Source: an uncultured Pelagibacteraceae bacterium
Lineage (GTDB): Bacteria > Pseudomonadota > Alphaproteobacteria > Pelagibacterales > Pelagibacteraceae
Reading direction: 5' to 3'
Assembly (NCBI GenBank): GCA_902528735.1
Contig: CABZTP010000004.1
Span: 5,204-69,203 of the forward strand
Length of the DNA: 64,000 bases
Below the pieces are notes generated by a model. The model was not told the origin of the DNA. It made no database searches and saw only the letters and a list, made by a program, of their open reading frames with translations. The translations under genes and the position numbers were made by a program. Of the stretch, positions 1 to 64,000 are shown piece after piece. Every line of letters begins with the position of its first letter. Position 1 is the first letter of the stretch.

Positions 1-486
1 CTATTTAATAATAATGTCGTTTTACCAAATTCAAAAATATTTTCAGCTTTCATAAGTATATTATTTGCGATTTGTTTAGTAATTTATATGAAAAAATCTA
101 AGCTTGGCCGTGCTATCAGAGCTACAGCTCAAAATGCAAGAGCTGCTAAAATTTTAGGTGTAGACACAGAAAAAGTTTATGCAGCTACTTTTGGCATTAA
201 CGCTGCTCTTTGTGGTGTTGCAGGTGCATTAATATCCATTACTTTTACAATTCATCCATATATGGGACTTCCTTATACAATTAGATCTTTTATGATTGTG
301 ATTATTGCAGGATTAGGCAATTTACCAGGAGTTGCAATGTCAGGAATGGGCCTAGGTGTGTTTGAAGAGTTTGCAGACTACATACTTGGTACTGAATTTA
401 GAATTGGATCAGTATTTTTATTATTAGTTTTAATATTAGTTTATAGAAGATTTAAGCTTTCAAGAAAAAGAGAGTATTTAAAATGA
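1..486 (+). CDS. livH: Liv/HAAT-type ABC transporter permease (LivH-like), 5'-truncated by window edge
   Basis: Frame is open from base 1 (LFNNNVVLPNSKIF...). Motifs LGRAIRATAQNARAAKILGV and IIAGLGNLPG. Confidence 0.9.
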   Translation, partial: LFNNNVVLPNSKIFSAFISILFAICLVIYMKKSKLGRAIRATAQNARAAKILGVDTEKVYAATFGINAALCGVAGALISITFTIHPYMGLPYTIRSFMIVIIAGLGNLPGVAMSGMGLGVFEEFADYILGTEFRIGSVFLLLVLILVYRRFKLSRKREYLK

Positions 487-665
487 GGAAGGTTAAAATT
501 AAAGATAACCAAGGTAAATTAATTGAAGTTGATATAGTTAAATTCAAAAAACATATAGATGAATACCACTCAAATGGCTCAAGTGTTCATGAAGAAGATG
601 GGCATTATTTTACAATTAACCAAAATTTTAGAAACAAAATATTAAATCTTTATGAACAAAAATAA
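483..665 (+). CDS. Small soluble His-rich hypothetical protein (60 aa) inside the liv operon
   Basis: ATGA overlap with the livH stop, overlaps the livM start, fills the whole gap. Confidence 0.7.
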   Translation: MRKVKIKDNQGKLIEVDIVKFKKHIDEYHSNGSSVHEEDGHYFTINQNFRNKILNLYEQK

Positions 666-1704
666 TTTACTTTTATATATTGGAATTTTAATATTTGGTA
701 TTGCTGCTCCATTTATATTTCCAGCTTTTAAAGTACAGTTATCTATTCTTTGTGTATTAATTGTTCTTGCTACAACTTGGAATATTCAAGGTGGTGAGAT
801 GGGGTATAATTCATTTGGAAATATACTATTTTATGGTCTTGGCATGTATCTTTGTGCCTCCGTGCAAGTTGGAATGTTTTTTCCATTAGCTGAGTGGACA
901 GAAAGTGGAGGTGAAAAAACATTTGTACATACTCCAGCACAATTTTTTCAGGGAATGGCAGTTGGATTGATAGTTGCTGCGGTGGTTCCAACCATTGTAG
1001 CAGGATTAATTGGATACTCTATTTTAGGACTTAGAGGACATTATTTTGCAATTTGCACTTTGGGATTAGGTGTTGCAGCAGGTGAAATTTCTGGAGGGAT
1101 TGAAATTATTGGAGCTGGTCAAGGTTTTACTACTCCACCGTTTCCAGATATTGGAAGCTTAGATTCAAGAGGTGAATTCTTTTATTTCTTAAGTTTTTTT
1201 GTTTTAGTACTGACTTTTTTAGCTGTTAGAGGAATTTACACTACCAGATTTAAATTAATATTAAATGCAATTAGAGATAATGAAGATAAGGCAGAAGCCA
1301 TGGGAATTGAAACAATGAAGTATAAGATTATTGGATGGATGATATCAGCATTCTTTTGTGGTCTCGCTGGAGGTATCATGGGCGGTTTAGTTGGATATAT
1401 TGATTCAACCGATGTTGCTTTTGATGGAAGAGAGATGGGAGTTTTTATGGTATTAATGGCTATACTAGGAGGAAAGGGAACACTTTGGGGACCAATTATT
1501 GGAGCAACAGTATTTCATATCTTCAAAGAGGGCTTTTGGACTTTCTTCTTGGGCTGGCAATATGTTGCTCTTGGAGTTCTGATAGTTGTAATTGTTATTT
1601 ATTTTCCAGAAGGAATTATGGGTTGGTTAAGAGAAAAATACCCCGAAAAATTTGGAGAAGTAATTGATGAAAAAGATCGAAAGGCGCAGGTAGAATTAAA
1701 GTGA
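652..1704 (+). CDS. livM: Liv-type ABC transporter permease (LivM-like)
   Basis: LRGHYFAICTL, AIRDNEDKAEAMGI, ILGGKGTLWGP; multi-TM. Confidence 0.92.
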   Translation: MNKNNLLLYIGILIFGIAAPFIFPAFKVQLSILCVLIVLATTWNIQGGEMGYNSFGNILFYGLGMYLCASVQVGMFFPLAEWTESGGEKTFVHTPAQFFQGMAVGLIVAAVVPTIVAGLIGYSILGLRGHYFAICTLGLGVAAGEISGGIEIIGAGQGFTTPPFPDIGSLDSRGEFFYFLSFFVLVLTFLAVRGIYTTRFKLILNAIRDNEDKAEAMGIETMKYKIIGWMISAFFCGLAGGIMGGLVGYIDSTDVAFDGREMGVFMVLMAILGGKGTLWGPIIGATVFHIFKEGFWTFFLGWQYVALGVLIVVIVIYFPEGIMGWLREKYPEKFGEVIDEKDRKAQVELK

Positions 1705-2441
1705 GTATTCTTGAAGTAGAAAAAGTTAGCAAATCATTTGGAGGAGTAAAAGCAAATGTAGACATTTCAATGAATGTTGAAAAAGGTAAAATAGTTGGAT
1801 TAATTGGCCCTAATGGATCAGGTAAAACTACATTATTTAATTCAATAGTTGGCACTTACCCAATTGATAATGGCTCAATAAAATTTAATGGAAAAGAGGT
1901 TTCGGAATTACCAGTTCCTGTAATAGCAAAACTAGGCTTACTTAGAACATTTCAACAAACTAGAATTTATGGAAAATTAAATTGTGTAGACAACATGTTG
2001 ATTAGTCATAAGGGAAGTGATGAAAGCATATTAAATATTTTTTCTAAAATACCAAAAGAGCTTACAGAAAAAGCTGAAAGTTTGCTGAATTTTGTTGGTT
2101 TATATCAAAAAAGAAAATTGAGAGCCGGAGACTTATCTTTTGGACAGCAAAAGTTGTTAGAATTAGCAATGGCATTAATGAATGAGCCAGAAATGTTATT
2201 ATTAGATGAACCTACAGCAGGTATAAACCCAACTTTAATTAATGGAATCATTGACAGATTAATAAAGGTTAATCAAGATTTTGGTATTACTTTGCTTGTG
2301 ATTGAACACAATATGAGAGTAATTATGCAATTGGCAGAAGATATTTTCTGCTTAGCACACGGAAAAATGCTTGCTAATGGATCTCCTGATCAAATCAAAA
2401 ATGACAAAAGAGTCATAGATGCATATTTGGGGGTTCAATAA
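1701..2441 (+). CDS. livG: Liv-type ABC ATPase (LivG-like)
   Basis: Walker A GPNGSGKT, LSFGQQK, LLLDEP, C-terminal VIDAYLG. Confidence 0.95.
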   Translation: MSILEVEKVSKSFGGVKANVDISMNVEKGKIVGLIGPNGSGKTTLFNSIVGTYPIDNGSIKFNGKEVSELPVPVIAKLGLLRTFQQTRIYGKLNCVDNMLISHKGSDESILNIFSKIPKELTEKAESLLNFVGLYQKRKLRAGDLSFGQQKLLELAMALMNEPEMLLLDEPTAGINPTLINGIIDRLIKVNQDFGITLLVIEHNMRVIMQLAEDIFCLAHGKMLANGSPDQIKNDKRVIDAYLGVQ

Positions 2442-3226
2442 TGTCAAATCAATATGAGGTTTTGGGAAAAGCCCCAGTCGCAGATGATTTAAAGAAATTA
2501 TCAGTTGATGATCTTCATCTTACTATAAAAAATCTAAATGCCGGTTACGGCAAAATGGAAATACTTCATAATTTTGATTTATTTGTTAGCAAAGCACAAT
2601 CTTTATGTTTAATTGGACCGAACGGTGCAGGTAAATCAACAATTTTACATTCAATATATGGTTTTACAAATATTTTTTCTGGACAAATTGAAATTGATGG
2701 AAAAGAAATCACTAACCTTACACCTGCTGAAAAATTAAAGACAGTTGGGATTGCTTATATTCTACAAGATAACTCTGTATTTCCTGACATGACGGTTGAA
2801 GAAAATTTATTAATGGGAGGTTTTATTAAAGACAAAACTGAAGAGTCTTATCAAGAAGCAGAAAAAATATTAGATAAATATGAGAGATTAAGAAATAGGA
2901 GAAGTCAACCTGCAAAAGTTTTATCTGGAGGAGAAAGAAGATTATTAGAAATATCTAGAGCGTTAGTAATGAAGCCATCAGTACTTTTAGTTGATGAACC
3001 TTCCATTGGATTAGAGCCAAAATATATAGATATGGTTTTCGAAATCTTAGGTGATCTACAAAAAAACGAGAAAAAAACTATCATCTTAGTAGAGCAAAAT
3101 GCAAAAAAAGGTTTAGAGTTTTCTGATATTGGCTATGTTCTTGTATCAGGACAAACTGCTATTGCTGGAAGAGGAGATGATTTACTTAAAAATGATGATG
3201 TAGGACGTCTATTTTTAGGTGGATGA
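2441..3226 (+). CDS. livF: Liv-type ABC ATPase (LivF-like)
   Basis: GPNGAGKS, LSGGERR, VDEPSIGL, VEQNA. Confidence 0.95.
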   Translation: MSNQYEVLGKAPVADDLKKLSVDDLHLTIKNLNAGYGKMEILHNFDLFVSKAQSLCLIGPNGAGKSTILHSIYGFTNIFSGQIEIDGKEITNLTPAEKLKTVGIAYILQDNSVFPDMTVEENLLMGGFIKDKTEESYQEAEKILDKYERLRNRRSQPAKVLSGGERRLLEISRALVMKPSVLLVDEPSIGLEPKYIDMVFEILGDLQKNEKKTIILVEQNAKKGLEFSDIGYVLVSGQTAIAGRGDDLLKNDDVGRLFLGG

Positions 3227-3927
3227 TTAATTCGAAATATTTCCTAAAGGGAATTCTTTGTGCAAAAGAATTTGATAGTCCTGCTATTGCTCTTGGTTTA
3301 AGTTTCTTGGCAATTGGGGCTTTATTAAAAAATTTAGGTTTTACAATCCAAGAAAGTATTTTTTCTACATTTCTTACTTACGCATTACCAGGCTCACTTG
3401 TCATGGCTGAATCTATTTTAATTGGAGTGTCATTATTAAATTTATTTTTTGCAGTTTGGTTGGTAAATGCCAGATTATATCCAATGACGGTGTCTTTGAT
3501 GCCATTACTAAAACATGAAAGTCAACCAAAATGGAAATTTTATATTTCTTGCCATTTTGTAGCTGTATCCTCTTGGCTAATACTGCAAAATAATTACAAG
3601 GAAATTGAACAAAGATATCGAGTTGATTTTTGGATCGGGATTGGTACTGCAACATGGTTAATTGCAATTTTTTCAACAATAATTGGATATTATTCAGCTG
3701 ATTTCTTGAATAGAGAAATGTTAATAGGATTGGCTATAATTAATCCTATTTATTTTACGTGTACTATGATTGGTGTCATGAAATCTTTTCAATTAAACAT
3801 TTCAATTATTTTAGGAGCAATACTAGGGCCTTTATTTTATTTTGTAAGTTCTGATTGGTGTGTTTTGATTGGAGGTTTTATAGCTGGAAGTATTGCATTT
3901 TTATTTGGAGAAAAAAATGTCAGTTAA
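3223..3927 (+). CDS. azlC: AzlC-family exporter, large subunit
   Basis: Hydrophobic 234 aa, LVNARLYPM motif, paired with an AzlD-like gene. Confidence 0.8.
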   Translation: MINSKYFLKGILCAKEFDSPAIALGLSFLAIGALLKNLGFTIQESIFSTFLTYALPGSLVMAESILIGVSLLNLFFAVWLVNARLYPMTVSLMPLLKHESQPKWKFYISCHFVAVSSWLILQNNYKEIEQRYRVDFWIGIGTATWLIAIFSTIIGYYSADFLNREMLIGLAIINPIYFTCTMIGVMKSFQLNISIILGAILGPLFYFVSSDWCVLIGGFIAGSIAFLFGEKNVS

Positions 3928-4243
3928 TATAATGTTAATCATCCTCATTACTTCTCTAGCAACATACATTTCTAGATTTTTGGGAGCTTTTACTTCAGAA
4001 GTAATAGATGAAAATACAAAAATATATAGATGGTTTAATTATCTAGCCTACTCAACTTTAGCAGCATTAATATCGAGAATGATAATATTTCCAGCTGGCA
4101 CTCTTGCAGAAAGTAATTATTTATCAAGGTTTATTGTTGTTCTTGCAGCTATTATTATTTTTAAAATTACCAAAAAAAATTTAGTTTACCCAACATTATT
4201 CTCTGCTATCATTATGTTTTTATTAAGTAGTGCAAACATATAA
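3917..4243 (+). CDS. azlD: AzlD-family exporter, small subunit
   Basis: ATG 3917 follows a GGAG Shine-Dalgarno. TYISRFLG motif, about 108 aa, hydrophobic. Confidence 0.75.
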   Translation: MSVNIMLIILITSLATYISRFLGAFTSEVIDENTKIYRWFNYLAYSTLAALISRMIIFPAGTLAESNYLSRFIVVLAAIIIFKITKKNLVYPTLFSAIIMFLLSSANI

Positions 4244-4749
4244 TGAAAAAGTTACTATTTTTACTGTTTTTAATATTTATACCAAATATATCATATTCCG
4301 CGTGTGATGATCCTTTAACAGATGGTGTAGATTATACCAACTGCAGATTTTCAGATGGCCAAGATTTACAGGGCAGTTATTTGCCAAACTCAAATTTATC
4401 ATTTGCAAGTTTTATACAAGTTAATTTTGATAAAAGTATAATGATGACTTCAAATTTGTCATTTGGAACTTTTCCAGAGTCTACTTTTGTCAGAGCAAAT
4501 TTATACGAGTCAACATTGGTTGGTGGAAATTTTGAAAAAGCAAATTTTACAGGAGCAAATATGACAAGAGTTGATTTTATGGGCTCGACATTAATTGAAA
4601 CTAATTTTCAAAATGCAAATTTGATGGAAGCAAACTTTACTTCATCTAATATGACCAATGCAAATTTTGATGGTGCTAATTTAATTGGTGCTACATGGAC
4701 AAACGGTGAAACTTGTGGTCCAAATTCTATTGGAGCATGTAATAAATAA
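4243..4749 (+). CDS. Secreted pentapeptide-repeat protein
   Basis: Signal peptide, A[ND][FL]xx repeats (ANFTG ANMTR, ANLME ANFTS, ANFDG ANLIG), Cys pairs at both ends. Confidence 0.9.
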   Translation: MKKLLFLLFLIFIPNISYSACDDPLTDGVDYTNCRFSDGQDLQGSYLPNSNLSFASFIQVNFDKSIMMTSNLSFGTFPESTFVRANLYESTLVGGNFEKANFTGANMTRVDFMGSTLIETNFQNANLMEANFTSSNMTNANFDGANLIGATWTNGETCGPNSIGACNK

Positions 4750-4752
4750 TAT

Positions 4753-5673
4753 ATGGAGAGCTTAGCAAACATTTCTGGATTTAATATTTCTTTAAGTGAA
4801 TACTCGAAGAGAATTGTAAATATTGAAATTGAAGACGAAATTATTGATAAATTAATCTTTCCTTTCAAAAAATTCGATATTACTGCTCTTGAATACAAAC
4901 CATTTACTAGATTTACATTGGCAAAATCATTAGATGACTCAACATCTGAAAAACTGGGAAAATTTATAAATTCCATAATAAGAGACAGAAATACAGGATG
5001 TTTTGTGATTGGACCAAAAAATACATCAAAAAAAATTGACAATAATTTTTTAATAAAACTTTCTACTGCGGTTACACATTTACTTGGCAATCCAAATTTT
5101 GATTCTATGGCTGGAAAATATTATGCAAGATTTCATGTTAAACATGAGGATAGTAGCGACTCTTATCTTAGAAAAGCTTACACCAATATGGATCTTCACA
5201 CCGATGGAACTTATGTAAAAGAAAAAACAGATTGGCTCTTAATGTTAAAAATGGAAGAAGAAAATGTTCAAGGTGGAGAAACAGCTATGCTTCATCTTGA
5301 TGACTGGGAACATTTAGAAGATTTGACTAATGACAATGTTGGAAAACAAAATTTTGTATGGGGATCGCCTAAAAGCAAAAATGTTGATTACAAGGTTGAA
5401 CATCCTGTTTTTTCAGAAGATGAAAATGGAAAACCAAAAATTTCGTATATTGATCAATTTCCTGAACCAAAAAATATGGAACAAGGTTTATTTTTACAAA
5501 AGTTATCAGACTCATTGGAAGGAAGTCAAAACAAGATTATAATGCCATTACCCGTTGGTTACTCGGTAGTTGCAAATAACTATTTCTGGTTACATGGTAG
5601 AAAACCATTTATCGAAAACAAAAAATTATCAAGAGAATTGCTTAGAATTAGGGGTTCTTTTTTTACTAATTAA
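4753..5673 (+). CDS. csiD: Glutarate 2-hydroxylase (CsiD/GlaH), Fe/2-oxoglutarate dioxygenase
   Basis: DSYLRKAY, LHTDGTYV, LHLDDWEHL, WLHGR and RELLRIRG match the CsiD family. Confidence 0.92.
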   Translation: MESLANISGFNISLSEYSKRIVNIEIEDEIIDKLIFPFKKFDITALEYKPFTRFTLAKSLDDSTSEKLGKFINSIIRDRNTGCFVIGPKNTSKKIDNNFLIKLSTAVTHLLGNPNFDSMAGKYYARFHVKHEDSSDSYLRKAYTNMDLHTDGTYVKEKTDWLLMLKMEEENVQGGETAMLHLDDWEHLEDLTNDNVGKQNFVWGSPKSKNVDYKVEHPVFSEDENGKPKISYIDQFPEPKNMEQGLFLQKLSDSLEGSQNKIIMPLPVGYSVVANNYFWLHGRKPFIENKKLSRELLRIRGSFFTN

Positions 5674-5706
5674 TTAATTTTAGTGATAATAATCAACTAG
5701 GTTATC

Positions 5707-6480
5707 ATGAAAATTGGATTTATTGGTACAGGACATATTACAAAATCAGTAATAAATGGAATTTTAAAGTCAAAATTAAAAATAAATAAAATAGTTGTAT
5801 CTAAAAGAAATATAAAAATCTCAAGTAGTCTCAAAAAAAAAAATAAAAAAATACATATTTCTAACAATAACCAGGATATTATAAACAAATCCGATTGGAT
5901 CTTTTTAGCAGTAACTCCAAATGTAGGAAAAATAATTTTACCAAATCTTGAGTTTAAAACAGGTCAAACTGTAATTAGTTTTATATCTACAATTAATATG
6001 TCAGAATTAAAAAGATATGTTAAGGTCAAAGCGAATATAGTAAGGGCAATTCCACTTCCACCAATTTCAATAAAAAAGGGACCCATTCCGATATTTCCCC
6101 CAGATAGAAGAGTTAAAAAATTTTTTAATGAACTAGGTACAACTATTGAAATTAAAAATGAAAAACTTTCCCTTAATTTTTGGTCTACCTCATCTATGAT
6201 GGCACCATTTTATGAATTACTTCAAATTTTATCTGAATGGTTGGTAAAAAAAGGAATAAATAAAAATGATGCTCAGATATATATTACATCATTGTTTATA
6301 GCGTTGTCTGAAGATGCAAAAATAAATTCAAATAAAGATTTAAAAATACTTGTAAAAAATTCACAAACTCCAAAAGGATTAAATGAACAAGCTGTTAATG
6401 AATTAAGAAATCTTAGATTTTACAAATCACTAAAAAAAACATTGGATAGTGTTTTAAGTCGATTAAAAAAAAGTAAATAA
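5707..6480 (+). CDS. Pyrroline-5-carboxylate reductase-like NAD(P) oxidoreductase
   Basis: IGFIGTG Rossmann motif, IFLAVTP, VRAIP, TPKGLNEQ (ProC SPGGTT equivalent). Confidence 0.8.
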   Translation: MKIGFIGTGHITKSVINGILKSKLKINKIVVSKRNIKISSSLKKKNKKIHISNNNQDIINKSDWIFLAVTPNVGKIILPNLEFKTGQTVISFISTINMSELKRYVKVKANIVRAIPLPPISIKKGPIPIFPPDRRVKKFFNELGTTIEIKNEKLSLNFWSTSSMMAPFYELLQILSEWLVKKGINKNDAQIYITSLFIALSEDAKINSNKDLKILVKNSQTPKGLNEQAVNELRNLRFYKSLKKTLDSVLSRLKKSK

Positions 6481-6481
6481 A

Positions 6482-7270
6482 ATGTCTGAAAATATTTTAC
6501 AGGTTAATAACCTTACAAAGTTATTTGGTGGAATAGCAGCAGTATCAAATTGCTCATTAAATATAAAATCAGGTTCAATAACAGGTATAATTGGACCCAA
6601 TGGTTCAGGAAAAACAACCTTATTTAATTTAATTGCAGGCAATTTAAAATCTAACAAAGGTGAAGTATTATTTAATCAAGAAAATATAACAGACATACCT
6701 TCATATGAATTATTCTCTAAAGGTTTATTAAGAACTTTTCAAATTGCACACGAATTTTCTAATTTAACTGTTTTAGAAAATTTAATGATGGTTCCCCCTA
6801 ATCAAACTGGAGAAAATTTGTTTAATGCAATAATAAAGCCAGGCTTAGTAAAAAAAGAGGAAAATATATTAAGAGAAAAAGCATATGAAGTAGTTGAATT
6901 TTTAAATTTAACTCATTTGGCTAACGAAAGAGCTGGTAATCTTTCTGGGGGCCAAAAAAAATTGCTGGAATTAGGTAGAACAATGATGGTTGATGCAAAA
7001 CTAGTTTTGTTAGACGAAGTAGGTGCTGGTGTCAATCGAACACTATTAAAAGATCTTGGAACAGCGATCTTAAAGCTGAATCAAGATAAAAACTATACAT
7101 TTTGCATGATCGAACACGATATGGATTTTATAAGTAGAATGTGTGATCCAGTGATAGTAATGGCGGATGGAGCAGTACTATTTGAGGGTACTTCTGATGA
7201 AGTTAAGAAAAATGAAAAAGTTATTGAAAGTTATTTAGGCAAATCAAATTTATCTAAAAGAAAGAATTAA
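6482..7270 (+). CDS. livG: Liv-type ABC ATPase (LivG-like)
   Basis: GPNGSGKT, LSGGQKK, LLDEVGAG. Confidence 0.95.
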   Translation: MSENILQVNNLTKLFGGIAAVSNCSLNIKSGSITGIIGPNGSGKTTLFNLIAGNLKSNKGEVLFNQENITDIPSYELFSKGLLRTFQIAHEFSNLTVLENLMMVPPNQTGENLFNAIIKPGLVKKEENILREKAYEVVEFLNLTHLANERAGNLSGGQKKLLELGRTMMVDAKLVLLDEVGAGVNRTLLKDLGTAILKLNQDKNYTFCMIEHDMDFISRMCDPVIVMADGAVLFEGTSDEVKKNEKVIESYLGKSNLSKRKN

Positions 7271-7977
7271 TGGCATATTTCGAGGGATCAATGATGACAG
7301 CTGGATATGGAGATGGTCCTGATATTATTAACTCTTGCACAATCACTGCTAACAAAGGAGAAATAGTTGCTATTCTTGGGCCAAATGGTGCAGGCAAATC
7401 AACAGCCATGAAAGCGATGCTTGGATTATTAAATTTAAAATCAGGTTCAGTGACTTTAAATGGTGAAGATATTTCAAAAATCAATCCACAAGATAGAGTA
7501 AAAAAAGGAATTTCATTTGTGCCACAAACAAGGAATGTATTTGCTGAATTGACAGTTAGAGAAAATTTAGAAATTGGAGGTTTTTTGACTGAAGGAAGTT
7601 TAGATAATAAAATTGAAAGTATTTACAATTTATTCCCAATTTTAAATAAAAAAAATAGTCAGATTGTTGGTCAATTATCTGGTGGCCAAAGACAACAAGT
7701 AGCTTTAGGAAGAGCATTAATGAGTGACCCTTCCGTGCTTATGTTGGATGAACCCACTGCTGGTGTATCACCAATTGTGATGGATGAATTATTTGAACAT
7801 ATTATCAAAGTAAAAAAAACAAATGTTGCAGTTATAATGGTTGAGCAGAATGCAAAACAAGCATTAAGCATATCAGATCGTGGATATGTTTTGGTAACTG
7901 GACAAAATAAATTTGAAGGCTCTGGAGAAGATCTGTTAGAGGATCCAGAGGTTAGGAGATCCTTTTTAGGAGCATAA
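7270..7977 (+). CDS. livF: Liv-type ABC ATPase (LivF-like)
   Basis: GPNGAGKS, LSGGQRQ, LDEPTAG, VEQNA. Confidence 0.95.
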   Translation: MAYFEGSMMTAGYGDGPDIINSCTITANKGEIVAILGPNGAGKSTAMKAMLGLLNLKSGSVTLNGEDISKINPQDRVKKGISFVPQTRNVFAELTVRENLEIGGFLTEGSLDNKIESIYNLFPILNKKNSQIVGQLSGGQRQQVALGRALMSDPSVLMLDEPTAGVSPIVMDELFEHIIKVKKTNVAVIMVEQNAKQALSISDRGYVLVTGQNKFEGSGEDLLEDPEVRRSFLGA

Positions 7978-8987
7978 TGGACATTTTAAATGCTATAATT
8001 GTACTTCTTAACTTTACCATAATTCCTGCTTTAGCTTATGGTTCCCAGTTAGCGCTTGGTGCAATTTTTGTTACTTTGATTTACGCAGTCTTAAGATTTG
8101 CTAATTTCGCAACTGGAGACATGATGTCTTTCGGAACAATGTTTGCAGTAATTTTGACATATTATTTTCAATCTCTAGGTATTGGTTTAGGAATTTTACC
8201 TACAGCACTTTTAACCATCCCTTTTGCAATTTTAATGATGATTTTATATATGTTGATAATAGATAAGTTTGTATTTAGTTACTATAGAATTAAAAAAAGT
8301 CCTCCTGTTCAGTTTGCGATGGTTAGTGTTGGTGTAATGTTTGTAACCCAAGCCTTAATAAGAATAGTGATTGGTCCATCAGATAGAAGATTTTTAGATG
8401 GAGAAAAATTTATTCTAAAAGCAAGTGAATTTAAAGAAATAACTGGTTTGGCTGAAGGTATTACTCTCAAATCTACTCAAGCAATAACAATATTGGTTAC
8501 ATTAATAGTTGTTGCAATAATGTTTTGGTTTTTAAATAGAACGAAAACCGGTACAAGCATGAGAGCTTATTCTGACAATGAAGATCTTGCATTATTATCT
8601 GGAATAGACCCAAAAAAAGTTGTTATGGTGACATGGATAATCGCTGGTATTTTAGCAACAATAGGAGGAGTTTTATATGGTTTAGACAAAAGCTACAGAC
8701 CTTTTGTTTATTTTAATAACATGCTGCCAATTTTTGCTGCTGCAATTGTTGGAGGAATTGGAAATCCATTTGGAGCTTTTTTGGGAGGATATGTAATTGC
8801 GTTTGCAGAAATATTTGTTACTTATGCTTACAAAAAATTTATTTCGTATTTATTACCTGAAAATCTTGAACCAGATTCACTCTTACAACTTTTATCAACA
8901 GATTATAAATTTGCTGTATCGTTTTCAATTTTAGTAATCGTATTATTAATTAGGCCATCTGGAATATTTAAAGGAAAAGTCATATGA
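7977..8987 (+). CDS. livH: Liv-type ABC permease (LivH-like)
   Basis: FANFATGD, GTSMRAYSDNEDLALLSGI, RPSGIF. Confidence 0.92.
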   Translation: MDILNAIIVLLNFTIIPALAYGSQLALGAIFVTLIYAVLRFANFATGDMMSFGTMFAVILTYYFQSLGIGLGILPTALLTIPFAILMMILYMLIIDKFVFSYYRIKKSPPVQFAMVSVGVMFVTQALIRIVIGPSDRRFLDGEKFILKASEFKEITGLAEGITLKSTQAITILVTLIVVAIMFWFLNRTKTGTSMRAYSDNEDLALLSGIDPKKVVMVTWIIAGILATIGGVLYGLDKSYRPFVYFNNMLPIFAAAIVGGIGNPFGAFLGGYVIAFAEIFVTYAYKKFISYLLPENLEPDSLLQLLSTDYKFAVSFSILVIVLLIRPSGIFKGKVI

Positions 8988-10354
8988 GAAATTATAAGAA
9001 CGTAATTGCTGCTTACTCGATAATGACTTTTTTAATAATATTAGTTGGAATTTTCCAATCCTGGACAATAGCATTAACTATTTTGAACTATTGTTTGATT
9101 TCTGCAGTGATGACAATTGGTGCAAATATTCAGTGGGGTTATGCTGGTCTAATAAATTTTGGAATTATGGGATATACAGCGCTTGGTGGTCTTGCAGTTG
9201 TCTTAGTTTCGGTAGAACCCGTCAAGAAAGCCTGGCAAGTTGGAGGTCTAAATATTCTGGCATGTATCTGGATTATAGTCGCTATTATTTTTGTTGTAAG
9301 ATTTTTATTAAAAACTTTTGATAAATCAAAAATCAGAAATTATTCAGTCGCTTTTGTAATATTAGCAGGAATAATTTTATTAAGAATAACGGCAACACCT
9401 GGTATTGAGGCAATAGAGTCTGTAGATCCAGCAAAAACAGGTTTTCTAGGTGGCATGGGAATGCCTGTATTATTCTCTTGGATCGTTGGAGCTTTATTAG
9501 CTGGCAGTTTGGCTTTTATTATAGGAAAAATTGCTCTAGGTTTGAGAGCAGATTATCTTGCAATTGCAACACTTCTAATTGCTGAAATTATAGTATCAAT
9601 TATTAAACATGAAGAGTGGCTAGCGAGAGGTGTTAAAAATGTAATTGGTCTTAAGAGACCAGCACCTTATGAAATTGATTTACAAAACTCAGATTGGTTT
9701 ATTAATTTAGTGGAAAAATTTAATATGTCTAAATTGACCCTAATTAGCTCATTTTCTGAGAGACAAGACGCTTTAAATCAAATGGTCATCAACGCATCAT
9801 CAGTTTATGTAAAATTATGTTTTACTGGATTATTTCTAACAGTTGTAATTATCTTATTAATATTAACTCAAAAAGCTCTTTATTCACCTTGGGGAAGAAA
9901 AATGAGAGCTATTAGAGATAACGAGGAGGCTGCAAGTGCAATGGGTAAAAATATTGTAAAGGAACATCTTCTAATTTTTATATTAGGATCAGCTATTGTC
10001 GGATTAGCAGGCGCTATGATGGTAACAAATGATGGTTTATTTACACCAGGTAGTTATAGACCAATGCGTTATACATTTGTAATTTGGGTAATGGTTATAG
10101 TAGGAGGAACTGGAAACAATTTTGGGGCAATTTTAGGAGGATTTGTAGTATGGTTTTTATGGGTTGAGGCTGCACCAATAGCATTGTTCTTAATAAATCT
10201 TTTTACTTCTCATTTGCCAGAAACTAATGCAATAAGAGCTCATTTAATTGAAAGCGCTCCTTACTTTAGATTTTTAGTAATCGGAATTGGATTGTTATTA
10301 ATAATGCGTTATAGACCACAAGGAATTATTCCAGAAAAAATAGTAAAACAATAA
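8984..10354 (+). CDS. livM: Liv-type ABC permease (LivM-like)
   Basis: QWGYAGLINFG, LRADYLAIATL, AIRDNEEAA, RPQGI. Confidence 0.92.
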   Translation: MRNYKNVIAAYSIMTFLIILVGIFQSWTIALTILNYCLISAVMTIGANIQWGYAGLINFGIMGYTALGGLAVVLVSVEPVKKAWQVGGLNILACIWIIVAIIFVVRFLLKTFDKSKIRNYSVAFVILAGIILLRITATPGIEAIESVDPAKTGFLGGMGMPVLFSWIVGALLAGSLAFIIGKIALGLRADYLAIATLLIAEIIVSIIKHEEWLARGVKNVIGLKRPAPYEIDLQNSDWFINLVEKFNMSKLTLISSFSERQDALNQMVINASSVYVKLCFTGLFLTVVIILLILTQKALYSPWGRKMRAIRDNEEAASAMGKNIVKEHLLIFILGSAIVGLAGAMMVTNDGLFTPGSYRPMRYTFVIWVMVIVGGTGNNFGAILGGFVVWFLWVEAAPIALFLINLFTSHLPETNAIRAHLIESAPYFRFLVIGIGLLLIMRYRPQGIIPEKIVKQ

Positions 10355-10422
10355 TGTATTATATTTTATTAGGAATTGTTTTAGGTTTGATTTTTTATCT
10401 ATCAGACAAATATCTGTTTTAA
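10354..10422 (+). CDS. Putative 22-aa single-TM small protein MYYILLGIVLGLIFYLSDKYLF
   Basis: Hand-translated. Start overlaps the livM stop (TAATG) and the stop abuts the terminator hairpin. Confidence 0.55.
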   Translation: MYYILLGIVLGLIFYLSDKYLF

Positions 10423-10449
10423 AACCCCAGTTAAAAACTGGGGTTTTAA
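10419..10449. terminator. Bidirectional intrinsic terminator
   Basis: TTAAAACCCCAGTT-AAA-AACTGGGGTTTTAA perfect inverted repeat between convergent genes. Confidence 0.9.
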
Positions 10450-10456
10450 TTTCGAT

Positions 10457-11647
10457 TTATCTTTGTTTTTTATCTTTGAATTTTCCGCCTTTTATCTCTT
10501 TTTCTATAAAAGATCCAAAAGATTCCCCAACATCAGTTAATTCAACTGCTGTTGCACCTTCATAATTGACTGCTTTGCCTTGAGCTAAAAGATCAAGTGC
10601 TTTCTTTAATTCACCAGGATATATTTTAGTGCCGGGTGCATTAGCAACTGACATTACATTTTTTTGTACAGTAGCCCTATCGGCTTTTCCACCGGCCTGC
10701 ATAGCTAGAGTAATTAATGCTGCTGCATCATAACTTTCGCCTGTATAAGGGCCTGAAGAATCTATTCCTCCTGCACTAGCAACTTCTTTAAAAATCCCAG
10801 CACCTTTACCCATTGATCCAGGTAGAGAACCAAAAGATTTATTTAAATCTTTACCAAATCTATCTGTAAGAGAGTCACCGATCATTCCATCAGATAAAAC
10901 AAATGTATCAAAAGCACCAGAATCAAGAGAACCTTGAATAATACTTCCACCTGCTTGATCCAAGTATCCTAAAACAGCTAAAGCATCTCCTCCCGCTGCT
11001 GCAAGAGTTGCAACTTCAGCACCGTAATCTGCTTTACCTTCTTCATGTGCTGTAACAGCTGTTACTTTTATTCCATGAGCTTTTACTGCTCCTACATAAA
11101 CATCGGCTAAACCTTTTCCATAATCATTATTTGTATGTGTTACTGCAATAGTTTTAACTTTTCTATCTTTTGTAATATCAGCTAAAACTTGTCCACCTCT
11201 AGCATCAGACGGAGCAGTTCTAAAAAAGTAACCATTATCACTTAAGTCAGTTAGTCCTGGGGATGTGGCAGATGGAGATATCATTACAACACCATTAGGT
11301 ACAGCAACATTAGTTGCAATTGCACCTGTAACACCAGAACAATCTGCTCCCATAATAGCGACCACACCGCCATCAATTAATCCTTGAGCTGCAGTAGTAG
11401 CTGCAGCAGAGTCAACACAAGTTGAGTCAGCTCTTTCTACAGATATTTTTTTTCCACCTAGTAACGATCCTGAATCTGAAGCTTCCTTAAAAGCAAGCTC
11501 TGCAGAAGCAGCCATCGCAGGTGTAAGAGTTTCTATCGGACCAGTAAATCCTAATATTACTCCCATTTTTATACCGTGACCATCTGAAAAAGCTTTTGAA
11601 GTAAAGCTTAAGACAAACACAAATATAGCAATAAATATTTTTTTCAT
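10457..11647 (-). CDS. livJ: Liv-type ABC substrate-binding protein
   Basis: Signal peptide, GADCSG, ISPSATSP, FFRTAPSD, NNDYGKG; strong SD AGGGAG. Confidence 0.92.
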   Translation of the reverse strand: MKKIFIAIFVFVLSFTSKAFSDGHGIKMGVILGFTGPIETLTPAMAASAELAFKEASDSGSLLGGKKISVERADSTCVDSAAATTAAQGLIDGGVVAIMGADCSGVTGAIATNVAVPNGVVMISPSATSPGLTDLSDNGYFFRTAPSDARGGQVLADITKDRKVKTIAVTHTNNDYGKGLADVYVGAVKAHGIKVTAVTAHEEGKADYGAEVATLAAAGGDALAVLGYLDQAGGSIIQGSLDSGAFDTFVLSDGMIGDSLTDRFGKDLNKSFGSLPGSMGKGAGIFKEVASAGGIDSSGPYTGESYDAAALITLAMQAGGKADRATVQKNVMSVANAPGTKIYPGELKKALDLLAQGKAVNYEGATAVELTDVGESFGSFIEKEIKGGKFKDKKQR

Positions 11648-11658
11648 ATTCTCCCTTT

Positions 11659-11729
11659 AATTGTTAACAATTTATATAATCAAAATTAAATCTCATTAAT
11701 TTTTTTTTTCAATGACAATTTTGACAATT
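11659..11729. promoter_or_regulatory. Candidate operator elements upstream of livJ
   Basis: Perfect 14-bp palindrome AATTGTTAACAATT (11659-11672) next to the SD, and tandem TGACAATT at 11713 and 11722. Confidence 0.35.
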
Positions 11730-11772
11730 AAATGAGGCTATATGTACGTATTTTTAATAAATTTAGTATTTT

Positions 11773-14700
11773 TTAAAATTTAAGAGAACCTGTCAAAACA
11801 AAGTCTGAATTATATTTATCTTGTTTGATATGTCCCAAATCATCGGTAACTACTGTTTTAAAACCAACCTTTATTGAATTTTCAAATTCTTTTACGTAGT
11901 TTATTGTTATATCTTTTTGTCTACCTGATGGACTTAAATTAATAGTGTGATCTTGATAAGGTATTATTCCATTTTTGTCAGACAAACCTATAAATCTAAA
12001 TTTCATGTCACCGCTTTCAATTCTATTAGGTTGGGATATAGAAAGTTTAAATTTATCCTTTCCGAAAATATTTTTTAATTCATAATCTATTTCAAAACTT
12101 GAGCTTAATACATCGGATGAGCCTATTACAAAATTGTCATTATTATTATTTAACTTTGATATTCCAGTAATGTTATTAAATGAAATTGAACTATTTTTAT
12201 TAATATCTTTACTCAGATTAATTCCATAAAAATTTGTTAAATTGTTATTTTTAAAACCAAAAGCCCCACTAGATTTTGATAGAAGAAAACTTTCTTTTTC
12301 TTTCATCATTCCTGCTGTCAAAGATAATTTATTAAAATTTTTATTATTAATGTTAAAGGATAAAGCCATAGTCTCGATTGGTAAAATAAGATCTTTATTT
12401 ATATTTGTTAAAGGGTTGTTAATTGAATTATTATAACTAATTAATAAGTCATTTCCTGATAAATAAATTTTTTGGTTCAATCCTATACCATTATTTTCAG
12501 TCATGAATGGATTAATATAAAAATTATTTTTTGGTTGACTATTTTGAATCGCTAAGTTTGGAGCATCTAGAGTTATAATTGTACCATAACCATAATTATT
12601 TTTTATATTTATAAACTCCCCTTCATATACATTTTGTGAAAGTTTATTTTTGAATTTATTTTTCCTTAGATTTTCTAATTCTTCATTTATCGAAATTTGT
12701 ATTTTTTGACTTTGTTTATTTTCAGTATTTACAAAATCTGAAAGATTTAATTTGAAACCACCATGCAGCGCATCATAAGCATATGTAAATTTATTTTCTA
12801 AACCCCTTGATATAGCATTACCCATCGATGAAGATGATGAGAATGATGTTACTGATACAGGATACTTTTTCAATTGTGAAAAGGGTATTTGTCCTCCGCC
12901 ACTTCCTCCGCCACCACCACCACTTCCACCACCACCACCAAACGAAAGTGGGTTTAAGCTAGTTGTTACAGGTGATAGTGCAGAATATAAATCAGGAACT
13001 CCATGGCCCCAAGTATCATTATAACCATGTTTAATTGATGCTCCATGTATAGTGAAAGTGGTGTTACCACTTGGGGTAAACCAGGCATTATTTGCAGATG
13101 CTAAAAGTCTATCTGTCAATTGTTCTGGTGTGTGATTTGGAAATGCTTGTGCTAGTAGAGCTATCATGCCCGATACTTGTGGAGCACCCATTGAAGAGCC
13201 ACCTATTGAATTATAAATACTTGAGCCATTTGAATCTACATATCCAGCTGCTGCAATATCTTTATCGTCAACCACTAAGCACCATTCTTTTGCGGCACCA
13301 CATGGATTTCCCAATCTATTAAAATCAGAAGTTGATGCTCCCGATAAAGATGTACCTGTAAATTCTGCATACATTACCGAAAGCCATGCATCTGACAGGT
13401 CAACTGCATCATCTGTTCCATTGAAATAAGCTGGCAGAGCGGCTAAAAAACTAACGTCACTATCAGCAGAGTAGTTAGAGCTAGCCCAAACTATTACACC
13501 ATTATTTTGAAAATTATCCCAAGCATTAATTAAAGTAGATGTGTGCGTACCAAAATGACTAGTGAAACTATTTTCTAGTTGTTCTCTAATATTTCTTCCA
13601 TTATTGGAGGCGTCTGTTTCTAATTCACTCCAAGTCGAAGCACTTGTATATGAACTACCATTCCAACCATCTGAGTACCCCCAACTGTTATTAGCAGCAA
13701 TTGCTGAATGAGTTGTTCGTGCAGTATCATAATCACTGGCCATGCTTGTGCCATTATCATTAAAAGTTGAAAAAACTATATCAACATCTGGAGCGACGCC
13801 ATGTGTAGTTCCTCCAACTACTCCAGATATAATACTTGCAACATGTGTTCCATGTTGAACTGAATTATTACTTACCGCAGGAGAATCTAACATTGTAACA
13901 GTTTTACCTGAAAAAGATGCATGGTTATTGTGCATTGCATCGTCAACAACATAAACTGTTTGTCCATCGCCTAAAAGTGATGTTCCGCTAGATGAAAAAG
14001 AATGAACTTTGTGTAAATTAAATAATTCATAAGGATGAACATTATTTGATGACTGATCAACAGTTGTCCAGGATGATCTATTTTTTATAGTATTTTGATC
14101 GCTTACAGAACCCTCTGTATATGCTGTTGTATTACATTTTAAAACATAATCATAAATCGTAATTGTAGTTTGCGTATTGCCTGTTGTCGAAACATCGGAG
14201 GTACTTGCGGTCAGAATAACTGTTTCAGAAGTCTCACTCGTTGTATCATTTACAGGAGTTAAAGTTATGGATGCTGATGTTGATCCAGATACAATTGTTG
14301 ATGAAGTTGCGGATAAATTATAATCAGTCCCTGAAGTTGCAGTTCCAGCAGTACTATAACTAATACTTACATTTGAAGAATGAGCTTTAGTTAATGACCC
14401 CGTTATTGTAATTGCCGAGTCACACTCGCCGATACTGCTAGATGAGACTGAAAAAGACAGTGTTGCTGGACTTGGAGAACTACTTCCGCCACCTCCACCA
14501 CCTCCACCACCAGCAAGAGCTGCTGCTCCTACGACAGCCAAAACACCAGCTTGCGATCCTAGTATTCCTGCATTAATAGGGGTTTTAGGTGTTACATATG
14601 TACTTAATATAATTGGATTAAATGTATTATAAACATTTAAGAGTAATTCTTGCCTCTTAAATTCAGACATATAATCTGTCCATTCAGCAAGGTAATTTAT

Positions 14701-15171
14701 ATCTTCAGTTAATGCATATATGTCTTTTGGATTACTCTTTATATGCTTGTTAAGCTTACTGAAATCTTTGTCGTTAAGAGTAAAGTTTTTACCCTCATTA
14801 TAGTTATTAGAAAATACAGTAGGTTTATTGAAAATACTTTCTTCTTGTGCAATTTTCTCTAAATCTGGATTGACGATTTCATTAAATATTTCTTTAAAAC
14901 TCTTTTTTTTTTTAACAATTTCTTTATTAGGAAGGTTTAAATCTACAATATCGTTTATAATGCCAGTTTTGTTTTCAATTACTTTTAAAGTTTCATCGTC
15001 TATATTAATACCTTGATCTGAGAAACATTTTTTTAACTTACTTTTATAATCAACAAATGAACTGTAATTTTTTATACATTTATCAAGATCGGAATAGTTT
15101 TTAAAAGTTGTAGAATTAGCAAAGCTAAATTTTGATAACAGAAGTATAATTGAAATAATAGCTATTCTCAT
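11773..15171 (-). CDS. Secreted S8 (subtilisin-like) serine protease with Calx-beta-like domain and probable C-terminal beta-barrel
   Basis: Triad motifs VVDD, HGTHVASII and GSSMGAPQVSG. Calx-beta-like TAGTATSGTDY...NDTTSETSETVILT, signal peptide, poly-Gly linkers, terminal Phe. Confidence 0.88.
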   Translation of the reverse strand: MRIAIISIILLLSKFSFANSTTFKNYSDLDKCIKNYSSFVDYKSKLKKCFSDQGINIDDETLKVIENKTGIINDIVDLNLPNKEIVKKKKSFKEIFNEIVNPDLEKIAQEESIFNKPTVFSNNYNEGKNFTLNDKDFSKLNKHIKSNPKDIYALTEDINYLAEWTDYMSEFKRQELLLNVYNTFNPIILSTYVTPKTPINAGILGSQAGVLAVVGAAALAGGGGGGGGGSSSPSPATLSFSVSSSSIGECDSAITITGSLTKAHSSNVSISYSTAGTATSGTDYNLSATSSTIVSGSTSASITLTPVNDTTSETSETVILTASTSDVSTTGNTQTTITIYDYVLKCNTTAYTEGSVSDQNTIKNRSSWTTVDQSSNNVHPYELFNLHKVHSFSSSGTSLLGDGQTVYVVDDAMHNNHASFSGKTVTMLDSPAVSNNSVQHGTHVASIISGVVGGTTHGVAPDVDIVFSTFNDNGTSMASDYDTARTTHSAIAANNSWGYSDGWNGSSYTSASTWSELETDASNNGRNIREQLENSFTSHFGTHTSTLINAWDNFQNNGVIVWASSNYSADSDVSFLAALPAYFNGTDDAVDLSDAWLSVMYAEFTGTSLSGASTSDFNRLGNPCGAAKEWCLVVDDKDIAAAGYVDSNGSSIYNSIGGSSMGAPQVSGMIALLAQAFPNHTPEQLTDRLLASANNAWFTPSGNTTFTIHGASIKHGYNDTWGHGVPDLYSALSPVTTSLNPLSFGGGGGSGGGGGGSGGGQIPFSQLKKYPVSVTSFSSSSSMGNAISRGLENKFTYAYDALHGGFKLNLSDFVNTENKQSQKIQISINEELENLRKNKFKNKLSQNVYEGEFINIKNNYGYGTIITLDAPNLAIQNSQPKNNFYINPFMTENNGIGLNQKIYLSGNDLLISYNNSINNPLTNINKDLILPIETMALSFNINNKNFNKLSLTAGMMKEKESFLLSKSSGAFGFKNNNLTNFYGINLSKDINKNSSISFNNITGISKLNNNNDNFVIGSSDVLSSSFEIDYELKNIFGKDKFKLSISQPNRIESGDMKFRFIGLSDKNGIIPYQDHTINLSPSGRQKDITINYVKEFENSIKVGFKTVVTDDLGHIKQDKYNSDFVLTGSLKF
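12892..12939 (-). repeat. Gly/Ser low-complexity linker (GGGGGSGGGGGGSGGG) in subtilase
   Basis: (ACC/TCC/GCC)n run on the + strand. A second Gly9 run lies at 14485-14511. Confidence 0.9.
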
Positions 15172-15180
15172 TTTGGTTAT

Positions 15181-16128
15181 CTATCGATTAGGTGTATCGG
15201 TCGCTATCATTTGATTTCTTATTCTTTCTCTGAAGTAAATATAAACTCCTGCAGCAATAATGATTGTTGCACCAATTAATGTTCTTGGAACAGGCACGCT
15301 CTCAAATAAAATATAGCCAGCTATCATCGCAAAAATTATATAAGAATACTCAAATAATGAAATAATAGAAGGTGACGCAATGCTATAAGCTGAAAAAACA
15401 CAAAAAAAAGAGATAGATGCAACCACTCCCATTACAAATACGTATGGCCATGATACCATAGGATTTGTAAACCATTCACGAAATATAAATTGAAGAGTTG
15501 GATCTGAAAAATTATTAAATTGACCATTTCCACTAACTACGAATATTACAACACTGGCTAAAGTTGCAAAAATATAAAGTAAAGTCATTTGAGTATAAAT
15601 ATTATCTTTATCTGATGTGTATTTAGTGATCGTCATAGAACATGCATAACATAAAGCGCAACCTACTGGTGCTAGCTTAAAAAAATTGAAATCTTCTATT
15701 GTAGGATTTAGTACAATCAATACACCTATGAAACCTACTATAATTGCACTCCATCTTCTTATTCCAATTTGTTCTTTTAAAAAAAATTTTGCAAACATAG
15801 ACATAAAAAAAGGGCATGAGAAAAATAATGCACTTACCATAGCAAGAGACATAAATGTTAAAGAAATATAAAAAAAAGCAAATCCAAAAAAGAAACAAAC
15901 AACTCTTAACAATGTTAAAAAAGGATAATGCGTTTTAAGTGTAAATTTTTTTTTAGTTATTAAAAAAAAGGAAATAAGAATTGTAGCCTGAATAAGAGTT
16001 CTGCCCAAATATAACTCAAATAACGCAATATCTTCAAAGATAAATTTTATTAGAGAGTCTTGAATGGAAAAAAATGCCATTCCAGTCATAATAAATAGTA
16101 TACCTCTTGTATTATCATTCGATTGCAT
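15181..16128 (-). CDS. DMT/EamA-family transporter
   Basis: About 10 TM, FFLKEQIGIRRW, FEYSYIIF. Confidence 0.9.
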   Translation of the reverse strand: MQSNDNTRGILFIMTGMAFFSIQDSLIKFIFEDIALFELYLGRTLIQATILISFFLITKKKFTLKTHYPFLTLLRVVCFFFGFAFFYISLTFMSLAMVSALFFSCPFFMSMFAKFFLKEQIGIRRWSAIIVGFIGVLIVLNPTIEDFNFFKLAPVGCALCYACSMTITKYTSDKDNIYTQMTLLYIFATLASVVIFVVSGNGQFNNFSDPTLQFIFREWFTNPMVSWPYVFVMGVVASISFFCVFSAYSIASPSIISLFEYSYIIFAMIAGYILFESVPVPRTLIGATIIIAAGVYIYFRERIRNQMIATDTPNR

Positions 16129-16190
16129 ATGGCACCTATATCAAAAAAACTTTAACCTTCATAATTAATAAGATACTCTTGAAATTATTT

Positions 16191-16667
16191 ATGGGAGATT
16201 TTAAACCAATTCCTGGTAGCTGTATTTGTGGAGAAATTGTCTATATTATTAAATCTAAGCCTTTATTTACACATGCTTGTCATTGTAAAGATTGTAAAAA
16301 AATAACTGGATCATCTTTTGTTGTTAATACAAGTATTTTTGAAGATTCATTAGATATCAAAGGTGAACTTTTAGAAAAAAAGTTAATAGGGGGTAGTGGA
16401 AAAAGTTGCAAGGTTTACTTTTGCAAAAAGTGTGGTGTATACATTTATTCTGACTATGAATTTGCTGTTAAAAGGATAAGTATCAGAACAAATACTTTGT
16501 CTAATCCAGAATCTTTTCCGCCACAAGCGCATATATTCGTAAGAAGTAAAGATCCATGGATAAATATTGTAAACAAAGATATTTGCTATGATGAAATGTA
16601 TGATCCTAAAATTGCTTGGCCTAAAGAAAGTTTAGATAGATATAAAAAATATCTTGAAACTAATTAA
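16191..16667 (+). CDS. GFA/CENP-V (Mss4-like) Zn protein
   Basis: GSCICG, CHCKDC, FCKKCG. Start refined to ATG 16191. Confidence 0.88.
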   Translation: MGDFKPIPGSCICGEIVYIIKSKPLFTHACHCKDCKKITGSSFVVNTSIFEDSLDIKGELLEKKLIGGSGKSCKVYFCKKCGVYIYSDYEFAVKRISIRTNTLSNPESFPPQAHIFVRSKDPWINIVNKDICYDEMYDPKIAWPKESLDRYKKYLETN

Positions 16668-18240
16668 GGATAAAATCAGCCGCTCTTTCGCCTATCATTA
16701 AAGTTGGTGCATTTAAATTACCGCTTGTGATCTCTGGCATAACAGAAGCATCTGCAACTCTTAAATTTTCCAAACCATGAACTTTCAATTTTTCATCAAC
16801 TACCGCCATTTTGTCCACACCCATTTTTAATGTACAGGATGGATGATAAGCTGTTTCGGCTTTTGATCTAATATACTCGATAATATGTTCATCATCAGTT
16901 GCACTTTCACCTGGACCTATCTCTTTTCCGGCGTAAGGTTTCATCGAATCTTGACTCAAAATCTTTCTAGCTACACGAACACACTTAATTGTTTCTTTTA
17001 AATCATATTCATCTTCTAAATAATTAAATTGAATTTTTGGATAATCGTATGGATTGGAACTATTTAATTTAATATGTCCTCTACTTTTAGGTTGGTTCAA
17101 ACTTGCATGTAATTGATAACCATGTCTATCAGGATCAACTAATCCATGATCGATTACAAATGCTGGAAAAAAATGAAATTGAATGTTCGGATAGCTTTTG
17201 TCTTCTGAGGATTTGCAAAAACCACCTGCTTCTAAAAATGAAGTAGAACATGGACCACTTTTTGAAAGAAACCATTGAATACCAATTTTAAGCATATTTA
17301 TTTTGTTAACATAAGAATATAATGTATCCTTAGTCTTACATTCTTGCTGAATATAAGTTTCCAAATGATCTTGTAAATTTTGACCTACACCTTCTAGAGA
17401 GTGTACAACTTTTATTCCTTTATCTTTTAAATCTTTTTCAGGTCCTATACCTGATAACATCAATAGTTGTGGTGAATTGATCGAACCCCCACTTAAAACA
17501 ATTTCTTTATTTGCATAAACTTTTGTGACTTTATTTTTTATATTTACTACTAATCCAACTGCTTTTTTTCCCTCAAAAATAATCTTTTCAACAAAAGAAT
17601 TAGTAAAGACTTTTAAATTTTTCCTTTTTTTTGCTGGTTCTAGATAATATTTAGAAGCACTTGCTCTTTGACCTTTATGAATTGTAATGTCATACATTCC
17701 AAATCCCTCTTGATCTTCTCCGTTCATGTCATTATTTTTTTTATAACCAGCTTCAACAGATGCATTAATGAAAGAACTGAATAAAGGATTTTGGTTTTTG
17801 GATTGATTGACTGGTAAAATTCCTTTTCCACCTCTAAATTCATTTTCTCCCTCAGACCATGTTTCAATTTTTTTAAAAAAAGGCAAAACGTTTTCGTAAG
17901 ACCATGAATTTAAACCAAATGATGCCCATCTCTCATAATCATTTTTATTTCCTCGTACATAAACCATTCCATTATGAGCAGAGCATCCACCTACCATTTT
18001 ACCTCTTGGGCAAAATAATCTTCTATTATTTAAATTAGGTTCAGGTTCTGAATAATATTTATAATTATATTTTGGATCGTGCATGGCGTATAAAATTGCT
18101 AGTGGCATATTTACTTTCCAAATATCACTTGATCCTCCAGCTTCAAATAAGGCTACACTAAATTTTCCATTTTCACTTAATCTATTTGCGAGAACACATC
18201 CTGCTGTGCCAGCTCCAATTATAATATAATCAAATTTCAC
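16660..18240 (-). CDS. betA: GMC oxidoreductase, choline dehydrogenase/oxidase-like
   Basis: GAGTAG FAD motif, GQNLQDHLE, AYHPSCT, GNLNAP; GTG start. Confidence 0.8.
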   Translation of the reverse strand: MKFDYIIIGAGTAGCVLANRLSENGKFSVALFEAGGSSDIWKVNMPLAILYAMHDPKYNYKYYSEPEPNLNNRRLFCPRGKMVGGCSAHNGMVYVRGNKNDYERWASFGLNSWSYENVLPFFKKIETWSEGENEFRGGKGILPVNQSKNQNPLFSSFINASVEAGYKKNNDMNGEDQEGFGMYDITIHKGQRASASKYYLEPAKKRKNLKVFTNSFVEKIIFEGKKAVGLVVNIKNKVTKVYANKEIVLSGGSINSPQLLMLSGIGPEKDLKDKGIKVVHSLEGVGQNLQDHLETYIQQECKTKDTLYSYVNKINMLKIGIQWFLSKSGPCSTSFLEAGGFCKSSEDKSYPNIQFHFFPAFVIDHGLVDPDRHGYQLHASLNQPKSRGHIKLNSSNPYDYPKIQFNYLEDEYDLKETIKCVRVARKILSQDSMKPYAGKEIGPGESATDDEHIIEYIRSKAETAYHPSCTLKMGVDKMAVVDEKLKVHGLENLRVADASVMPEITSGNLNAPTLMIGERAADFILN

Positions 18241-18260
18241 TAAATTTCTTGTTTAGATTG

Positions 18261-19088
18261 TTAAGAAGGTCTTTCACCTTCGATTGCTATTCTGTCCATT
18301 ATCCTTTCATGACCCAAACCTCTTCCTGGAAAGAAATCAGTCAATCCTTGATGCAATGTGCATCTGTTGTCCCACAGTGCTACAGCATTTTCTGTCCATT
18401 TAAATCTACATGTAAAGTCTAATCTTTCTTGATGGAGAAATATTTCTTTCAAAATTTCATTACTTTCGTTCTTTTCAATTCCAATAATTTTTTTTGTATA
18501 CATTGAATTTACATATAAAATTTTTTTCCCAGTTTCTGGATGTGTTCTTACTATTGGATGAGAATTAGAATATTCATCGAGATTTCCATTACCCTCCATT
18601 TCTTCGTATTTATCTACAAAAGCTGAAGCACCTAGAGAGCTATGCATTGCTTTCTTTCCATTAACTTTCTTTTTTATATCAACATCTAACGTTTCGTATG
18701 CAAGCTGCATATTCGAAAACATCGTATCACCGCCCACAGGAGGAATTTTTCTAGATCTTAAAATTATGACCTTTGTCGGATTAGTATTATAGCTAACATC
18801 AGTATGCCAAGTTTCTCCCCACTGATGTTTTTCGCTTGCACCTTTCTTAATTCTGAGAATTTCTGGATATTCATCTAAACCTTTTACATAAACATGTTTT
18901 TCTAAAGGTCCAAATCTTTTAGCTAAGTTTATTTGTTCTATTGGAGAAATATTTTGATCTCGAAAAAATAATACTTTGTGTTCTAGCATTAGTTCATTTA
19001 TTTGTTTCCAATTTTCTGGTGATGAGTCTTTTAAACTAATCCCTTTTATTTCAGCACCTAATGCTCCTGCTATTAATTCAACTTGCAT
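18261..19088 (-). CDS. TauD/AtsK-type Fe/2-oxoglutarate dioxygenase
   Basis: WHTDVSY, GGDTMF, HPIVRTHPETG, WDNRCTLH, RIMDR. Confidence 0.9.
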   Translation of the reverse strand: MQVELIAGALGAEIKGISLKDSSPENWKQINELMLEHKVLFFRDQNISPIEQINLAKRFGPLEKHVYVKGLDEYPEILRIKKGASEKHQWGETWHTDVSYNTNPTKVIILRSRKIPPVGGDTMFSNMQLAYETLDVDIKKKVNGKKAMHSSLGASAFVDKYEEMEGNGNLDEYSNSHPIVRTHPETGKKILYVNSMYTKKIIGIEKNESNEILKEIFLHQERLDFTCRFKWTENAVALWDNRCTLHQGLTDFFPGRGLGHERIMDRIAIEGERPS

Positions 19089-19089
19089 A

Positions 19090-19557
19090 CTATTTTTTTA
19101 GTTTTTCCTTAAACATTAAGTTTTCAATTTTAAAGTCTACTTTATTTTTATCAATAAATTCATCCATAATTTTAACTTTTTCATCTTCAAATTCAGTCAC
19201 TTTTCTTTTATCTAAATCTATATAAAGAGATAAATTTTCCATTGTTGACGACAGTTTTTTTGTTTTTTTTTCATACATTTCACATTTTAAATGTAGTCTT
19301 TTTTTATCATGGTCAAAATAGGAAACATACACTTCAACTTCATCTCCTTCTTTTACTTCACTGTCATAGGTTGTTCTTGTTTCAACAACCATTGTAGTTC
19401 TTTTGCTTTCTTCAGCATTTTCACCACCCATTTGGAATTTATTCAAAATATTCTCCCAAGCTTGGTCAAAAATTAATACGTAATAGGCCATGTTCATATG
19501 GCCATTATAATCTATCCATTCTTTAATAATTTTCCTTGTATCAATATGTACTGACAT
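19090..19557 (-). CDS. cdhB: Hotdog thioesterase, betainyl-CoA thioesterase (CdhB)-like
   Basis: EWIDYNGHMNMAYY and DKKRLH resemble the thioesterase associated with carnitine dehydrogenase; context agrees. Confidence 0.72.
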   Translation of the reverse strand: MSVHIDTRKIIKEWIDYNGHMNMAYYVLIFDQAWENILNKFQMGGENAEESKRTTMVVETRTTYDSEVKEGDEVEVYVSYFDHDKKRLHLKCEMYEKKTKKLSSTMENLSLYIDLDKRKVTEFEDEKVKIMDEFIDKNKVDFKIENLMFKEKLKK

Positions 19558-19559
19558 TT

Positions 19560-20420
19560 CTAATTTTTGCTTATTTTATCTGCCACTAATATTTTTCTTT
19601 GCATTTCTCGTAGGACAGGTTTTTCAATTAGTTTTCCATCTATTACAACCAAGCCGGTGTTTGCTTCATTGAATTGGTTTACAATTCTTTTTGCTTTAAT
19701 AATTTCTTCTGGGCTTGGAGTAAAAATTTCATTTAGAATATTTATTTGTTTTGGATGAATTGACCCTTTGCCTGTAAATCCCAAGTCTTTAACAAGTTGA
19801 GCCTCTCTTTTCATTCCATCCATATTTTCTAAATCCAAATATGGAACATCTATTACATCCACTCCAACACTAGCACCTGCATGAACTAATCTTGATCTTG
19901 CATACACAAGATTTTCGAATTTATTCTTTACCCTTAACTCTGCAGCCATATCTTCTCCTCCAAAATATAAGGCAACTATTCTCTCACTAGAATGAGCAAT
20001 ATCATAAATATTCTCAAGAGCTTCATTAGTCTCCATAATAACATGAAGATCAGTATCTAAGCCATTATCAGTTAGTAGATCGTCTATAAATTTAATTTCA
20101 TCAGGAGTTTTAATTTTAGGCAACATCACTGCTTTGATTTTAATTTTACTTGAAATGAACGCTTCTAAATCTAAAAGACCATGCTTTGTTCTTTGACAAT
20201 TAAATCTAACTACTAACTCTACATCATTTTTTATTTCAAGATTTTTTAATGCTTTAATAGTTTTCTTTCTTGCTTCATCCTTATCTTTAATAGCTATTCC
20301 ATCTTCTAACTCAATACAAACCATATCTGCACCTGAAGCTATTGCTTTTGGAAACATCTCTGGTCGAAGACCTGGGGTAAATATAAAGCTTCTTCTTACT
20401 CTAATTTTATCAAATTTCAT
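19560..20420 (-). CDS. CitE/malyl-CoA lyase family CoA-ester lyase
   Basis: RRSFIFTPG, ELEDG, LPKI, IMET, FGGEDM, GFTGKGSIHPKQI. Confidence 0.88.
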   Translation of the reverse strand: MKFDKIRVRRSFIFTPGLRPEMFPKAIASGADMVCIELEDGIAIKDKDEARKKTIKALKNLEIKNDVELVVRFNCQRTKHGLLDLEAFISSKIKIKAVMLPKIKTPDEIKFIDDLLTDNGLDTDLHVIMETNEALENIYDIAHSSERIVALYFGGEDMAAELRVKNKFENLVYARSRLVHAGASVGVDVIDVPYLDLENMDGMKREAQLVKDLGFTGKGSIHPKQINILNEIFTPSPEEIIKAKRIVNQFNEANTGLVVIDGKLIEKPVLREMQRKILVADKISKN

Positions 20421-20479
20421 TTTGACCTTATAACTTATAATTTTTGATGTTATGATAATATACTTTTTTAAAATAAAAA

Positions 20480-21367
20480 ATGAATAATAAGGTCTTCATC
20501 TCATGTGCAATTACTGGATCTGGTGATACAGCGAGCAAACATCCTGATTTACCTAAAACTCCAGAACAAATTGCAAAGGCTGCGATTGAATCCGCTAAAG
20601 CAGGAGCTGCAATTGCTCATATTCACGTTAGAGAAGAAGATGGAACTCCAAGTAGAAGACTTGAGCTTTATAAAGAAGTGGTTGATAGAGTAAGATCTTC
20701 AGAAACAGATGTCATTCTTAATCTTACAACTGGTATGGGTGGTGATTTAGATATCGGACAAGGTAAGAACCCTTTAGACTTTGGTCCAATGACAGACATG
20801 GCAAATGTAATGGAGCGAATTGCTAATGCAGAACAATTTCTACCAGAAATATGCACACTTGATTGTGGTACGTTAAATTTTGGAGATAGCTCTGTTATCA
20901 CAGTCAACACACCTAACGATTTAAGAAAAGCTGCAAAAAAACTTCAAGAGATAAAAGTTAAACCTGAAATAGAAGCTTTTGATTTAGGAAATATGTGGTT
21001 TGGTGCTCAATTATATAAAGATGGATTATTAAGTGATCCACCTCTTTTTCAAATGTGTTTAGGAATTCCATGGGGAGCACCTGCAACACCACTAGCTATG
21101 CAAGCAATGAAAGATATAATGCCTAAAGAAGGTATATGGTCAGGATTTGCAATATCTAAAAATGAAATGCCATATGTCGCTCAAACTGTAGTAATGGGAG
21201 GCAACCCTAGAGTTGGATTAGAGGATAATTTATATTTATCTAAGGGTAAATTAGCAACAAATCCTCAATTAGTTGAGAAAGCTGTAAGGATCGTTACAGA
21301 CTTAGGTGTTGAGATAATGTCACCTACAGAAACAAGAGAAAAATTAAAGCTTGTAAAACACAAGTAA
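20480..21367 (+). CDS. cdhC: BKACE/DUF849 beta-keto acid cleavage enzyme, probable 3-dehydrocarnitine cleavage enzyme
   Basis: AHIHVR Zn motif, NLTTGMGGD, PEICTLDCG, RVGLEDN; coupled to carnitine dehydrogenase. Confidence 0.85.
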   Translation: MNNKVFISCAITGSGDTASKHPDLPKTPEQIAKAAIESAKAGAAIAHIHVREEDGTPSRRLELYKEVVDRVRSSETDVILNLTTGMGGDLDIGQGKNPLDFGPMTDMANVMERIANAEQFLPEICTLDCGTLNFGDSSVITVNTPNDLRKAAKKLQEIKVKPEIEAFDLGNMWFGAQLYKDGLLSDPPLFQMCLGIPWGAPATPLAMQAMKDIMPKEGIWSGFAISKNEMPYVAQTVVMGGNPRVGLEDNLYLSKGKLATNPQLVEKAVRIVTDLGVEIMSPTETREKLKLVKHK

Positions 21368-22311
21368 TGTCAAAAATTAAAACTGTTGGAATTGTTGGAA
21401 CCGGTGTAATAGGGACAGGCTGGATTATTAGAAATTTAGCACACAACAAAATTATTCATGCGTATGATCAAAACAAAAATCTTAAAAATTATGTTTTAAA
21501 AGAAATAAAAAGAACTTCAAAAAGTATAAAAAAACTTTTTGGAAAAAAAATTTTAATTAAAAATTTAAAATTCTTTAATTCTTTAGAAAAAGCTCTTACA
21601 AATGTAGATTTTGTTCAAGAAAGTGTATTAGAAAATTATAAAGTTAAAACTGATTTAATACAAAAAATCTCTAAATATGTAAAATCAAATGTAATTATTT
21701 CCTCAAGTTCATCAGGACTTTTGCCCTCTAAAATTTTTTCTAAAAGTAAAAATCCACAAAGAGGCATAATTGGACACCCATTTAACCCAGCATACTTATT
21801 GCCAGCGGTTGAAATAGTTCCTGGAAAAAAAACTTCAAAAAAGTTTCTTTTAGACGCGAATAAATATTACAAATCAATCTCAATGAAACCAATTATGCTT
21901 AAAAAAGAATTACCAGGTTATTTATCGGATAGACTTCAAGAAGCATTGTGGAGAGAAGGTTTACATATAATTAACGAAAATTATGCAACAACACAGGAAT
22001 TAGATCGTGCAATAGAAGATGGACCAGGTCTTAGATACTCAATAATGGGCACCTTTTTAACATTTCATCTTGCGGGAGGTAATGCGGGAATGAAACATAT
22101 GTTAAAACAATTTGGTCCAGCTTTAAAATTACCTTGGACAAAATTAAAAGCTCCAAAGTTAACAAATAAATTATCTGATAAACTTATATCAGGCACAAAA
22201 AAACAAGCAAAAGGTAAATCAATTAATATGCTTTCAAATATTAGGGACCAATATTTAGTTGACGTCTTAAAAATTAGAAAAAAATATGAGAATAAAATTA
22301 GAAATGGATGA
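21367..22311 (+). CDS. cdhA: L-carnitine 3-dehydrogenase
   Basis: GTGVIGTGW, SSSSGLLPS, GHPFNPAYLLP, DRLQEALWRE, GPGLR, QFGPALKLPWTKL. Confidence 0.88.
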   Translation: MSKIKTVGIVGTGVIGTGWIIRNLAHNKIIHAYDQNKNLKNYVLKEIKRTSKSIKKLFGKKILIKNLKFFNSLEKALTNVDFVQESVLENYKVKTDLIQKISKYVKSNVIISSSSSGLLPSKIFSKSKNPQRGIIGHPFNPAYLLPAVEIVPGKKTSKKFLLDANKYYKSISMKPIMLKKELPGYLSDRLQEALWREGLHIINENYATTQELDRAIEDGPGLRYSIMGTFLTFHLAGGNAGMKHMLKQFGPALKLPWTKLKAPKLTNKLSDKLISGTKKQAKGKSINMLSNIRDQYLVDVLKIRKKYENKIRNG

Positions 22312-22718
22312 AAGAAAAAATTTTTATTAATAAAACTGGCGGATGCATATGTGGAGATATAACTTTTAAAGTTAAACTTGATGAAGTCCCTTTAGTTTTC
22401 AATTGTCATTGCATTGATTGTAGAAAAAAAATAGGAGGAATGATGACAATTATACTACTCAGAGACGGAGCAATAGATATAGATAAGTCTAAATTAAAAA
22501 TTTATGAACATGAAGGTGGTAGTGGCAATAAAATTAAAAAACATTTTTGTGGGAAATGTGCCGCTCCAATTTTAACTTATGTAGAAAAGTATAAAAAATA
22601 TTATTTATATGCAGGTTTGCTGGACGATATCAGTTTTCTAAATAAAGCAGAGAATATTCATTTTAAAGACTCTCATTTTCCATTTATGGAAATAAGCGAA
22701 AAAAACATTAAAGTTTAA
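22308..22718 (+). CDS. GFA/CENP-V (Mss4-like) Zn protein
   Basis: GGCICG, CHCIDC, FCGKC; ATGA-coupled to cdhA. Confidence 0.88.
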   Translation: MKEKIFINKTGGCICGDITFKVKLDEVPLVFNCHCIDCRKKIGGMMTIILLRDGAIDIDKSKLKIYEHEGGSGNKIKKHFCGKCAAPILTYVEKYKKYYLYAGLLDDISFLNKAENIHFKDSHFPFMEISEKNIKV

Positions 22719-22721
22719 CTA

Positions 22722-23507
22722 TTAATGCATTCTTAAAGTATTGCCGTCTACTGCAATTATTTGTCCAGATATCCTTGGTGCATCATTCGAAATTAAAAAA
22801 CTACAAATTCTTCCAATATCCTCTTCATAAACCCAGGTATTCATTGAAGTCATTGAAACAAATTCTTTTTCTATTAATTTTTTTGAAACATTTAAAAACT
22901 TCGATTTATCTCTTATCACTCTTCCCATTCTATCTCCCTTAATTGTTCCAGGACAAATAGCGTTTACTCTAATTTTAAATTTTCCTAGTTCCATTGCCAG
23001 CGTCTTGGTTATACCTATAACTGCCCACTTACTAGCACAATAAGGAGATCTTAATGGAAATCCAAATATACCTGCTGTAGAAGATAAATTTATTATAGCT
23101 CCACTTTTATTTTTTTTAAGCATAGGAATTGAATATTTTGAAAAATAAAAATGGCTAATAACATTTACCTTTAATGTATTTTCCCAATCTTTAGTTTTTA
23201 ATTTTTCAAGGGTTCCTGTTGGTCCTGCAATTCCAACATTATTTATAAGAGCATCAATTTTTTTCGTTTTTTTTAATACTTTGCCAAAAAAATTCTTTAC
23301 TTGATTCTCATCTGAGGCATCACACTGAAATACAAATAATTTTTTATTATTAAGTTTGTGTTTCTTACATTTGTTAATAAAACTTGAGTTGACATCACAA
23401 AGATATACTGTTGCGCCTTTATCTAAAAATATTTTTGCTGAACTCCATCCAATACCTGAACCTCCTGCGGATATGATTATTTTTTTATTTTTTAGGGTTA
23501 TGCTCAT
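22722..23507 (-). CDS. Short-chain dehydrogenase/reductase
   Basis: AGGSGIG, NNVG, YCASK, RVNAICPG. Confidence 0.92.
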   Translation of the reverse strand: MSITLKNKKIIISAGGSGIGWSSAKIFLDKGATVYLCDVNSSFINKCKKHKLNNKKLFVFQCDASDENQVKNFFGKVLKKTKKIDALINNVGIAGPTGTLEKLKTKDWENTLKVNVISHFYFSKYSIPMLKKNKSGAIINLSSTAGIFGFPLRSPYCASKWAVIGITKTLAMELGKFKIRVNAICPGTIKGDRMGRVIRDKSKFLNVSKKLIEKEFVSMTSMNTWVYEEDIGRICSFLISNDAPRISGQIIAVDGNTLRMH

Positions 23508-23570
23508 TTTTTATTTGAAAAGATAATTCAAACTAACAGATCTTCCAACAATTAATAAGTCAACTAATAA

Positions 23571-23599
23571 TTGAATTGAGCATTAAAATATCTTATATT
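23571..23599 (+). promoter_or_regulatory. Sigma70-type promoter of the gamma-butyrobetaine dioxygenase gene (near-leaderless)
   Basis: TTGAAT-17 bp-TATATT, ending 10 nt before ATG 23610; no SD. Confidence 0.6.
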
Positions 23600-23609
23600 G
23601 ATATTGATC

Positions 23610-24734
23610 ATGCACTCAATCTCAAAAATCTCAAAAAATGGGACTTATCTTCAAGTAATTTGGGATGATGGGATAGAAAGTAAATTTAATTATATGTGGC
23701 TGAGAGATAATTGTCCAACAGCGCATGATAAAGACTCTAGGCATCGAATGTTTAATATTTTAGATGTATCAGAAAGTATAAACCCAAAAAAATATAATCT
23801 TAATAGTGAGGGTAAATTAGAAATAGAGTGGAGTGAAGGAAACCATGTAAGCCATTATGACATTAATTGGCTTAGAGAAAATTGCTACACTATAAAAAAT
23901 AATGAAGAATACAAATCACCTTACCAATTATGGGATAGCAGTTTAGAGAAAAATATTCATAGTATATATATAGATCACAATGAAATTATGTCTTCTGAAG
24001 AGGGATTGATTAAATGGTTAGAACTTCTTCACTTTAAAGGAATAGCTATAGTTTATAATGCTCCAGTGGAAAAAAATTCTGCTTTTCCTCTATTAAATAG
24101 AATTAGTCATATAAGAGAGACTTTTTTTAAAACACCTTTTGAAGTTATTAATATACCAAAACCGAATAACTCAGCTTATACAGCTCATGCGCTTCAAAAT
24201 CATATGGATTTACCATGGTTTGAAAATCCTCCTGGGTATCAATTTTTACATTGCTTAGTTAATTCAGCAAAAGGAGGTGACTCATCAGCGGTAGATGCAT
24301 TCGCTGTAGCAGAATATTTAAAGAATAATGACAGAGATACTTTTGAAACACTTACAAAAATTCCTTTAAAGTTTAGAGACAAAGATTACACTCAAGAAGC
24401 TCATAGAAGCTTTTATGGAACTGCAATAAGTCTTACAAAAGATGGTGACTATAATGATGTTAGATTTAGTACTGCAACCATGGATGCTTTAGACTGTCAT
24501 CCAGATCAAATGGATAAAGTTTATAAATCTCATCATAAATTTGGAAAACTTTTACACGATGACAATTTTCAAATAAAATTTAGGCTAAGACCAGGAGATA
24601 TATATACATTTAACAATAGAAGAGTACTTCACGGAAGAACTGAGTTTGATCCAAATTCTGGACACAGACACCTACAAGGTTATTACATGGATAGAGATGA
24701 AATTGTGGGTAGATTAAATTATCTTAAGAAATAA
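23610..24734 (+). CDS. Gamma-butyrobetaine dioxygenase (BBOX-like)
   Basis: N-terminal WLRDNC domain, NSAYT, HMDLP, PPGYQFLHC, NRRVLHGRT, RHLQGYY; adjacent to carnitine genes. Confidence 0.85.
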   Translation: MHSISKISKNGTYLQVIWDDGIESKFNYMWLRDNCPTAHDKDSRHRMFNILDVSESINPKKYNLNSEGKLEIEWSEGNHVSHYDINWLRENCYTIKNNEEYKSPYQLWDSSLEKNIHSIYIDHNEIMSSEEGLIKWLELLHFKGIAIVYNAPVEKNSAFPLLNRISHIRETFFKTPFEVINIPKPNNSAYTAHALQNHMDLPWFENPPGYQFLHCLVNSAKGGDSSAVDAFAVAEYLKNNDRDTFETLTKIPLKFRDKDYTQEAHRSFYGTAISLTKDGDYNDVRFSTATMDALDCHPDQMDKVYKSHHKFGKLLHDDNFQIKFRLRPGDIYTFNNRRVLHGRTEFDPNSGHRHLQGYYMDRDEIVGRLNYLKK

Positions 24735-24736
24735 AT

Positions 24737-24765
24737 AAAAGGGCTTTGATTTCCAAAGCCCTTTT
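24737..24765. terminator. Bidirectional intrinsic terminator
   Basis: AAAAGGGCTTTG-ATTTC-CAAAGCCCTTTT between convergent genes. Confidence 0.9.
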
Positions 24766-24787
24766 TATCTAATTTATTTTAAAGTTA

Positions 24788-25798
24788 TTATGGAAGCCAA
24801 CTTTTCCACTTATCTGGATTATTGTCTAACCACTCATTAACAACTTCTTTTACATCTCTTTTCTTGATATCAACTTCAACTAACATTTTAGCTTGGTCAA
24901 TATTTTGTAAAGACATTTTTTCAAAGAAAGCTTTTGCATCTGAGTGTTCAGCACTAGCAAAAGTTGCTGGATTACCATAGTTCATTGTATAATCCTTAGC
25001 CCAACCAGTTGCCGGCCATCCTTTTGTCCCACAATCTTTCCAGTTTCCTGCCTCCGTGAACGTATCAGGATTACAAACTTTATGTTCAGGTAGTTGTACC
25101 CCAACCATATCAAACTCTCCAAAGAACCAATGTGGAGACCATAGATATAACATAAACGGTTCTTTTCGCATGTATGCAGCTTTAGCTTCTGCTATTGCAG
25201 CAGCCTCAGTACCAAGTTCATCAGCTTGGAAATCTATTCCTAAAAGATCAAGTCTTTTTTGGTCATGACAGTTCCAGCCTGCAACAGGACATCCGATAAG
25301 TCTTCCTCTTTTACCACTCTCTATTGTTGCAAATTTAGCTTTATGTTTATTTAAATCTTGCCAAGTTTTGATACCAAATTCCTCTGCTGCATATCTAGGT
25401 ATCCAATAATCAGATAAACCAATTATTCCTGATGTACCTAAAAGATCTACACTTCCGTCTCCGCTGTAACTTCCTACAACTTTGCCTTCATATATTAAAT
25501 CTTCGTTTAACATTACAGAGTCAGCTTCAGCATAGCTTGGCCAACTTTCGCATGCAAAATCTAATTCACCTGCAGCAATGGCTTCCCATAATCCTGTTCC
25601 AGATGGGAATACTGTTTGTTTAACCTTATATCCCATTTCTCTTTCAAGGATTGCAACTGCAACTTCGCATGTAATTATCCCACCAGTCCAATCTGCAATA
25701 GCTGCATGAAGTCTTTTAGCTGCATTAGCATGTCCAAAAGATCCAATTAGCAACACTACAGATAGTATTAGTGCTGATATTTTTTTTGATAACTTCAT
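24788..25798 (-). CDS. proX: ProX/OpuAC-family quaternary-amine substrate-binding protein
   Basis: Signal peptide, ADWT, ESW, GCPVAGWNC, WSPHW; SD GAGAGG. Confidence 0.88.
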   Translation of the reverse strand: MKLSKKISALILSVVLLIGSFGHANAAKRLHAAIADWTGGIITCEVAVAILEREMGYKVKQTVFPSGTGLWEAIAAGELDFACESWPSYAEADSVMLNEDLIYEGKVVGSYSGDGSVDLLGTSGIIGLSDYWIPRYAAEEFGIKTWQDLNKHKAKFATIESGKRGRLIGCPVAGWNCHDQKRLDLLGIDFQADELGTEAAAIAEAKAAYMRKEPFMLYLWSPHWFFGEFDMVGVQLPEHKVCNPDTFTEAGNWKDCGTKGWPATGWAKDYTMNYGNPATFASAEHSDAKAFFEKMSLQNIDQAKMLVEVDIKKRDVKEVVNEWLDNNPDKWKSWLP

Positions 25799-25831
25799 TT
25801 ATTTCCTCTCTTTTAATTAATTAAAAAATGT

Positions 25832-25861
25832 ATTTTAAAGCAAAATATAACTGTCTGTAAA
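25832..25861 (-). promoter_or_regulatory. Candidate internal promoter for the binding-protein gene
   Basis: TTTACA-18 bp-TAAAAT on the minus strand. Confidence 0.4.
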
Positions 25862-25889
25862 CCGTTCAAATCGGCACTATTTTATTGGT

Positions 25890-28004
25890 TTATAAACCCA
25901 AAGCCTCTCTCTGTTTTTTAGTATAAGCTAATGTAATTCTATCAATAATGATTGCCAAAAGAACAATTCCTATCCCCGCAGCAAGACCTCTTCCAGTATC
26001 AGATCTTGCTAGTCCATTAAATACCTCTAATCCTAGACCTTTGCCTCCAATTAACGGAGTAACAATTTGCATTGCAAATGCCATAATTACTGTTTGATTA
26101 AAACCTATTACCAAACTTGGTATTGCTAGTGGAAACTTAACTTTATTTAATGTTTGAATTAAAGTGCCTCCAAATGATCTTGAAACTTCAGAGTAGGTGC
26201 CTGATACTTGAGTTAAGCCTAATGAAGTTAATCTAACTATTGGAGGGATTGAGTATATAACTGTTGCAAGAACAGCAGATACAGTTCCACCACCAAAAAA
26301 CATTAAAACAGGTATTAAGTAACAAAAGTACGGAAGTGTTTGCATAGCATCAAGCACTACATTTTGAATATTTCTAAATCTTTCATTGTAGGATGCAATT
26401 ATTCCAAGTGGAACTCCTACAACAAAACATAATGCAACAGATACCAGTACAGAAGATAAAGTTATCATTGATTGTGTCCATATTCCACATGCACCTATAA
26501 ATAATAAAAGAAGTGCAGTAATAATTGCAAATCTTATACCAACTGTTACATAACCTAATGCAGCAAATACTGCCAATGTATACCACCATGGTATTTGAGT
26601 TAGAAAAACATCTAAAGGTCTTAATAAATTTAAGTAAACAAAAGCTCTTAAACCCTTTGCAAAAGAAATAAAACCTGGATTTACAGTCAAACTTTCAACT
26701 GCATTAGTAATTGGTTGCCTTATTGATAATTTCCATTCTTTTGGGAATGTTCCTATTTCTAAGAAGTAATGATCCAGAAAAGCTATAAATAATAAAATTA
26801 GAAAATACGGAATTACATAATATCTCTTACTAATGAATTCACCAATGTTGTCTGCGGTGGATTTATTAAAAACTGATACAAAAAGTTTAAATAAAGATGC
26901 TACAATAGATGTAACTAGTTGGCATATAATTTTTAAAATTTTATTTCCAAAATTTAATGGCATTTCGATTAGTTTTGCAATTTGATATTTTTCCCAACTT
27001 TGGGGAAGCAAATAAAATTTTTGAACATCAGATGGTAATGTCCTTTCTGTTTTACTGAAAGCTAAACTAAACCTATCAAACATTATTGCCATAAATAATA
27101 TACATAGCCCACCCTCCATTGCCCATCCAACGTCAAGTCTTCTAATAGCTTGCCAAACCTGCCCACCAATACCTTCTGCGCCAATGAAACATGCGAGAAC
27201 TACTAAGGCTAATGCCATCATTATCACTTGATTAATCCCCATCATTATACTTGGCAAAGATAATGGAATTTTAATTTTAAATAATAGTTGAAGTTTACTT
27301 GAACCAAATGATGTAGCTGACTCAATTGTTTGCGCAGGCACTTGTCTTATACCTGTATTTGTTAATCTTATTATTGGAGGCATTGCATATATCATTGTAG
27401 CTAAGATAGCTGGCGCACCTCCTATCCCAAAAAAAAATAATGCAGGAAACAAATAAACAAATGCTGGCATTACTTGCATAGTATCTAGGACTGGCTTCAT
27501 AAAATTTTCAAATCTGTTACTTTGTGAACACAAGACTCCTAATATAAAACCAAAAAACACACATAATAAAACTGATAAACCCATTAATGCTACAGTTTGT
27601 AAGGAAGGTTCCCACATTCCTGTTGCTCCCCAAAAATAAACTACAAATGAAGAATATATTCCTAGACGTAAGCCACCTGCGATTATACAGGGAATTATAA
27701 TTATAGCTGCGATTAAAATCCAAGATGACTCTAATAAAAAGTCTTCAACAAAATAATAAGTTTCTTTAATATAACTTGCGATAAGTTTAGTTACCCATCT
27801 ATAATTTTTTTTTAAGTAATCTTCGCCGTCATTTACCCAAGCTGTAAAAGTAAATTTATCTGTGACTTCTTTTGGAAATTTTGAGGGGCCCTCACTTTGA
27901 GTAGATAGCCATAATGCTACTAAAAAAACAACTCCAATGATTACATAAGATAATATGTTTTTTGATTGATTAGATTTATCAATTAAGTCAGATCTAGTAG
28001 CCAT
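25890..28004 (-). CDS. proW: ProW-type ABC permease, two fused permease domains
   Basis: Two repeats, LDTMQVMPAFVYL...PPIIRLT and LDAMQTLPYFCYL...PPIVRLT; 704 aa. Confidence 0.9.
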   Translation of the reverse strand: MATRSDLIDKSNQSKNILSYVIIGVVFLVALWLSTQSEGPSKFPKEVTDKFTFTAWVNDGEDYLKKNYRWVTKLIASYIKETYYFVEDFLLESSWILIAAIIIIPCIIAGGLRLGIYSSFVVYFWGATGMWEPSLQTVALMGLSVLLCVFFGFILGVLCSQSNRFENFMKPVLDTMQVMPAFVYLFPALFFFGIGGAPAILATMIYAMPPIIRLTNTGIRQVPAQTIESATSFGSSKLQLLFKIKIPLSLPSIMMGINQVIMMALALVVLACFIGAEGIGGQVWQAIRRLDVGWAMEGGLCILFMAIMFDRFSLAFSKTERTLPSDVQKFYLLPQSWEKYQIAKLIEMPLNFGNKILKIICQLVTSIVASLFKLFVSVFNKSTADNIGEFISKRYYVIPYFLILLFIAFLDHYFLEIGTFPKEWKLSIRQPITNAVESLTVNPGFISFAKGLRAFVYLNLLRPLDVFLTQIPWWYTLAVFAALGYVTVGIRFAIITALLLLFIGACGIWTQSMITLSSVLVSVALCFVVGVPLGIIASYNERFRNIQNVVLDAMQTLPYFCYLIPVLMFFGGGTVSAVLATVIYSIPPIVRLTSLGLTQVSGTYSEVSRSFGGTLIQTLNKVKFPLAIPSLVIGFNQTVIMAFAMQIVTPLIGGKGLGLEVFNGLARSDTGRGLAAGIGIVLLAIIIDRITLAYTKKQREALGL

Positions 28005-28081
28005 AATTGCAAGTTAAAATAAATAATTTTACATTTAAAGTAAAATATTGTCTATTTTTGAGGTAATATTATTTATTAAAA

Positions 28082-29128
28082 ATGGCTACAGAACAAAAAA
28101 TCACTTGCACAAATATATGGAAATTATTTGGACCAGACGAAAAAAGAATTATTAAAAACCTTGATAAAAGTTTAACTATAAAGGAAGTCCAGGAAAAGAC
28201 AGGCCATGTTGTTGCAGTTAAAGATGTCAGTTTCTCAATCCAAAAAGGTGAAACTTTTGTTGTAATGGGATTGTCTGGTAGTGGAAAATCTACATTAGTA
28301 AGATGTATTTCAAGACTGATTGAGCCAACAGCTGGAACAGTCAAAATGGATGAAGTTGAAGTAACCAAAATGAGTGCAAGAGATTTATTGGAACTCAGAA
28401 GAAATAAAATGAGCATGGTATTTCAACATTTTGGTTTATTCCCTCATAGAACAGTTTTAGAAAATATTGGATATGGTTTAGAGGTAAGAGGAACAAAAAA
28501 AGATGTTAGAGTAGAAAAATCAATGGAAGTTCTTAAGATGGTTGGATTAGATGGTTGGCACAATAATTATCCAAGAGAACTCTCTGGCGGTATGCAGCAA
28601 AGAGTTGGTTTAGCAAGAGCGCTAGCTGTAGATCCTGAAATATTGATTTTTGATGAACCTTTTTCCGCTCTTGATCCTTTAATCAGAAGAGAAATGCAAG
28701 ATGAACTTTTGAAGATCCAAGAAAAACTTCAAAAAACCATGGTATTTATCACTCACGATTTTTTAGAAGCTATTAAAATGGGAGACCATATTGCAATAAT
28801 GAAAGATGGAGAAGTGTCCCAAGTCGGCACTCCAGAGGAAATTGTCTCTAATCCAAAAGATCAATATGTGAAAGATTTTTGTGAAGATGTTCCAAAATAC
28901 AAAGTGTTAAGCGCAGGAAAAGTTATGAGAACAGAATGTTGTAATGAAACAAAAAATTTATTTAATAATGGAAAAGATAATATTTTAGATAATTCTAAAA
29001 TTGAAAATTTAATAGATAAACTAATTGATAATGATAAAATTTATCCAGTTGTTTGTAATGAAACTGGAGAATTATTAGGAGAAATAGATAGAGTAATAGT
29101 GATGAAATCTATGAGATCTAATCAATAA
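28082..29128 (+). CDS. proV: ProV/OpuAA-type ABC ATPase
   Basis: GLSGSGKS, LSGGMQQRVGLARA, DEPFSALDPLIRREMQ. Confidence 0.95.
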   Translation: MATEQKITCTNIWKLFGPDEKRIIKNLDKSLTIKEVQEKTGHVVAVKDVSFSIQKGETFVVMGLSGSGKSTLVRCISRLIEPTAGTVKMDEVEVTKMSARDLLELRRNKMSMVFQHFGLFPHRTVLENIGYGLEVRGTKKDVRVEKSMEVLKMVGLDGWHNNYPRELSGGMQQRVGLARALAVDPEILIFDEPFSALDPLIRREMQDELLKIQEKLQKTMVFITHDFLEAIKMGDHIAIMKDGEVSQVGTPEEIVSNPKDQYVKDFCEDVPKYKVLSAGKVMRTECCNETKNLFNNGKDNILDNSKIENLIDKLIDNDKIYPVVCNETGELLGEIDRVIVMKSMRSNQ

Positions 29129-30054
29129 ACTTGTTTATTACCTTCAGCTTTTTTTTGTTTAACATTATCTCTCCAAATAATAATCATACCTGCAAAAATA
29201 ATTACTATTACACCTGGAAACAGCTGACTCCATGGTGCTTCAGCAAAAAAAATCCATCCAAGAATAAAGGATGATGGTATACCAAGATATTCAAACGATG
29301 CTATCTTGCTTGCTGAAATTAACCTATAAGAATAAATAAATAATATTGCCGCTGTACCACCTAAAATACCAGTGGTTGTCATTAAAATAAAATCTTTTAA
29401 ACTTTTTATTTCTAAATGACCTGTTGTTATTAAAAATAGTATTATCCCACCGCTTACATTAAATATTAATGTATATAATTGAATTTTAGCAGTTGAATGA
29501 TTTCCTTGAATAAACTTTAAAATGATTACAGTAAAAGCCCAAGCTATAGCTGTAAGAATAGGAAATATTGAGTAAAAACTAAATATTTCGCTTGTTGGTC
29601 TCATAATCATTAATACTCCAACAAAACCAATAATAACTGCCGACCATCTGTAAATACCAATTCTCTCGCTCAACATTATTATAGATAAAATTACTATAAA
29701 AAATGGTGATGAAAAAGTTAATGTCATTGCGGTTGCAAACTGAAGATTAACAACAGAAATGAATATAAATACATTCATTGCAAGGAAACAAATTCCTCTT
29801 AAACAACTTAATATAAGAAATTTATTCCCTAGATTTTTAAAAATTGTTGAAAATTCATTTGTGAATAAAATTAATAGAAACAAAGGTATGATCGCAGCAA
29901 TATTTCTAAATAAAGTTAATTGAATTATTGAATATTCGTTACCCAGAAATTTAATAATTACCATATAAAGGTCTATACATAAAATTGCTAAAAGCATAGT
30001 TGCTATAGCTAGATATGTTTTTTTTATATCTGATTTTTCAGATGAAATTTTCAT
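29122..30054 (-). CDS. DMT/EamA-family transporter
   Basis: About 10 TM, LSERIGIYRW, FEYLG. Confidence 0.9.
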   Translation of the reverse strand: MKISSEKSDIKKTYLAIATMLLAILCIDLYMVIIKFLGNEYSIIQLTLFRNIAAIIPLFLLILFTNEFSTIFKNLGNKFLILSCLRGICFLAMNVFIFISVVNLQFATAMTLTFSSPFFIVILSIIMLSERIGIYRWSAVIIGFVGVLMIMRPTSEIFSFYSIFPILTAIAWAFTVIILKFIQGNHSTAKIQLYTLIFNVSGGIILFLITTGHLEIKSLKDFILMTTTGILGGTAAILFIYSYRLISASKIASFEYLGIPSSFILGWIFFAEAPWSQLFPGVIVIIFAGMIIIWRDNVKQKKAEGNKQVY

Positions 30055-30092
30055 TTAATAATGTTTAAATTAGTATAAGTTTTTAAAATATT

Positions 30093-31283
30093 ATGCAAAA
30101 TTTTAAACTTAATGAAGATTTTTTATTAAATAATCAGGATTGGACTTTTCCTACTTTAACTGCTTATGGACCTGGCAGATTTAAGGAGATTGGAAAATTT
30201 TGTAATAATTTTAAAATTAAAAATGCTTTAATAGTAACTGATAATGGTAGTATTAATCTTCCATTTATTAGCGATTTACAAAACTTACTCAACGATTCAA
30301 AAGTAAAATCAGCTATTTATTCAAACATATCACCAAATCCTAGAGACGATGAAATAGATTCTGGATGTAAAAAATTTCGTGATGGAAATCATGATGCTAT
30401 TATTGCAATAGGTGGTGGAAGCGCAATGGATGGAGGAAAAGCAATTTCTTTAACAGTTGATAGTGGTGTATCTTTATGGGATTTTGAATTTGAAAAAGAA
30501 CCACCAAAATTAGAGATGGAAAATCCTTTTCCTAAAATAATAACGATTCCTACTACAGCAGGGACAGGAGCTGAAACAGAAGTCACTGCTATGGTAACTC
30601 ATCTTGAAAAAGGAATGAAGTTTTGTTTGTGGCATCCTGATGCTAGACCTTGCCTAGCTCTGGTAGACCCAGAATTAACATTAAAATTACCTGCAAATCT
30701 AACTGCATGGACTGGAATAGATGCTATGATACACGCGATAGAAGGCTTCAGCGTTCCTATGTTTCATCCATTATGTGATGGTTCTGCTATAGAAAGTTTA
30801 AATTTAATCTCAAAATCTCTTTACGCGGCTGTTGAAGAACCAGATAATCTTTTAGCAAGAGGAGGAATGATTGTAGGATCTTATCTGGGTGGAATAGCAT
30901 TTCTAAAAGGTTTGGGTTTAGTCCACGCTATATCACACATGGTAGGCGCAGAATATAATACTCATCATGGATTAACAAATGCGATAATATTACCTGCAGT
31001 AATGAAATACAATTTACCTGGATTAGATGAAAAAGTGAAAAGAATGTCAGAGGCTATGCAATTTAAAGATCACTCTATTGAAGCCTTTCAAGATAACTTA
31101 AATATTATTTTAGATAGATTAAAAATACCAAAAGGCTTAAATGAAATTGGTGTTCCAGAAGATTGTGAGGAGAGAATTGCAAAAAAATCTATGCTTGATC
31201 AAGCTTATGGACAAAATCCTAAAAAAGCATCTTTGGATGAGGTAAAAAGTTTAGTTTTACAGAGCATTAGACAAGCAAGATAG
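30093..31283 (+). CDS. Iron-containing (class III) alcohol dehydrogenase
   Basis: GGGSAMD, IPTTAGTGAE, DAMIHAIE, HAISH, HHG. Confidence 0.92.
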   Translation: MQNFKLNEDFLLNNQDWTFPTLTAYGPGRFKEIGKFCNNFKIKNALIVTDNGSINLPFISDLQNLLNDSKVKSAIYSNISPNPRDDEIDSGCKKFRDGNHDAIIAIGGGSAMDGGKAISLTVDSGVSLWDFEFEKEPPKLEMENPFPKIITIPTTAGTGAETEVTAMVTHLEKGMKFCLWHPDARPCLALVDPELTLKLPANLTAWTGIDAMIHAIEGFSVPMFHPLCDGSAIESLNLISKSLYAAVEEPDNLLARGGMIVGSYLGGIAFLKGLGLVHAISHMVGAEYNTHHGLTNAIILPAVMKYNLPGLDEKVKRMSEAMQFKDHSIEAFQDNLNIILDRLKIPKGLNEIGVPEDCEERIAKKSMLDQAYGQNPKKASLDEVKSLVLQSIRQAR

Positions 31284-31293
31284 GTTTGGACCA

Positions 31294-32706
31294 GTGCTTG
31301 AAACATTTTCTGTATCTCAAATTATCTCTAAAATCAAAAATAAAGAAATAAAAATAGTTGAAGTAATAAACTTTTACTTAGACAGGATAAAAAAATATAA
31401 TCCAAAATTAAATGCTATTATTTCAATATTAGATGAACAAAAAATTATTGAAGATGCAAAATTAAAAGACAAAAACTTCAAAAGTGAAAATCAAGATGAT
31501 ATTTATGGCCTTCCAATTGCAGTCAAAGAATTATTTGATATTAAGGACGAGGTAACATGTTATGGATACAAAGAATTATTAAAAAATATTCCAAAACAAG
31601 ACTCTTTATTAGTCAGCAATTTAAGAGAAAAAGCCATTTTAATTGGCAAAACTAATCTGTCTGAATTTGCAGTTGGTTGTCATACTACAAACAGAGTTTA
31701 TGGATCAACCTCAAATGTTTATGATTATAGTAAGTCAGCAGGAGGATCTTCTGGTGGAGCAGCAGTGTCAGTTGCAGCAAATTTAATTCCTTTTGCTGAT
31801 GGAACAGATATGATGGGCTCTTGTAGAAACCCTGCAGCATTTGCAAATATTTATGGATTAAGACCAACACCTGGTGCAATTTCGGAAGATAGATTTGAAA
31901 TTAAAAATTTAAATGATCTTCCTTTAATATCTACAACTGGTTGCCTTGCTAGAACCCCTAATGACATGGAATTGTTATTTAATTATATAAAAGGGAAAAA
32001 TTTAAAGGATAAATTATCTTTCGATCTTGAGGATATAAATAATAAAAAATTTTCAGATTTGAAAATTGGATGGTGCGTTGATCTAAATGACCAATATAAA
32101 TATGAAGATGGAATTATCGATTTATGTGAAAATATTTTAAAAAGATTGCAGTCAAATAATTTAAATGTTGAAGATTTAAAAACTGAAATTAACTCAGAAG
32201 AATTATGGTTATCTTGGACAACATTAAGAGCTAAAACATTATATGAAAATTTTCTGTTATATAATTTGAAAAATTTAGACGATTTGCCTTTACAAGCACA
32301 TTGGGAATATGAAAAAGGGAAAAGCATCGAAACAAATGATATTTTAAAAGCGATAGAAATTAGAAATAAATATATTGATAAAATTCAAAACCTATTCAAT
32401 CATTATGATTTTTTGGCATTACCTTCAGCTCAATTATTTCCATTTGATAAGAACCTAAATAATCCAGAATTTATCAATAATAATAAAATTGACACTTATC
32501 ATAGATATATGGAAGTCTATACATTATCTAGCTTGCTTGGTTTGCCAACTATATCTGTTCCAGTAGGTTTCAATAACAAAGGGCTACCAATGGGAATGCA
32601 GATTATAGCAAATGTTAAAGAAGATAATAAAGTAATTAATTTTGCCAAATCTTATGAAGAAATTTTTAACTTTTCAAAATTTAAACCAGAATTAATGGAA
32701 TTATAA
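31294..32706 (+). CDS. Amidase-signature family amidase
   Basis: PIAVKE, GKTN, AGGSSGG, GTDMMGSCRNPA; GTG start. Confidence 0.92.
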   Translation: MLETFSVSQIISKIKNKEIKIVEVINFYLDRIKKYNPKLNAIISILDEQKIIEDAKLKDKNFKSENQDDIYGLPIAVKELFDIKDEVTCYGYKELLKNIPKQDSLLVSNLREKAILIGKTNLSEFAVGCHTTNRVYGSTSNVYDYSKSAGGSSGGAAVSVAANLIPFADGTDMMGSCRNPAAFANIYGLRPTPGAISEDRFEIKNLNDLPLISTTGCLARTPNDMELLFNYIKGKNLKDKLSFDLEDINNKKFSDLKIGWCVDLNDQYKYEDGIIDLCENILKRLQSNNLNVEDLKTEINSEELWLSWTTLRAKTLYENFLLYNLKNLDDLPLQAHWEYEKGKSIETNDILKAIEIRNKYIDKIQNLFNHYDFLALPSAQLFPFDKNLNNPEFINNNKIDTYHRYMEVYTLSSLLGLPTISVPVGFNNKGLPMGMQIIANVKEDNKVINFAKSYEEIFNFSKFKPELMEL

Positions 32707-33608
32707 TGACCAGACACCCTCATCATTTTAAAATTTCGTTTGCATTAGCTATCGCTGCAGGTTCATGGGGAATTTATTGGTTACCGCAAAGAATACTAGA
32801 AGATGGAGGTTTGACTGGTGGCTGGGGAACAATATCCCAAATGGCAGTTGGAATATTAATATTATCACCAGTCGCAATTTGGAGAGTTATAAAAGGAAAG
32901 TCTATTGGATTAGAATTTCCTCTCACTGGTTTTTTTGTTGGAAGTGGATTTGTTTGTTATGCTCTTAGTTTTCTTCTTACTGATGTTGTTAAAGCATTAA
33001 TCATGTTTTACATGATACCTGTTTGGACAACAATATTTGAAATTATATTTTTAAAAAAGAAATTTGGTTGGAAGAGGTTAATCACACTAGGTTTAGCTTT
33101 AGGAGGTTTGTGGATTGTATTTAGTCAAGAGAATATAATTCCGTTACCTCAAAATGCAGGAGATTGGTTGGCTCTTGCTGGAGGTGCACTATTTGGTGCT
33201 GGTTTAATTAGAATGGAAATAATTAAAACCGATGGTGTCTTTCCAATTATATTCACATTCTTTTTTTATGGCGGTTTAGCTAGTATACCTATTGGGTTAT
33301 TCTTAGTAGATTATTTAGGACCAGTTCCATCAGTGGAAGTTATCATGTCAATGTCCACTTTTTTATTACTTATTTCGATATTTTATTTCATACCTACAGG
33401 GGTAATAATATTTTGGGCTCCAAGTAAATTAGGAGCCGGCTTATCATCTATTTTATTTTTAGCTGAAATAATTGTTGGCGTTGTTAGTGCTAGTATTTTA
33501 ACAAATGAACCTTTTGGCTGGAGAGAAACACTAGGAAGTGTTCTAATAATTCTTGGTGGTGTAATTGAAGTTGCATATGTTCCAAAGTCAGAAAAGAAAT
33601 TAGCATAA
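32706..33608 (+). CDS. DMT/EamA-family transporter
   Basis: About 10 TM, WGIYW, FYMIPVWTT; TAATG coupling on both sides. Confidence 0.88.
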   Translation: MTRHPHHFKISFALAIAAGSWGIYWLPQRILEDGGLTGGWGTISQMAVGILILSPVAIWRVIKGKSIGLEFPLTGFFVGSGFVCYALSFLLTDVVKALIMFYMIPVWTTIFEIIFLKKKFGWKRLITLGLALGGLWIVFSQENIIPLPQNAGDWLALAGGALFGAGLIRMEIIKTDGVFPIIFTFFFYGGLASIPIGLFLVDYLGPVPSVEVIMSMSTFLLLISIFYFIPTGVIIFWAPSKLGAGLSSILFLAEIIVGVVSASILTNEPFGWRETLGSVLIILGGVIEVAYVPKSEKKLA

Positions 33609-34591
33609 TGGATATTAATGAATTATTGAAATCAAAAAAAAAAGTCTTCTTAGATGGCGGAACAGGCTCAGAAATTCAGAGACTTGGTGGAACAATGGGG
33701 CCAGCATTTTCTGGCTTAGCAAATGTTTTCTCACCAGAAATAGTAATCAAAGTACACGAAAGTCATATAAATGCAGGATGCGATATGATAACAACCAACT
33801 CTTTTGGAACTGCAAGACATTGTCTCGAGCCATCAAACTTAGGAGATCAGACAATAAAAATTAACATTGATACAGTTAAGTTAGCAAGACAAGCAGTCAA
33901 AAATTCTGGAAAAAAAATTAAAATTGCTGGAAGTATGTCAACATATTTAGCTTTGGCTAAAAATGAATTTAGACCTGACACAAAATTTGTACCATCATTT
34001 GCAAAAGAAGAAAAAAATTATAAAGAACAAGCGAAAGTATTAAAAGAAGAGGGAGTCGAAGTGCTTATTCTTGAAATGCTTTTAGATATTGATCACGCTA
34101 AAATTTTGCTAAATGCAGCTTTGGAAACAGAATTGCCTGTCTGGGTTGGATTAAGTTGCTGCATAAGTAAATTTGATGAAGCCGTGGTAGGTAGAAATTT
34201 TAGAGCAGAAAAAGAGAGATCTATTATATATGACCCTTTAAAATATCCTGATGAGCCAAAATTCCTTCCTGAAGATAAAATTATAAATTTTGCTGAAATA
34301 ATTAATTCACTCAAATCTATTGGTGGAGATGTTTATGGCATAATGCATAGTTGGTTTATTGATACAAAAGAGGGAATGAAAGTTTTAAAATCAAATTGGA
34401 ATGGGCCAATTATGTTCTATCCAGAAATTCATAAATTTGACACTAGTACTATGCAAGCATTAATAACTGAAAATGAAATTGAATTTGTTGATAAGTGTTC
34501 TGAGCTAATAGATGATCAGGTAAAAATTATCGGGGGTTGTTGTGGAGTTACAGATAAACATTTAAAATCCTTGATAACAAAATTTTCTTAA
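33608..34591 (+). CDS. Homocysteine S-methyltransferase family protein
   Basis: LDGGTGSE, ITTNSF, ILEM, IIGGCCG; the first Zn-ligand position reads GIMHS. Confidence 0.88.
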   Translation: MDINELLKSKKKVFLDGGTGSEIQRLGGTMGPAFSGLANVFSPEIVIKVHESHINAGCDMITTNSFGTARHCLEPSNLGDQTIKINIDTVKLARQAVKNSGKKIKIAGSMSTYLALAKNEFRPDTKFVPSFAKEEKNYKEQAKVLKEEGVEVLILEMLLDIDHAKILLNAALETELPVWVGLSCCISKFDEAVVGRNFRAEKERSIIYDPLKYPDEPKFLPEDKIINFAEIINSLKSIGGDVYGIMHSWFIDTKEGMKVLKSNWNGPIMFYPEIHKFDTSTMQALITENEIEFVDKCSELIDDQVKIIGGCCGVTDKHLKSLITKFS

Positions 34592-34592
34592 T

Positions 34593-35750
34593 TTAGTAAT
34601 CTTTACTAATTATTTGGTCTATCATATTTACCATATCTTTCTTATATTTTTCATTTGTTGCGGATTTAGTCTCTAAGACAGAAAAAAATGCAGCAACAAC
34701 TTTTGTTTTCAAATTTATTCCTAAAAATTGGCCTCCATACCCAGAGTGACCAATCCAGTTACCGCATTTCATTAATGAATTAACATAACAGACAAATTTA
34801 TCCTTAGATAATTGAATGTATTTGGGCCCCTCACTATTAATAGTTTTACTCAAAAAAGTTTTAGAACCAACATTTTTTCCATTTATTCCTTTTCCAAACC
34901 TAGAAAAAAGTAAACCCATTCTTAAAAAATCTCTTGTAATTAAACTTCCACCTCCAGACATCCACGGTGTTCCAAATCTATCTGTTCCTATATACAATCC
35001 TTCTTCAAATCCTGTTGCTTCAACTATTTCCAACAGCCATTGTCTTAAACTTTTTTTACTTACTTTCTCTACAATTAATCCAATAACATCGGTATTAGCT
35101 GATTTATAATGCGCCAGATCGGTATAATTTTTTAAATCTCTGCTTTTTAAGGATTTTATTGAATTTAAATATTGTTCCTGGCTTTGAATATTTTTGCCTT
35201 TAATCGGTAGTCTCCATCCTCCCACAGGCTCATGTAGAAACGAAGACGAATAAGCTTTTGTATAATCTTCGCTATATAGATTTACAATGTTCATGTCTAA
35301 TACGTCTTTTACTTTTGCATTTGCATAACCACTGCCAATTTTTGGTAAGTAAAATGAAATTTTCTTATTTAAATTAATTAGTTTTCTGTCTATTAGTTCC
35401 CCCACAAATAAATGTATAAACATTTTTGTAATTGACATAATTGTTTGAGGCTGATTTGTAGAAAAGTCTTTTGCATACTGCTCGAATAAAATATTCTGAT
35501 CCTTACCAACTATTAGAGAGCAAAAAGCTTTATTTTTAGTTACCTTTTTTACAGAAGATAATTTACCAATTCTCTTATTAATTTTTTTTTTTAATTTTAG
35601 AACAAAATCTGATCTAAGGTATATTCCATATCTATTAATTTTATACAAATTTCTAAAACCCAACCTTCTTTTATTTGGGAGGTTCCATTGAGCTTTATTA
35701 TCTTTTCTTGTAACTAATTCTGGATTTTTTTCTGAAATAATTTTTTTCAA
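34593..35750 (-). CDS. Beta-lactamase-fold serine hydrolase (NylB/family VIII esterase-like)
   Basis: SxxK (MSITK), YKSANT, HSGYGGQ; TTG start. Confidence 0.82.
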   Translation of the reverse strand: MKKIISEKNPELVTRKDNKAQWNLPNKRRLGFRNLYKINRYGIYLRSDFVLKLKKKINKRIGKLSSVKKVTKNKAFCSLIVGKDQNILFEQYAKDFSTNQPQTIMSITKMFIHLFVGELIDRKLINLNKKISFYLPKIGSGYANAKVKDVLDMNIVNLYSEDYTKAYSSSFLHEPVGGWRLPIKGKNIQSQEQYLNSIKSLKSRDLKNYTDLAHYKSANTDVIGLIVEKVSKKSLRQWLLEIVEATGFEEGLYIGTDRFGTPWMSGGGSLITRDFLRMGLLFSRFGKGINGKNVGSKTFLSKTINSEGPKYIQLSKDKFVCYVNSLMKCGNWIGHSGYGGQFLGINLKTKVVAAFFSVLETKSATNEKYKKDMVNMIDQIISKDY

Positions 35751-35761
35751 ATTAATATTTT

Positions 35762-36217
35762 TTATCCAAACTTAAGAGATTTATTTTTCTCGTACTTTTG
35801 ATGATAGCCTTCTGCTTTACAATAGTTTTTTTCTTTGGTAATCCTTGTAGTAACTTTTCCATCTAATTTCTCATTCATTTCTTTTAAAATTTTCTCTGCC
35901 GTATTTTTTTCATTTTTGTTATTATAAAATATTTCAGAACGATATTGAATTCCTACATAAGTTCCTTGTCTATTTTTTTGAGTTGAGTCATGGAGTTTAA
36001 AAAATAATCTGACCATATCTTCATAGCTTAAAATATTTTCATCATATTGAACTTTAACTACTTCTATGTGACCTGTATCTCCGCCACAAACTGCTTTGTA
36101 AGTAACATTAGGATCATCGCCTCCACAGTAACCACATTCTGTAGATACTATTCCTTTTATACCATCGTATTTAGTTTCGTCCCAAAAACAACCAATACCA
36201 CCAATAAACGTTTTCAT
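35762..36217 (-). CDS. msrA: Methionine sulfoxide reductase A, short atypical form
   Basis: GCFW, GYCGG, TGHIEVV, QYRS, AEGYHQKY. Confidence 0.88.
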   Translation of the reverse strand: MKTFIGGIGCFWDETKYDGIKGIVSTECGYCGGDDPNVTYKAVCGGDTGHIEVVKVQYDENILSYEDMVRLFFKLHDSTQKNRQGTYVGIQYRSEIFYNNKNEKNTAEKILKEMNEKLDGKVTTRITKEKNYCKAEGYHQKYEKNKSLKFG

Positions 36218-36234
36218 AATTTTACAATATATTA

Positions 36235-37146
36235 TTACTTCAAAATTGAAACAGCTTTTATCTCTTCAACTCCTATACCACAACAACCGCCAACAATTTT
36301 TACACCTTTGCTAACCCATTTTTTTGCAACTTCCAAATAATCATTAGGTGAAAAATTATCTACAAACTTCCAATTTGGTTTCTCGTAAAAGCCTTTATTA
36401 GGGTAAGCACCAATAACTCCATTATAATGTTTTAATGCTGTCTCTAAAGCTGCACTTGTTGTTTTTATATCTGAGTGAGCAATTAAAATTGGCCCTTTAT
36501 GTAATTTACTAAAACTTTTTAACGATTCTTCTAAATCCTCGTAAATTTCAGTTTTATTATTTACATCATCATAGCCAAGCGTAATATTTTTTGTATTCTG
36601 ATCTACCACACAGGAAATAGAAAGCCAAACAGGCAACTTTATATTTAAAGAACACTCAAGCATTGTCTCCACAATTTCAGCTTGAGATGTCATTGCTTCT
36701 AAAATTATTAAATCAACACCCTCATTTGATAAAATTTTAATCTGTTCATTAAAACTTGGCTTCATATTCTTTGTTCCAAGTTTAAGAAAACTTCCATAAC
36801 TCGAAACACTTCCTGCTAAACAAACGCTTTTTTTTGAATTATCAATTGCTTGTTTTGCAATTTGAACTGCTTGCTTATTAAATAATTCAATTGAGTCTTC
36901 ATATCCATGTTTTCTAAGAGAAATTGGAGTAGTTGCATAAGTATTTGTTGTAATAATATCAGCACCCGCATCAATATAATTTTCATGAACTTCTTTTAGA
37001 AATCCTGGGCTATCTACCGAGCATTTTCCACACCAAAGGTTTTTATCCATTTTAGCGCCCTTTTTTTCAAGCTCGGCACCTATACCTCCATCAAGTAAAA
37101 TAATTTTTCCTTGATCAATTTTCTCTTGAATGAAAGTGTAAGACAT
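36235..37146 (-). CDS. Homocysteine S-methyltransferase family protein
   Basis: LLDGGIGAEL, ITTNTY, GAYPN, IVGGCCG. Start refined to ATG 37146. Confidence 0.88.
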   Translation of the reverse strand: MSYTFIQEKIDQGKIILLDGGIGAELEKKGAKMDKNLWCGKCSVDSPGFLKEVHENYIDAGADIITTNTYATTPISLRKHGYEDSIELFNKQAVQIAKQAIDNSKKSVCLAGSVSSYGSFLKLGTKNMKPSFNEQIKILSNEGVDLIILEAMTSQAEIVETMLECSLNIKLPVWLSISCVVDQNTKNITLGYDDVNNKTEIYEDLEESLKSFSKLHKGPILIAHSDIKTTSAALETALKHYNGVIGAYPNKGFYEKPNWKFVDNFSPNDYLEVAKKWVSKGVKIVGGCCGIGVEEIKAVSILK

Positions 37147-37526
37147 TAATTGTTTGTGAAAGCACAAATTTTATTATTATCAAGATCTCGAATATAAGAA
37201 TAGTAAACCCCAGAACCTTCTGGTCTTTCACCTCCAGCTCCTTCACTTTTTCCTCCTGCCATAAGCCCAATCTCATGAAACTTATCAACTATATCTCTAG
37301 ATGATGTAATAAATGAAACTTGCGTTCCATTTCCATTAGTTGCCTCTTTCATATTGACAGGTTTAGTCACATAAAACTCTATATTTCCATCACCATTTTT
37401 TTCTGTGTAACCAGCACAAACTTCATCTTTATAATTTCTCTCTAGATTTAAAACTTTTAAGACTTCATCATAAAAAATTATTGCTTTTTCTAGGTTATTG
37501 GTTCCTACCATTACATAACCAAGCAT
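37146..37526 (-). CDS. VOC/glyoxalase family protein
   Basis: YVMVGTNNLEKA..FYD, GNGTQVSF, YIRDLDNNKIC. Confidence 0.88.
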   Translation of the reverse strand: MLGYVMVGTNNLEKAIIFYDEVLKVLNLERNYKDEVCAGYTEKNGDGNIEFYVTKPVNMKEATNGNGTQVSFITSSRDIVDKFHEIGLMAGGKSEGAGGERPEGSGVYYSYIRDLDNNKICAFTNN

Positions 37527-37527
37527 T

Positions 37528-38961
37528 TTAATTTTTCCATTCAGTAATAGTTTTTACTTCAAGATATTCATGTAATCCCCAGGTTCCACCTTCACGTCCA
37601 TTTCCAGATTGCCTATACCCACCAAAAGGAGTTCCGGAGTCAGCTGCTTTATGATTTACATACACAATTCCAGATCTTAATTTTTTTGAAACTCTTTTTG
37701 CCTTTTCTTTATCCTCTGTTTGTAAATAGTTTCCTAATCCATATTCTGTGTCATTTGTAATTTGAATAGCTTCCTCTTCATTTTCAAAAGGAATAATTGA
37801 CAATACTGGTCCAAATATTTCCTCTTTAGCAATTCTCATATTATTATTAACATCAGTGAATACTGTCGGTTTAATAAAATAACCTCTCTTTAAGTCTTCA
37901 GGTTTATTAGGACCACCTGCTACTAAAGTAGCACCTTCTTCAATTCCACTATTTATTAAACTCTGAATTTTATCAAATTGAGTTTTTGAAATTACAGGTC
38001 CTATATGATCACCAGCCTTTGAAGCAAGATCAACTTTAATTTTATTTGCTTCGTCTGCAGCTTCTTCAACAGCTCTTTTATAAATTGATTTTTCAACAAG
38101 CATTCTAGTTGGAGCATCACATGATTGACCTGAATTACTCATTACGTTTCTAATACCATCTCTAACTGCATCAGGATATGCATCAGCAAAAACAATATTG
38201 CCACCTTTACCACCAAGTTCAAGACAAACTCTTTTTATAGTTTCAGCAGCATTCTTTGTAATTAATTTTCCAGCTCTAGTAGATCCTGTAAATGAGACCA
38301 TATCAACATCAGGATGTCCTGACAGGTCAGTTCCAACACCAGGCCCATCACCATTCACTAGATTAAACACTCCGGCTGGAAATCCAGCCTCATCTATCAT
38401 CTCTGCAAATAGCATTCCTGACAATGGTGCAATTTCAGATGGCTTAAGTACCATTGTACATCCAGTAGCAAAAGCTGGAATTACTTTTAAAGCAATTTGA
38501 TTTATAGGCCAATTCCAAGGTGTAATTAATCCGCAAACTCCAATTGGTTCATATACAATATGATTAGTAGATCCCTTATCAAAACCTGGTTCGAATTCGA
38601 AATCATTTAACCTTTTTATAAAGTCTTCGATATGACCTGCACCAGAAGATGTTTGATTAGCTGAACACCAATCTTTGGGACAACCAAGCTCTGTAGTAAT
38701 AGCATCAGTCATATCATCCCATCTAGAATTATAAATTTTTAGTAATTTTTCTAATAAATTTAACCTCTCTTCTTTTGAAGTTCCTTTCCAAGACTCAAAT
38801 GAAGATTTTGCTGCTTTGACTGCTGCATTTGTATCATCAGAACTTCCAAGACTTATAATTGCACAAACTTCTTCTGTTGATGGATTAATAACTTCACATT
38901 CATTCTTGTTTACTGACTCAACCCATTTGCCATTGATATAAAATTTTTTTTTATCGAGCAT
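37528..38961 (-). CDS. NAD(P)-dependent aldehyde dehydrogenase
   Basis: ITPWNWP, FTGSTRAG, LELGGK, GQSC, EEIFGPV. Confidence 0.95.
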   Translation of the reverse strand: MLDKKKFYINGKWVESVNKNECEVINPSTEEVCAIISLGSSDDTNAAVKAAKSSFESWKGTSKEERLNLLEKLLKIYNSRWDDMTDAITTELGCPKDWCSANQTSSGAGHIEDFIKRLNDFEFEPGFDKGSTNHIVYEPIGVCGLITPWNWPINQIALKVIPAFATGCTMVLKPSEIAPLSGMLFAEMIDEAGFPAGVFNLVNGDGPGVGTDLSGHPDVDMVSFTGSTRAGKLITKNAAETIKRVCLELGGKGGNIVFADAYPDAVRDGIRNVMSNSGQSCDAPTRMLVEKSIYKRAVEEAADEANKIKVDLASKAGDHIGPVISKTQFDKIQSLINSGIEEGATLVAGGPNKPEDLKRGYFIKPTVFTDVNNNMRIAKEEIFGPVLSIIPFENEEEAIQITNDTEYGLGNYLQTEDKEKAKRVSKKLRSGIVYVNHKAADSGTPFGGYRQSGNGREGGTWGLHEYLEVKTITEWKN

Positions 38962-38986
38962 TTATATTTCAAAATTAATTTTTCTT

Positions 38987-39016
38987 ATTATACGTTTATT
39001 TGCTCTTACCATTCAA
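38987..39016 (-). promoter_or_regulatory. Sigma70-type promoter of the ALDH-VOC-HMT-msrA-hydrolase operon
   Basis: TTGAAT-18 bp-TATAAT on the minus strand, 25 nt before the ATG. Confidence 0.6.
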
Positions 39017-39077
39017 GAAATTAGATACAGTTTTTAAATTTTAATGATTAATCAATAAGTGATGGTATATTATATTT

Positions 39078-39818
39078 ATGAAATCACAAAAAATAGAACC
39101 AAAGTTTGAAAAAAATCAAAATCCACGTATTGGGCTCATCGCTTTAGCAACCGATCTAGTGATTGAAAAAGATTTTATAAGTGTAATTAAAGATAAAAAA
39201 ATAGATTTTTTTGTAAATAGAATAGAATGTTACAACCCCTTATCTAAAGAGAATTTAATCAAAATGTCGGAGAATATTACTCAAGTTACAAAAGATATCT
39301 TGCCTGAGCAAAAATTAGACTGTGTTGTATATGCTTGTACATCAGGAACTATTGCAGCAGGATATGATAATATTAAAAATAAAATACAAGCAGTAAAACC
39401 AGAGGCAAAACTTTCAACACCAAGTACAGCATCTCTGAAAGCATTGAAAAAATTAAATATAAAAAAACTTTCTATTTTCACACCTTATAGTAAAAAAGTT
39501 AATGATGATGTTGTTGATTACTTTAAATCATCTGGTTTTGAAATTACTTCAAATTCATACTTTGATATTCATTCTGATATGGAGATTGGTAAAGTAGATC
39601 AAAATTATCTGTTTGATGTTCTTATAAATTTAGATGTAAGTGAAGCAGATGCTTTATTTGTATCTTGTACCGCTTTACCAGTTCTACCACTGATACAAAA
39701 ATTAGAAGACAGACTAGGAATACCAGTTCTTTCAAGCAACCAAGCTTTAATCTGGGAGTCTTTAGAAAACATTGGTGAAAATAAATCTGTAAAAGGATTT
39801 GGAAGACTGTTTGATTAA
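39078..39818 (+). CDS. eutA: Asp/Glu racemase / maleate isomerase family (EutA-like)
   Basis: IGLIALATD, YACTSG, TPY, FVSCTAL, SSNQA; both catalytic Cys present. Confidence 0.78.
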   Translation: MKSQKIEPKFEKNQNPRIGLIALATDLVIEKDFISVIKDKKIDFFVNRIECYNPLSKENLIKMSENITQVTKDILPEQKLDCVVYACTSGTIAAGYDNIKNKIQAVKPEAKLSTPSTASLKALKKLNIKKLSIFTPYSKKVNDDVVDYFKSSGFEITSNSYFDIHSDMEIGKVDQNYLFDVLINLDVSEADALFVSCTALPVLPLIQKLEDRLGIPVLSSNQALIWESLENIGENKSVKGFGRLFD

Positions 39819-39821
39819 TTT

Positions 39822-40994
39822 ATGTCTTTTTCAAAAGAGGAATACAAACAAAGACTATTAAAAGTTCAATCTCTGATGAGAGAGAAAAAAATTGATTTAA
39901 TTATTTCTCATGACACAAATAACATGAATTATCTTACAGGCTATGACGCTTGGTCATTTTATTATGCTCAATGTGTATTAGTGCACGTTGATTCAAAAGA
40001 ACCAATTTGCTTTGTTAGAGACCAAGACGCAGGCGGGGCGCACATAAAGACCTATTTAAGTAAAGATAATATTATTGTTTATGATGAGAGTTATATTCAT
40101 ACTTGGCCAAAACATCCCTATGATTACTTGACTAAAGTAATTAAAGAAAAAAAATGGGATAAACTGTCCGTTGGAGTTGAAATGGATGCTCATTATTTTA
40201 CAGCTTTTTGTTATGAAAAGATTAAACAGGGATTACCTAATGCAAACATTATTGATTGTGATCGACTAGTTAATTGGGCTAGATTAATTAAATCTAATGC
40301 AGAGATAAATTATATGAAGTCTGCTGCTTTAATTTCCCAAAAAGGAATGCAAACTGCAATAGAAGTAATTGCACCTGGTACAAGACAATGCGATGCTGTC
40401 GGAGAAATTCAAAAATCTCTATTTTATGGTACTGAAGAATTTGGGGGTGAATATTCAAGTATTGCAACACTCCTTCCAACTGGCAAAGGTACATCTGCTT
40501 CACATTTAACAGCAACTCAAGATAAATTTGTTGAAGGTGAAGCAACTATAATTGAACTATCAGGTGTTTATAAAAGATATCACGCACCTATGGCTCGGAC
40601 AATTTTATTAGGTAAACCGGATCAAAAAAAAGTTGATACAATGAATAAAACTATTGAAGCTTTACAAGCAGGTATTGATGCTACTAAACCTGGAAATACA
40701 GCAAATGATGTTGCACAAGCTTTTTGGAAAATTTTAGATAAATATGGTATCGAAAAAAAATCAAGAACAGGTTACTCAATAGGAATTGGATATCCACCAG
40801 ATTGGGGAGAGCATACTTTAAATATTTATAAAGGAGATATGACTGTGCTTGAACCAAATGTTTGTTTTCACATGATTGCAGTAATGCAGTTTGATGATTG
40901 GGGAGTAGAAGCATCTGAAGCAATACGAGTTACTGATAAAGGTTGTGAATTATTCTGTAATTTTCCAAAAGAATTGCATATAAAGAACTATTAG
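39822..40994 (+). CDS. doeA: Ectoine hydrolase (DoeA/EutD)-like M24/creatinase-fold hydrolase
   Basis: NYLTGYDAWSFY, LVNWARLIKS, ASHLT, RYHAPMART, RTGYSIGIGYPPDWGE; prolidase metal ligands replaced as in EutD. Confidence 0.8.
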   Translation: MSFSKEEYKQRLLKVQSLMREKKIDLIISHDTNNMNYLTGYDAWSFYYAQCVLVHVDSKEPICFVRDQDAGGAHIKTYLSKDNIIVYDESYIHTWPKHPYDYLTKVIKEKKWDKLSVGVEMDAHYFTAFCYEKIKQGLPNANIIDCDRLVNWARLIKSNAEINYMKSAALISQKGMQTAIEVIAPGTRQCDAVGEIQKSLFYGTEEFGGEYSSIATLLPTGKGTSASHLTATQDKFVEGEATIIELSGVYKRYHAPMARTILLGKPDQKKVDTMNKTIEALQAGIDATKPGNTANDVAQAFWKILDKYGIEKKSRTGYSIGIGYPPDWGEHTLNIYKGDMTVLEPNVCFHMIAVMQFDDWGVEASEAIRVTDKGCELFCNFPKELHIKNY

Positions 40995-41034
40995 CTATTG
41001 AAAATAAACTTCTTAAATGTTTTAAACATTATTC

Positions 41035-42120
41035 ATGTCAAAAAATACAGAATTCGTCAAATTTGATAAAGTAGATAAAAGTTATGATGGCAAAGTCTTG
41101 GTTGTAAAAGATTTAAATCTTAATATTTCCGAGGGAGAATTTATTACAATGCTTGGACCATCTGGCTCAGGAAAAACAACTTGTCTAATGATGTTAGCTG
41201 GATTTGAAACACCAACCAATGGTGAAATTTATTTAGATTCTAGTCCTATTTCAAATATTCCTCCTCATAAGAGAGGAATAGGAATGGTTTTTCAAAATTA
41301 TGCTTTGTTTCCTCATATGACAGTATTTGAAAATTTAGCATTTCCTCTACGAGTAAGAAAAATTGAAAAAGATGAAATAGAAAAAAAAGTAGATAAAGCT
41401 TTATCAATGGTTTCATTATCAGGTTTCGAAAGTAGAATGCCCGCACAACTTTCTGGAGGACAACAACAAAGAGTTGCAGTAGCAAGAGCATTAGTTTTTG
41501 ATCCAGCAGTAGTATTAATGGATGAGCCACTTGGTGCATTAGATAAAAATTTGAGAGAAAGCATGCAATACGAAATTAAACACATTCACGAAAATATTGG
41601 AGTTACTGTCGTTTATGTTACTCATGATCAAGGGGAAGCCTTGACTATGTCAAATAGAATAGCTGTATTCAACGATGGAAAAGTTCAGCAACTTTCAAGT
41701 CCCGATAAACTCTATGAAGAACCAGTTAATTCATTTGTTGCAGAATTTATTGGAGAAAATAACACTTTTGGTGGTGAGGTCGTGGATATTTCTAAAGATG
41801 TCTGTAAAGTAAAATTAAACAAAGGTGAAATTTTAGCCAATCCTGTTTCAGTTGAATCTAAAGGAGATAAAACAACTGTTTCTATAAGACCTGAAAGAGC
41901 TTTAATAAATCCAAAAAATAAAATGGATAATAGTCAAATTGGTAAAATTGAGGAAGTAATTTACCATGGCGACCACACAAGAGTTCGCTTAGATTTGTTA
42001 GGAAATAAAGAATTTATTTTAAAAGTTCCAAACAGTTCAAATGAACTAGATTTAAAATTAGGTAATGAGATTAAGGTTGGTTGGAATAGCCAAGACGCGA
42101 GAGCTCTAGATCCTAAATAA
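41035..42120 (+). CDS. potA: PotA-family ABC ATPase
   Basis: GPSGSGKT, LSGGQQQR, DEPLGALD, TOBE tail. Confidence 0.95.
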   Translation: MSKNTEFVKFDKVDKSYDGKVLVVKDLNLNISEGEFITMLGPSGSGKTTCLMMLAGFETPTNGEIYLDSSPISNIPPHKRGIGMVFQNYALFPHMTVFENLAFPLRVRKIEKDEIEKKVDKALSMVSLSGFESRMPAQLSGGQQQRVAVARALVFDPAVVLMDEPLGALDKNLRESMQYEIKHIHENIGVTVVYVTHDQGEALTMSNRIAVFNDGKVQQLSSPDKLYEEPVNSFVAEFIGENNTFGGEVVDISKDVCKVKLNKGEILANPVSVESKGDKTTVSIRPERALINPKNKMDNSQIGKIEEVIYHGDHTRVRLDLLGNKEFILKVPNSSNELDLKLGNEIKVGWNSQDARALDPK

Positions 42121-42233
42121 TTTAACAAATATATAGTATTCCATCAGCAAAATGGCCTGTTGACTCTGAATATCGTTTTTGTTGTACTTAATATATATAA
42201 ATTAATTTATAATAACGTTTAAACGGAGGATAA

Positions 42234-43349
42234 ATGAAAAAAATAAGTAAATTATTACTTGCTCTTTCTTTTGCTCTTTCAGTAACTACATCTGCATTTG
42301 CGGTAACAGTCGCATCTTGGGGTGGAGCTTACACAGAGTCACAAAAGCTAGGGTACGGTGATCCAACTGCTTCTAAACTTGGTGTAGATATCAACTGGGT
42401 TGACTATTCAGGAGGATTATCTGAGATTAAAGCTCAAAAAGAAGCAGGTGCTATTACTTGGGATATTATCGATGTATTTGCATTTGATACTATTAACGGG
42501 TGTGACGAAGGAATTTTTGTTGAATTCGATTTTGACAAAGACTTCCCAGCAGCTCCAGATGGAACTCCTGCAAGTGAAGACTTCTTTGCTCCTATGCCAA
42601 GCGCATGTGCAGTAGGAAATATTCTATATTCATGGAACTATGCTTACAACGTAAACAATGTTGACGGCACACCATCGACTATAAAAGATTTCTTCAACAC
42701 TAAAAAATTTCCAGGAAAAAGAGCTATTTACAAATCAGCTCTAACAAACCTAGAAATCGCATTAGCTGGTGATGGAGTTTACATGGGTAAAGGTGGATCT
42801 GAAATCTACAAATTACTAGAAACAGAAGCTGGAGTTAACAGAGCAATGGCAAAAATCAAAGATCTTTGCACAGATCCAAATGGTGGATGTGTATTCTGGT
42901 CCGCAGGTGCTCAACCGCCAGAATTACTAGTATCTGGTGAAGTTGTTATGGCAACTGGTTGGAATGGAAGATTTTTCAATGCAGAAATTGGTGAAGGTGC
43001 TCCAATTAAACAAGTATGGGATGGACAAGGTCTTGACTATGAATATTTCGCACTTGTTAAAGGTGGACCAGATGAAGCAAATGCTAAAAAAGCTCTGGCA
43101 ATGATGACTAACACTGAAATGTTAGCAGGAAGTGCTAAATACATTGCATATGCTCCATACAGATTATCGTCTTTAGAAATTATCAAAGCAAATGAGCCTT
43201 GGTACAAAGATGGTAAAACTGAAATGATGCCACAAATGCCAACTGCTCCTTCAAATACTAAAAAATACTTTTTAGTTGATCCATTTTTCTGGGCTGATAA
43301 CGGAACAGAACTTGGTGAGAAGTGGGAAGCTATGAAAGCTGGTCTATAA
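42234..43349 (+). CDS. potD: PotD-family substrate-binding protein (possibly osmolyte-binding)
   Basis: SWGGAY, KFPGKR, GWNGR; SD GGAGGA. Confidence 0.9.
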   Translation: MKKISKLLLALSFALSVTTSAFAVTVASWGGAYTESQKLGYGDPTASKLGVDINWVDYSGGLSEIKAQKEAGAITWDIIDVFAFDTINGCDEGIFVEFDFDKDFPAAPDGTPASEDFFAPMPSACAVGNILYSWNYAYNVNNVDGTPSTIKDFFNTKKFPGKRAIYKSALTNLEIALAGDGVYMGKGGSEIYKLLETEAGVNRAMAKIKDLCTDPNGGCVFWSAGAQPPELLVSGEVVMATGWNGRFFNAEIGEGAPIKQVWDGQGLDYEYFALVKGGPDEANAKKALAMMTNTEMLAGSAKYIAYAPYRLSSLEIIKANEPWYKDGKTEMMPQMPTAPSNTKKYFLVDPFFWADNGTELGEKWEAMKAGL

Positions 43350-43385
43350 AAAAACTATAAAAGACTAGTATAATATAATATATAT

Positions 43386-43416
43386 AGGGCGACTTTAATA
43401 GTCGCCCTTTTTATTT
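43386..43416 (+). terminator. Intra-operon hairpin/terminator after potD
   Basis: AGGGCGACT-TTAAT-AGTCGCCCT followed by a T tract. Confidence 0.85.
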
Positions 43417-44679
43417 ATGAGCAGCGAAACAAAACAAATATTAACAACTGACGGTATTCCACTAGAAATCAGCTTAAAAAAAGCTGAAAGAAAAAATAAA
43501 ATTAAAGCCTTTTTACTTGTTGCGCCATTATTATTATTTTTAATAATCACTTACGTTTTTCCAATCGGTGAAATGTTTACTCGAAGCATAGATGACAAAA
43601 TGATAACAAATATGCTCCCCAAAACTTTTAAATCAATGGAGCAATGGGATGGTAAAGAACTTCCTTCAGAGGAAGTGTTTGCTTCATTTTTATCTGACTT
43701 TAAAATTCTTGTTGAAAAAAAAGAACATGGAAAATTGGCTCAAAGACTTAATAAAGAAAAAAATGGTTTTACTTCGGTTGTTAAAAAATTATTCAGACAG
43801 GTCAAAAGAAATAAAATTGACGAAACTCAAAATATTAAAGAACAAATAATGAAAGTTCATAAGAGATGGAGAGATGTAGAATATTGGCAAGCAATTAAAA
43901 GAACTGCTCCTCCTTACACATCTGCAAAATATTTAAAAGCTATGGATATGTATCTAAATGAGGATAATAAAATTGTACAAGTTAGCGAAGACAGAAGAAT
44001 ACATAGAATTTTATGGTTAAGAACTTTAGAGGTTGCTTTTTTTGTTACGATATTCTGTTTTTTAATGGGTTATCCAATAGCTCATTTGTTAGCAACACTT
44101 CCAATGAAATACAGTAATTTACTAATGATATGTGTTCTTCTTCCATTTTGGACTTCATTATTAGTCAGAACTGCAAGCTGGATGATATTACTTCAACAAC
44201 AAGGTGTGGTTAATGATTTCTTTGTAATTATAGGACTTGTAGCAGACGATAACAGACCGGAGATGATGTACAATAAAGTTGGAACTTATGTTGCAATGAC
44301 ACAAATTTTATTGCCATTTATGGTTTTACCTCTTTATAGTGTGATGAAAACCATCTCGCCAAGTTTAATGAGAGCTGGAAAATCATTAGGTGGAACACCT
44401 TTTGTAGCGTTTTGGAAAGTTTACTTCCCATTAACAATACCTGGAATAGGTGCAGGGTGCCTTTTAGTTTTTATTCTTGCAATTGGTTACTACATTACTC
44501 CAGCTTTAGTAGGGGGTGCTTCAGGAACATTAATTAGTAACCAAATTGCCTATCATATGAAGTCAACTTTAGATTGGAGTTTTGCTTCAGCGATGGGACT
44601 AATGTTGTTAGGTGGAGTTTTAGTTATCTATTGGCTTTATAATAAATTAGTTGGAGTTGATAATATTAAATTAGGTTAG
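43417..44679 (+). CDS. potB: PotB-family permease
   Basis: LLPFWTSLLVR, LPFMVLPLY, GYYITPALVGG. Confidence 0.92.
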   Translation: MSSETKQILTTDGIPLEISLKKAERKNKIKAFLLVAPLLLFLIITYVFPIGEMFTRSIDDKMITNMLPKTFKSMEQWDGKELPSEEVFASFLSDFKILVEKKEHGKLAQRLNKEKNGFTSVVKKLFRQVKRNKIDETQNIKEQIMKVHKRWRDVEYWQAIKRTAPPYTSAKYLKAMDMYLNEDNKIVQVSEDRRIHRILWLRTLEVAFFVTIFCFLMGYPIAHLLATLPMKYSNLLMICVLLPFWTSLLVRTASWMILLQQQGVVNDFFVIIGLVADDNRPEMMYNKVGTYVAMTQILLPFMVLPLYSVMKTISPSLMRAGKSLGGTPFVAFWKVYFPLTIPGIGAGCLLVFILAIGYYITPALVGGASGTLISNQIAYHMKSTLDWSFASAMGLMLLGGVLVIYWLYNKLVGVDNIKLG

Positions 44680-44680
44680 T

Positions 44681-45535
44681 ATGGCGTTACCAAAGTATAC
44701 AGAAACTAGATATAGAATTTGGCATTATTTTTATATTGCCATATGCACCTTCGTATTTTTTTTTCTTATAGCACCATTGTTTGTTATTTTCCCACTTTCT
44801 TTTAATGCTGAAGAATTTCTTGTTTTTTCAGAAGGAATGAAGAATTTAGACCCAGATGCTTTTTCTCTAAGATGGTACAAGGATATGGTCTATGGAACTA
44901 AAAATCCATGGGGCCTTGCTGCTAAAAATAGTTTTATTATAGCTATATTTGCAACTTTGGGGTCAGTAATTTTAGGGACCGTAGCTGCATTAGGATTGAG
45001 TAGCAGACATATGCCTTTTAAAGGTATAATAATGGCAACCTTGATTTCACCAATGATTGTTCCACTTATCATATCTGGTGTTGCAATATTTTTCTTTATG
45101 GCAAAGGCTGGTTTAGCAGCAACACATACAGGAATAGTTCTAGCTCATATAATTCTAGGAACACCTTTCGTTGTAATTACTGTTACCGCAACTTTATCAG
45201 GCTTTGATCATAGCGTTACAAGAGCAGCAGCTAGTTTAGGTAGTAATCCAGTAAATACATTTATGAAAGTTACCCTTCCTTTAATTTTACCAGGAGTAAT
45301 ATCTGGTGGTTTATTTGCTTTTGTAACCTCCTTTGATGAAGTTGTAGTAGTTTTATTTTTAGCAGGACTTGAAAACACGACTATTCCAGTTCAAATGTGG
45401 ACAGGATTGAGAGAACAATTAAGCCCAACAATTCTTGCTGTTGCTACATGTCTAATTGTTTTATCAACATTAATACTCATAAGTGCTGAATTATTGAGAA
45501 GAAGATCTGAACGTTTAAGAGGAATTAATAGATAA
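44681..45535 (+). CDS. potC: PotC-family permease
   Basis: FSLRWY, SPMIVP, AAASLG, FVTSFDEV. Confidence 0.92.
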   Translation: MALPKYTETRYRIWHYFYIAICTFVFFFLIAPLFVIFPLSFNAEEFLVFSEGMKNLDPDAFSLRWYKDMVYGTKNPWGLAAKNSFIIAIFATLGSVILGTVAALGLSSRHMPFKGIIMATLISPMIVPLIISGVAIFFFMAKAGLAATHTGIVLAHIILGTPFVVITVTATLSGFDHSVTRAAASLGSNPVNTFMKVTLPLILPGVISGGLFAFVTSFDEVVVVLFLAGLENTTIPVQMWTGLREQLSPTILAVATCLIVLSTLILISAELLRRRSERLRGINR

Positions 45536-46660
45536 TTAATTAACCGATTCTATTATAGTTGCTATACCCATTCCTAAGCCTATACATTGTGTAGACAGAG
45601 CATATTTTTTATCTTCACGTCTAAGTAAATCGGCTGCTTTCCCGGTAATTCTTGCCCCTGTAGCACCGAGTGGATGACCTAATGCTAATGCACCACCATC
45701 TAAGTTTATTTTATTTTGGTCAATCCCAAGATCTTTGACGCATGCAATTGACTGAGATGCGAACGCCTCGTTAATTTCAACTATATCAATATCATTAATT
45801 GATAAATTTGCTCTTTCTAATGCTTTTTTTGTTGCCCCAATTGGTCCAAGCCCCATTACATCCGGCTCACATCCTTTAACTCCGGTTGCAACAATTCTAC
45901 CTAAAATATCTAAATTATTTTCTTTAGCAAAATTTTCTTCACATATTAGCGTTGCAGCTGCTCCATCTGTAAGTGGTGATGATGTTGCTGCTGTGACAGT
46001 TCCTTCTTGATCAAACGCAAGTTTTAATCCATCTAAAGTTTCTTGACTACTTTTAGGACGAATATTTCCATCTTCAGCACATCCAGAAATTGCAACAATT
46101 TCATTTTTAAATTTGCCATTAAGTTGAGCATTATTTGCTTTCTGATGGCTTTGAATTGCAAACTCTTGCTGTTCTGTTCTAGAAATATTATATCTTTTGG
46201 CAACATTTTCTGCAGTGATTCCCATTGAAAAATAAACATTTGGATTTTCTTTTTCTGTGTACGGATAGGGTATAGGCTCAAAACCAGTTGTCACTCTTGT
46301 CATACTTTCAACACCTCCACAAACAAATGCTTTTCCTGCTCCCATAGCTATTTTTCCTACAGCCACATGTATAGCCTCCATTGATGAACCACACCATCTA
46401 TCAACAGTCATACCTGAAGTATGTATCTCCATACCAGATAAAAAAGTTGTAAGTTTACCAATATTAAAACTTTGCTCTCCAACTTGAAAAGCACATCCAA
46501 CAACAATATCTTCAATATCAGCTGGATTAATTTTTGATTTTGAAACTAAGCTCTTCACAACCTCAGCAAACATATTTACTGGCTTGACATCAATTAGTGC
46601 TCCTTTTCTTGCCATTGTAAAAGGAGATCTTGAATATCCTGCAATAACCGCTTTATTCAT
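45536..46660 (-). CDS. Acetyl-CoA C-acyltransferase (thiolase)
   Basis: RWCGSS, EINEAFA, GHPLGATG, CIGLGMG. Confidence 0.95.
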   Translation of the reverse strand: MNKAVIAGYSRSPFTMARKGALIDVKPVNMFAEVVKSLVSKSKINPADIEDIVVGCAFQVGEQSFNIGKLTTFLSGMEIHTSGMTVDRWCGSSMEAIHVAVGKIAMGAGKAFVCGGVESMTRVTTGFEPIPYPYTEKENPNVYFSMGITAENVAKRYNISRTEQQEFAIQSHQKANNAQLNGKFKNEIVAISGCAEDGNIRPKSSQETLDGLKLAFDQEGTVTAATSSPLTDGAAATLICEENFAKENNLDILGRIVATGVKGCEPDVMGLGPIGATKKALERANLSINDIDIVEINEAFASQSIACVKDLGIDQNKINLDGGALALGHPLGATGARITGKAADLLRREDKKYALSTQCIGLGMGIATIIESVN

Positions 46661-46683
46661 AAATATTTTATACCTATTAATTA

Positions 46684-47847
46684 TTATTTTTTAAATGGTA
46701 AAGAAGACACAATACCTTCTCTAAGCTTGCTGTCTGGAGTGTGAACTATAACTTCAGTGCCTGTTTCACAAAACTCATTTAAAATCATAGATAATCCAAT
46801 ATTTTTTTTGAATTTTGGTGAATAGATACCTGAGGTAACTTTACCAATTATTTTTTTATTTTTTGAATAAACTGGAAAAGGTATCGAGCATGGTGGACAA
46901 TTATTTCCCTCAAACATAATACCTTTTAATCTTTGTTGAATGCCGTTTGTTTTTATATTTTTTAATGCCTTCTTACCAATATAATCGTGTTCCGACTCGT
47001 TTTTACAATATTTTTCCAAGTTACATTCAAGTGGATTATTGTCTTTAGTAAAATCATTTCCATAAGATAAGAGACCCGCTTCAATTCTATCAATTAAATT
47101 AGGACATCCTGGTGCAATATTAAATTCCTTACCAGCTTTCCATATTATATCCCAGATTTTTTCTCCCATTTCATTTTTATCAAAATATTCCTCAAAGCAT
47201 TTAAAATAAATTTCAAAACCATCTTGATTACTATAACCTGATCTTGCGATTATCTGTTTAGTTCCCAAAAAATCAAATACTTTAAAATTAAAAAATTTCA
47301 ATTTCCTGATATCTTCGCCAAATATTGAAGCCATTAAATCTTCAGCCTTAGGCCCTTGAACAGCAAGTGGATATACATCTGGTTCTTTTATATTAACATT
47401 TAAGTTTAAACCTACTGCAATACCTTTTGCCCACAAAAGTATGTCCGAGTCTGCAATTGAAATCCAAAACATATCATCATCTAACTTTAATAAAACTGGG
47501 TCATTAATCATTCCAGCATTTTCATCAATCATTGGTATATAAAAGCATTTACCTGTCTCCATATTTTTTAATGATCTTGGCGTCATTTTTTGAACTAATA
47601 AACTAGCATCAGGTCCCGAAATTTGAACTTGTCTTTGACATGAAACATCCCACAATTGAACGTATTCATTTAAATGCCAATAATCATCTTCAACAGATTT
47701 TTGAAATCCCTTGGGCAAAAGCATATGATTCACAACTGTAAAATCAGTAACACCACACTCTTCTACTCTTTTTGTATAAGGGGTTCTTCTAATTCTTCTA
47801 GACATATTTAGTTTAGTCTTAATTTTACTATGAACTAAAGAAGCCAT
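46684..47847 (-). CDS. dmdA: DMSP demethylase (DmdA)-type THF methyltransferase
   Basis: SRRIRRTPY, NHMLLP, WDVSCQRQV, NDPV, WISIADSD, PGCPNLIDRIEAGLLSYGND are DmdA signatures; some substitutions (see findings). Confidence 0.8.
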   Translation of the reverse strand: MASLVHSKIKTKLNMSRRIRRTPYTKRVEECGVTDFTVVNHMLLPKGFQKSVEDDYWHLNEYVQLWDVSCQRQVQISGPDASLLVQKMTPRSLKNMETGKCFYIPMIDENAGMINDPVLLKLDDDMFWISIADSDILLWAKGIAVGLNLNVNIKEPDVYPLAVQGPKAEDLMASIFGEDIRKLKFFNFKVFDFLGTKQIIARSGYSNQDGFEIYFKCFEEYFDKNEMGEKIWDIIWKAGKEFNIAPGCPNLIDRIEAGLLSYGNDFTKDNNPLECNLEKYCKNESEHDYIGKKALKNIKTNGIQQRLKGIMFEGNNCPPCSIPFPVYSKNKKIIGKVTSGIYSPKFKKNIGLSMILNEFCETGTEVIVHTPDSKLREGIVSSLPFKK

Positions 47848-47850
47848 AAT

Positions 47851-48186
47851 TTATTTAGACCACCAAACTGTATAACTGTTTGGAGAAATTATAATAGGCA
47901 GATGGTAATTTCTTTTGTTATTTATCATTTTAAATTTTATAACTATTTCACTCACAACCCTTTTCTTTTTAAAGTATTCTCCTATCTCACAAACCATTTC
48001 ATAATTACATTCACAATCTTTTTTATTAAGATTAAAAATTTCATTTATTCTACCATTTATGTCTGTCTTTGTATTTAAAAAAAGTTTTTTTGATTTAGAT
48101 GAAAGTATCTGATAAATTTTTATCTTGATGTCGCTGGCATGACTTCCATCTGAACCATTAAGTATATGTGAGGAAAATTTTGCCAT
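47851..48186 (-). CDS. Transthyretin-like (5-hydroxyisourate hydrolase-fold) protein lacking YRGS
   Basis: SSHILNG, TDINGR, YHLPIIISPNSY; ends WWSK. Confidence 0.82.
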   Translation of the reverse strand: MAKFSSHILNGSDGSHASDIKIKIYQILSSKSKKLFLNTKTDINGRINEIFNLNKKDCECNYEMVCEIGEYFKKKRVVSEIVIKFKMINNKRNYHLPIIISPNSYTVWWSK

Positions 48187-49926
48187 TTATTCTATTGATG
48201 ATTTCTCTCTTTTACTAGCAACTGCCGCAACAATTGGACTTAATACTGGTTTAGCTTTTACATTAACACACGCTGTTTTACCACTTGCAATGGCTCTTTT
48301 CAAAGCTGGGCCCAATTCTTCTCTTTTTGTTACTAATTCTCCAAATCCTCCAAAGCCCTCAAATATTGTATGAAAAGGAATATCTCTAAAATCGGTTGCT
48401 ACTCTTTTTCCACTTTCAAATAATCTTTCTTGTTGTTGACCAATTGATGCTAACCCACCGTTATTATCAATTACCACAACAATTGGTTTTTTTTCAAAAA
48501 ATGCTGTTTCTATTGACATACCTCCAGACAAAAAAGCACCATCTCCACTAATTAAAATAACATTTGAATTTGGATTATTATTTTTTGCTGATAAGGCAAA
48601 AGATACTCCAACTCCAAGCATACTAAATGTACCTGGATGTAAAATTCCACCTAACTTTTTACCTTGAGCTCCTGCCAAGTTTATAGCTATCTCTGACCAA
48701 AAATGTGTATTACCACCATCAATAACTAGCCAATCTTTTTCATCCATTACACTTTGAACATCTAAAGCGAGTTGTAATGGGTGAATTTTACCACCATTTT
48801 TTTTTGTTGTCTCAGCTTCAACTTTTAGATCGTTTAAATATTTTTCTACCCAACTATTTTTTTTGTTTTTATTTTCATCAAACCATGCATTTCCTAAAAC
48901 CCATTTGTTGTTTTTTTTTAAATTACTTAAAGTATCTAAAAAAACTCCTGGATCACACAAGAGATTGTGATCTGCCGCTCTATTAAATTCAACCTCTTCA
49001 TGAGAACCATTAATACAAACTAAGGTTGTCGTTTTTGGTATGAAGGGAGGATTGCCAAAATTCATTTGGTTATCTAATCTTGCTCCAATCATTAATACTA
49101 AATCAGAATTATGTAACGCAAACTCTGAAGGAGGATATTGGTGTATATCTGCTAAGCCCATATACGCATCCACCTCTTCACCAAGAAGTTTTTGATGATA
49201 AGGAACATTAAATATGGGAATCAATAAATTTTTTCCTGCTGCTTCTAAGTTTTTCTCAGATTTAGACCACCAAACCCCATGTCCACCAATAATAACAGGT
49301 TTTTTTGCATTGCATGCTAGCTCTAATATTTTTGAAAGATCGGTGGGATCAGGCCAAGCTTTTAAAATTGGTTTTGGCTTATGTGAAAATGGCCTTTCTT
49401 CTAGTCCTGCATTTTCTTCAAAAGAGGAAAACATTATGTCAACTGGTAAACTTAAATGCACAGCACCTGGATATCCATTTGTTGCAATTCTGTAAGCTTT
49501 GTCTACAAATTCTCTAATTCTTGTTCCATCAGTAATACTTGCGCTATATTTTGTAAGAGGAGCTGCTATTGCAACATCATCGATTTCTTTAAAGCCACCT
49601 GAGCCTTGTCTTTTTAAACTGCTTGACCCAGTGATGTAAATTATTGGTGTTCTTTCTCCCCAGGCTTCCATCATCGAAGGAACTGCATTTGCAAATCCTT
49701 CTGGGCCAACCAAACATACAGATGGTTTCCTTGTAATCCTTGTATGACCATCAGCAAAGTGCCCAGCTATTTGCTCATGAGGACAGTTAATAACATCTAT
49801 TTGGCATTCCATGAAACCTTCTATTGCAGGGTTACAAAATCCACCAGATAAAGTAAAAACTTTATCAATACCTTTATCTCTTAAAGCTCTTGCTATTAAT
49901 GCTCCACCTCTAATTTTTTTTTCCAT
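48187..49926 (-). CDS. ThDP-dependent enzyme (acetolactate synthase / 2-hydroxyacyl-CoA lyase superfamily)
   Basis: FTLSGG, catalytic HEQ, GDGAF...NN ThDP motif. Confidence 0.9.
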   Translation of the reverse strand: MEKKIRGGALIARALRDKGIDKVFTLSGGFCNPAIEGFMECQIDVINCPHEQIAGHFADGHTRITRKPSVCLVGPEGFANAVPSMMEAWGERTPIIYITGSSSLKRQGSGGFKEIDDVAIAAPLTKYSASITDGTRIREFVDKAYRIATNGYPGAVHLSLPVDIMFSSFEENAGLEERPFSHKPKPILKAWPDPTDLSKILELACNAKKPVIIGGHGVWWSKSEKNLEAAGKNLLIPIFNVPYHQKLLGEEVDAYMGLADIHQYPPSEFALHNSDLVLMIGARLDNQMNFGNPPFIPKTTTLVCINGSHEEVEFNRAADHNLLCDPGVFLDTLSNLKKNNKWVLGNAWFDENKNKKNSWVEKYLNDLKVEAETTKKNGGKIHPLQLALDVQSVMDEKDWLVIDGGNTHFWSEIAINLAGAQGKKLGGILHPGTFSMLGVGVSFALSAKNNNPNSNVILISGDGAFLSGGMSIETAFFEKKPIVVVIDNNGGLASIGQQQERLFESGKRVATDFRDIPFHTIFEGFGGFGELVTKREELGPALKRAIASGKTACVNVKAKPVLSPIVAAVASKREKSSIE

Positions 49927-49927
49927 T

Positions 49928-51088
49928 TTAATAAGTTGTGTTCATAAAAAGTTTTTGCTCGATTATATCAGAAGAAACCTCATTAATATCGTTTAATCCA
50001 ACCAACCCTAGTGTTGTACTGGTTTCTTCTTTAATTATATCAACTATTCTTCTCAATCCATTTGCGCCATCAGCACCCATTGCATACATAACAGGTCTTC
50101 CAATCATTGAAAAATCTGCACCCAAAGCTAATGATCTCACAATATCACTTCCACTTCTTATTCCACTATCAAATATAATAGGAAAACTATTTCCTACAGC
50201 CTCTCTAATAAATGGTAAAATATTTATTGCTGCAGATGCACTATCTAGCTGTCTACCTCCGTGATTTGAAACTTGAATTGCATCAGCACCCATTTCTTTA
50301 ATTTTAACAGCATCGTCCGAAGACATTACTCCTTTAATGATTAACTTACCCTTCCATTTATTTCTAACTCTTTTTAAGGTTTCCCAATCTGTTTTGCCTC
50401 TACTTTCTTTTCTCTTAAAAATACCACTTCCACTTTTTGATGTTACATAGTTCATTGGTTTTGGTATTCCCTTCAGTAATGTTGAAATTGACCAAAGAGG
50501 GTGGGTTGCAAAATCAAAAAATTGTTTAGGTCCAATTTTAAAAGGATATGAAAAACCATTCTTATCATCTCTTGTTCTTCTTGATAAAACTGGAACATCG
50601 ACAGTAAGAATAGCAACCTCATAACCAGTTTTTTCAGCTCTTTCAAGTAGCTCCATTACAAAACTTTCGTCTTGAAAAATATAGAGCTGTAACCATGAAT
50701 GACCTTCTGAAAGTTCATACATTTTTTCTAGAGTAGTGGTCGACGCCATTGATACACATGTTGGTATATTATTTCTTGCACTTTCTTTTGCCAACATAGA
50801 GTCAGCACCTGGCCATGAGAGATTTGTCATTCCCATTGGAGCAAATCCAAAAGGATAATCATAATCAAATCCTAGAATATTTTTTTTTAATTTTCTTTCT
50901 TCAACATTTCTTAAAACTCTAGGTTCTAATCGTATTTGATCTAGAGCATTACTGTTTATTTCAGATAATTTTTCATCACCAGATGCACCATCTATAAAAT
51001 CGTACACTAATTTAGGCAGTCTTTTTCTTGATAGCTTCTTAGCATCTTCAATGCTAAAAATTTTTTTACTTGCTGTAATTTTATCCAT
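49928..51088 (-). CDS. FMN-dependent alpha-hydroxy acid oxidase/dehydrogenase
   Basis: APMG, WLQLY, LTVD, IIKG, VSNHGGRQLD, DSGIRSG. Confidence 0.93.
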   Translation of the reverse strand: MDKITASKKIFSIEDAKKLSRKRLPKLVYDFIDGASGDEKLSEINSNALDQIRLEPRVLRNVEERKLKKNILGFDYDYPFGFAPMGMTNLSWPGADSMLAKESARNNIPTCVSMASTTTLEKMYELSEGHSWLQLYIFQDESFVMELLERAEKTGYEVAILTVDVPVLSRRTRDDKNGFSYPFKIGPKQFFDFATHPLWSISTLLKGIPKPMNYVTSKSGSGIFKRKESRGKTDWETLKRVRNKWKGKLIIKGVMSSDDAVKIKEMGADAIQVSNHGGRQLDSASAAINILPFIREAVGNSFPIIFDSGIRSGSDIVRSLALGADFSMIGRPVMYAMGADGANGLRRIVDIIKEETSTTLGLVGLNDINEVSSDIIEQKLFMNTTY

Positions 51089-51776
51089 TTAAATTTTTAA
51101 TATGCGTTTTTAAGCTAACCTTATCATGTTTGTTTACATAATAAGCATCATGATTAATTCTTGAAGAATAAACCTCAGAAGGTATTCCGTCAATAAAAAG
51201 CACAGCTACACCATCATCTATAGCTAATCCTTCAGGTAAATTTTCATTTTTAATATCAATAACAAATTGCTCAAGTCTATTATTATCCGAAGCATGTGGG
51301 GTGCAACTACCTGATAATAAACTTATACCTCTTAAGGGACTTAAACTTTTGTTCATAGAGTCTGACAGTATCCAATCAAACCAACATGCCCCACCTGCAC
51401 TTACGCCACCTAAAATTATTCCTTTTTCGTATGCTTTTTTAAATATTTCAACAAGATTATATCTTTTCCACAATTCTATCATTTTGAATGTGTTGCCACC
51501 CCCAATATAAATTAAATCTTTTTTTAACATCCATTCATCAAATCCATTTACACCTGAACAAAGATTAAAATGAGATAATTTTAAATTCTTAGATTGAAAT
51601 CTTTGGTAAAAAAGATCAGTTTTTTCAATATTATCATCACTAGCTGTGGGCAAAAAACCAATTTCTATGTCTGATTTATTAACCTGATTTAATACAAAAT
51701 CGTCTAAATCTTTGTCAGACTTATGTGTAAATCCACCACCACCTACTACTACTATTTTTTTTTTATTCCTGACCAC
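51081..51776 (-). CDS. pepE: Peptidase E (S51) family
   Basis: FLPTAS, YIGGGNT, GVSAG, CTPH, AIDDG; GTG start overlapping the upstream gene. Confidence 0.88.
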   Translation of the reverse strand: MVRNKKKIVVVGGGGFTHKSDKDLDDFVLNQVNKSDIEIGFLPTASDDNIEKTDLFYQRFQSKNLKLSHFNLCSGVNGFDEWMLKKDLIYIGGGNTFKMIELWKRYNLVEIFKKAYEKGIILGGVSAGGACWFDWILSDSMNKSLSPLRGISLLSGSCTPHASDNNRLEQFVIDIKNENLPEGLAIDDGVAVLFIDGIPSEVYSSRINHDAYYVNKHDKVSLKTHIKNLNG

Positions 51777-52978
51777 GGGGAAGGACCTTTTGGAATATCA
51801 GTTTTTAGACCTCGTACAATTTCGTTTTTAAAATCATACATTGGTAGCGTACATATTTCACCTTTGTGAGTCTTGTTGTCATTGCAATCAACATCTACAA
51901 TTATTCCTGGCTTATGTTTTGTGTTATTCAATAAAACTATACCAACACCACATTTTTGAAAAGGAGACCAGGTACTTGAAGTAACCTTACCAATTATTTC
52001 ACTATTTAATTTTATATAAGATCCTTTTAAAGCCGTTCCATTTTCTACTCTTATCCCCCAGCATCTCTTATCTTTATCGGCCGTTTCTAAAGCTGATTTT
52101 CCAATAAAATAATTTTTTTTTAAATCAACATATTTTCCTAAACCTACATCGTAAGGATTTGTGTGATATGTAAAATCTTGACCAGCTGACAACAATCCTG
52201 ACTCAATTCTTTTACATCTAAAACCAGGCGTACCCGTAAGTATCATCCCCATTTTTTTTCCTTCCTCAAATATATAATCACCGATTTTTTCAGTATTATT
52301 ACTTTTTCTAAAATAAATTTCCCATCCAAGTTCATTGCTAAAACCAGATCTACTTATAATTACTTCTTCATTTAATATTGTTACTTCTTTCCAGTCAAAA
52401 TATTTCCATTTTTCAGGAAAAGTTTCTTTTGTTAATATTTTTAGAAGCTTCATAGAATTTGGACCTTGAACTTGACTAACCCAAACATCTGGATCGGATA
52501 TTTTCACTCTAAGATTATCAGAATGAGCTTTGTACCATGAAAATAGATCACCATCTGCTTGTGCAAACCAAAATTTGTTTTCTTCGAGTCTGAGTAAAAC
52601 TCCATCTGTAATCATCCCTCCATCACTATAACAAGCAAATTGATAAGAGCATCTTCCTACTTTTACTTTAGAAATATCTCGAGTGAATATCTTTTGTAAA
52701 AGTTTTTCAGCATCTGGACCTGAAATTTCATAAGGATGTTCTCCAGTATGACGAAATATAACTTCTTGCCTAACTTTCCAATACATTTCATCTGCAGAAG
52801 CATTTGATAATACTTCAGGATTTAATCTTCCTGCATAAAAAGAATATTCAGGGTCATAAGGAAGTTCTTGGTAAGCTAATGGATGTATCCCAACAGTTCT
52901 AGCAAGCTCAACAACTTTGTTGTTATTTACTTTTAAAGGTTTGACCGAAAATCTGACTTTGTTTAAATCGTTTTGCAT
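51752..52978 (-). CDS. GcvT/DmdA-fold THF-dependent methyltransferase, atypical
   Basis: EISGPDA, GGMITDG, QVQGP, SRSGFSNELGWEIY, RIESG. Confidence 0.88.
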   Translation of the reverse strand: MQNDLNKVRFSVKPLKVNNNKVVELARTVGIHPLAYQELPYDPEYSFYAGRLNPEVLSNASADEMYWKVRQEVIFRHTGEHPYEISGPDAEKLLQKIFTRDISKVKVGRCSYQFACYSDGGMITDGVLLRLEENKFWFAQADGDLFSWYKAHSDNLRVKISDPDVWVSQVQGPNSMKLLKILTKETFPEKWKYFDWKEVTILNEEVIISRSGFSNELGWEIYFRKSNNTEKIGDYIFEEGKKMGMILTGTPGFRCKRIESGLLSAGQDFTYHTNPYDVGLGKYVDLKKNYFIGKSALETADKDKRCWGIRVENGTALKGSYIKLNSEIIGKVTSSTWSPFQKCGVGIVLLNNTKHKPGIIVDVDCNDNKTHKGEICTLPMYDFKNEIVRGLKTDIPKGPSPWSGIKKK

Positions 52979-52993
52979 TTATATATATAAAAA

Positions 52994-53022
52994 AGTGTAT
53001 ATTAATTAAAATATCTATTCAA
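52994..53022 (-). promoter_or_regulatory. Sigma70-type promoter of the leftward enzyme operon
   Basis: TTGAAT-17 bp-TACACT on the minus strand, 15 nt before ATG 52978. Confidence 0.55.
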
Positions 53023-53118
53023 TTAGTAGATGAATCACTACATTTTGCATGTTGTTATCTAGTTCTGGAATTGTTATCTTTTTAATTATTTAAACAACTT
53101 AAGAAAAAGAGGGAACTT

Positions 53119-54606
53119 ATGAAATACATACTTAAAGTTTTTTCAGCGACATTTATGTCTCTGATTTTATCTTTTTCTATTGCCAATGCATCAAGTGGAG
53201 TATTTAAAGTGTCACATGATCTTGGGTTTGGAAAAGATACTAACTTAGATGCCATAACTAAAGGGCGTTTATTTCAAGTTGTCATCAAAACACAAAACCG
53301 ATTAGTCAGACCTGATATGAATGGTGTTCCATCACCTTCATTATCAACTGATTGGAGTGCAAATTCTGATGCAACTGAGTGGACATTTAATTTAAGAAAA
53401 GGAATATACTTCCATGATGGATCAGCATTTGATGCTCCTGATGTAAAATATTCTTTAATGAGAGCAAAAGATCCAGATATCGGATCTCCGGTAAGAAAAA
53501 GTTTAAATGTTGTAGAAGATATTGAAGTGGTTAATCAACATACAGTTAAAATGAAGTTATCTACTTCATTTGCAGATTTTCCATTATTATTAACTGATTA
53601 CAGATTAAGAATGATACCTGAAGGATCAGGTGATACTATAGGTCAAACTGGAGTAGGAACAGGACCATTCATGGTTGATAAGTTTGACCCAGAGGGAACA
53701 ACAATTCTTAAAGCTAACCCAGAATATTGGGAAGGCGCACCGGGAGTAGCAGAAATACATGTAATTGCAATTCCAGACGCCCAAGCTAGAATTCAAGCTC
53801 TTTTAACTGGCCAGATTGACATGAACAGATATGTTCCTTTCAATCAAAAGAAGATTTTTGATAGTAACTCTAAGTTTACAACAACTGTAATTCCTACAGG
53901 AAACTGGAGAGGAATGGTTATGAGAACCGATACTGCTCCGTTTGATAATCCTAAAGTAAGAAAAGCAGTAAGGTTAGCAGTTGATAGACAAGAACTAGTT
54001 GATTTAGTAATGGGTGGTGCAGCCACTGTATCTTGCGATACTCCTGTTATGCCATCAGATCAATACCGTTTAAATATGGATTGTCCTCAAAATATTAGTA
54101 AAGCAAAAAATCTACTAAGAGAAGCGGGATATCCAAACGGAGTTGAACTAACAGTTTACCCTGCAACATTAGAACCAACTTGGCCTACAATTGCAGAAGT
54201 AGTTCAACAACAAGTTGCTAAAGCTGGAATTAAAGTTAACATTGAAATGGTTCCATCAAAAGGTTATTGGAATGAAGTCTGGATGAAAAAACCAGTTTCA
54301 ATGACACGTTGGAATCAAAGACCTGCAGATACAATCTTGCATGAAGCATATCATAGTGGAGCAAAATGGAATGAATCTTATTTCAAAAATGCTGACTTTG
54401 ATAAAAATTTAGCTGATGCTAGAAGTGAGTTAGATTTCAATAAACGAAAGAAAGCATATCAAAATGCTCAAATGACTTTATGGGAACAAAGTGGAACTAT
54501 GATCCCATACCATGTATCAAGACTTGTTGTAACATCATCAAAAGTTAAAAATCTTGATGCTGTAGACCACTTTTCTATACAATGGCACAAAGTCAAAGTT
54601 GACTAA
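53119..54606 (+). CDS. Opp/Dpp/Nik-family (class 5) substrate-binding protein
   Basis: Signal peptide, WTFNLRKG..FHDG, GTGPF, KVRKA, WNES; SD GAGGG. Confidence 0.93.
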   Translation: MKYILKVFSATFMSLILSFSIANASSGVFKVSHDLGFGKDTNLDAITKGRLFQVVIKTQNRLVRPDMNGVPSPSLSTDWSANSDATEWTFNLRKGIYFHDGSAFDAPDVKYSLMRAKDPDIGSPVRKSLNVVEDIEVVNQHTVKMKLSTSFADFPLLLTDYRLRMIPEGSGDTIGQTGVGTGPFMVDKFDPEGTTILKANPEYWEGAPGVAEIHVIAIPDAQARIQALLTGQIDMNRYVPFNQKKIFDSNSKFTTTVIPTGNWRGMVMRTDTAPFDNPKVRKAVRLAVDRQELVDLVMGGAATVSCDTPVMPSDQYRLNMDCPQNISKAKNLLREAGYPNGVELTVYPATLEPTWPTIAEVVQQQVAKAGIKVNIEMVPSKGYWNEVWMKKPVSMTRWNQRPADTILHEAYHSGAKWNESYFKNADFDKNLADARSELDFNKRKKAYQNAQMTLWEQSGTMIPYHVSRLVVTSSKVKNLDAVDHFSIQWHKVKVD

Positions 54607-54614
54607 AAGTATTT

Positions 54615-54650
54615 AAATAAAGGCCGCATATAAGCGGCCTTTATTTTATT
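54615..54650 (+). terminator. Intra-operon hairpin/terminator after the binding-protein gene
   Basis: AAATAAAGGCCGC-ATATAA-GCGGCCTTTATTT. Confidence 0.85.
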
Positions 54651-54691
54651 TCTATTTAATTGATTTTTGTTAAAAAGTTTTAGTTAATCTT

Positions 54692-55648
54692 ATGCTTTTA
54701 TTAATTTTAAAGAGAATTGGACTAGGACTTATCACATTATTTATAGTTTCATTAATTACGTTTGTTGGTGTTGAAGTTTTACCAGGAGACGCTTGTACTA
54801 CTTATTTAGAGAGAGAAGCATATGGCCCTGCTCTTGATGCATGTGTAAAAAGACTTGGATTAGATATTCCATCATATCAAAGGTATTTAGATTGGGCTGC
54901 TAATGTTGTCAGAGGTGATTTTGGATATTCTCTAAGTGGAGAAATGCCTATAAATGAGGTACTTGGACCTAGAGTAAAAAATTCACTAGTTTTAGCCTCC
55001 GTTTCAATACTTATTGGAATTCCACTAGCCATAGTATTGGGGATTATCACTGCTCTTTGGAGAGATAAGCTTCCAGATATTATAATTTCAACAATAACAA
55101 TATTTTCAATGACTATTCCAGAATTTATTAGTGCTACATTGTTGATTTTAATCGTTGCTATTTGGCTTGGATGGTTGCCTGGAATTGTGATTATTCCATC
55201 TGATGCAACATTTTATGAATTACTTTCAAACATTATTCTCCCTGTTGTTGCTATATCAATGATAATGACAGCACACATGGCAAGAATGGTTCGTTCAAGC
55301 GTCATTCAAGTAATGGCAAGTGATTATGTACAAATGGCGACTTTAAAAGGTGTCCCTTATTGGAAAATGGTTTTCAGACATGTTTTACCAAATGCATTAT
55401 TACCAGCAATAAATGTTGTGGCATTAACTATAGCATGGTTATTAGGTGGTGTGGTAGTGACTGAGGTTGTTTTTAATTACCCTGGACTAGGAAGATTGGT
55501 AATAGAATCTATTTCTAATAGAGATTTACCAGTTGTTCAAGCGTTAGCAATAATACTTGCATCAATCTATGTTGGTATCAATTTAATTGCAGATTTAATG
55601 ACATTAATGCTCAACCCAAGACTAAAAAGTTTACAAATAAAAAAATAA
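54692..55648 (+). CDS. Opp/Dpp-type permease (B)
   Basis: GDFGYS, DYVQMATLKG, EVVFNYPGLG, NRDLPVVQ. Confidence 0.93.
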   Translation: MLLLILKRIGLGLITLFIVSLITFVGVEVLPGDACTTYLEREAYGPALDACVKRLGLDIPSYQRYLDWAANVVRGDFGYSLSGEMPINEVLGPRVKNSLVLASVSILIGIPLAIVLGIITALWRDKLPDIIISTITIFSMTIPEFISATLLILIVAIWLGWLPGIVIIPSDATFYELLSNIILPVVAISMIMTAHMARMVRSSVIQVMASDYVQMATLKGVPYWKMVFRHVLPNALLPAINVVALTIAWLLGGVVVTEVVFNYPGLGRLVIESISNRDLPVVQALAIILASIYVGINLIADLMTLMLNPRLKSLQIKK

Positions 55649-55649
55649 T

Positions 55650-56543
55650 ATGCAAAGTGATTTAGCAACAAATAATAAACAAAAAAATAACTTTGAAAAA
55701 GTTTTAGAAATTTTAAAAACTATGGCTTCAAAGCCTTCAGGTTTTATTGGACTTTCAATTCTTATATTTCATATATTATTAGCATTAATGAGTCCATATA
55801 TTGCACCTTATGATTACAAAGCGATTAGTCCAAATACAATGCTGCTTGCACCTTCAGCTGAACACTGGTTTGGGACAGATAGTTTAGGGAGAGATGTTTT
55901 TACAAGAACCATACTAGGTGGCAGAACTGCACTTACTGTTACTTTCTTTGGTTCGCTAATTGCTCTTTTATGGGGAGGTCTATTAGGTATCTTTTGTGGA
56001 TTAGTTGGAGGAAAAATTGACGATGTAGTTATGAGAGTTGTAGATGCATTTCTATCAATTCCATGGATACTTGCAATGTTGTTAATTGTTTCTCTTTTAG
56101 GAACATCTACCCAAGTATTAATACCTGCTCTAGGTTTTTTTTATGGTAAAGGAATTGTTAGAGTCGCAAGAGCAGCCACACATGATGTCATTGCCAAAGA
56201 TTTTATAGTTTCAGCTAGAGCTAGAGGTCATAGTAATATGTCTATTATATGGAATGAAATTATCCCAAATGTTAGAGATGCAATATTAGTTGAAGGGGCA
56301 ATGAGATGGTCATGGATGTTATTAGGTTTTAGTTCATTATCTTTTTTAGGTTTTGGTGTTAGCCCTCCAACACCAGACTGGGGTTTGATGATATCGAATG
56401 CGAGAGGACTAATGTCATTTGCATATTGGTCAGTAATAGCTCCAATTGTAGGATTAAGCTCTTTAATTATTGGCATCAATTTAACTGCTGATGCATTTGC
56501 AAAGGCATTAGGAATTGATCGATCAACTAAAGCACCTGTATAA
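55650..56543 (+). CDS. Opp/Dpp-type permease (C)
   Basis: HWFGTDSLGRD, LSFLGFG..PPTPDWG. Confidence 0.93.
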   Translation: MQSDLATNNKQKNNFEKVLEILKTMASKPSGFIGLSILIFHILLALMSPYIAPYDYKAISPNTMLLAPSAEHWFGTDSLGRDVFTRTILGGRTALTVTFFGSLIALLWGGLLGIFCGLVGGKIDDVVMRVVDAFLSIPWILAMLLIVSLLGTSTQVLIPALGFFYGKGIVRVARAATHDVIAKDFIVSARARGHSNMSIIWNEIIPNVRDAILVEGAMRWSWMLLGFSSLSFLGFGVSPPTPDWGLMISNARGLMSFAYWSVIAPIVGLSSLIIGINLTADAFAKALGIDRSTKAPV

Positions 56544-58574
56544 ATGAGCGAAATAATAGAAAGTGTAAAAAATTTATCGATTGGATTTAATAGCCAAACA
56601 GGTAAACAAATTTCTATTCTTAGAAATGTAACCACTAATATAAAAAAAGGAGAAACTGTTGGTATTGTAGGGGAGTCTGGTTCAGGCAAAAGCACCTTAG
56701 CTTTAGCTATGATGGGTTATATAAAACAAGGGCTATTTGCCCTTGAAGGAGAGTGTATTTTTAAATCTGAAGACTTATTAAAGATGAATAGTCGTCAGTT
56801 GGAAAAAATTAGAGGCAGAAAGATTGCGATGATACCTCAAAATGCAGGTCAGGCACTTACCCCAAATTTAAAAATTGGATATCAAATAGATGAAGCACTT
56901 AAATTACATACTGATTTAAATAAAAATGAGAGAGATAAAAAAATTTCTGAATTATTAAATAAAGTTAGATTGCCATCACCAGAGACAATGGCATTTCGTT
57001 ATCCACACGAACTATCTGGAGGTCAACAACAAAGAGTTGCTGTTGCAATGGCTTTAGCTGGGAAACCAGACTTGCTTTTATTAGACGAACCTACAACAGG
57101 TCTTGATGTAACAACTCAGGCCCACGTGTTAGAACTCTTAAGATTTATTGCAAAAGATACTGGAACGTCGATGATTTATGTTAGTCATGACCTTGGAGCT
57201 ATCGCCCAAGTAAGTGATAGAATAGTTGTAATGTACGCAGGGGAAATAGTTTTAGAAGGACCAGCAAGGAAAATATTAAAAGAACCAATTCATCCTTATA
57301 CATTTGGTTTATTAAAATCTATTCCAAAACTATCCCTTACAGGTTTGCCAGATTCAATGCCTGGAAGCCAACCTCAACCTGGGAGTATTAGTGATGGTTG
57401 TAGTTTTTATGAAAGATGCAATCTTGCTAGCGATAAATGTAAGAATAACTCTCCAGAATTAGAATATTTGAACAATTTAGATACAAGTGTGAGATGTTTT
57501 AATCATAAGGATCTAATACAAGAAAATAAATTACATCATTCTACTATTACTAAAAAGGAAACTGTTCAGAAAAATAATAATGTTTTAAATTTAAAAAATG
57601 TTTCGATCACTTATGCTAAGCAAAAATTTTTTGATCAATTATTAAATAAAATTTCAGATGAAAACCCAACTGTTAAAGACATAAATTTAGATATTAATAA
57701 AGGAGAAACTATTGCATTAGTTGGGGAGTCGGGTAGTGGTAAATCTACAATACTTAAATCAATTGCTGGGCTACTAAAAACTAAAGATGGTCAGATAAAA
57801 TTTATTAATGAACGTATTTTATCTTCTGATTTGAAGCTGAGAGATCCAAATGATCTTAGGGCAATACAACTAATATTTCAAAATCCAGATGAGTCTTTAA
57901 ACCCCAATCATACGGTTGAGCAGATTTTATCCCAACCACTTAAACTTTATTTTAATTTGACAGGTAATGAATTGAAAAAAAATATAATCGATCTTTTAAA
58001 AAAGGTTAGATTAGGTGAATTCTACATGTCACGATATCCAAGACAATTATCTGGTGGGGAAAAACAACGAGTTGCTGTTGCAAGGGCGTTTGCAGCAAAA
58101 CCGGATATAATTTTATGCGATGAAGTTACATCTGCATTGGATGTCTCCGTTCAGGCTGCAGTATTAAATTTACTCCAAAAGCTTAAAGAAGATTTAGGAA
58201 CAACATACATTTTTGTATCTCATGATTTAGCAGTTGTTAGAGCTATAAGTGATAGAGTTGCAGTTCTTTACCAAGGAAGATTATGTGAAATAGGCCCATC
58301 ACAAAATGTTTACAACTACCCATCCCATCCATATACTGAAGTATTGTTGGGAGCAGTTCTAGAACCAGACCCAGACATAAAGCCTAAATTAGTCGCAGAA
58401 GATATAGTTGAGGAAAAACCACCAGAAAAAGGCTGTTCTTTTCAGGGAAGATGTCCAAGAAAACTTGGAGACATATGTAACAAAGAGGTCCCTCCCTGGC
58501 AGATAGGTGAAAATGGAAATGCTATCAGATGTCATATAAAAATAAATGAATTAAAAAATTTACAGAATGTATGA
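56544..58574 (+). CDS. Fused OppD/OppF double ATPase
   Basis: Two GESGSGKS/LSGG cassettes, each followed by HPYT and a Cys-containing tail. Confidence 0.95.
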   Translation: MSEIIESVKNLSIGFNSQTGKQISILRNVTTNIKKGETVGIVGESGSGKSTLALAMMGYIKQGLFALEGECIFKSEDLLKMNSRQLEKIRGRKIAMIPQNAGQALTPNLKIGYQIDEALKLHTDLNKNERDKKISELLNKVRLPSPETMAFRYPHELSGGQQQRVAVAMALAGKPDLLLLDEPTTGLDVTTQAHVLELLRFIAKDTGTSMIYVSHDLGAIAQVSDRIVVMYAGEIVLEGPARKILKEPIHPYTFGLLKSIPKLSLTGLPDSMPGSQPQPGSISDGCSFYERCNLASDKCKNNSPELEYLNNLDTSVRCFNHKDLIQENKLHHSTITKKETVQKNNNVLNLKNVSITYAKQKFFDQLLNKISDENPTVKDINLDINKGETIALVGESGSGKSTILKSIAGLLKTKDGQIKFINERILSSDLKLRDPNDLRAIQLIFQNPDESLNPNHTVEQILSQPLKLYFNLTGNELKKNIIDLLKKVRLGEFYMSRYPRQLSGGEKQRVAVARAFAAKPDIILCDEVTSALDVSVQAAVLNLLQKLKEDLGTTYIFVSHDLAVVRAISDRVAVLYQGRLCEIGPSQNVYNYPSHPYTEVLLGAVLEPDPDIKPKLVAEDIVEEKPPEKGCSFQGRCPRKLGDICNKEVPPWQIGENGNAIRCHIKINELKNLQNV

Positions 58575-58627
58575 GTTATTTATTTTATTTCATACAATCA
58601 CTTAATTTACTATAACAGACATCATTT

Positions 58628-60850
58628 ATGAAAATAAACAATGTAGTTGTGATTGGTTCAGGAACAATGGGTAGTGGTATTGCTGCTCATTTATGTAATG
58701 CTAATATTCCAGTGACATTACTAGATTTAACAACTGAAATTAGCCAGAAAGCTAAAGAGAGAATAGGCAAATCAAGACCACCTCTTTTAATTGATAAGTC
58801 GAAATTAAATAATATTCTTGTTGGAAATATTGAAGATAACTTTGATGTTGTATCAAAAGCAGACTGGATTGTAGAAGCAGTTGTAGAAAGAATTGACATC
58901 AAACATAATATATATGAGAAAATTTTTAAAAATAGAAAAAAAGAATCTGTTGTAAGCTCCAATACATCTTCAATACCTATTAGTGTTTTGTCTGAAAAAT
59001 TATCTAGTGAAGATAAAAAAGACTTTTGTATTACTCACTTCTTTAATCCAGTTAGGTATATGGATTTGTTAGAAATTGTAAAAAGTAAAGATAGCGACTT
59101 AGATAAAGTTAAACTTTTAAAAAATTTTTGTGAAATAGAAATGGGTAAAGGAGCGATTATCTGTAATGATACCCCAGGTTTTTTAGGAAATAGAATTGGC
59201 GTTTATGCTATGCAAATTGCAATGACAGAGGCTTTTAACATGAGGTTAAGCGTAGAAGAAGCTGACGCTGTTTTTGGTAGACCAATGGGAATACCAAAAA
59301 CAGGAGTTTTTGGTTTGTATGATTTAATCGGTATTGATCTTATGGCCGATGTTTTAAAAAGTTTTATTAAAGAATTACCAGAGAGTGATCCATTCCAACC
59401 TGTTGCAAAAGAAATGCCACTTGTAAAAAAATTAATAGAAACTGGTTATACTGGACGAAAAGGAAAAGGTGGATTTTACAGAATGAATAAAGATGGTGGT
59501 AAGAAAATTTTAGAAGCCATTAATCTTGAAACTGGAGAATATGCTCCATCAAAAAAAATAGATATTAAATCTGAAAAAGTTGATCTACAGAAATTAATAA
59601 ATCGTGGTGATAAATATGGTGATTACGCATGGTCAGTAATTTCTAAAATAATAAAATATTCATCTTCTTTAGTTCCAGGTATTACAGATAAGTTTAATGA
59701 TATTGATGAGGCAATGAGACTTGGTTTCAATTGGTCAAGAGGGCCTTTCGAAATGCTGAAAGAAATTGGAGTAAATAATTTTTTTGAGAAAATTAACAAT
59801 TTTGAAGGAAATATATTTTTAGAAAATTTATCAAAGTCTAAAGATGAAAACTTTTATGGTGAGAGACAACAATATACTGAAATTGAAACACTAGGTAAAA
59901 TAAAATCAAGAGCTCTAAAACTAGATAAAAATAAATCAGCTGAAATTTATAGATTTCCTGAATTTAATATTGTGGAATTTACAACTAAAGCGAACGCTTT
60001 AGATTACGACTCAATGGATTCTTTAAAAAATGCTACAGATAAACCATTGATAATTATTAACGAAAGCATGCAGTTTTCTGCAGGTGTTAATTTAACTTAT
60101 ACTATGAATTTTGCAGATAAAGGTGACTTTAAGTCTATTGAAAAATTTGTCGGATATTTCCAAGAAACCTGTAAACACTTAAAATACTCTAAATTTCCTG
60201 TTGTTTCAGCACCGTCAGGTCTTACACTCGGGGGAGGTTTTGAAGTATTAGTTCAAAGTAACTTTGTTGCTTCACATACAAATATTGTTGTGGGACTTGT
60301 TGAAACCTTGGTTGGTTTAGTTCCAGCTGGAGGAGGGTGTAAAGAGATGTTATGGAGATGGTCTCAAACAGAAGAAGCAAAAAATGATCCAGATTTTGCA
60401 CCTTTAAAAGTTTTTGACATTATTGGTTACGCAAAAACTGCAACATCACCAATAGAAGCCGAACCTCTCATGTATTTAATTCCTGAAAATAAGAAAATTA
60501 TGAGTAGAAATAGTTTATTAAGTGAAGCAAGAAAAATTTTAGATGAAAATAAAGAATTTAATATTCCAAAAGAATGTTCATTTAATTTATCTGGCAAACC
60601 TTTAAAAGATAAAATGGTTGGTATGTTAGAAAAACTATACAACGATAAAATAATATTAGACCATGGAATGATAGTTGGAACAGAACTAGCAAATGTTTTA
60701 AGTGGTGGAGATACAACAATAGATAAAACCCTTACTGAAGATCAGTTGTTTAAATTAGAGTTGGATGCTTTCATGAAATTAATTGAGACGAACAAAACTC
60801 AAGAAAGAATTAAACATACATTATCTACTGGAAAACCACTAGTTAACTAA
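58628..60850 (+). CDS. fadN: 3-hydroxyacyl-CoA dehydrogenase / enoyl-CoA hydratase (FadN-type)
   Basis: GSGTMGSG, EAVVE, SNTS, HFFNP; C-terminal crotonase LGGGFE, VGLVPAGGG. Confidence 0.9.
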   Translation: MKINNVVVIGSGTMGSGIAAHLCNANIPVTLLDLTTEISQKAKERIGKSRPPLLIDKSKLNNILVGNIEDNFDVVSKADWIVEAVVERIDIKHNIYEKIFKNRKKESVVSSNTSSIPISVLSEKLSSEDKKDFCITHFFNPVRYMDLLEIVKSKDSDLDKVKLLKNFCEIEMGKGAIICNDTPGFLGNRIGVYAMQIAMTEAFNMRLSVEEADAVFGRPMGIPKTGVFGLYDLIGIDLMADVLKSFIKELPESDPFQPVAKEMPLVKKLIETGYTGRKGKGGFYRMNKDGGKKILEAINLETGEYAPSKKIDIKSEKVDLQKLINRGDKYGDYAWSVISKIIKYSSSLVPGITDKFNDIDEAMRLGFNWSRGPFEMLKEIGVNNFFEKINNFEGNIFLENLSKSKDENFYGERQQYTEIETLGKIKSRALKLDKNKSAEIYRFPEFNIVEFTTKANALDYDSMDSLKNATDKPLIIINESMQFSAGVNLTYTMNFADKGDFKSIEKFVGYFQETCKHLKYSKFPVVSAPSGLTLGGGFEVLVQSNFVASHTNIVVGLVETLVGLVPAGGGCKEMLWRWSQTEEAKNDPDFAPLKVFDIIGYAKTATSPIEAEPLMYLIPENKKIMSRNSLLSEARKILDENKEFNIPKECSFNLSGKPLKDKMVGMLEKLYNDKIILDHGMIVGTELANVLSGGDTTIDKTLTEDQLFKLELDAFMKLIETNKTQERIKHTLSTGKPLVN

Positions 60851-61486
60851 TAATTTTAAACTTTTAATATAATCAGGTTTTAATACATAAGTTGATTTAT
60901 TTCCCACTTTAATTTTTCTTAAAGCGTCCATACCGGCAATTACCATTCCAATAGGAGTATATTCACCTTGATATATAGGTATATCTATCAATGTAATAAA
61001 AAATTCACTATCCTCTGTATCGAACCTATCTTTTCTGGCAAAAGCTACAGAACCAGCACTAAATAAAAAACTATTACTAAGTTCGGATTTAATTATTCCC
61101 AAATCAGATTTACCAGTTCCTACTTTAGAATAATTTAGATTAGAAATATTTCCATATTCTATATCTCCTGCTTGTATCAAAGTATCCTCAATTACACGAT
61201 AAAAAGCTGAACCATTATAGGAACCTTTATTTATTAACTTCTTAAATCGATTTACAGTTTTTGGTGAAATATTAGGGTTTAACTCTATTAAAACTTTACC
61301 ACATTCAACTTCCATAATTGCAATATTTTTTTTGTCTTTATAGTCAATATTGTCTAAATCAATTTTTTTAACAAAAAGACACTTATTATTTAATATATAA
61401 AATGATCCTAAAGTAAAAATTAAAAGCAAAATTAAAAAAACAAATAATATTTTTTCAGAAAGCGTTGGTTTAATTTTTTTTATCAT
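60839..61486 (-). CDS. Membrane-anchored cyclophilin-type peptidyl-prolyl isomerase
   Basis: N-terminal TM, PKTVNRF, FYRVI, IQAGD, SEFFITL. Confidence 0.85.
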   Translation of the reverse strand: MIKKIKPTLSEKILFVFLILLLIFTLGSFYILNNKCLFVKKIDLDNIDYKDKKNIAIMEVECGKVLIELNPNISPKTVNRFKKLINKGSYNGSAFYRVIEDTLIQAGDIEYGNISNLNYSKVGTGKSDLGIIKSELSNSFLFSAGSVAFARKDRFDTEDSEFFITLIDIPIYQGEYTPIGMVIAGMDALRKIKVGNKSTYVLKPDYIKSLKLLVN

Positions 61487-62218
61487 TTAAAAAATAAATT
61501 TCTCATCAATTTGTTGAAGACTATTGACTAAGAAATATTTTTTTTTAATTAAAATTTTATCTTTTTTAATTAATATGCTTGTTTCTTTATAATTAGTTTT
61601 TAATAACGAGTAAATTTCTGCCATATCTTCTTCTGCTGTACTCATAGAATACTCTGTTAAAAAGCCATTTAAAATTTCTAAATTTAAACCTAGTAAATCT
61701 GTGCATGTAGAACACGCAGCGTAGGAAAAGTCTTTATTATTAAGCTCTCTCCATTTATTTTTCTTAAAAAGCTCGGGATAGCTATTATCAATCATATGAA
61801 ATATTTCATGATGAATCATTCTTTCGAAATATTTTTGATTAAAATTTAAGTCCAAAATTAAAGTCCTGAATTTATTATCTGGTATACCACCCGTATTAAT
61901 GGCTGAAATTTCTAAGTTTTTACAAAGAACAACAAATTTTAAATTTATTTTCTTTAAGAAATTAGAACTATAATCTCTTAGATTATTTTGAACTTTGTTA
62001 AAAGTATCATCCAAATCATTTTTATTTACACCATTACACTTAATATTATTTGTATCACCTATTACAAAACCTTTTTTTGATACTAAATATTTAATACCAT
62101 TTTTATTATCAACTTTATGAAGCTCTAAATTAGGAATTTTAATTAAATTATATATTGCATCGGCATTCACATAAGAAAAATTAAAAAACAATAGGAAAAT
62201 TAATATTATATACCTCAT
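61487..62218 (-). CDS. Secreted putative zinc metallopeptidase-like protein
   Basis: Signal peptide from ATG 62218, HHEIFH (HExxH), GFLTEYS...EEDMAE. Confidence 0.72.
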   Translation of the reverse strand: MRYIILIFLLFFNFSYVNADAIYNLIKIPNLELHKVDNKNGIKYLVSKKGFVIGDTNNIKCNGVNKNDLDDTFNKVQNNLRDYSSNFLKKINLKFVVLCKNLEISAINTGGIPDNKFRTLILDLNFNQKYFERMIHHEIFHMIDNSYPELFKKNKWRELNNKDFSYAACSTCTDLLGLNLEILNGFLTEYSMSTAEEDMAEIYSLLKTNYKETSILIKKDKILIKKKYFLVNSLQQIDEKFIF

Positions 62219-62271
62219 TTTATTAATTTTGATGATATTAGATATAATGTGAATGTGATAGGATTTATTTA

Positions 62272-62409
62272 ATGAAAAAAAAAACAAAAAGAAAAAAAAA
62301 TACAAATAGAGACTATGAGTCTGTTCCCAAAATGTTTGCCAAAAAATATATATTTTTTTATTACCCTTTTTTTTGGATCATTCTAATAATATTCTTATTA
62401 CTAAAATGA
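62272..62409 (+). CDS. Putative 45-aa small protein, polybasic N-terminus and C-terminal TM helix, coupled to speB
   Basis: Hand-translated MKKKTKRKKNTNRDYESVPKMFAKKYIFFYYPFFWIILIIFLLLK. AGGA upstream; its TGA overlaps the speB ATG (ATGA). Confidence 0.55.
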   Translation: MKKKTKRKKNTNRDYESVPKMFAKKYIFFYYPFFWIILIIFLLLK

Positions 62410-63359
62410 CAAATAATGAAAAACCTATTCAACCTGTTAGTGGAACTAAAGTTCCTAGATATGCAGGACCCTCGACATTTGCAAGACTACCAGAGCTAAG
62501 AGATGTAGAAAGTTGTGATGTTGCTATTGTTGGAGTTCCGTTCGATTCAGGTACGAGTTATAGACCAGGAGCAAGATTTGGCCCTCAAAGTATTAGGCAG
62601 GCATCTAGACATTTAAGGACTAATTATCATCCAAATTATGATGTTGAACCATTTAAAGTACAACAAGTTGCAGATGCAGGTGATATCACTTGCAATCCTT
62701 TTAATATTGATGAAGCTATTAAGCAAATTGAAGTTGGTGCAACCGATTTATTAAATAAAGTAGGAGGTATAATAAGTCTTGGGGGAGATCATACAATTGC
62801 TGTACCTTTACTTAGAGCAGCAAATAAAAAGAATAATGGGCCTGTATCTTTAGTTCATTTTGATGCCCATTTAGATACCTGGGATACATATTTTGGAGCA
62901 CCATATACACATGGTACACCTTTTAGAAGAGCGCGTGAAGAAAATTTATTTTTGGATAATGCCTCGATGCATGTTGGTATAAGAGGTCCTCTTTATAGCA
63001 GAGATGATATAAAAAATGATGAAAGTTTTGGATTTAAAATTATTCATTGTGACGAATTTCAAACAGAGGGAATTGATAAAATTGTTGATAGAATAAAAAA
63101 AAGAGTAGGAGACAATGCATTATATTTATCTATTGATATTGATGTATTAGACCCAGCCTTTGCACCAGGAACAGGAACACCTGAAATTGCAGGAATGACT
63201 ACAAGAGAAATGGTAAATGTTCTTAGAGGTCTGTCAGGTTTAAACTTGATTTCTGCAGATGTGGTTGAGGTTGCACCTGCTTATGATCATGCAGAAGTTA
63301 CCTCTCTTGCAGCCGCAACAATTGTTTACGAATTAACAAATTTATTTGCAAAATCTTAA
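62406..63359 (+). CDS. speB: Agmatinase / ureohydrolase
   Basis: GGDH, DAHLD, HGTPF, SIDIDVLDP..APGTGT. Start refined to ATG 62406. Confidence 0.9.
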   Translation: MTNNEKPIQPVSGTKVPRYAGPSTFARLPELRDVESCDVAIVGVPFDSGTSYRPGARFGPQSIRQASRHLRTNYHPNYDVEPFKVQQVADAGDITCNPFNIDEAIKQIEVGATDLLNKVGGIISLGGDHTIAVPLLRAANKKNNGPVSLVHFDAHLDTWDTYFGAPYTHGTPFRRAREENLFLDNASMHVGIRGPLYSRDDIKNDESFGFKIIHCDEFQTEGIDKIVDRIKKRVGDNALYLSIDIDVLDPAFAPGTGTPEIAGMTTREMVNVLRGLSGLNLISADVVEVAPAYDHAEVTSLAAATIVYELTNLFAKS

Positions 63360-63379
63360 AGAAAGGATAATTTGCGCGC

Positions 63380-64000
63380 ATGATCGAAAAGAGAAATTTT
63401 TACATAAATGGTTCATGGGTTGGACCAAAAAACTCAAAAGATATTGAAGTTATAAATCCAGCTACTGAAAAAAGTTGTGCAGTTATTTCTTTAGGAGGTA
63501 AAGAGGATATCAATGATGCAGTTTTAGCAGCCAAAGATGCTTTTAAAACTTGGGGATTTACATCTAAAGAAGAGAGATTGTCTTTATTAGAGGTATTCTA
63601 TGCATTATATAAAAAGAGATGGAATGATATTACAGATGCGATAATTCAAGAGATGGGAGCACCAAAAGATTTTGCATCAAAACTTCAAACAGGAACTGGA
63701 GCTAGTCATACAAAATCATTTATTCGTTATTTAAAAGAATTTAAATTTGAAAAACCACTAGGAGATCACGCAAAAAATCAAAGAATAATATACGAGCCCA
63801 AAGGTGTATGTGCATTAATAACACCATGGAACTGGCCAATTAATCAAGTTACTTTAAAAGTCATTCCTGCATTAGCTTCTGGTTGCACAATGATTTTAAA
63901 ACCCTCAGAATTAGCACCTTTATCAGCAATGATTATTGCTGAGTTGGTAGATGAAGCAAAATTTCCAAAAGGCGTATTTAATTTAGTAAATGGAGATGGT
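63380..64000 (+). CDS. Aldehyde dehydrogenase, 3'-truncated by window edge (paralog of 37528-38961)
   Basis: Hand-translated MIEKRNFYINGSW...VINPATE...ITPWNWPINQ...LKPSE...GVFNLVNGDG; not in the ORF track. Confidence 0.93.
   Translation, partial: MIEKRNFYINGSWVGPKNSKDIEVINPATEKSCAVISLGGKEDINDAVLAAKDAFKTWGFTSKEERLSLLEVFYALYKKRWNDITDAIIQEMGAPKDFASKLQTGTGASHTKSFIRYLKEFKFEKPLGDHAKNQRIIYEPKGVCALITPWNWPINQVTLKVIPALASGCTMILKPSELAPLSAMIIAELVDEAKFPKGVFNLVNGDG

What the first reader, a model, noticed from the sequence alone, without database searches (positions are those of the whole stretch)
46684..58574. Candidate undescribed catabolic system: dual-demethylase cassette with its own Opp-type importer
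Seen: one divergent promoter region drives two arms. Leftward are an atypical GcvT-fold methyltransferase, PepE, an FMN 2-hydroxy-acid oxidase, a ThDP enzyme, a transthyretin-like protein and a DmdA-type demethylase, with gaps of only a few nt or overlaps. Rightward is a complete Opp-type ABC importer. Established: DmdA moves a sulfonium methyl to THF, FMN oxidases make 2-oxo acids, and ThDP enzymes cleave them. The usual DMSP partners dmdB/C/D and acuI are absent from the window. I know of no described pathway with this gene set. Inference: uptake and breakdown of a methylated onium 2-hydroxy or 2-amino acid. For example, 4-dimethylsulfonio-2-hydroxybutyrate (DMSHB) or S-methylmethionine could go to the 2-oxo acid, then DMSP-aldehyde, DMSP and MMPA. 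Alternatively, demethylation could come first, giving MTHB/MTOB as a methionine source. Caveats: algal DMSHB is the D-isomer while this oxidase family is normally L-specific, and the two amide-hydrolase-type genes are unexplained.
Basis: partly seen in the sequence, partly recalled or inferred. Interest (0 to 1): 0.9.

Follow-up and report, generated by a model that had tools for sequence, protein, structure and literature searches.

The report
Unstudied operon around second DmdA
A removable 13-kb gene block in this SAR11-type ocean bacterium joins a second "DMSP demethylase" to three enzymes and a transporter with no role in known DMSP breakdown; the same core recurs in many marine and lake bacteria, so it probably encodes an undescribed pathway for an unidentified methylated organic acid.

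Summary
Seven tightly packed minus-strand genes lie opposite a four-gene family-5 ABC importer. They encode a thiolase, a DmdA-type enzyme, a transthyretin-like (TTR-like) protein, a ThDP enzyme, an FMN 2-hydroxy-acid dehydrogenase, an S51 peptidase and a second GcvT-like enzyme (GcvT2).

The block is one 13-kb insertion/deletion. A complete genome of the same genus that lacks it has potC directly beside fadB.

In 80 species genomes, ThDP and the TTR-like gene are adjacent in 79 of 79 loci. A DmdA-type gene follows in 43 of 51 non-SAR11 loci, and the FMN dehydrogenase precedes in 37 of 58. The hosts include lake Comamonadaceae.

The same importer and the S51 peptidase travel together in a subset (9 of 38). 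Other hosts use TRAP, TTT or TAXI transporters, so the substrate is probably a carboxylate, sometimes taken up as a conjugate.

The operon-linked DmdA forms its own clade, apart from the characterised enzyme. This genome carries that enzyme elsewhere, next to dmdB/dmdC-like genes. GcvT2 and the thiolase are SAR11-type additions.

The substrate (DMSHB, SMM or another onium acid) remains untested. I found no paper on this operon. Earlier reports of this scan describe the same core on other DNA.

The parts
45536..46660 (-). Acetyl-CoA C-acyltransferase (thiolase), last gene of the left arm. It is part of the 13-kb indel and is a SAR11-type addition to the core.
   Evidence: Thiolase_N/C and TIGR01930 at 410.8 bits against a cut-off of 240.55. 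No match at E<=1e-80 in four same-genus genomes where the ThDP search also found nothing, G013 (complete) among them. In G013 potC abuts fadB.
46684..47847 (-). DmdA-type THF-dependent methyltransferase, the operon-linked clade. It is a second copy beside the canonical dmdA.
   Evidence: NF009133 at 535.8 bits, cut-off 410. 379 bits to P. ubique DmdA 3TFH and 46% identical to the genome's own canonical copy. It lies in a context-defined clade with SH-aLRT 97. Signature Val32/Lys39 in 72 of 72 members.
47851..48186 (-). Transthyretin/HIU-hydrolase-fold protein with an altered C-terminal tail. It is the invariant partner of the ThDP gene.
   Evidence: PF00576 at 71 bits. TIGR02962 at 70.9 bits, below the cut-off of 87.45. 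His7, Arg46 and His95 are kept, and His16, Glu63 and Trp108 are invariant. The YRGS tail is replaced by WWS(K). It sits next to ThDP in 79 of 79 loci.
48187..49926 (-). ThDP-dependent enzyme of an uncharacterised subfamily nearest the 2-hydroxyacyl-CoA lyase / oxalyl-CoA decarboxylase / benzaldehyde lyase group.
   Evidence: All three TPP domains are present, but no NCBIfam equivalog cut-off is reached. Best solved relatives are HACL/OXC/BAL at 169-193 bits. Orthologues in other classes are 68-81% identical.
49928..51088 (-). FMN-dependent 2-hydroxy-acid dehydrogenase, LldD/mandelate-dehydrogenase-like, with Phe at the position of glycolate oxidase Tyr24.
   Evidence: PF01070 at 396 bits. LldD models fall below their cut-offs. 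Nearest solved proteins are L-lactate oxidase and (S)-mandelate dehydrogenase. WFQLY, TVD, KGV and SNHGGRQ are conserved. The DF motif replaces DY and the Phe is the majority residue (at least 70%) among 55 orthologues.
51081..51776 (-). S51-family serine peptidase. It is not a PepE or cyanophycinase equivalog and it travels with the ABC importer.
   Evidence: PF03575 at 108.6 bits. PepE 27.4 bits (cut-off 156) and cyanophycinase 27.9 bits (cut-off 126.6). The GvSAG nucleophile motif and a conserved His are present. Importer and S51: both 9, importer only 3, S51 only 1, neither 25.
51752..52978 (-). Second GcvT-fold THF enzyme (GcvT2), a narrow family. It occupies the place where other hosts carry a LysR regulator.
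   Evidence: GCV_T plus GCV_T_C. DmdA model 201 bits (cut-off 410) and GcvT 142 bits (cut-off 300). Only three full-length relatives at 43-48% identity were found among 1.8 billion representatives, and none is in this context. Present in 10 of 10 fully flanked SAR11-type loci and in G249, and in 0 of 38 others.
52979..53118 (.). Divergent AT-rich spacer between the two arms, with a conserved TGTTA(A)C motif at 53072-53076 and an AGAGGG ribosome-binding site.
   Evidence: Sequence. Alignment of nine SAR11-type spacers, with T113-A117 invariant. No Rfam match. No promoter excess over shuffles.
53119..54606 (+). Family-5 periplasmic solute-binding protein, nearest the GsiB/HbpA/AgaA/NikA group.
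   Evidence: PF00496 at 280 bits. All NCBIfam equivalogs fall below their cut-offs. PDB neighbours are YliB/GsiB, HbpA and AgaA. RNA-library contigs from three studies are far deeper here than on neighbouring genes, which is a weak hint only.
54615..54646 (+). 13-bp GC-rich hairpin with a T tail between the binding-protein gene and the permease genes. It is a likely attenuator or stabiliser.
   Evidence: Terminator-like site. The summed RNA-contig depth falls from 600-700 to 4-11 at this point in X15 and X16.
54692..55648 (+). ABC permease, DppB/GsiC/NikB-like.
   Evidence: BPD_transp_1. Best NCBIfam hits fall below their cut-offs. 57-65% identical in non-SAR11 clusters.
55650..56543 (+). ABC permease, DppC/GsiD/NikC-like.
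   Evidence: BPD_transp_1 plus OppC_N. 57-74% identical in non-SAR11 clusters.
56544..58574 (+). Fused double ATPase (OppD-OppF type).
   Evidence: Two ABC_tran stretches. NF008453 at 487.8 bits, cut-off 408.

Best explanation
The cassette is a self-contained, gained-or-lost catabolic island for an unidentified methyl-onium carboxylic acid, most likely a dimethylsulfonium acid with a 2-hydroxy-acid group.

Shown:
- Its conserved heart is a four-gene operon: FMN 2-hydroxy-acid dehydrogenase, a HACL/OXC/BAL-clade ThDP enzyme, a modified transthyretin-fold protein and a distinct clade of DmdA-type THF methyltransferase.
- This operon occurs in many marine and freshwater Proteobacteria.
- In this genome it is joined to a GsiB/Dpp-like ABC importer with an S51 peptidase, plus a second GcvT-like enzyme and a thiolase.

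Inferred mechanism:
1. The importer takes up a peptide-like or amide conjugate of the acid, and the S51 peptidase frees the acid. Hosts with TRAP, TTT or TAXI transporters take up the free acid.
2. The FMN enzyme oxidises the 2-hydroxy acid to the 2-oxo acid.
3. The ThDP enzyme decarboxylates or cleaves that product.
4. The transthyretin-like protein, which keeps the His/Arg/His hydrolase set, processes the ThDP product.
5. The DmdA-type enzyme moves the activated methyl to THF, and the C1 unit then enters folate metabolism.
6. GcvT2 and the thiolase widen or extend the route in SAR11.

The order of these steps and the identity of the substrate are not established.
For: Layout and families.

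One unit of inheritance:
- The ThDP gene and the second dmdA co-occur in exactly the same 7 of 25 same-genus genomes.
- Gene order is identical in relatives at 69-98% identity, whose outer flank on the thiolase side differs.
- The complete genome G013 has potC beside fadB, with no cassette.

Core conserved far beyond SAR11:
- ThDP-TTR adjacency 79 of 79.
- DmdA-type downstream in 43 of 51 non-SAR11 and 15 of 15 SAR11-type loci.
- FMN-dh upstream in 37 of 58 non-SAR11 and 14 of 14 SAR11-type loci.
- ThDP is 68-81% identical across classes.

Importer and S51: both 9, importer only 3, S51 only 1, neither 25. Fisher p = 1e-5, but kin are not independent.

Alternative carboxylate transporters (TRAP, TctC/TctA, TAXI) and LysR regulators occur in other hosts.

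Folate link: MetF-like and PurU genes follow the DmdA-type gene in Hyphomicrobiales loci.

The DmdA-type genes, defined by context, form one clade (SH-aLRT 97). It is separate from the orthologue of the characterised P. ubique enzyme and from 28 other DmdA-model hits.

Catalytic residues are retained in the FMN-dh, S51 and TTR-like proteins.

Weak support for expression: RNA-library contigs from four studies cover every gene.
Against: - No substrate, product or activity has been measured for any of these proteins.
- The DmdA-type protein passes NCBI's DMSP-demethylase equivalog model. It may simply demethylate DMSP.
- FMN-dh is missing from about a third of non-SAR11 loci and DmdA-type from 8 of 51, so the four genes are not an obligate set.
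- The nearest solved relatives of the ThDP enzyme act on CoA thioesters, but only 5 of the 80 loci carry an AMP-forming ligase.
- Occasional neighbours point as much to quaternary amines as to sulfonium compounds: MttB-family genes, a homocysteine S-methyltransferase and TauD/BBOX-family dioxygenases.
- The role of the transthyretin-like protein is a guess.
- The RNA data are contigs. They cannot show strand, level or a single transcript.
Confidence: 0.55

Rival explanations
1. First reader's specific version. The substrate is DMSHB (or SMM after deamination). The FMN enzyme makes 4-dimethylsulfonio-2-oxobutyrate, the ThDP enzyme decarboxylates it to DMSP-aldehyde, this is oxidised to DMSP, and the DmdA-type enzyme is a true DMSP demethylase yielding MMPA. 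This is a special case of the best explanation.
For: - The DmdA-type protein scores 535.8 bits on the DMSP-demethylase equivalog and sits inside the wider DmdA radiation.
- The FMN-dh and ThDP genes are adjacent in the logic of the mandelate pathway.
- Aldehyde dehydrogenase genes lie nearby in a few loci.
- A crotonase follows the DmdA-type gene in G249.
- DMSHB is a known algal DMSP precursor (PMC5395565).
Against: - The core has no conserved aldehyde dehydrogenase, and this scheme gives the invariant transthyretin-like protein no role.
- The operon is common in lake Comamonadaceae, where DMSHB is not known to me to be abundant.
- The ThDP enzyme is nearer CoA-ester lyases than 2-oxo-acid decarboxylases.
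Confidence: 0.15
2. The substrate is a quaternary-ammonium (betaine-type) hydroxy acid rather than a sulfonium compound, and the DmdA-type enzyme has shifted to an N-methyl onium donor.
For: Neighbours in some hosts:
- non-Pyl MttB-family methyltransferases in 9 loci
- a homocysteine S-methyltransferase next to GcvT2, and BetA/BetB-like genes, in G249
- three TauD/BBOX-family dioxygenases upstream of ThDP-TTR where FMN-dh is absent

The operon occurs in freshwater and soil-type lineages. Fixed changes at positions 32 and 39 separate it from other DmdAs.
Against: - From general chemistry, THF N5 is a poor nucleophile for trimethylammonium methyl groups. The known enzymes for these donors use zinc-thiolate or corrinoid chemistry.
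- The amine-type neighbours are in a minority of loci and may serve other osmolytes.
Confidence: 0.15
3. The two arms are functionally unrelated neighbours. The importer with S51 takes up ordinary peptides, Asp-dipeptides or glutathione, and merely sits beside an organic-acid operon.
For: - The importer/S51 pair is absent from 25 of 38 fully flanked non-SAR11 loci, where other transporters are used.
- The binding protein's nearest solved relatives bind glutathione, peptides, opines or nickel complexes.
- No regulator or RNA element ties the arms together in SAR11.
Against: - The same importer type (binding protein 49-59% identical) lies beside the core in Comamonadaceae, Hyphomicrobiales, Puniceispirillales, Paracoccaceae, Arenicellales and Granulosicoccaceae.
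- In SAR11 both arms are gained and lost together as one 13-kb block.
- S51 sits inside the catabolic arm here, overlapping its neighbours by 8 and 25 nt.
Confidence: 0.12

Closest known systems
DMSP demethylation pathway (DmdA with DmdB, DmdC, DmdD/AcuH) of 'Ca. Pelagibacter ubique' HTCC1062 and Ruegeria pomeroyi
   Same: The last core gene belongs to the DmdA family and passes NCBI's equivalog model. A THF-dependent methyl transfer is expected.
   Different: It forms a separate clade from the characterised enzyme, whose orthologue lies elsewhere in this genome next to dmdB/dmdC-like genes. It is always linked to a ThDP enzyme and a transthyretin-like protein, which have no place in the known pathway. 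It also occurs in lake Betaproteobacteria.
Mandelate pathway module of Pseudomonas putida (MdlB FMN (S)-mandelate dehydrogenase, then MdlC ThDP benzoylformate decarboxylase)
   Same: An FMN 2-hydroxy-acid dehydrogenase gene lies directly before a ThDP enzyme gene. (S)-mandelate dehydrogenase is among the nearest solved relatives of the FMN enzyme.
   Different: The ThDP enzyme is nearest HACL/OXC/benzaldehyde lyase; benzoylformate decarboxylase is not among the matches with E <= 1e-30. The FMN enzyme has Phe at the carboxylate-binding Tyr position. The module also carries a methyltransferase and a transthyretin-fold protein.
5-hydroxyisourate hydrolase (HiuH/PucM, transthyretin-like proteins)
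   Same: The fold and the His/Arg/His catalytic positions are shared.
   Different: It scores below the equivalog cut-off. The diagnostic C-terminal YRGS is replaced by a conserved WWS tail. Extra invariant His16, Glu63 and Trp108 are present. There is no purine-catabolic context in the cassette.
Glutathione / dipeptide / opine family-5 ABC importers (GsiABCD, DppABCDF, AgaA-type)
   Same: The architecture is the same: a family-5 binding protein, two permeases and OppD/OppF-type ATPase domains. These are the nearest solved and curated relatives.
   Different: No equivalog cut-off is reached for the binding protein or the permeases. The ATPase domains are fused into one protein. The importer is coupled to an S51 peptidase and to the demethylase operon.
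Chloromethane utilisation (cmu) type C1 funnel: methyltransferase with metF, folD and purU
   Same: In some hosts the DmdA-type gene is followed by MetF-like and PurU genes. This suggests oxidation of methyl-THF to formate.
   Different: No corrinoid methyltransferase is involved, and these folate genes are not in the SAR11 cassette.

Membership tests
DmdA, DMSP demethylase (NCBIfam NF009133 equivalog) | Whole-protein score above the curated cut-off | tested here: met
   535.8 bits against 410. Lake Betaproteobacterial operon copies score 565 bits.
DmdA, DMSP demethylase | Orthology with an experimentally characterised enzyme (P. ubique SAR11_0246 / PDB 3TFH) | tested here: not met
   The genome's other copy is the 3TFH orthologue at 613 bits. 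The cassette copy scores 379 bits and falls in a separate context-defined clade with SH-aLRT 97.
DmdA, DMSP demethylase | Demethylates DMSP to MMPA with THF | not testable with these tools
   Needs an enzyme assay. Trp197 of 3TFH is Tyr here, but Tyr also occurs in the highest-scoring DmdA hits outside the operon, so this is not informative.
5-hydroxyisourate hydrolase (TIGR02962) | Score above the cut-off and the C-terminal YRGS signature | tested here: not met
   70.9 bits against 87.45. The tail reads WWSK, and the W-W-S pattern is conserved in orthologues.
5-hydroxyisourate hydrolase / transthyretin fold (PF00576) | Fold-family membership and the catalytic His, Arg, His | tested here: met
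   PF00576 at 71.2 bits. H7, R46 and H95 are invariant in 39 orthologues.
FMN-dependent alpha-hydroxy-acid dehydrogenase/oxidase (PF01070) | Family score and the catalytic His-Arg (SNHGGRQ), Lys, Asp and Tyr129-equivalent | tested here: met
   396 bits. The motifs WFQLY, TVD, KGV and VSNHGGRQLD are conserved (residue roles from my knowledge of glycolate oxidase).
FMN-dependent alpha-hydroxy-acid dehydrogenase/oxidase | Carboxylate-binding Tyr24 (glycolate oxidase numbering) | tested here: not met
   The DF motif replaces DY, with Phe the majority residue (at least 70%) among 55 orthologues. The equivalence to Tyr24 rests on my reading of the motif, not on a structure.
L-lactate dehydrogenase LldD (NF033901 / NF008398) | Score above the cut-off | tested here: not met
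   228.9 bits against 550, and 272.8 against 376.
ThDP enzymes: acetolactate synthase, 2-hydroxyacyl-CoA lyase, oxalyl-CoA decarboxylase, Xsc | Score above the cut-off of any curated equivalog | tested here: not met
   Best scores are 264 bits against 587 (PRK05858), 235.6 against 600 (HACL), 199 against 557 (OXC) and 167 against 676 (Xsc). The three ThDP domains are present.
PepE alpha-aspartyl dipeptidase / cyanophycinase | Score above the equivalog cut-off | tested here: not met
   27.4 bits against 156, and 27.9 against 126.6. Only Pfam S51 is met, at 108.6 bits.
OppA / DppA / GsiB / NikA binding proteins | Score above the equivalog cut-off | tested here: not met
   GsiB 175.8 bits against 594, NikA-type 160.9 against 600, DppA 98.4 against 1005, OppA 65 against 947. 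Family 5 (PF00496) is met.
Glycine-cleavage T protein (for GcvT2) | Score above the cut-off, with gcvH/gcvP partners | tested here: not met
   141.9 bits against 300 and 104 against 235.85. No gcvH or gcvP gene lies in the cassette.

The most novel reading that the evidence does not exclude
The operon-linked 'DmdA' clade is not a DMSP demethylase in the cell. With an orphan ThDP enzyme and a re-tooled transthyretin-fold hydrolase, it would form a new pathway for a widespread but unrecognised onium 2-hydroxy acid of algal or cyanobacterial origin, used in both oceans and lakes. In that case, gene surveys and automatic annotation that count this clade as dmdA overstate DMSP demethylation, and a new ThDP / transthyretin-fold chemistry awaits description.
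Probability: 0.35. Interest if true: 0.85.

Novelty: new variant of a known kind. Interest (0 to 1): 0.7.

Why it matters
dmdA is the standard marker for the main route of marine DMSP sulfur. This work shows three things:
- One whole clade that passes the curated DmdA model is wired into an operon with enzymes foreign to that route.
- SAR11 carries the operon as a second, dispensable copy with its own importer.
- The same operon is common in lake bacteria.

Identifying the substrate would add a new compound and pathway to the carbon, sulfur and methyl-group budget of the most abundant ocean bacteria. It would correct annotation of this clade. It would also give functions to three orphan enzyme subfamilies: the ThDP enzyme, the transthyretin-like protein and GcvT2.

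The link between the importer and the S51 peptidase gives a concrete experimental handle. Ligand screening of the binding protein, and of the TRAP/TTT receptors in other hosts, should converge on one compound and its conjugate.

Tried and rejected
- **ThDP/TTR complex.** Complex prediction on the ThDP enzyme plus the transthyretin-like protein, each as a 39-row alignment, gave no verdict (score 0.00). This is no evidence either way.
- **GcvT2 as an anchor for distant contexts.** Relatives at 43-48% identity lie in unrelated neighbourhoods, so GcvT2 is not part of the general system.
- **Trp197-to-Tyr as a marker of changed specificity.** Rejected, because the top-scoring DmdA hits outside the operon also carry Tyr.
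- **Homarine.** The published homABCDER operon has a different gene set (PMC13236597).
- **Riboswitch or known RNA in the spacer or cassette.** No credible Rfam match.
- **Promoter-consensus scan.** No excess over shuffled sequence.
- **Ligand hints from solved relatives** of the TRAP DctP and TctC receptors of other hosts. Only distant matches were found.
- **Clifton et al. 2024 SAR11 binding-protein survey.** It does not mention a family-5 or peptide-type protein. Sun et al. 2011 list only four aminomethyltransferase genes in HTCC1062, HTCC1002 and HTCC7211 and none in a context like this cassette.
- **Literature searches for this gene combination** found nothing. Reisch 2008 and Schuller 2012 are not held.
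- **The earlier-note claim that this clade is 'dmdA clade C'** could not be tested, for lack of reference sequences.
- **RNA contig depth** as a measure of expression level or co-transcription. Contigs cannot show this.

Full report
**1. What is there**

The window has about 31% G+C. It lies in a 1.03-Mb genome, 73% complete, of a genus whose other genomes are 0.5-1.3 Mb. Close matches are Pelagibacter records.

Minus strand:
- thiolase (45536-46660)
- DmdA-type protein (46684-47847)
- transthyretin-like (TTR-like) protein (47851-48186)
- ThDP enzyme (48187-49926)
- FMN 2-hydroxy-acid dehydrogenase (49928-51088)
- S51 peptidase (51081-51776)
- second GcvT-fold protein, here called GcvT2 (51752-52978)

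The gaps along this arm are 23, 3, 0 and 1 nt, followed by overlaps of 8 and 25 nt. A 140-nt spacer separates it from the plus-strand genes.

Plus strand:
- family-5 binding protein (53119-54606)
- two permeases
- fused double ATPase (ending at 58574)

Some labels need tightening:
- The peptidase belongs to family S51 but fails the PepE and cyanophycinase models.
- The binding protein is nearest GsiB/HbpA/AgaA/NikA, not OppA.
- The ThDP enzyme fails every curated equivalog. Its nearest solved relatives are 2-hydroxyacyl-CoA lyases, oxalyl-CoA decarboxylase and benzaldehyde lyase.
- The FMN enzyme is nearest L-lactate oxidase and (S)-mandelate dehydrogenase.

**2. One unit of inheritance**

Among 25 genomes of the genus (this one included), the ThDP gene and a second DmdA-model hit occur in exactly the same seven. 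One further genome, G010, holds a fragment of the cassette at a contig end.

The gene order is identical in relatives at 69-98% protein identity, and in some of these the outer flank on the thiolase side differs.

In G013, a complete genome of the genus without the cassette, potC lies about 18 nt from fadB, and the outer genes keep the same order. The thiolase gave no match at E<=1e-80 in four same-genus genomes in which the ThDP search also found nothing, G013 among them. FadB is present in four of the five genomes searched.

The unit is therefore 45536-58574. It includes the thiolase and excludes fadB.

The genome also carries the orthologue of the characterised P. ubique DmdA on another contig (613 bits to PDB 3TFH). 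That copy sits directly after acyl-CoA dehydrogenase and AMP-ligase genes of dmdC/dmdB type. The cassette copy is thus an extra paralogue, 46% identical to the canonical one.

**3.

A class-wide sample found ThDP orthologues in two unrelated genomes.
- G249 is another low-GC genome. It carries a homocysteine S-methyltransferase, then GcvT2, FMN-dh, ThDP, TTR, DmdA-type, OsmC and a crotonase, beside a different family-5 ABC system. It has no S51.
- G104 has 59% G+C and 4.3 Mb. It carries FMN-dh, ThDP and TTR, followed by a TAXI-TRAP transporter, and has no demethylase at that locus.

A scan of one genome per species returned 565 related stretches. The best 80 carry ThDP proteins 71-81% identical to that of G104. 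Besides Pelagibacterales, they come from:
- Hyphomicrobiales, Rhizobiaceae, Rhodospirillales, Puniceispirillales and Paracoccaceae
- Comamonadaceae from lakes (Rhodoferax, Polaromonas, Limnohabitans-type, Hydrogenophaga)
- Granulosicoccaceae and Arenicellales
- single Chloroflexota and Flavobacteriaceae bins

Counts over these 80 loci, using only loci with enough flank:

| Feature | Non-SAR11 loci | SAR11-type loci |
|---|---|---|
| TTR-like directly after ThDP | 64 of 64 | 15 of 15 |
| DmdA-type within 3.5 kb downstream | 43 of 51 | 15 of 15 |
| FMN-dh directly upstream | 37 of 58 | 14 of 14 |
| GcvT2 (fully flanked loci) | 0 of 38 | 10 of 10 |

In the 38 fully flanked non-SAR11 loci:

| Same importer type and S51 | Loci |
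|---|---|
| Both present | 9 |
| Importer only | 3 |
| S51 only | 1 |
| Neither | 25 |

"Same importer type" means a binding protein 49-59% identical to the one in the window.

The usual non-SAR11 arrangement is: importer leftwards, then S51, then a LysR regulator, then FMN-dh, ThDP, TTR and DmdA-type. Other hosts place a DctPQM TRAP system, TctC/TctA or a TAXI system at the operon. In Comamonadaceae a TctC receptor gene sits between the TTR-like gene and the DmdA-type gene.

From this I infer three things:
- The substrate carries a carboxylate.
- The importer/S51 pair serves a conjugated form of it.
- The SAR11 cassette is a regulator-free, compacted version with GcvT2 and a thiolase added.

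**4. The DmdA-type gene**

All operon-linked copies pass the DMSP-demethylase equivalog, lake Betaproteobacterial ones included (565 bits).

I built a tree from 72 copies defined by context, 11 canonical SAR11 copies, 28 other hits from a class-wide sample and GcvT2 as outgroup. The operon-linked copies form one side of a branch with SH-aLRT 97. Nearby lineages are only weakly resolved. This was a quick search without bootstraps, so the monophyly should be re-tested.

Position 197 of 3TFH is Trp in SAR11 DmdA, and a published analysis calls it key for DMSP (PMC7487153). It is Tyr in the operon clade. It is also Tyr in the highest-scoring DmdA hits outside the operon, so it does not discriminate.

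Val32 and Lys39 are fixed in 72 of 72 operon copies. All the others carry Tyr32, and none carries Lys39.

In two Hyphomicrobiales loci the gene is followed by MetF-like and PurU genes. This fits a THF-bound methyl group that is then oxidised.

**5. The other proteins**

- **FMN dehydrogenase.** It keeps the WFQLY, TVD, KGV and VSNHGGRQLD motifs. It has Phe where glycolate oxidase has the carboxylate-binding Tyr24, and Phe is the majority residue there among 55 orthologues. The residue roles come from my knowledge of that family.
- **TTR-like protein.** It keeps His7, Arg46 and His95 of HIU hydrolases. His16, Glu63 and Trp108 are additionally invariant. A conserved WWS tail replaces YRGS. It evolves much faster than its ThDP neighbour: 30-61% identity to the window protein against 65-83%, and 51% against 78% mean column identity.
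- **S51 peptidase.** It keeps its GxSAG nucleophile motif and a conserved His.
- **GcvT2.** It belongs to a very narrow family. Only three full-length relatives at 43-48% identity turned up among 1.8 billion representatives, and none sits in this context.

**6. Expression hints**

Contigs from four metatranscriptome studies, at 93% identity or more, cover the whole cassette.

Summed depth is far higher over the binding-protein gene. In two of the four runs (X15, X16) it falls from about 600-700 to 4-11 just past a 13-bp GC-rich hairpin at 54615-54646. These are contigs from RNA libraries, so I treat this only as a weak hint of expression and of attenuation after the binding-protein gene.

I found no Rfam element in the cassette. 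The divergent spacer holds a short motif, TGTTA at 53072-53076, that is conserved across SAR11-type cassettes.

**7. Interpretation**

Shown: a co-inherited island whose four-gene core is widely conserved, whose DmdA-type member is a separate clade, and whose importer travels with the S51 peptidase.

Inferred: uptake of a conjugate, release of a 2-hydroxy acid, oxidation, ThDP-dependent cleavage, a hydrolytic step by the TTR-like protein, and methyl transfer to THF.

The identity of the substrate is open.
- DMSHB or SMM remain possible. However, this reading gives the invariant TTR-like protein no role, the core has no aldehyde dehydrogenase, and the operon is common in lakes.
- A quaternary-ammonium acid is suggested by occasional MttB, homocysteine methyltransferase and TauD/BBOX-family neighbours. 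Chemically it is a poorer methyl donor for THF.
- That the two arms are merely neighbours is unlikely, given their repeated co-location in several classes and their joint gain and loss.

**8. What is known**

I found no paper on this gene set. The homarine operon is different. Sun et al. 2011 list four aminomethyltransferase genes in strains HTCC1062, HTCC1002 and HTCC7211, none in a context like this cassette. The 2024 survey of SAR11 binding proteins mentions no peptide-type or family-5 protein.

This scan has already reported the same core on other genomes. Those reports reached the same reading: an undescribed module around a DmdA paralogue.

- the exact indel boundaries
- the coupling of the importer to the S51 peptidase, and the alternative carboxylate transporters
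- the freshwater distribution
- the demotion of the Trp-to-Tyr marker in favour of Val32/Lys39
- the conserved residues of the FMN-dh and TTR-like proteins

**Verdict.** This is a real, conserved and so far unstudied catabolic system built from known enzyme families. The specific substrate proposals are untested.

Noticed in passing
window 54615-54646: A perfect 13-bp GC-rich hairpin with a T tail lies between the binding-protein gene and the first permease gene. In two of four RNA-library contig sets (X15, X16) summed depth falls from about 600-700 to 4-11 just past it. It looks like an intra-operon attenuator or stabiliser.
   Followed up: partly
window 53066-53080: A short motif (ATTGTTA(A/T)CTT, with TGTTA invariant) lies about 45 nt before the binding-protein start. 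It is conserved across SAR11-type cassettes that differ elsewhere in the spacer. It may be a promoter element or an operator. SAR11 has no LysR gene here, unlike other hosts.
   Followed up: partly
G000 contig C6 (L117:4374-9963): The canonical DMSP locus of this genome runs acyl-CoA dehydrogenase (dmdC-like), AMP-ligase (dmdB-like), dmdA (the 3TFH orthologue), then asd and the sdh genes. It matches the conserved block described in the 'Pelagibacter, resolved' preprint.
   Followed up: partly
L034 (G104:C1:1600500-1620400), 4995-12177: A high-GC alphaproteobacterium carries FMN-dh, ThDP and TTR-like genes followed by a TAXI-family receptor and a fused TRAP permease, with a transposase upstream and no demethylase at this locus. 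The trio can therefore work without methyl removal.
   Followed up: partly
L038:5067-8139 and L042:1644-4688: Where the FMN dehydrogenase is absent, paralogous TauD/TfdA-family dioxygenase genes (three in L038, two in L042) precede ThDP-TTR. This may be a non-homologous way of making the ThDP substrate.
   Followed up: no
L047:13263-15096 and L048:4562-6395: MetF-like (weak MTHFR match) and PurU genes directly follow the DmdA-type gene in two lake or pond Hyphomicrobiales bins. They would form a route from methyl-THF to formate.
   Followed up: partly
L033 (G249:C4:63000-82900), 4875-14516: A different low-GC genome has a longer family-5 binding protein, a homocysteine S-methyltransferase, GcvT2, the four-gene core, OsmC and a crotonase. 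GMC oxidoreductase and aldehyde dehydrogenase genes lie nearby. It resembles the other SAR11 variants noted earlier in this scan.
   Followed up: partly
window 39078-45535: The left flank (eutA-like, doeA-like, potA/D/B/C) is syntenic in genomes with and without the cassette. It is therefore not part of the island.
   Followed up: partly
L091:5224-6066 and three other Comamonadaceae loci: An alpha/beta-hydrolase (BD-FAE/Abhydrolase_3) gene sits between the binding-protein gene and S51. It is a second hydrolase tied to the importer.
   Followed up: no
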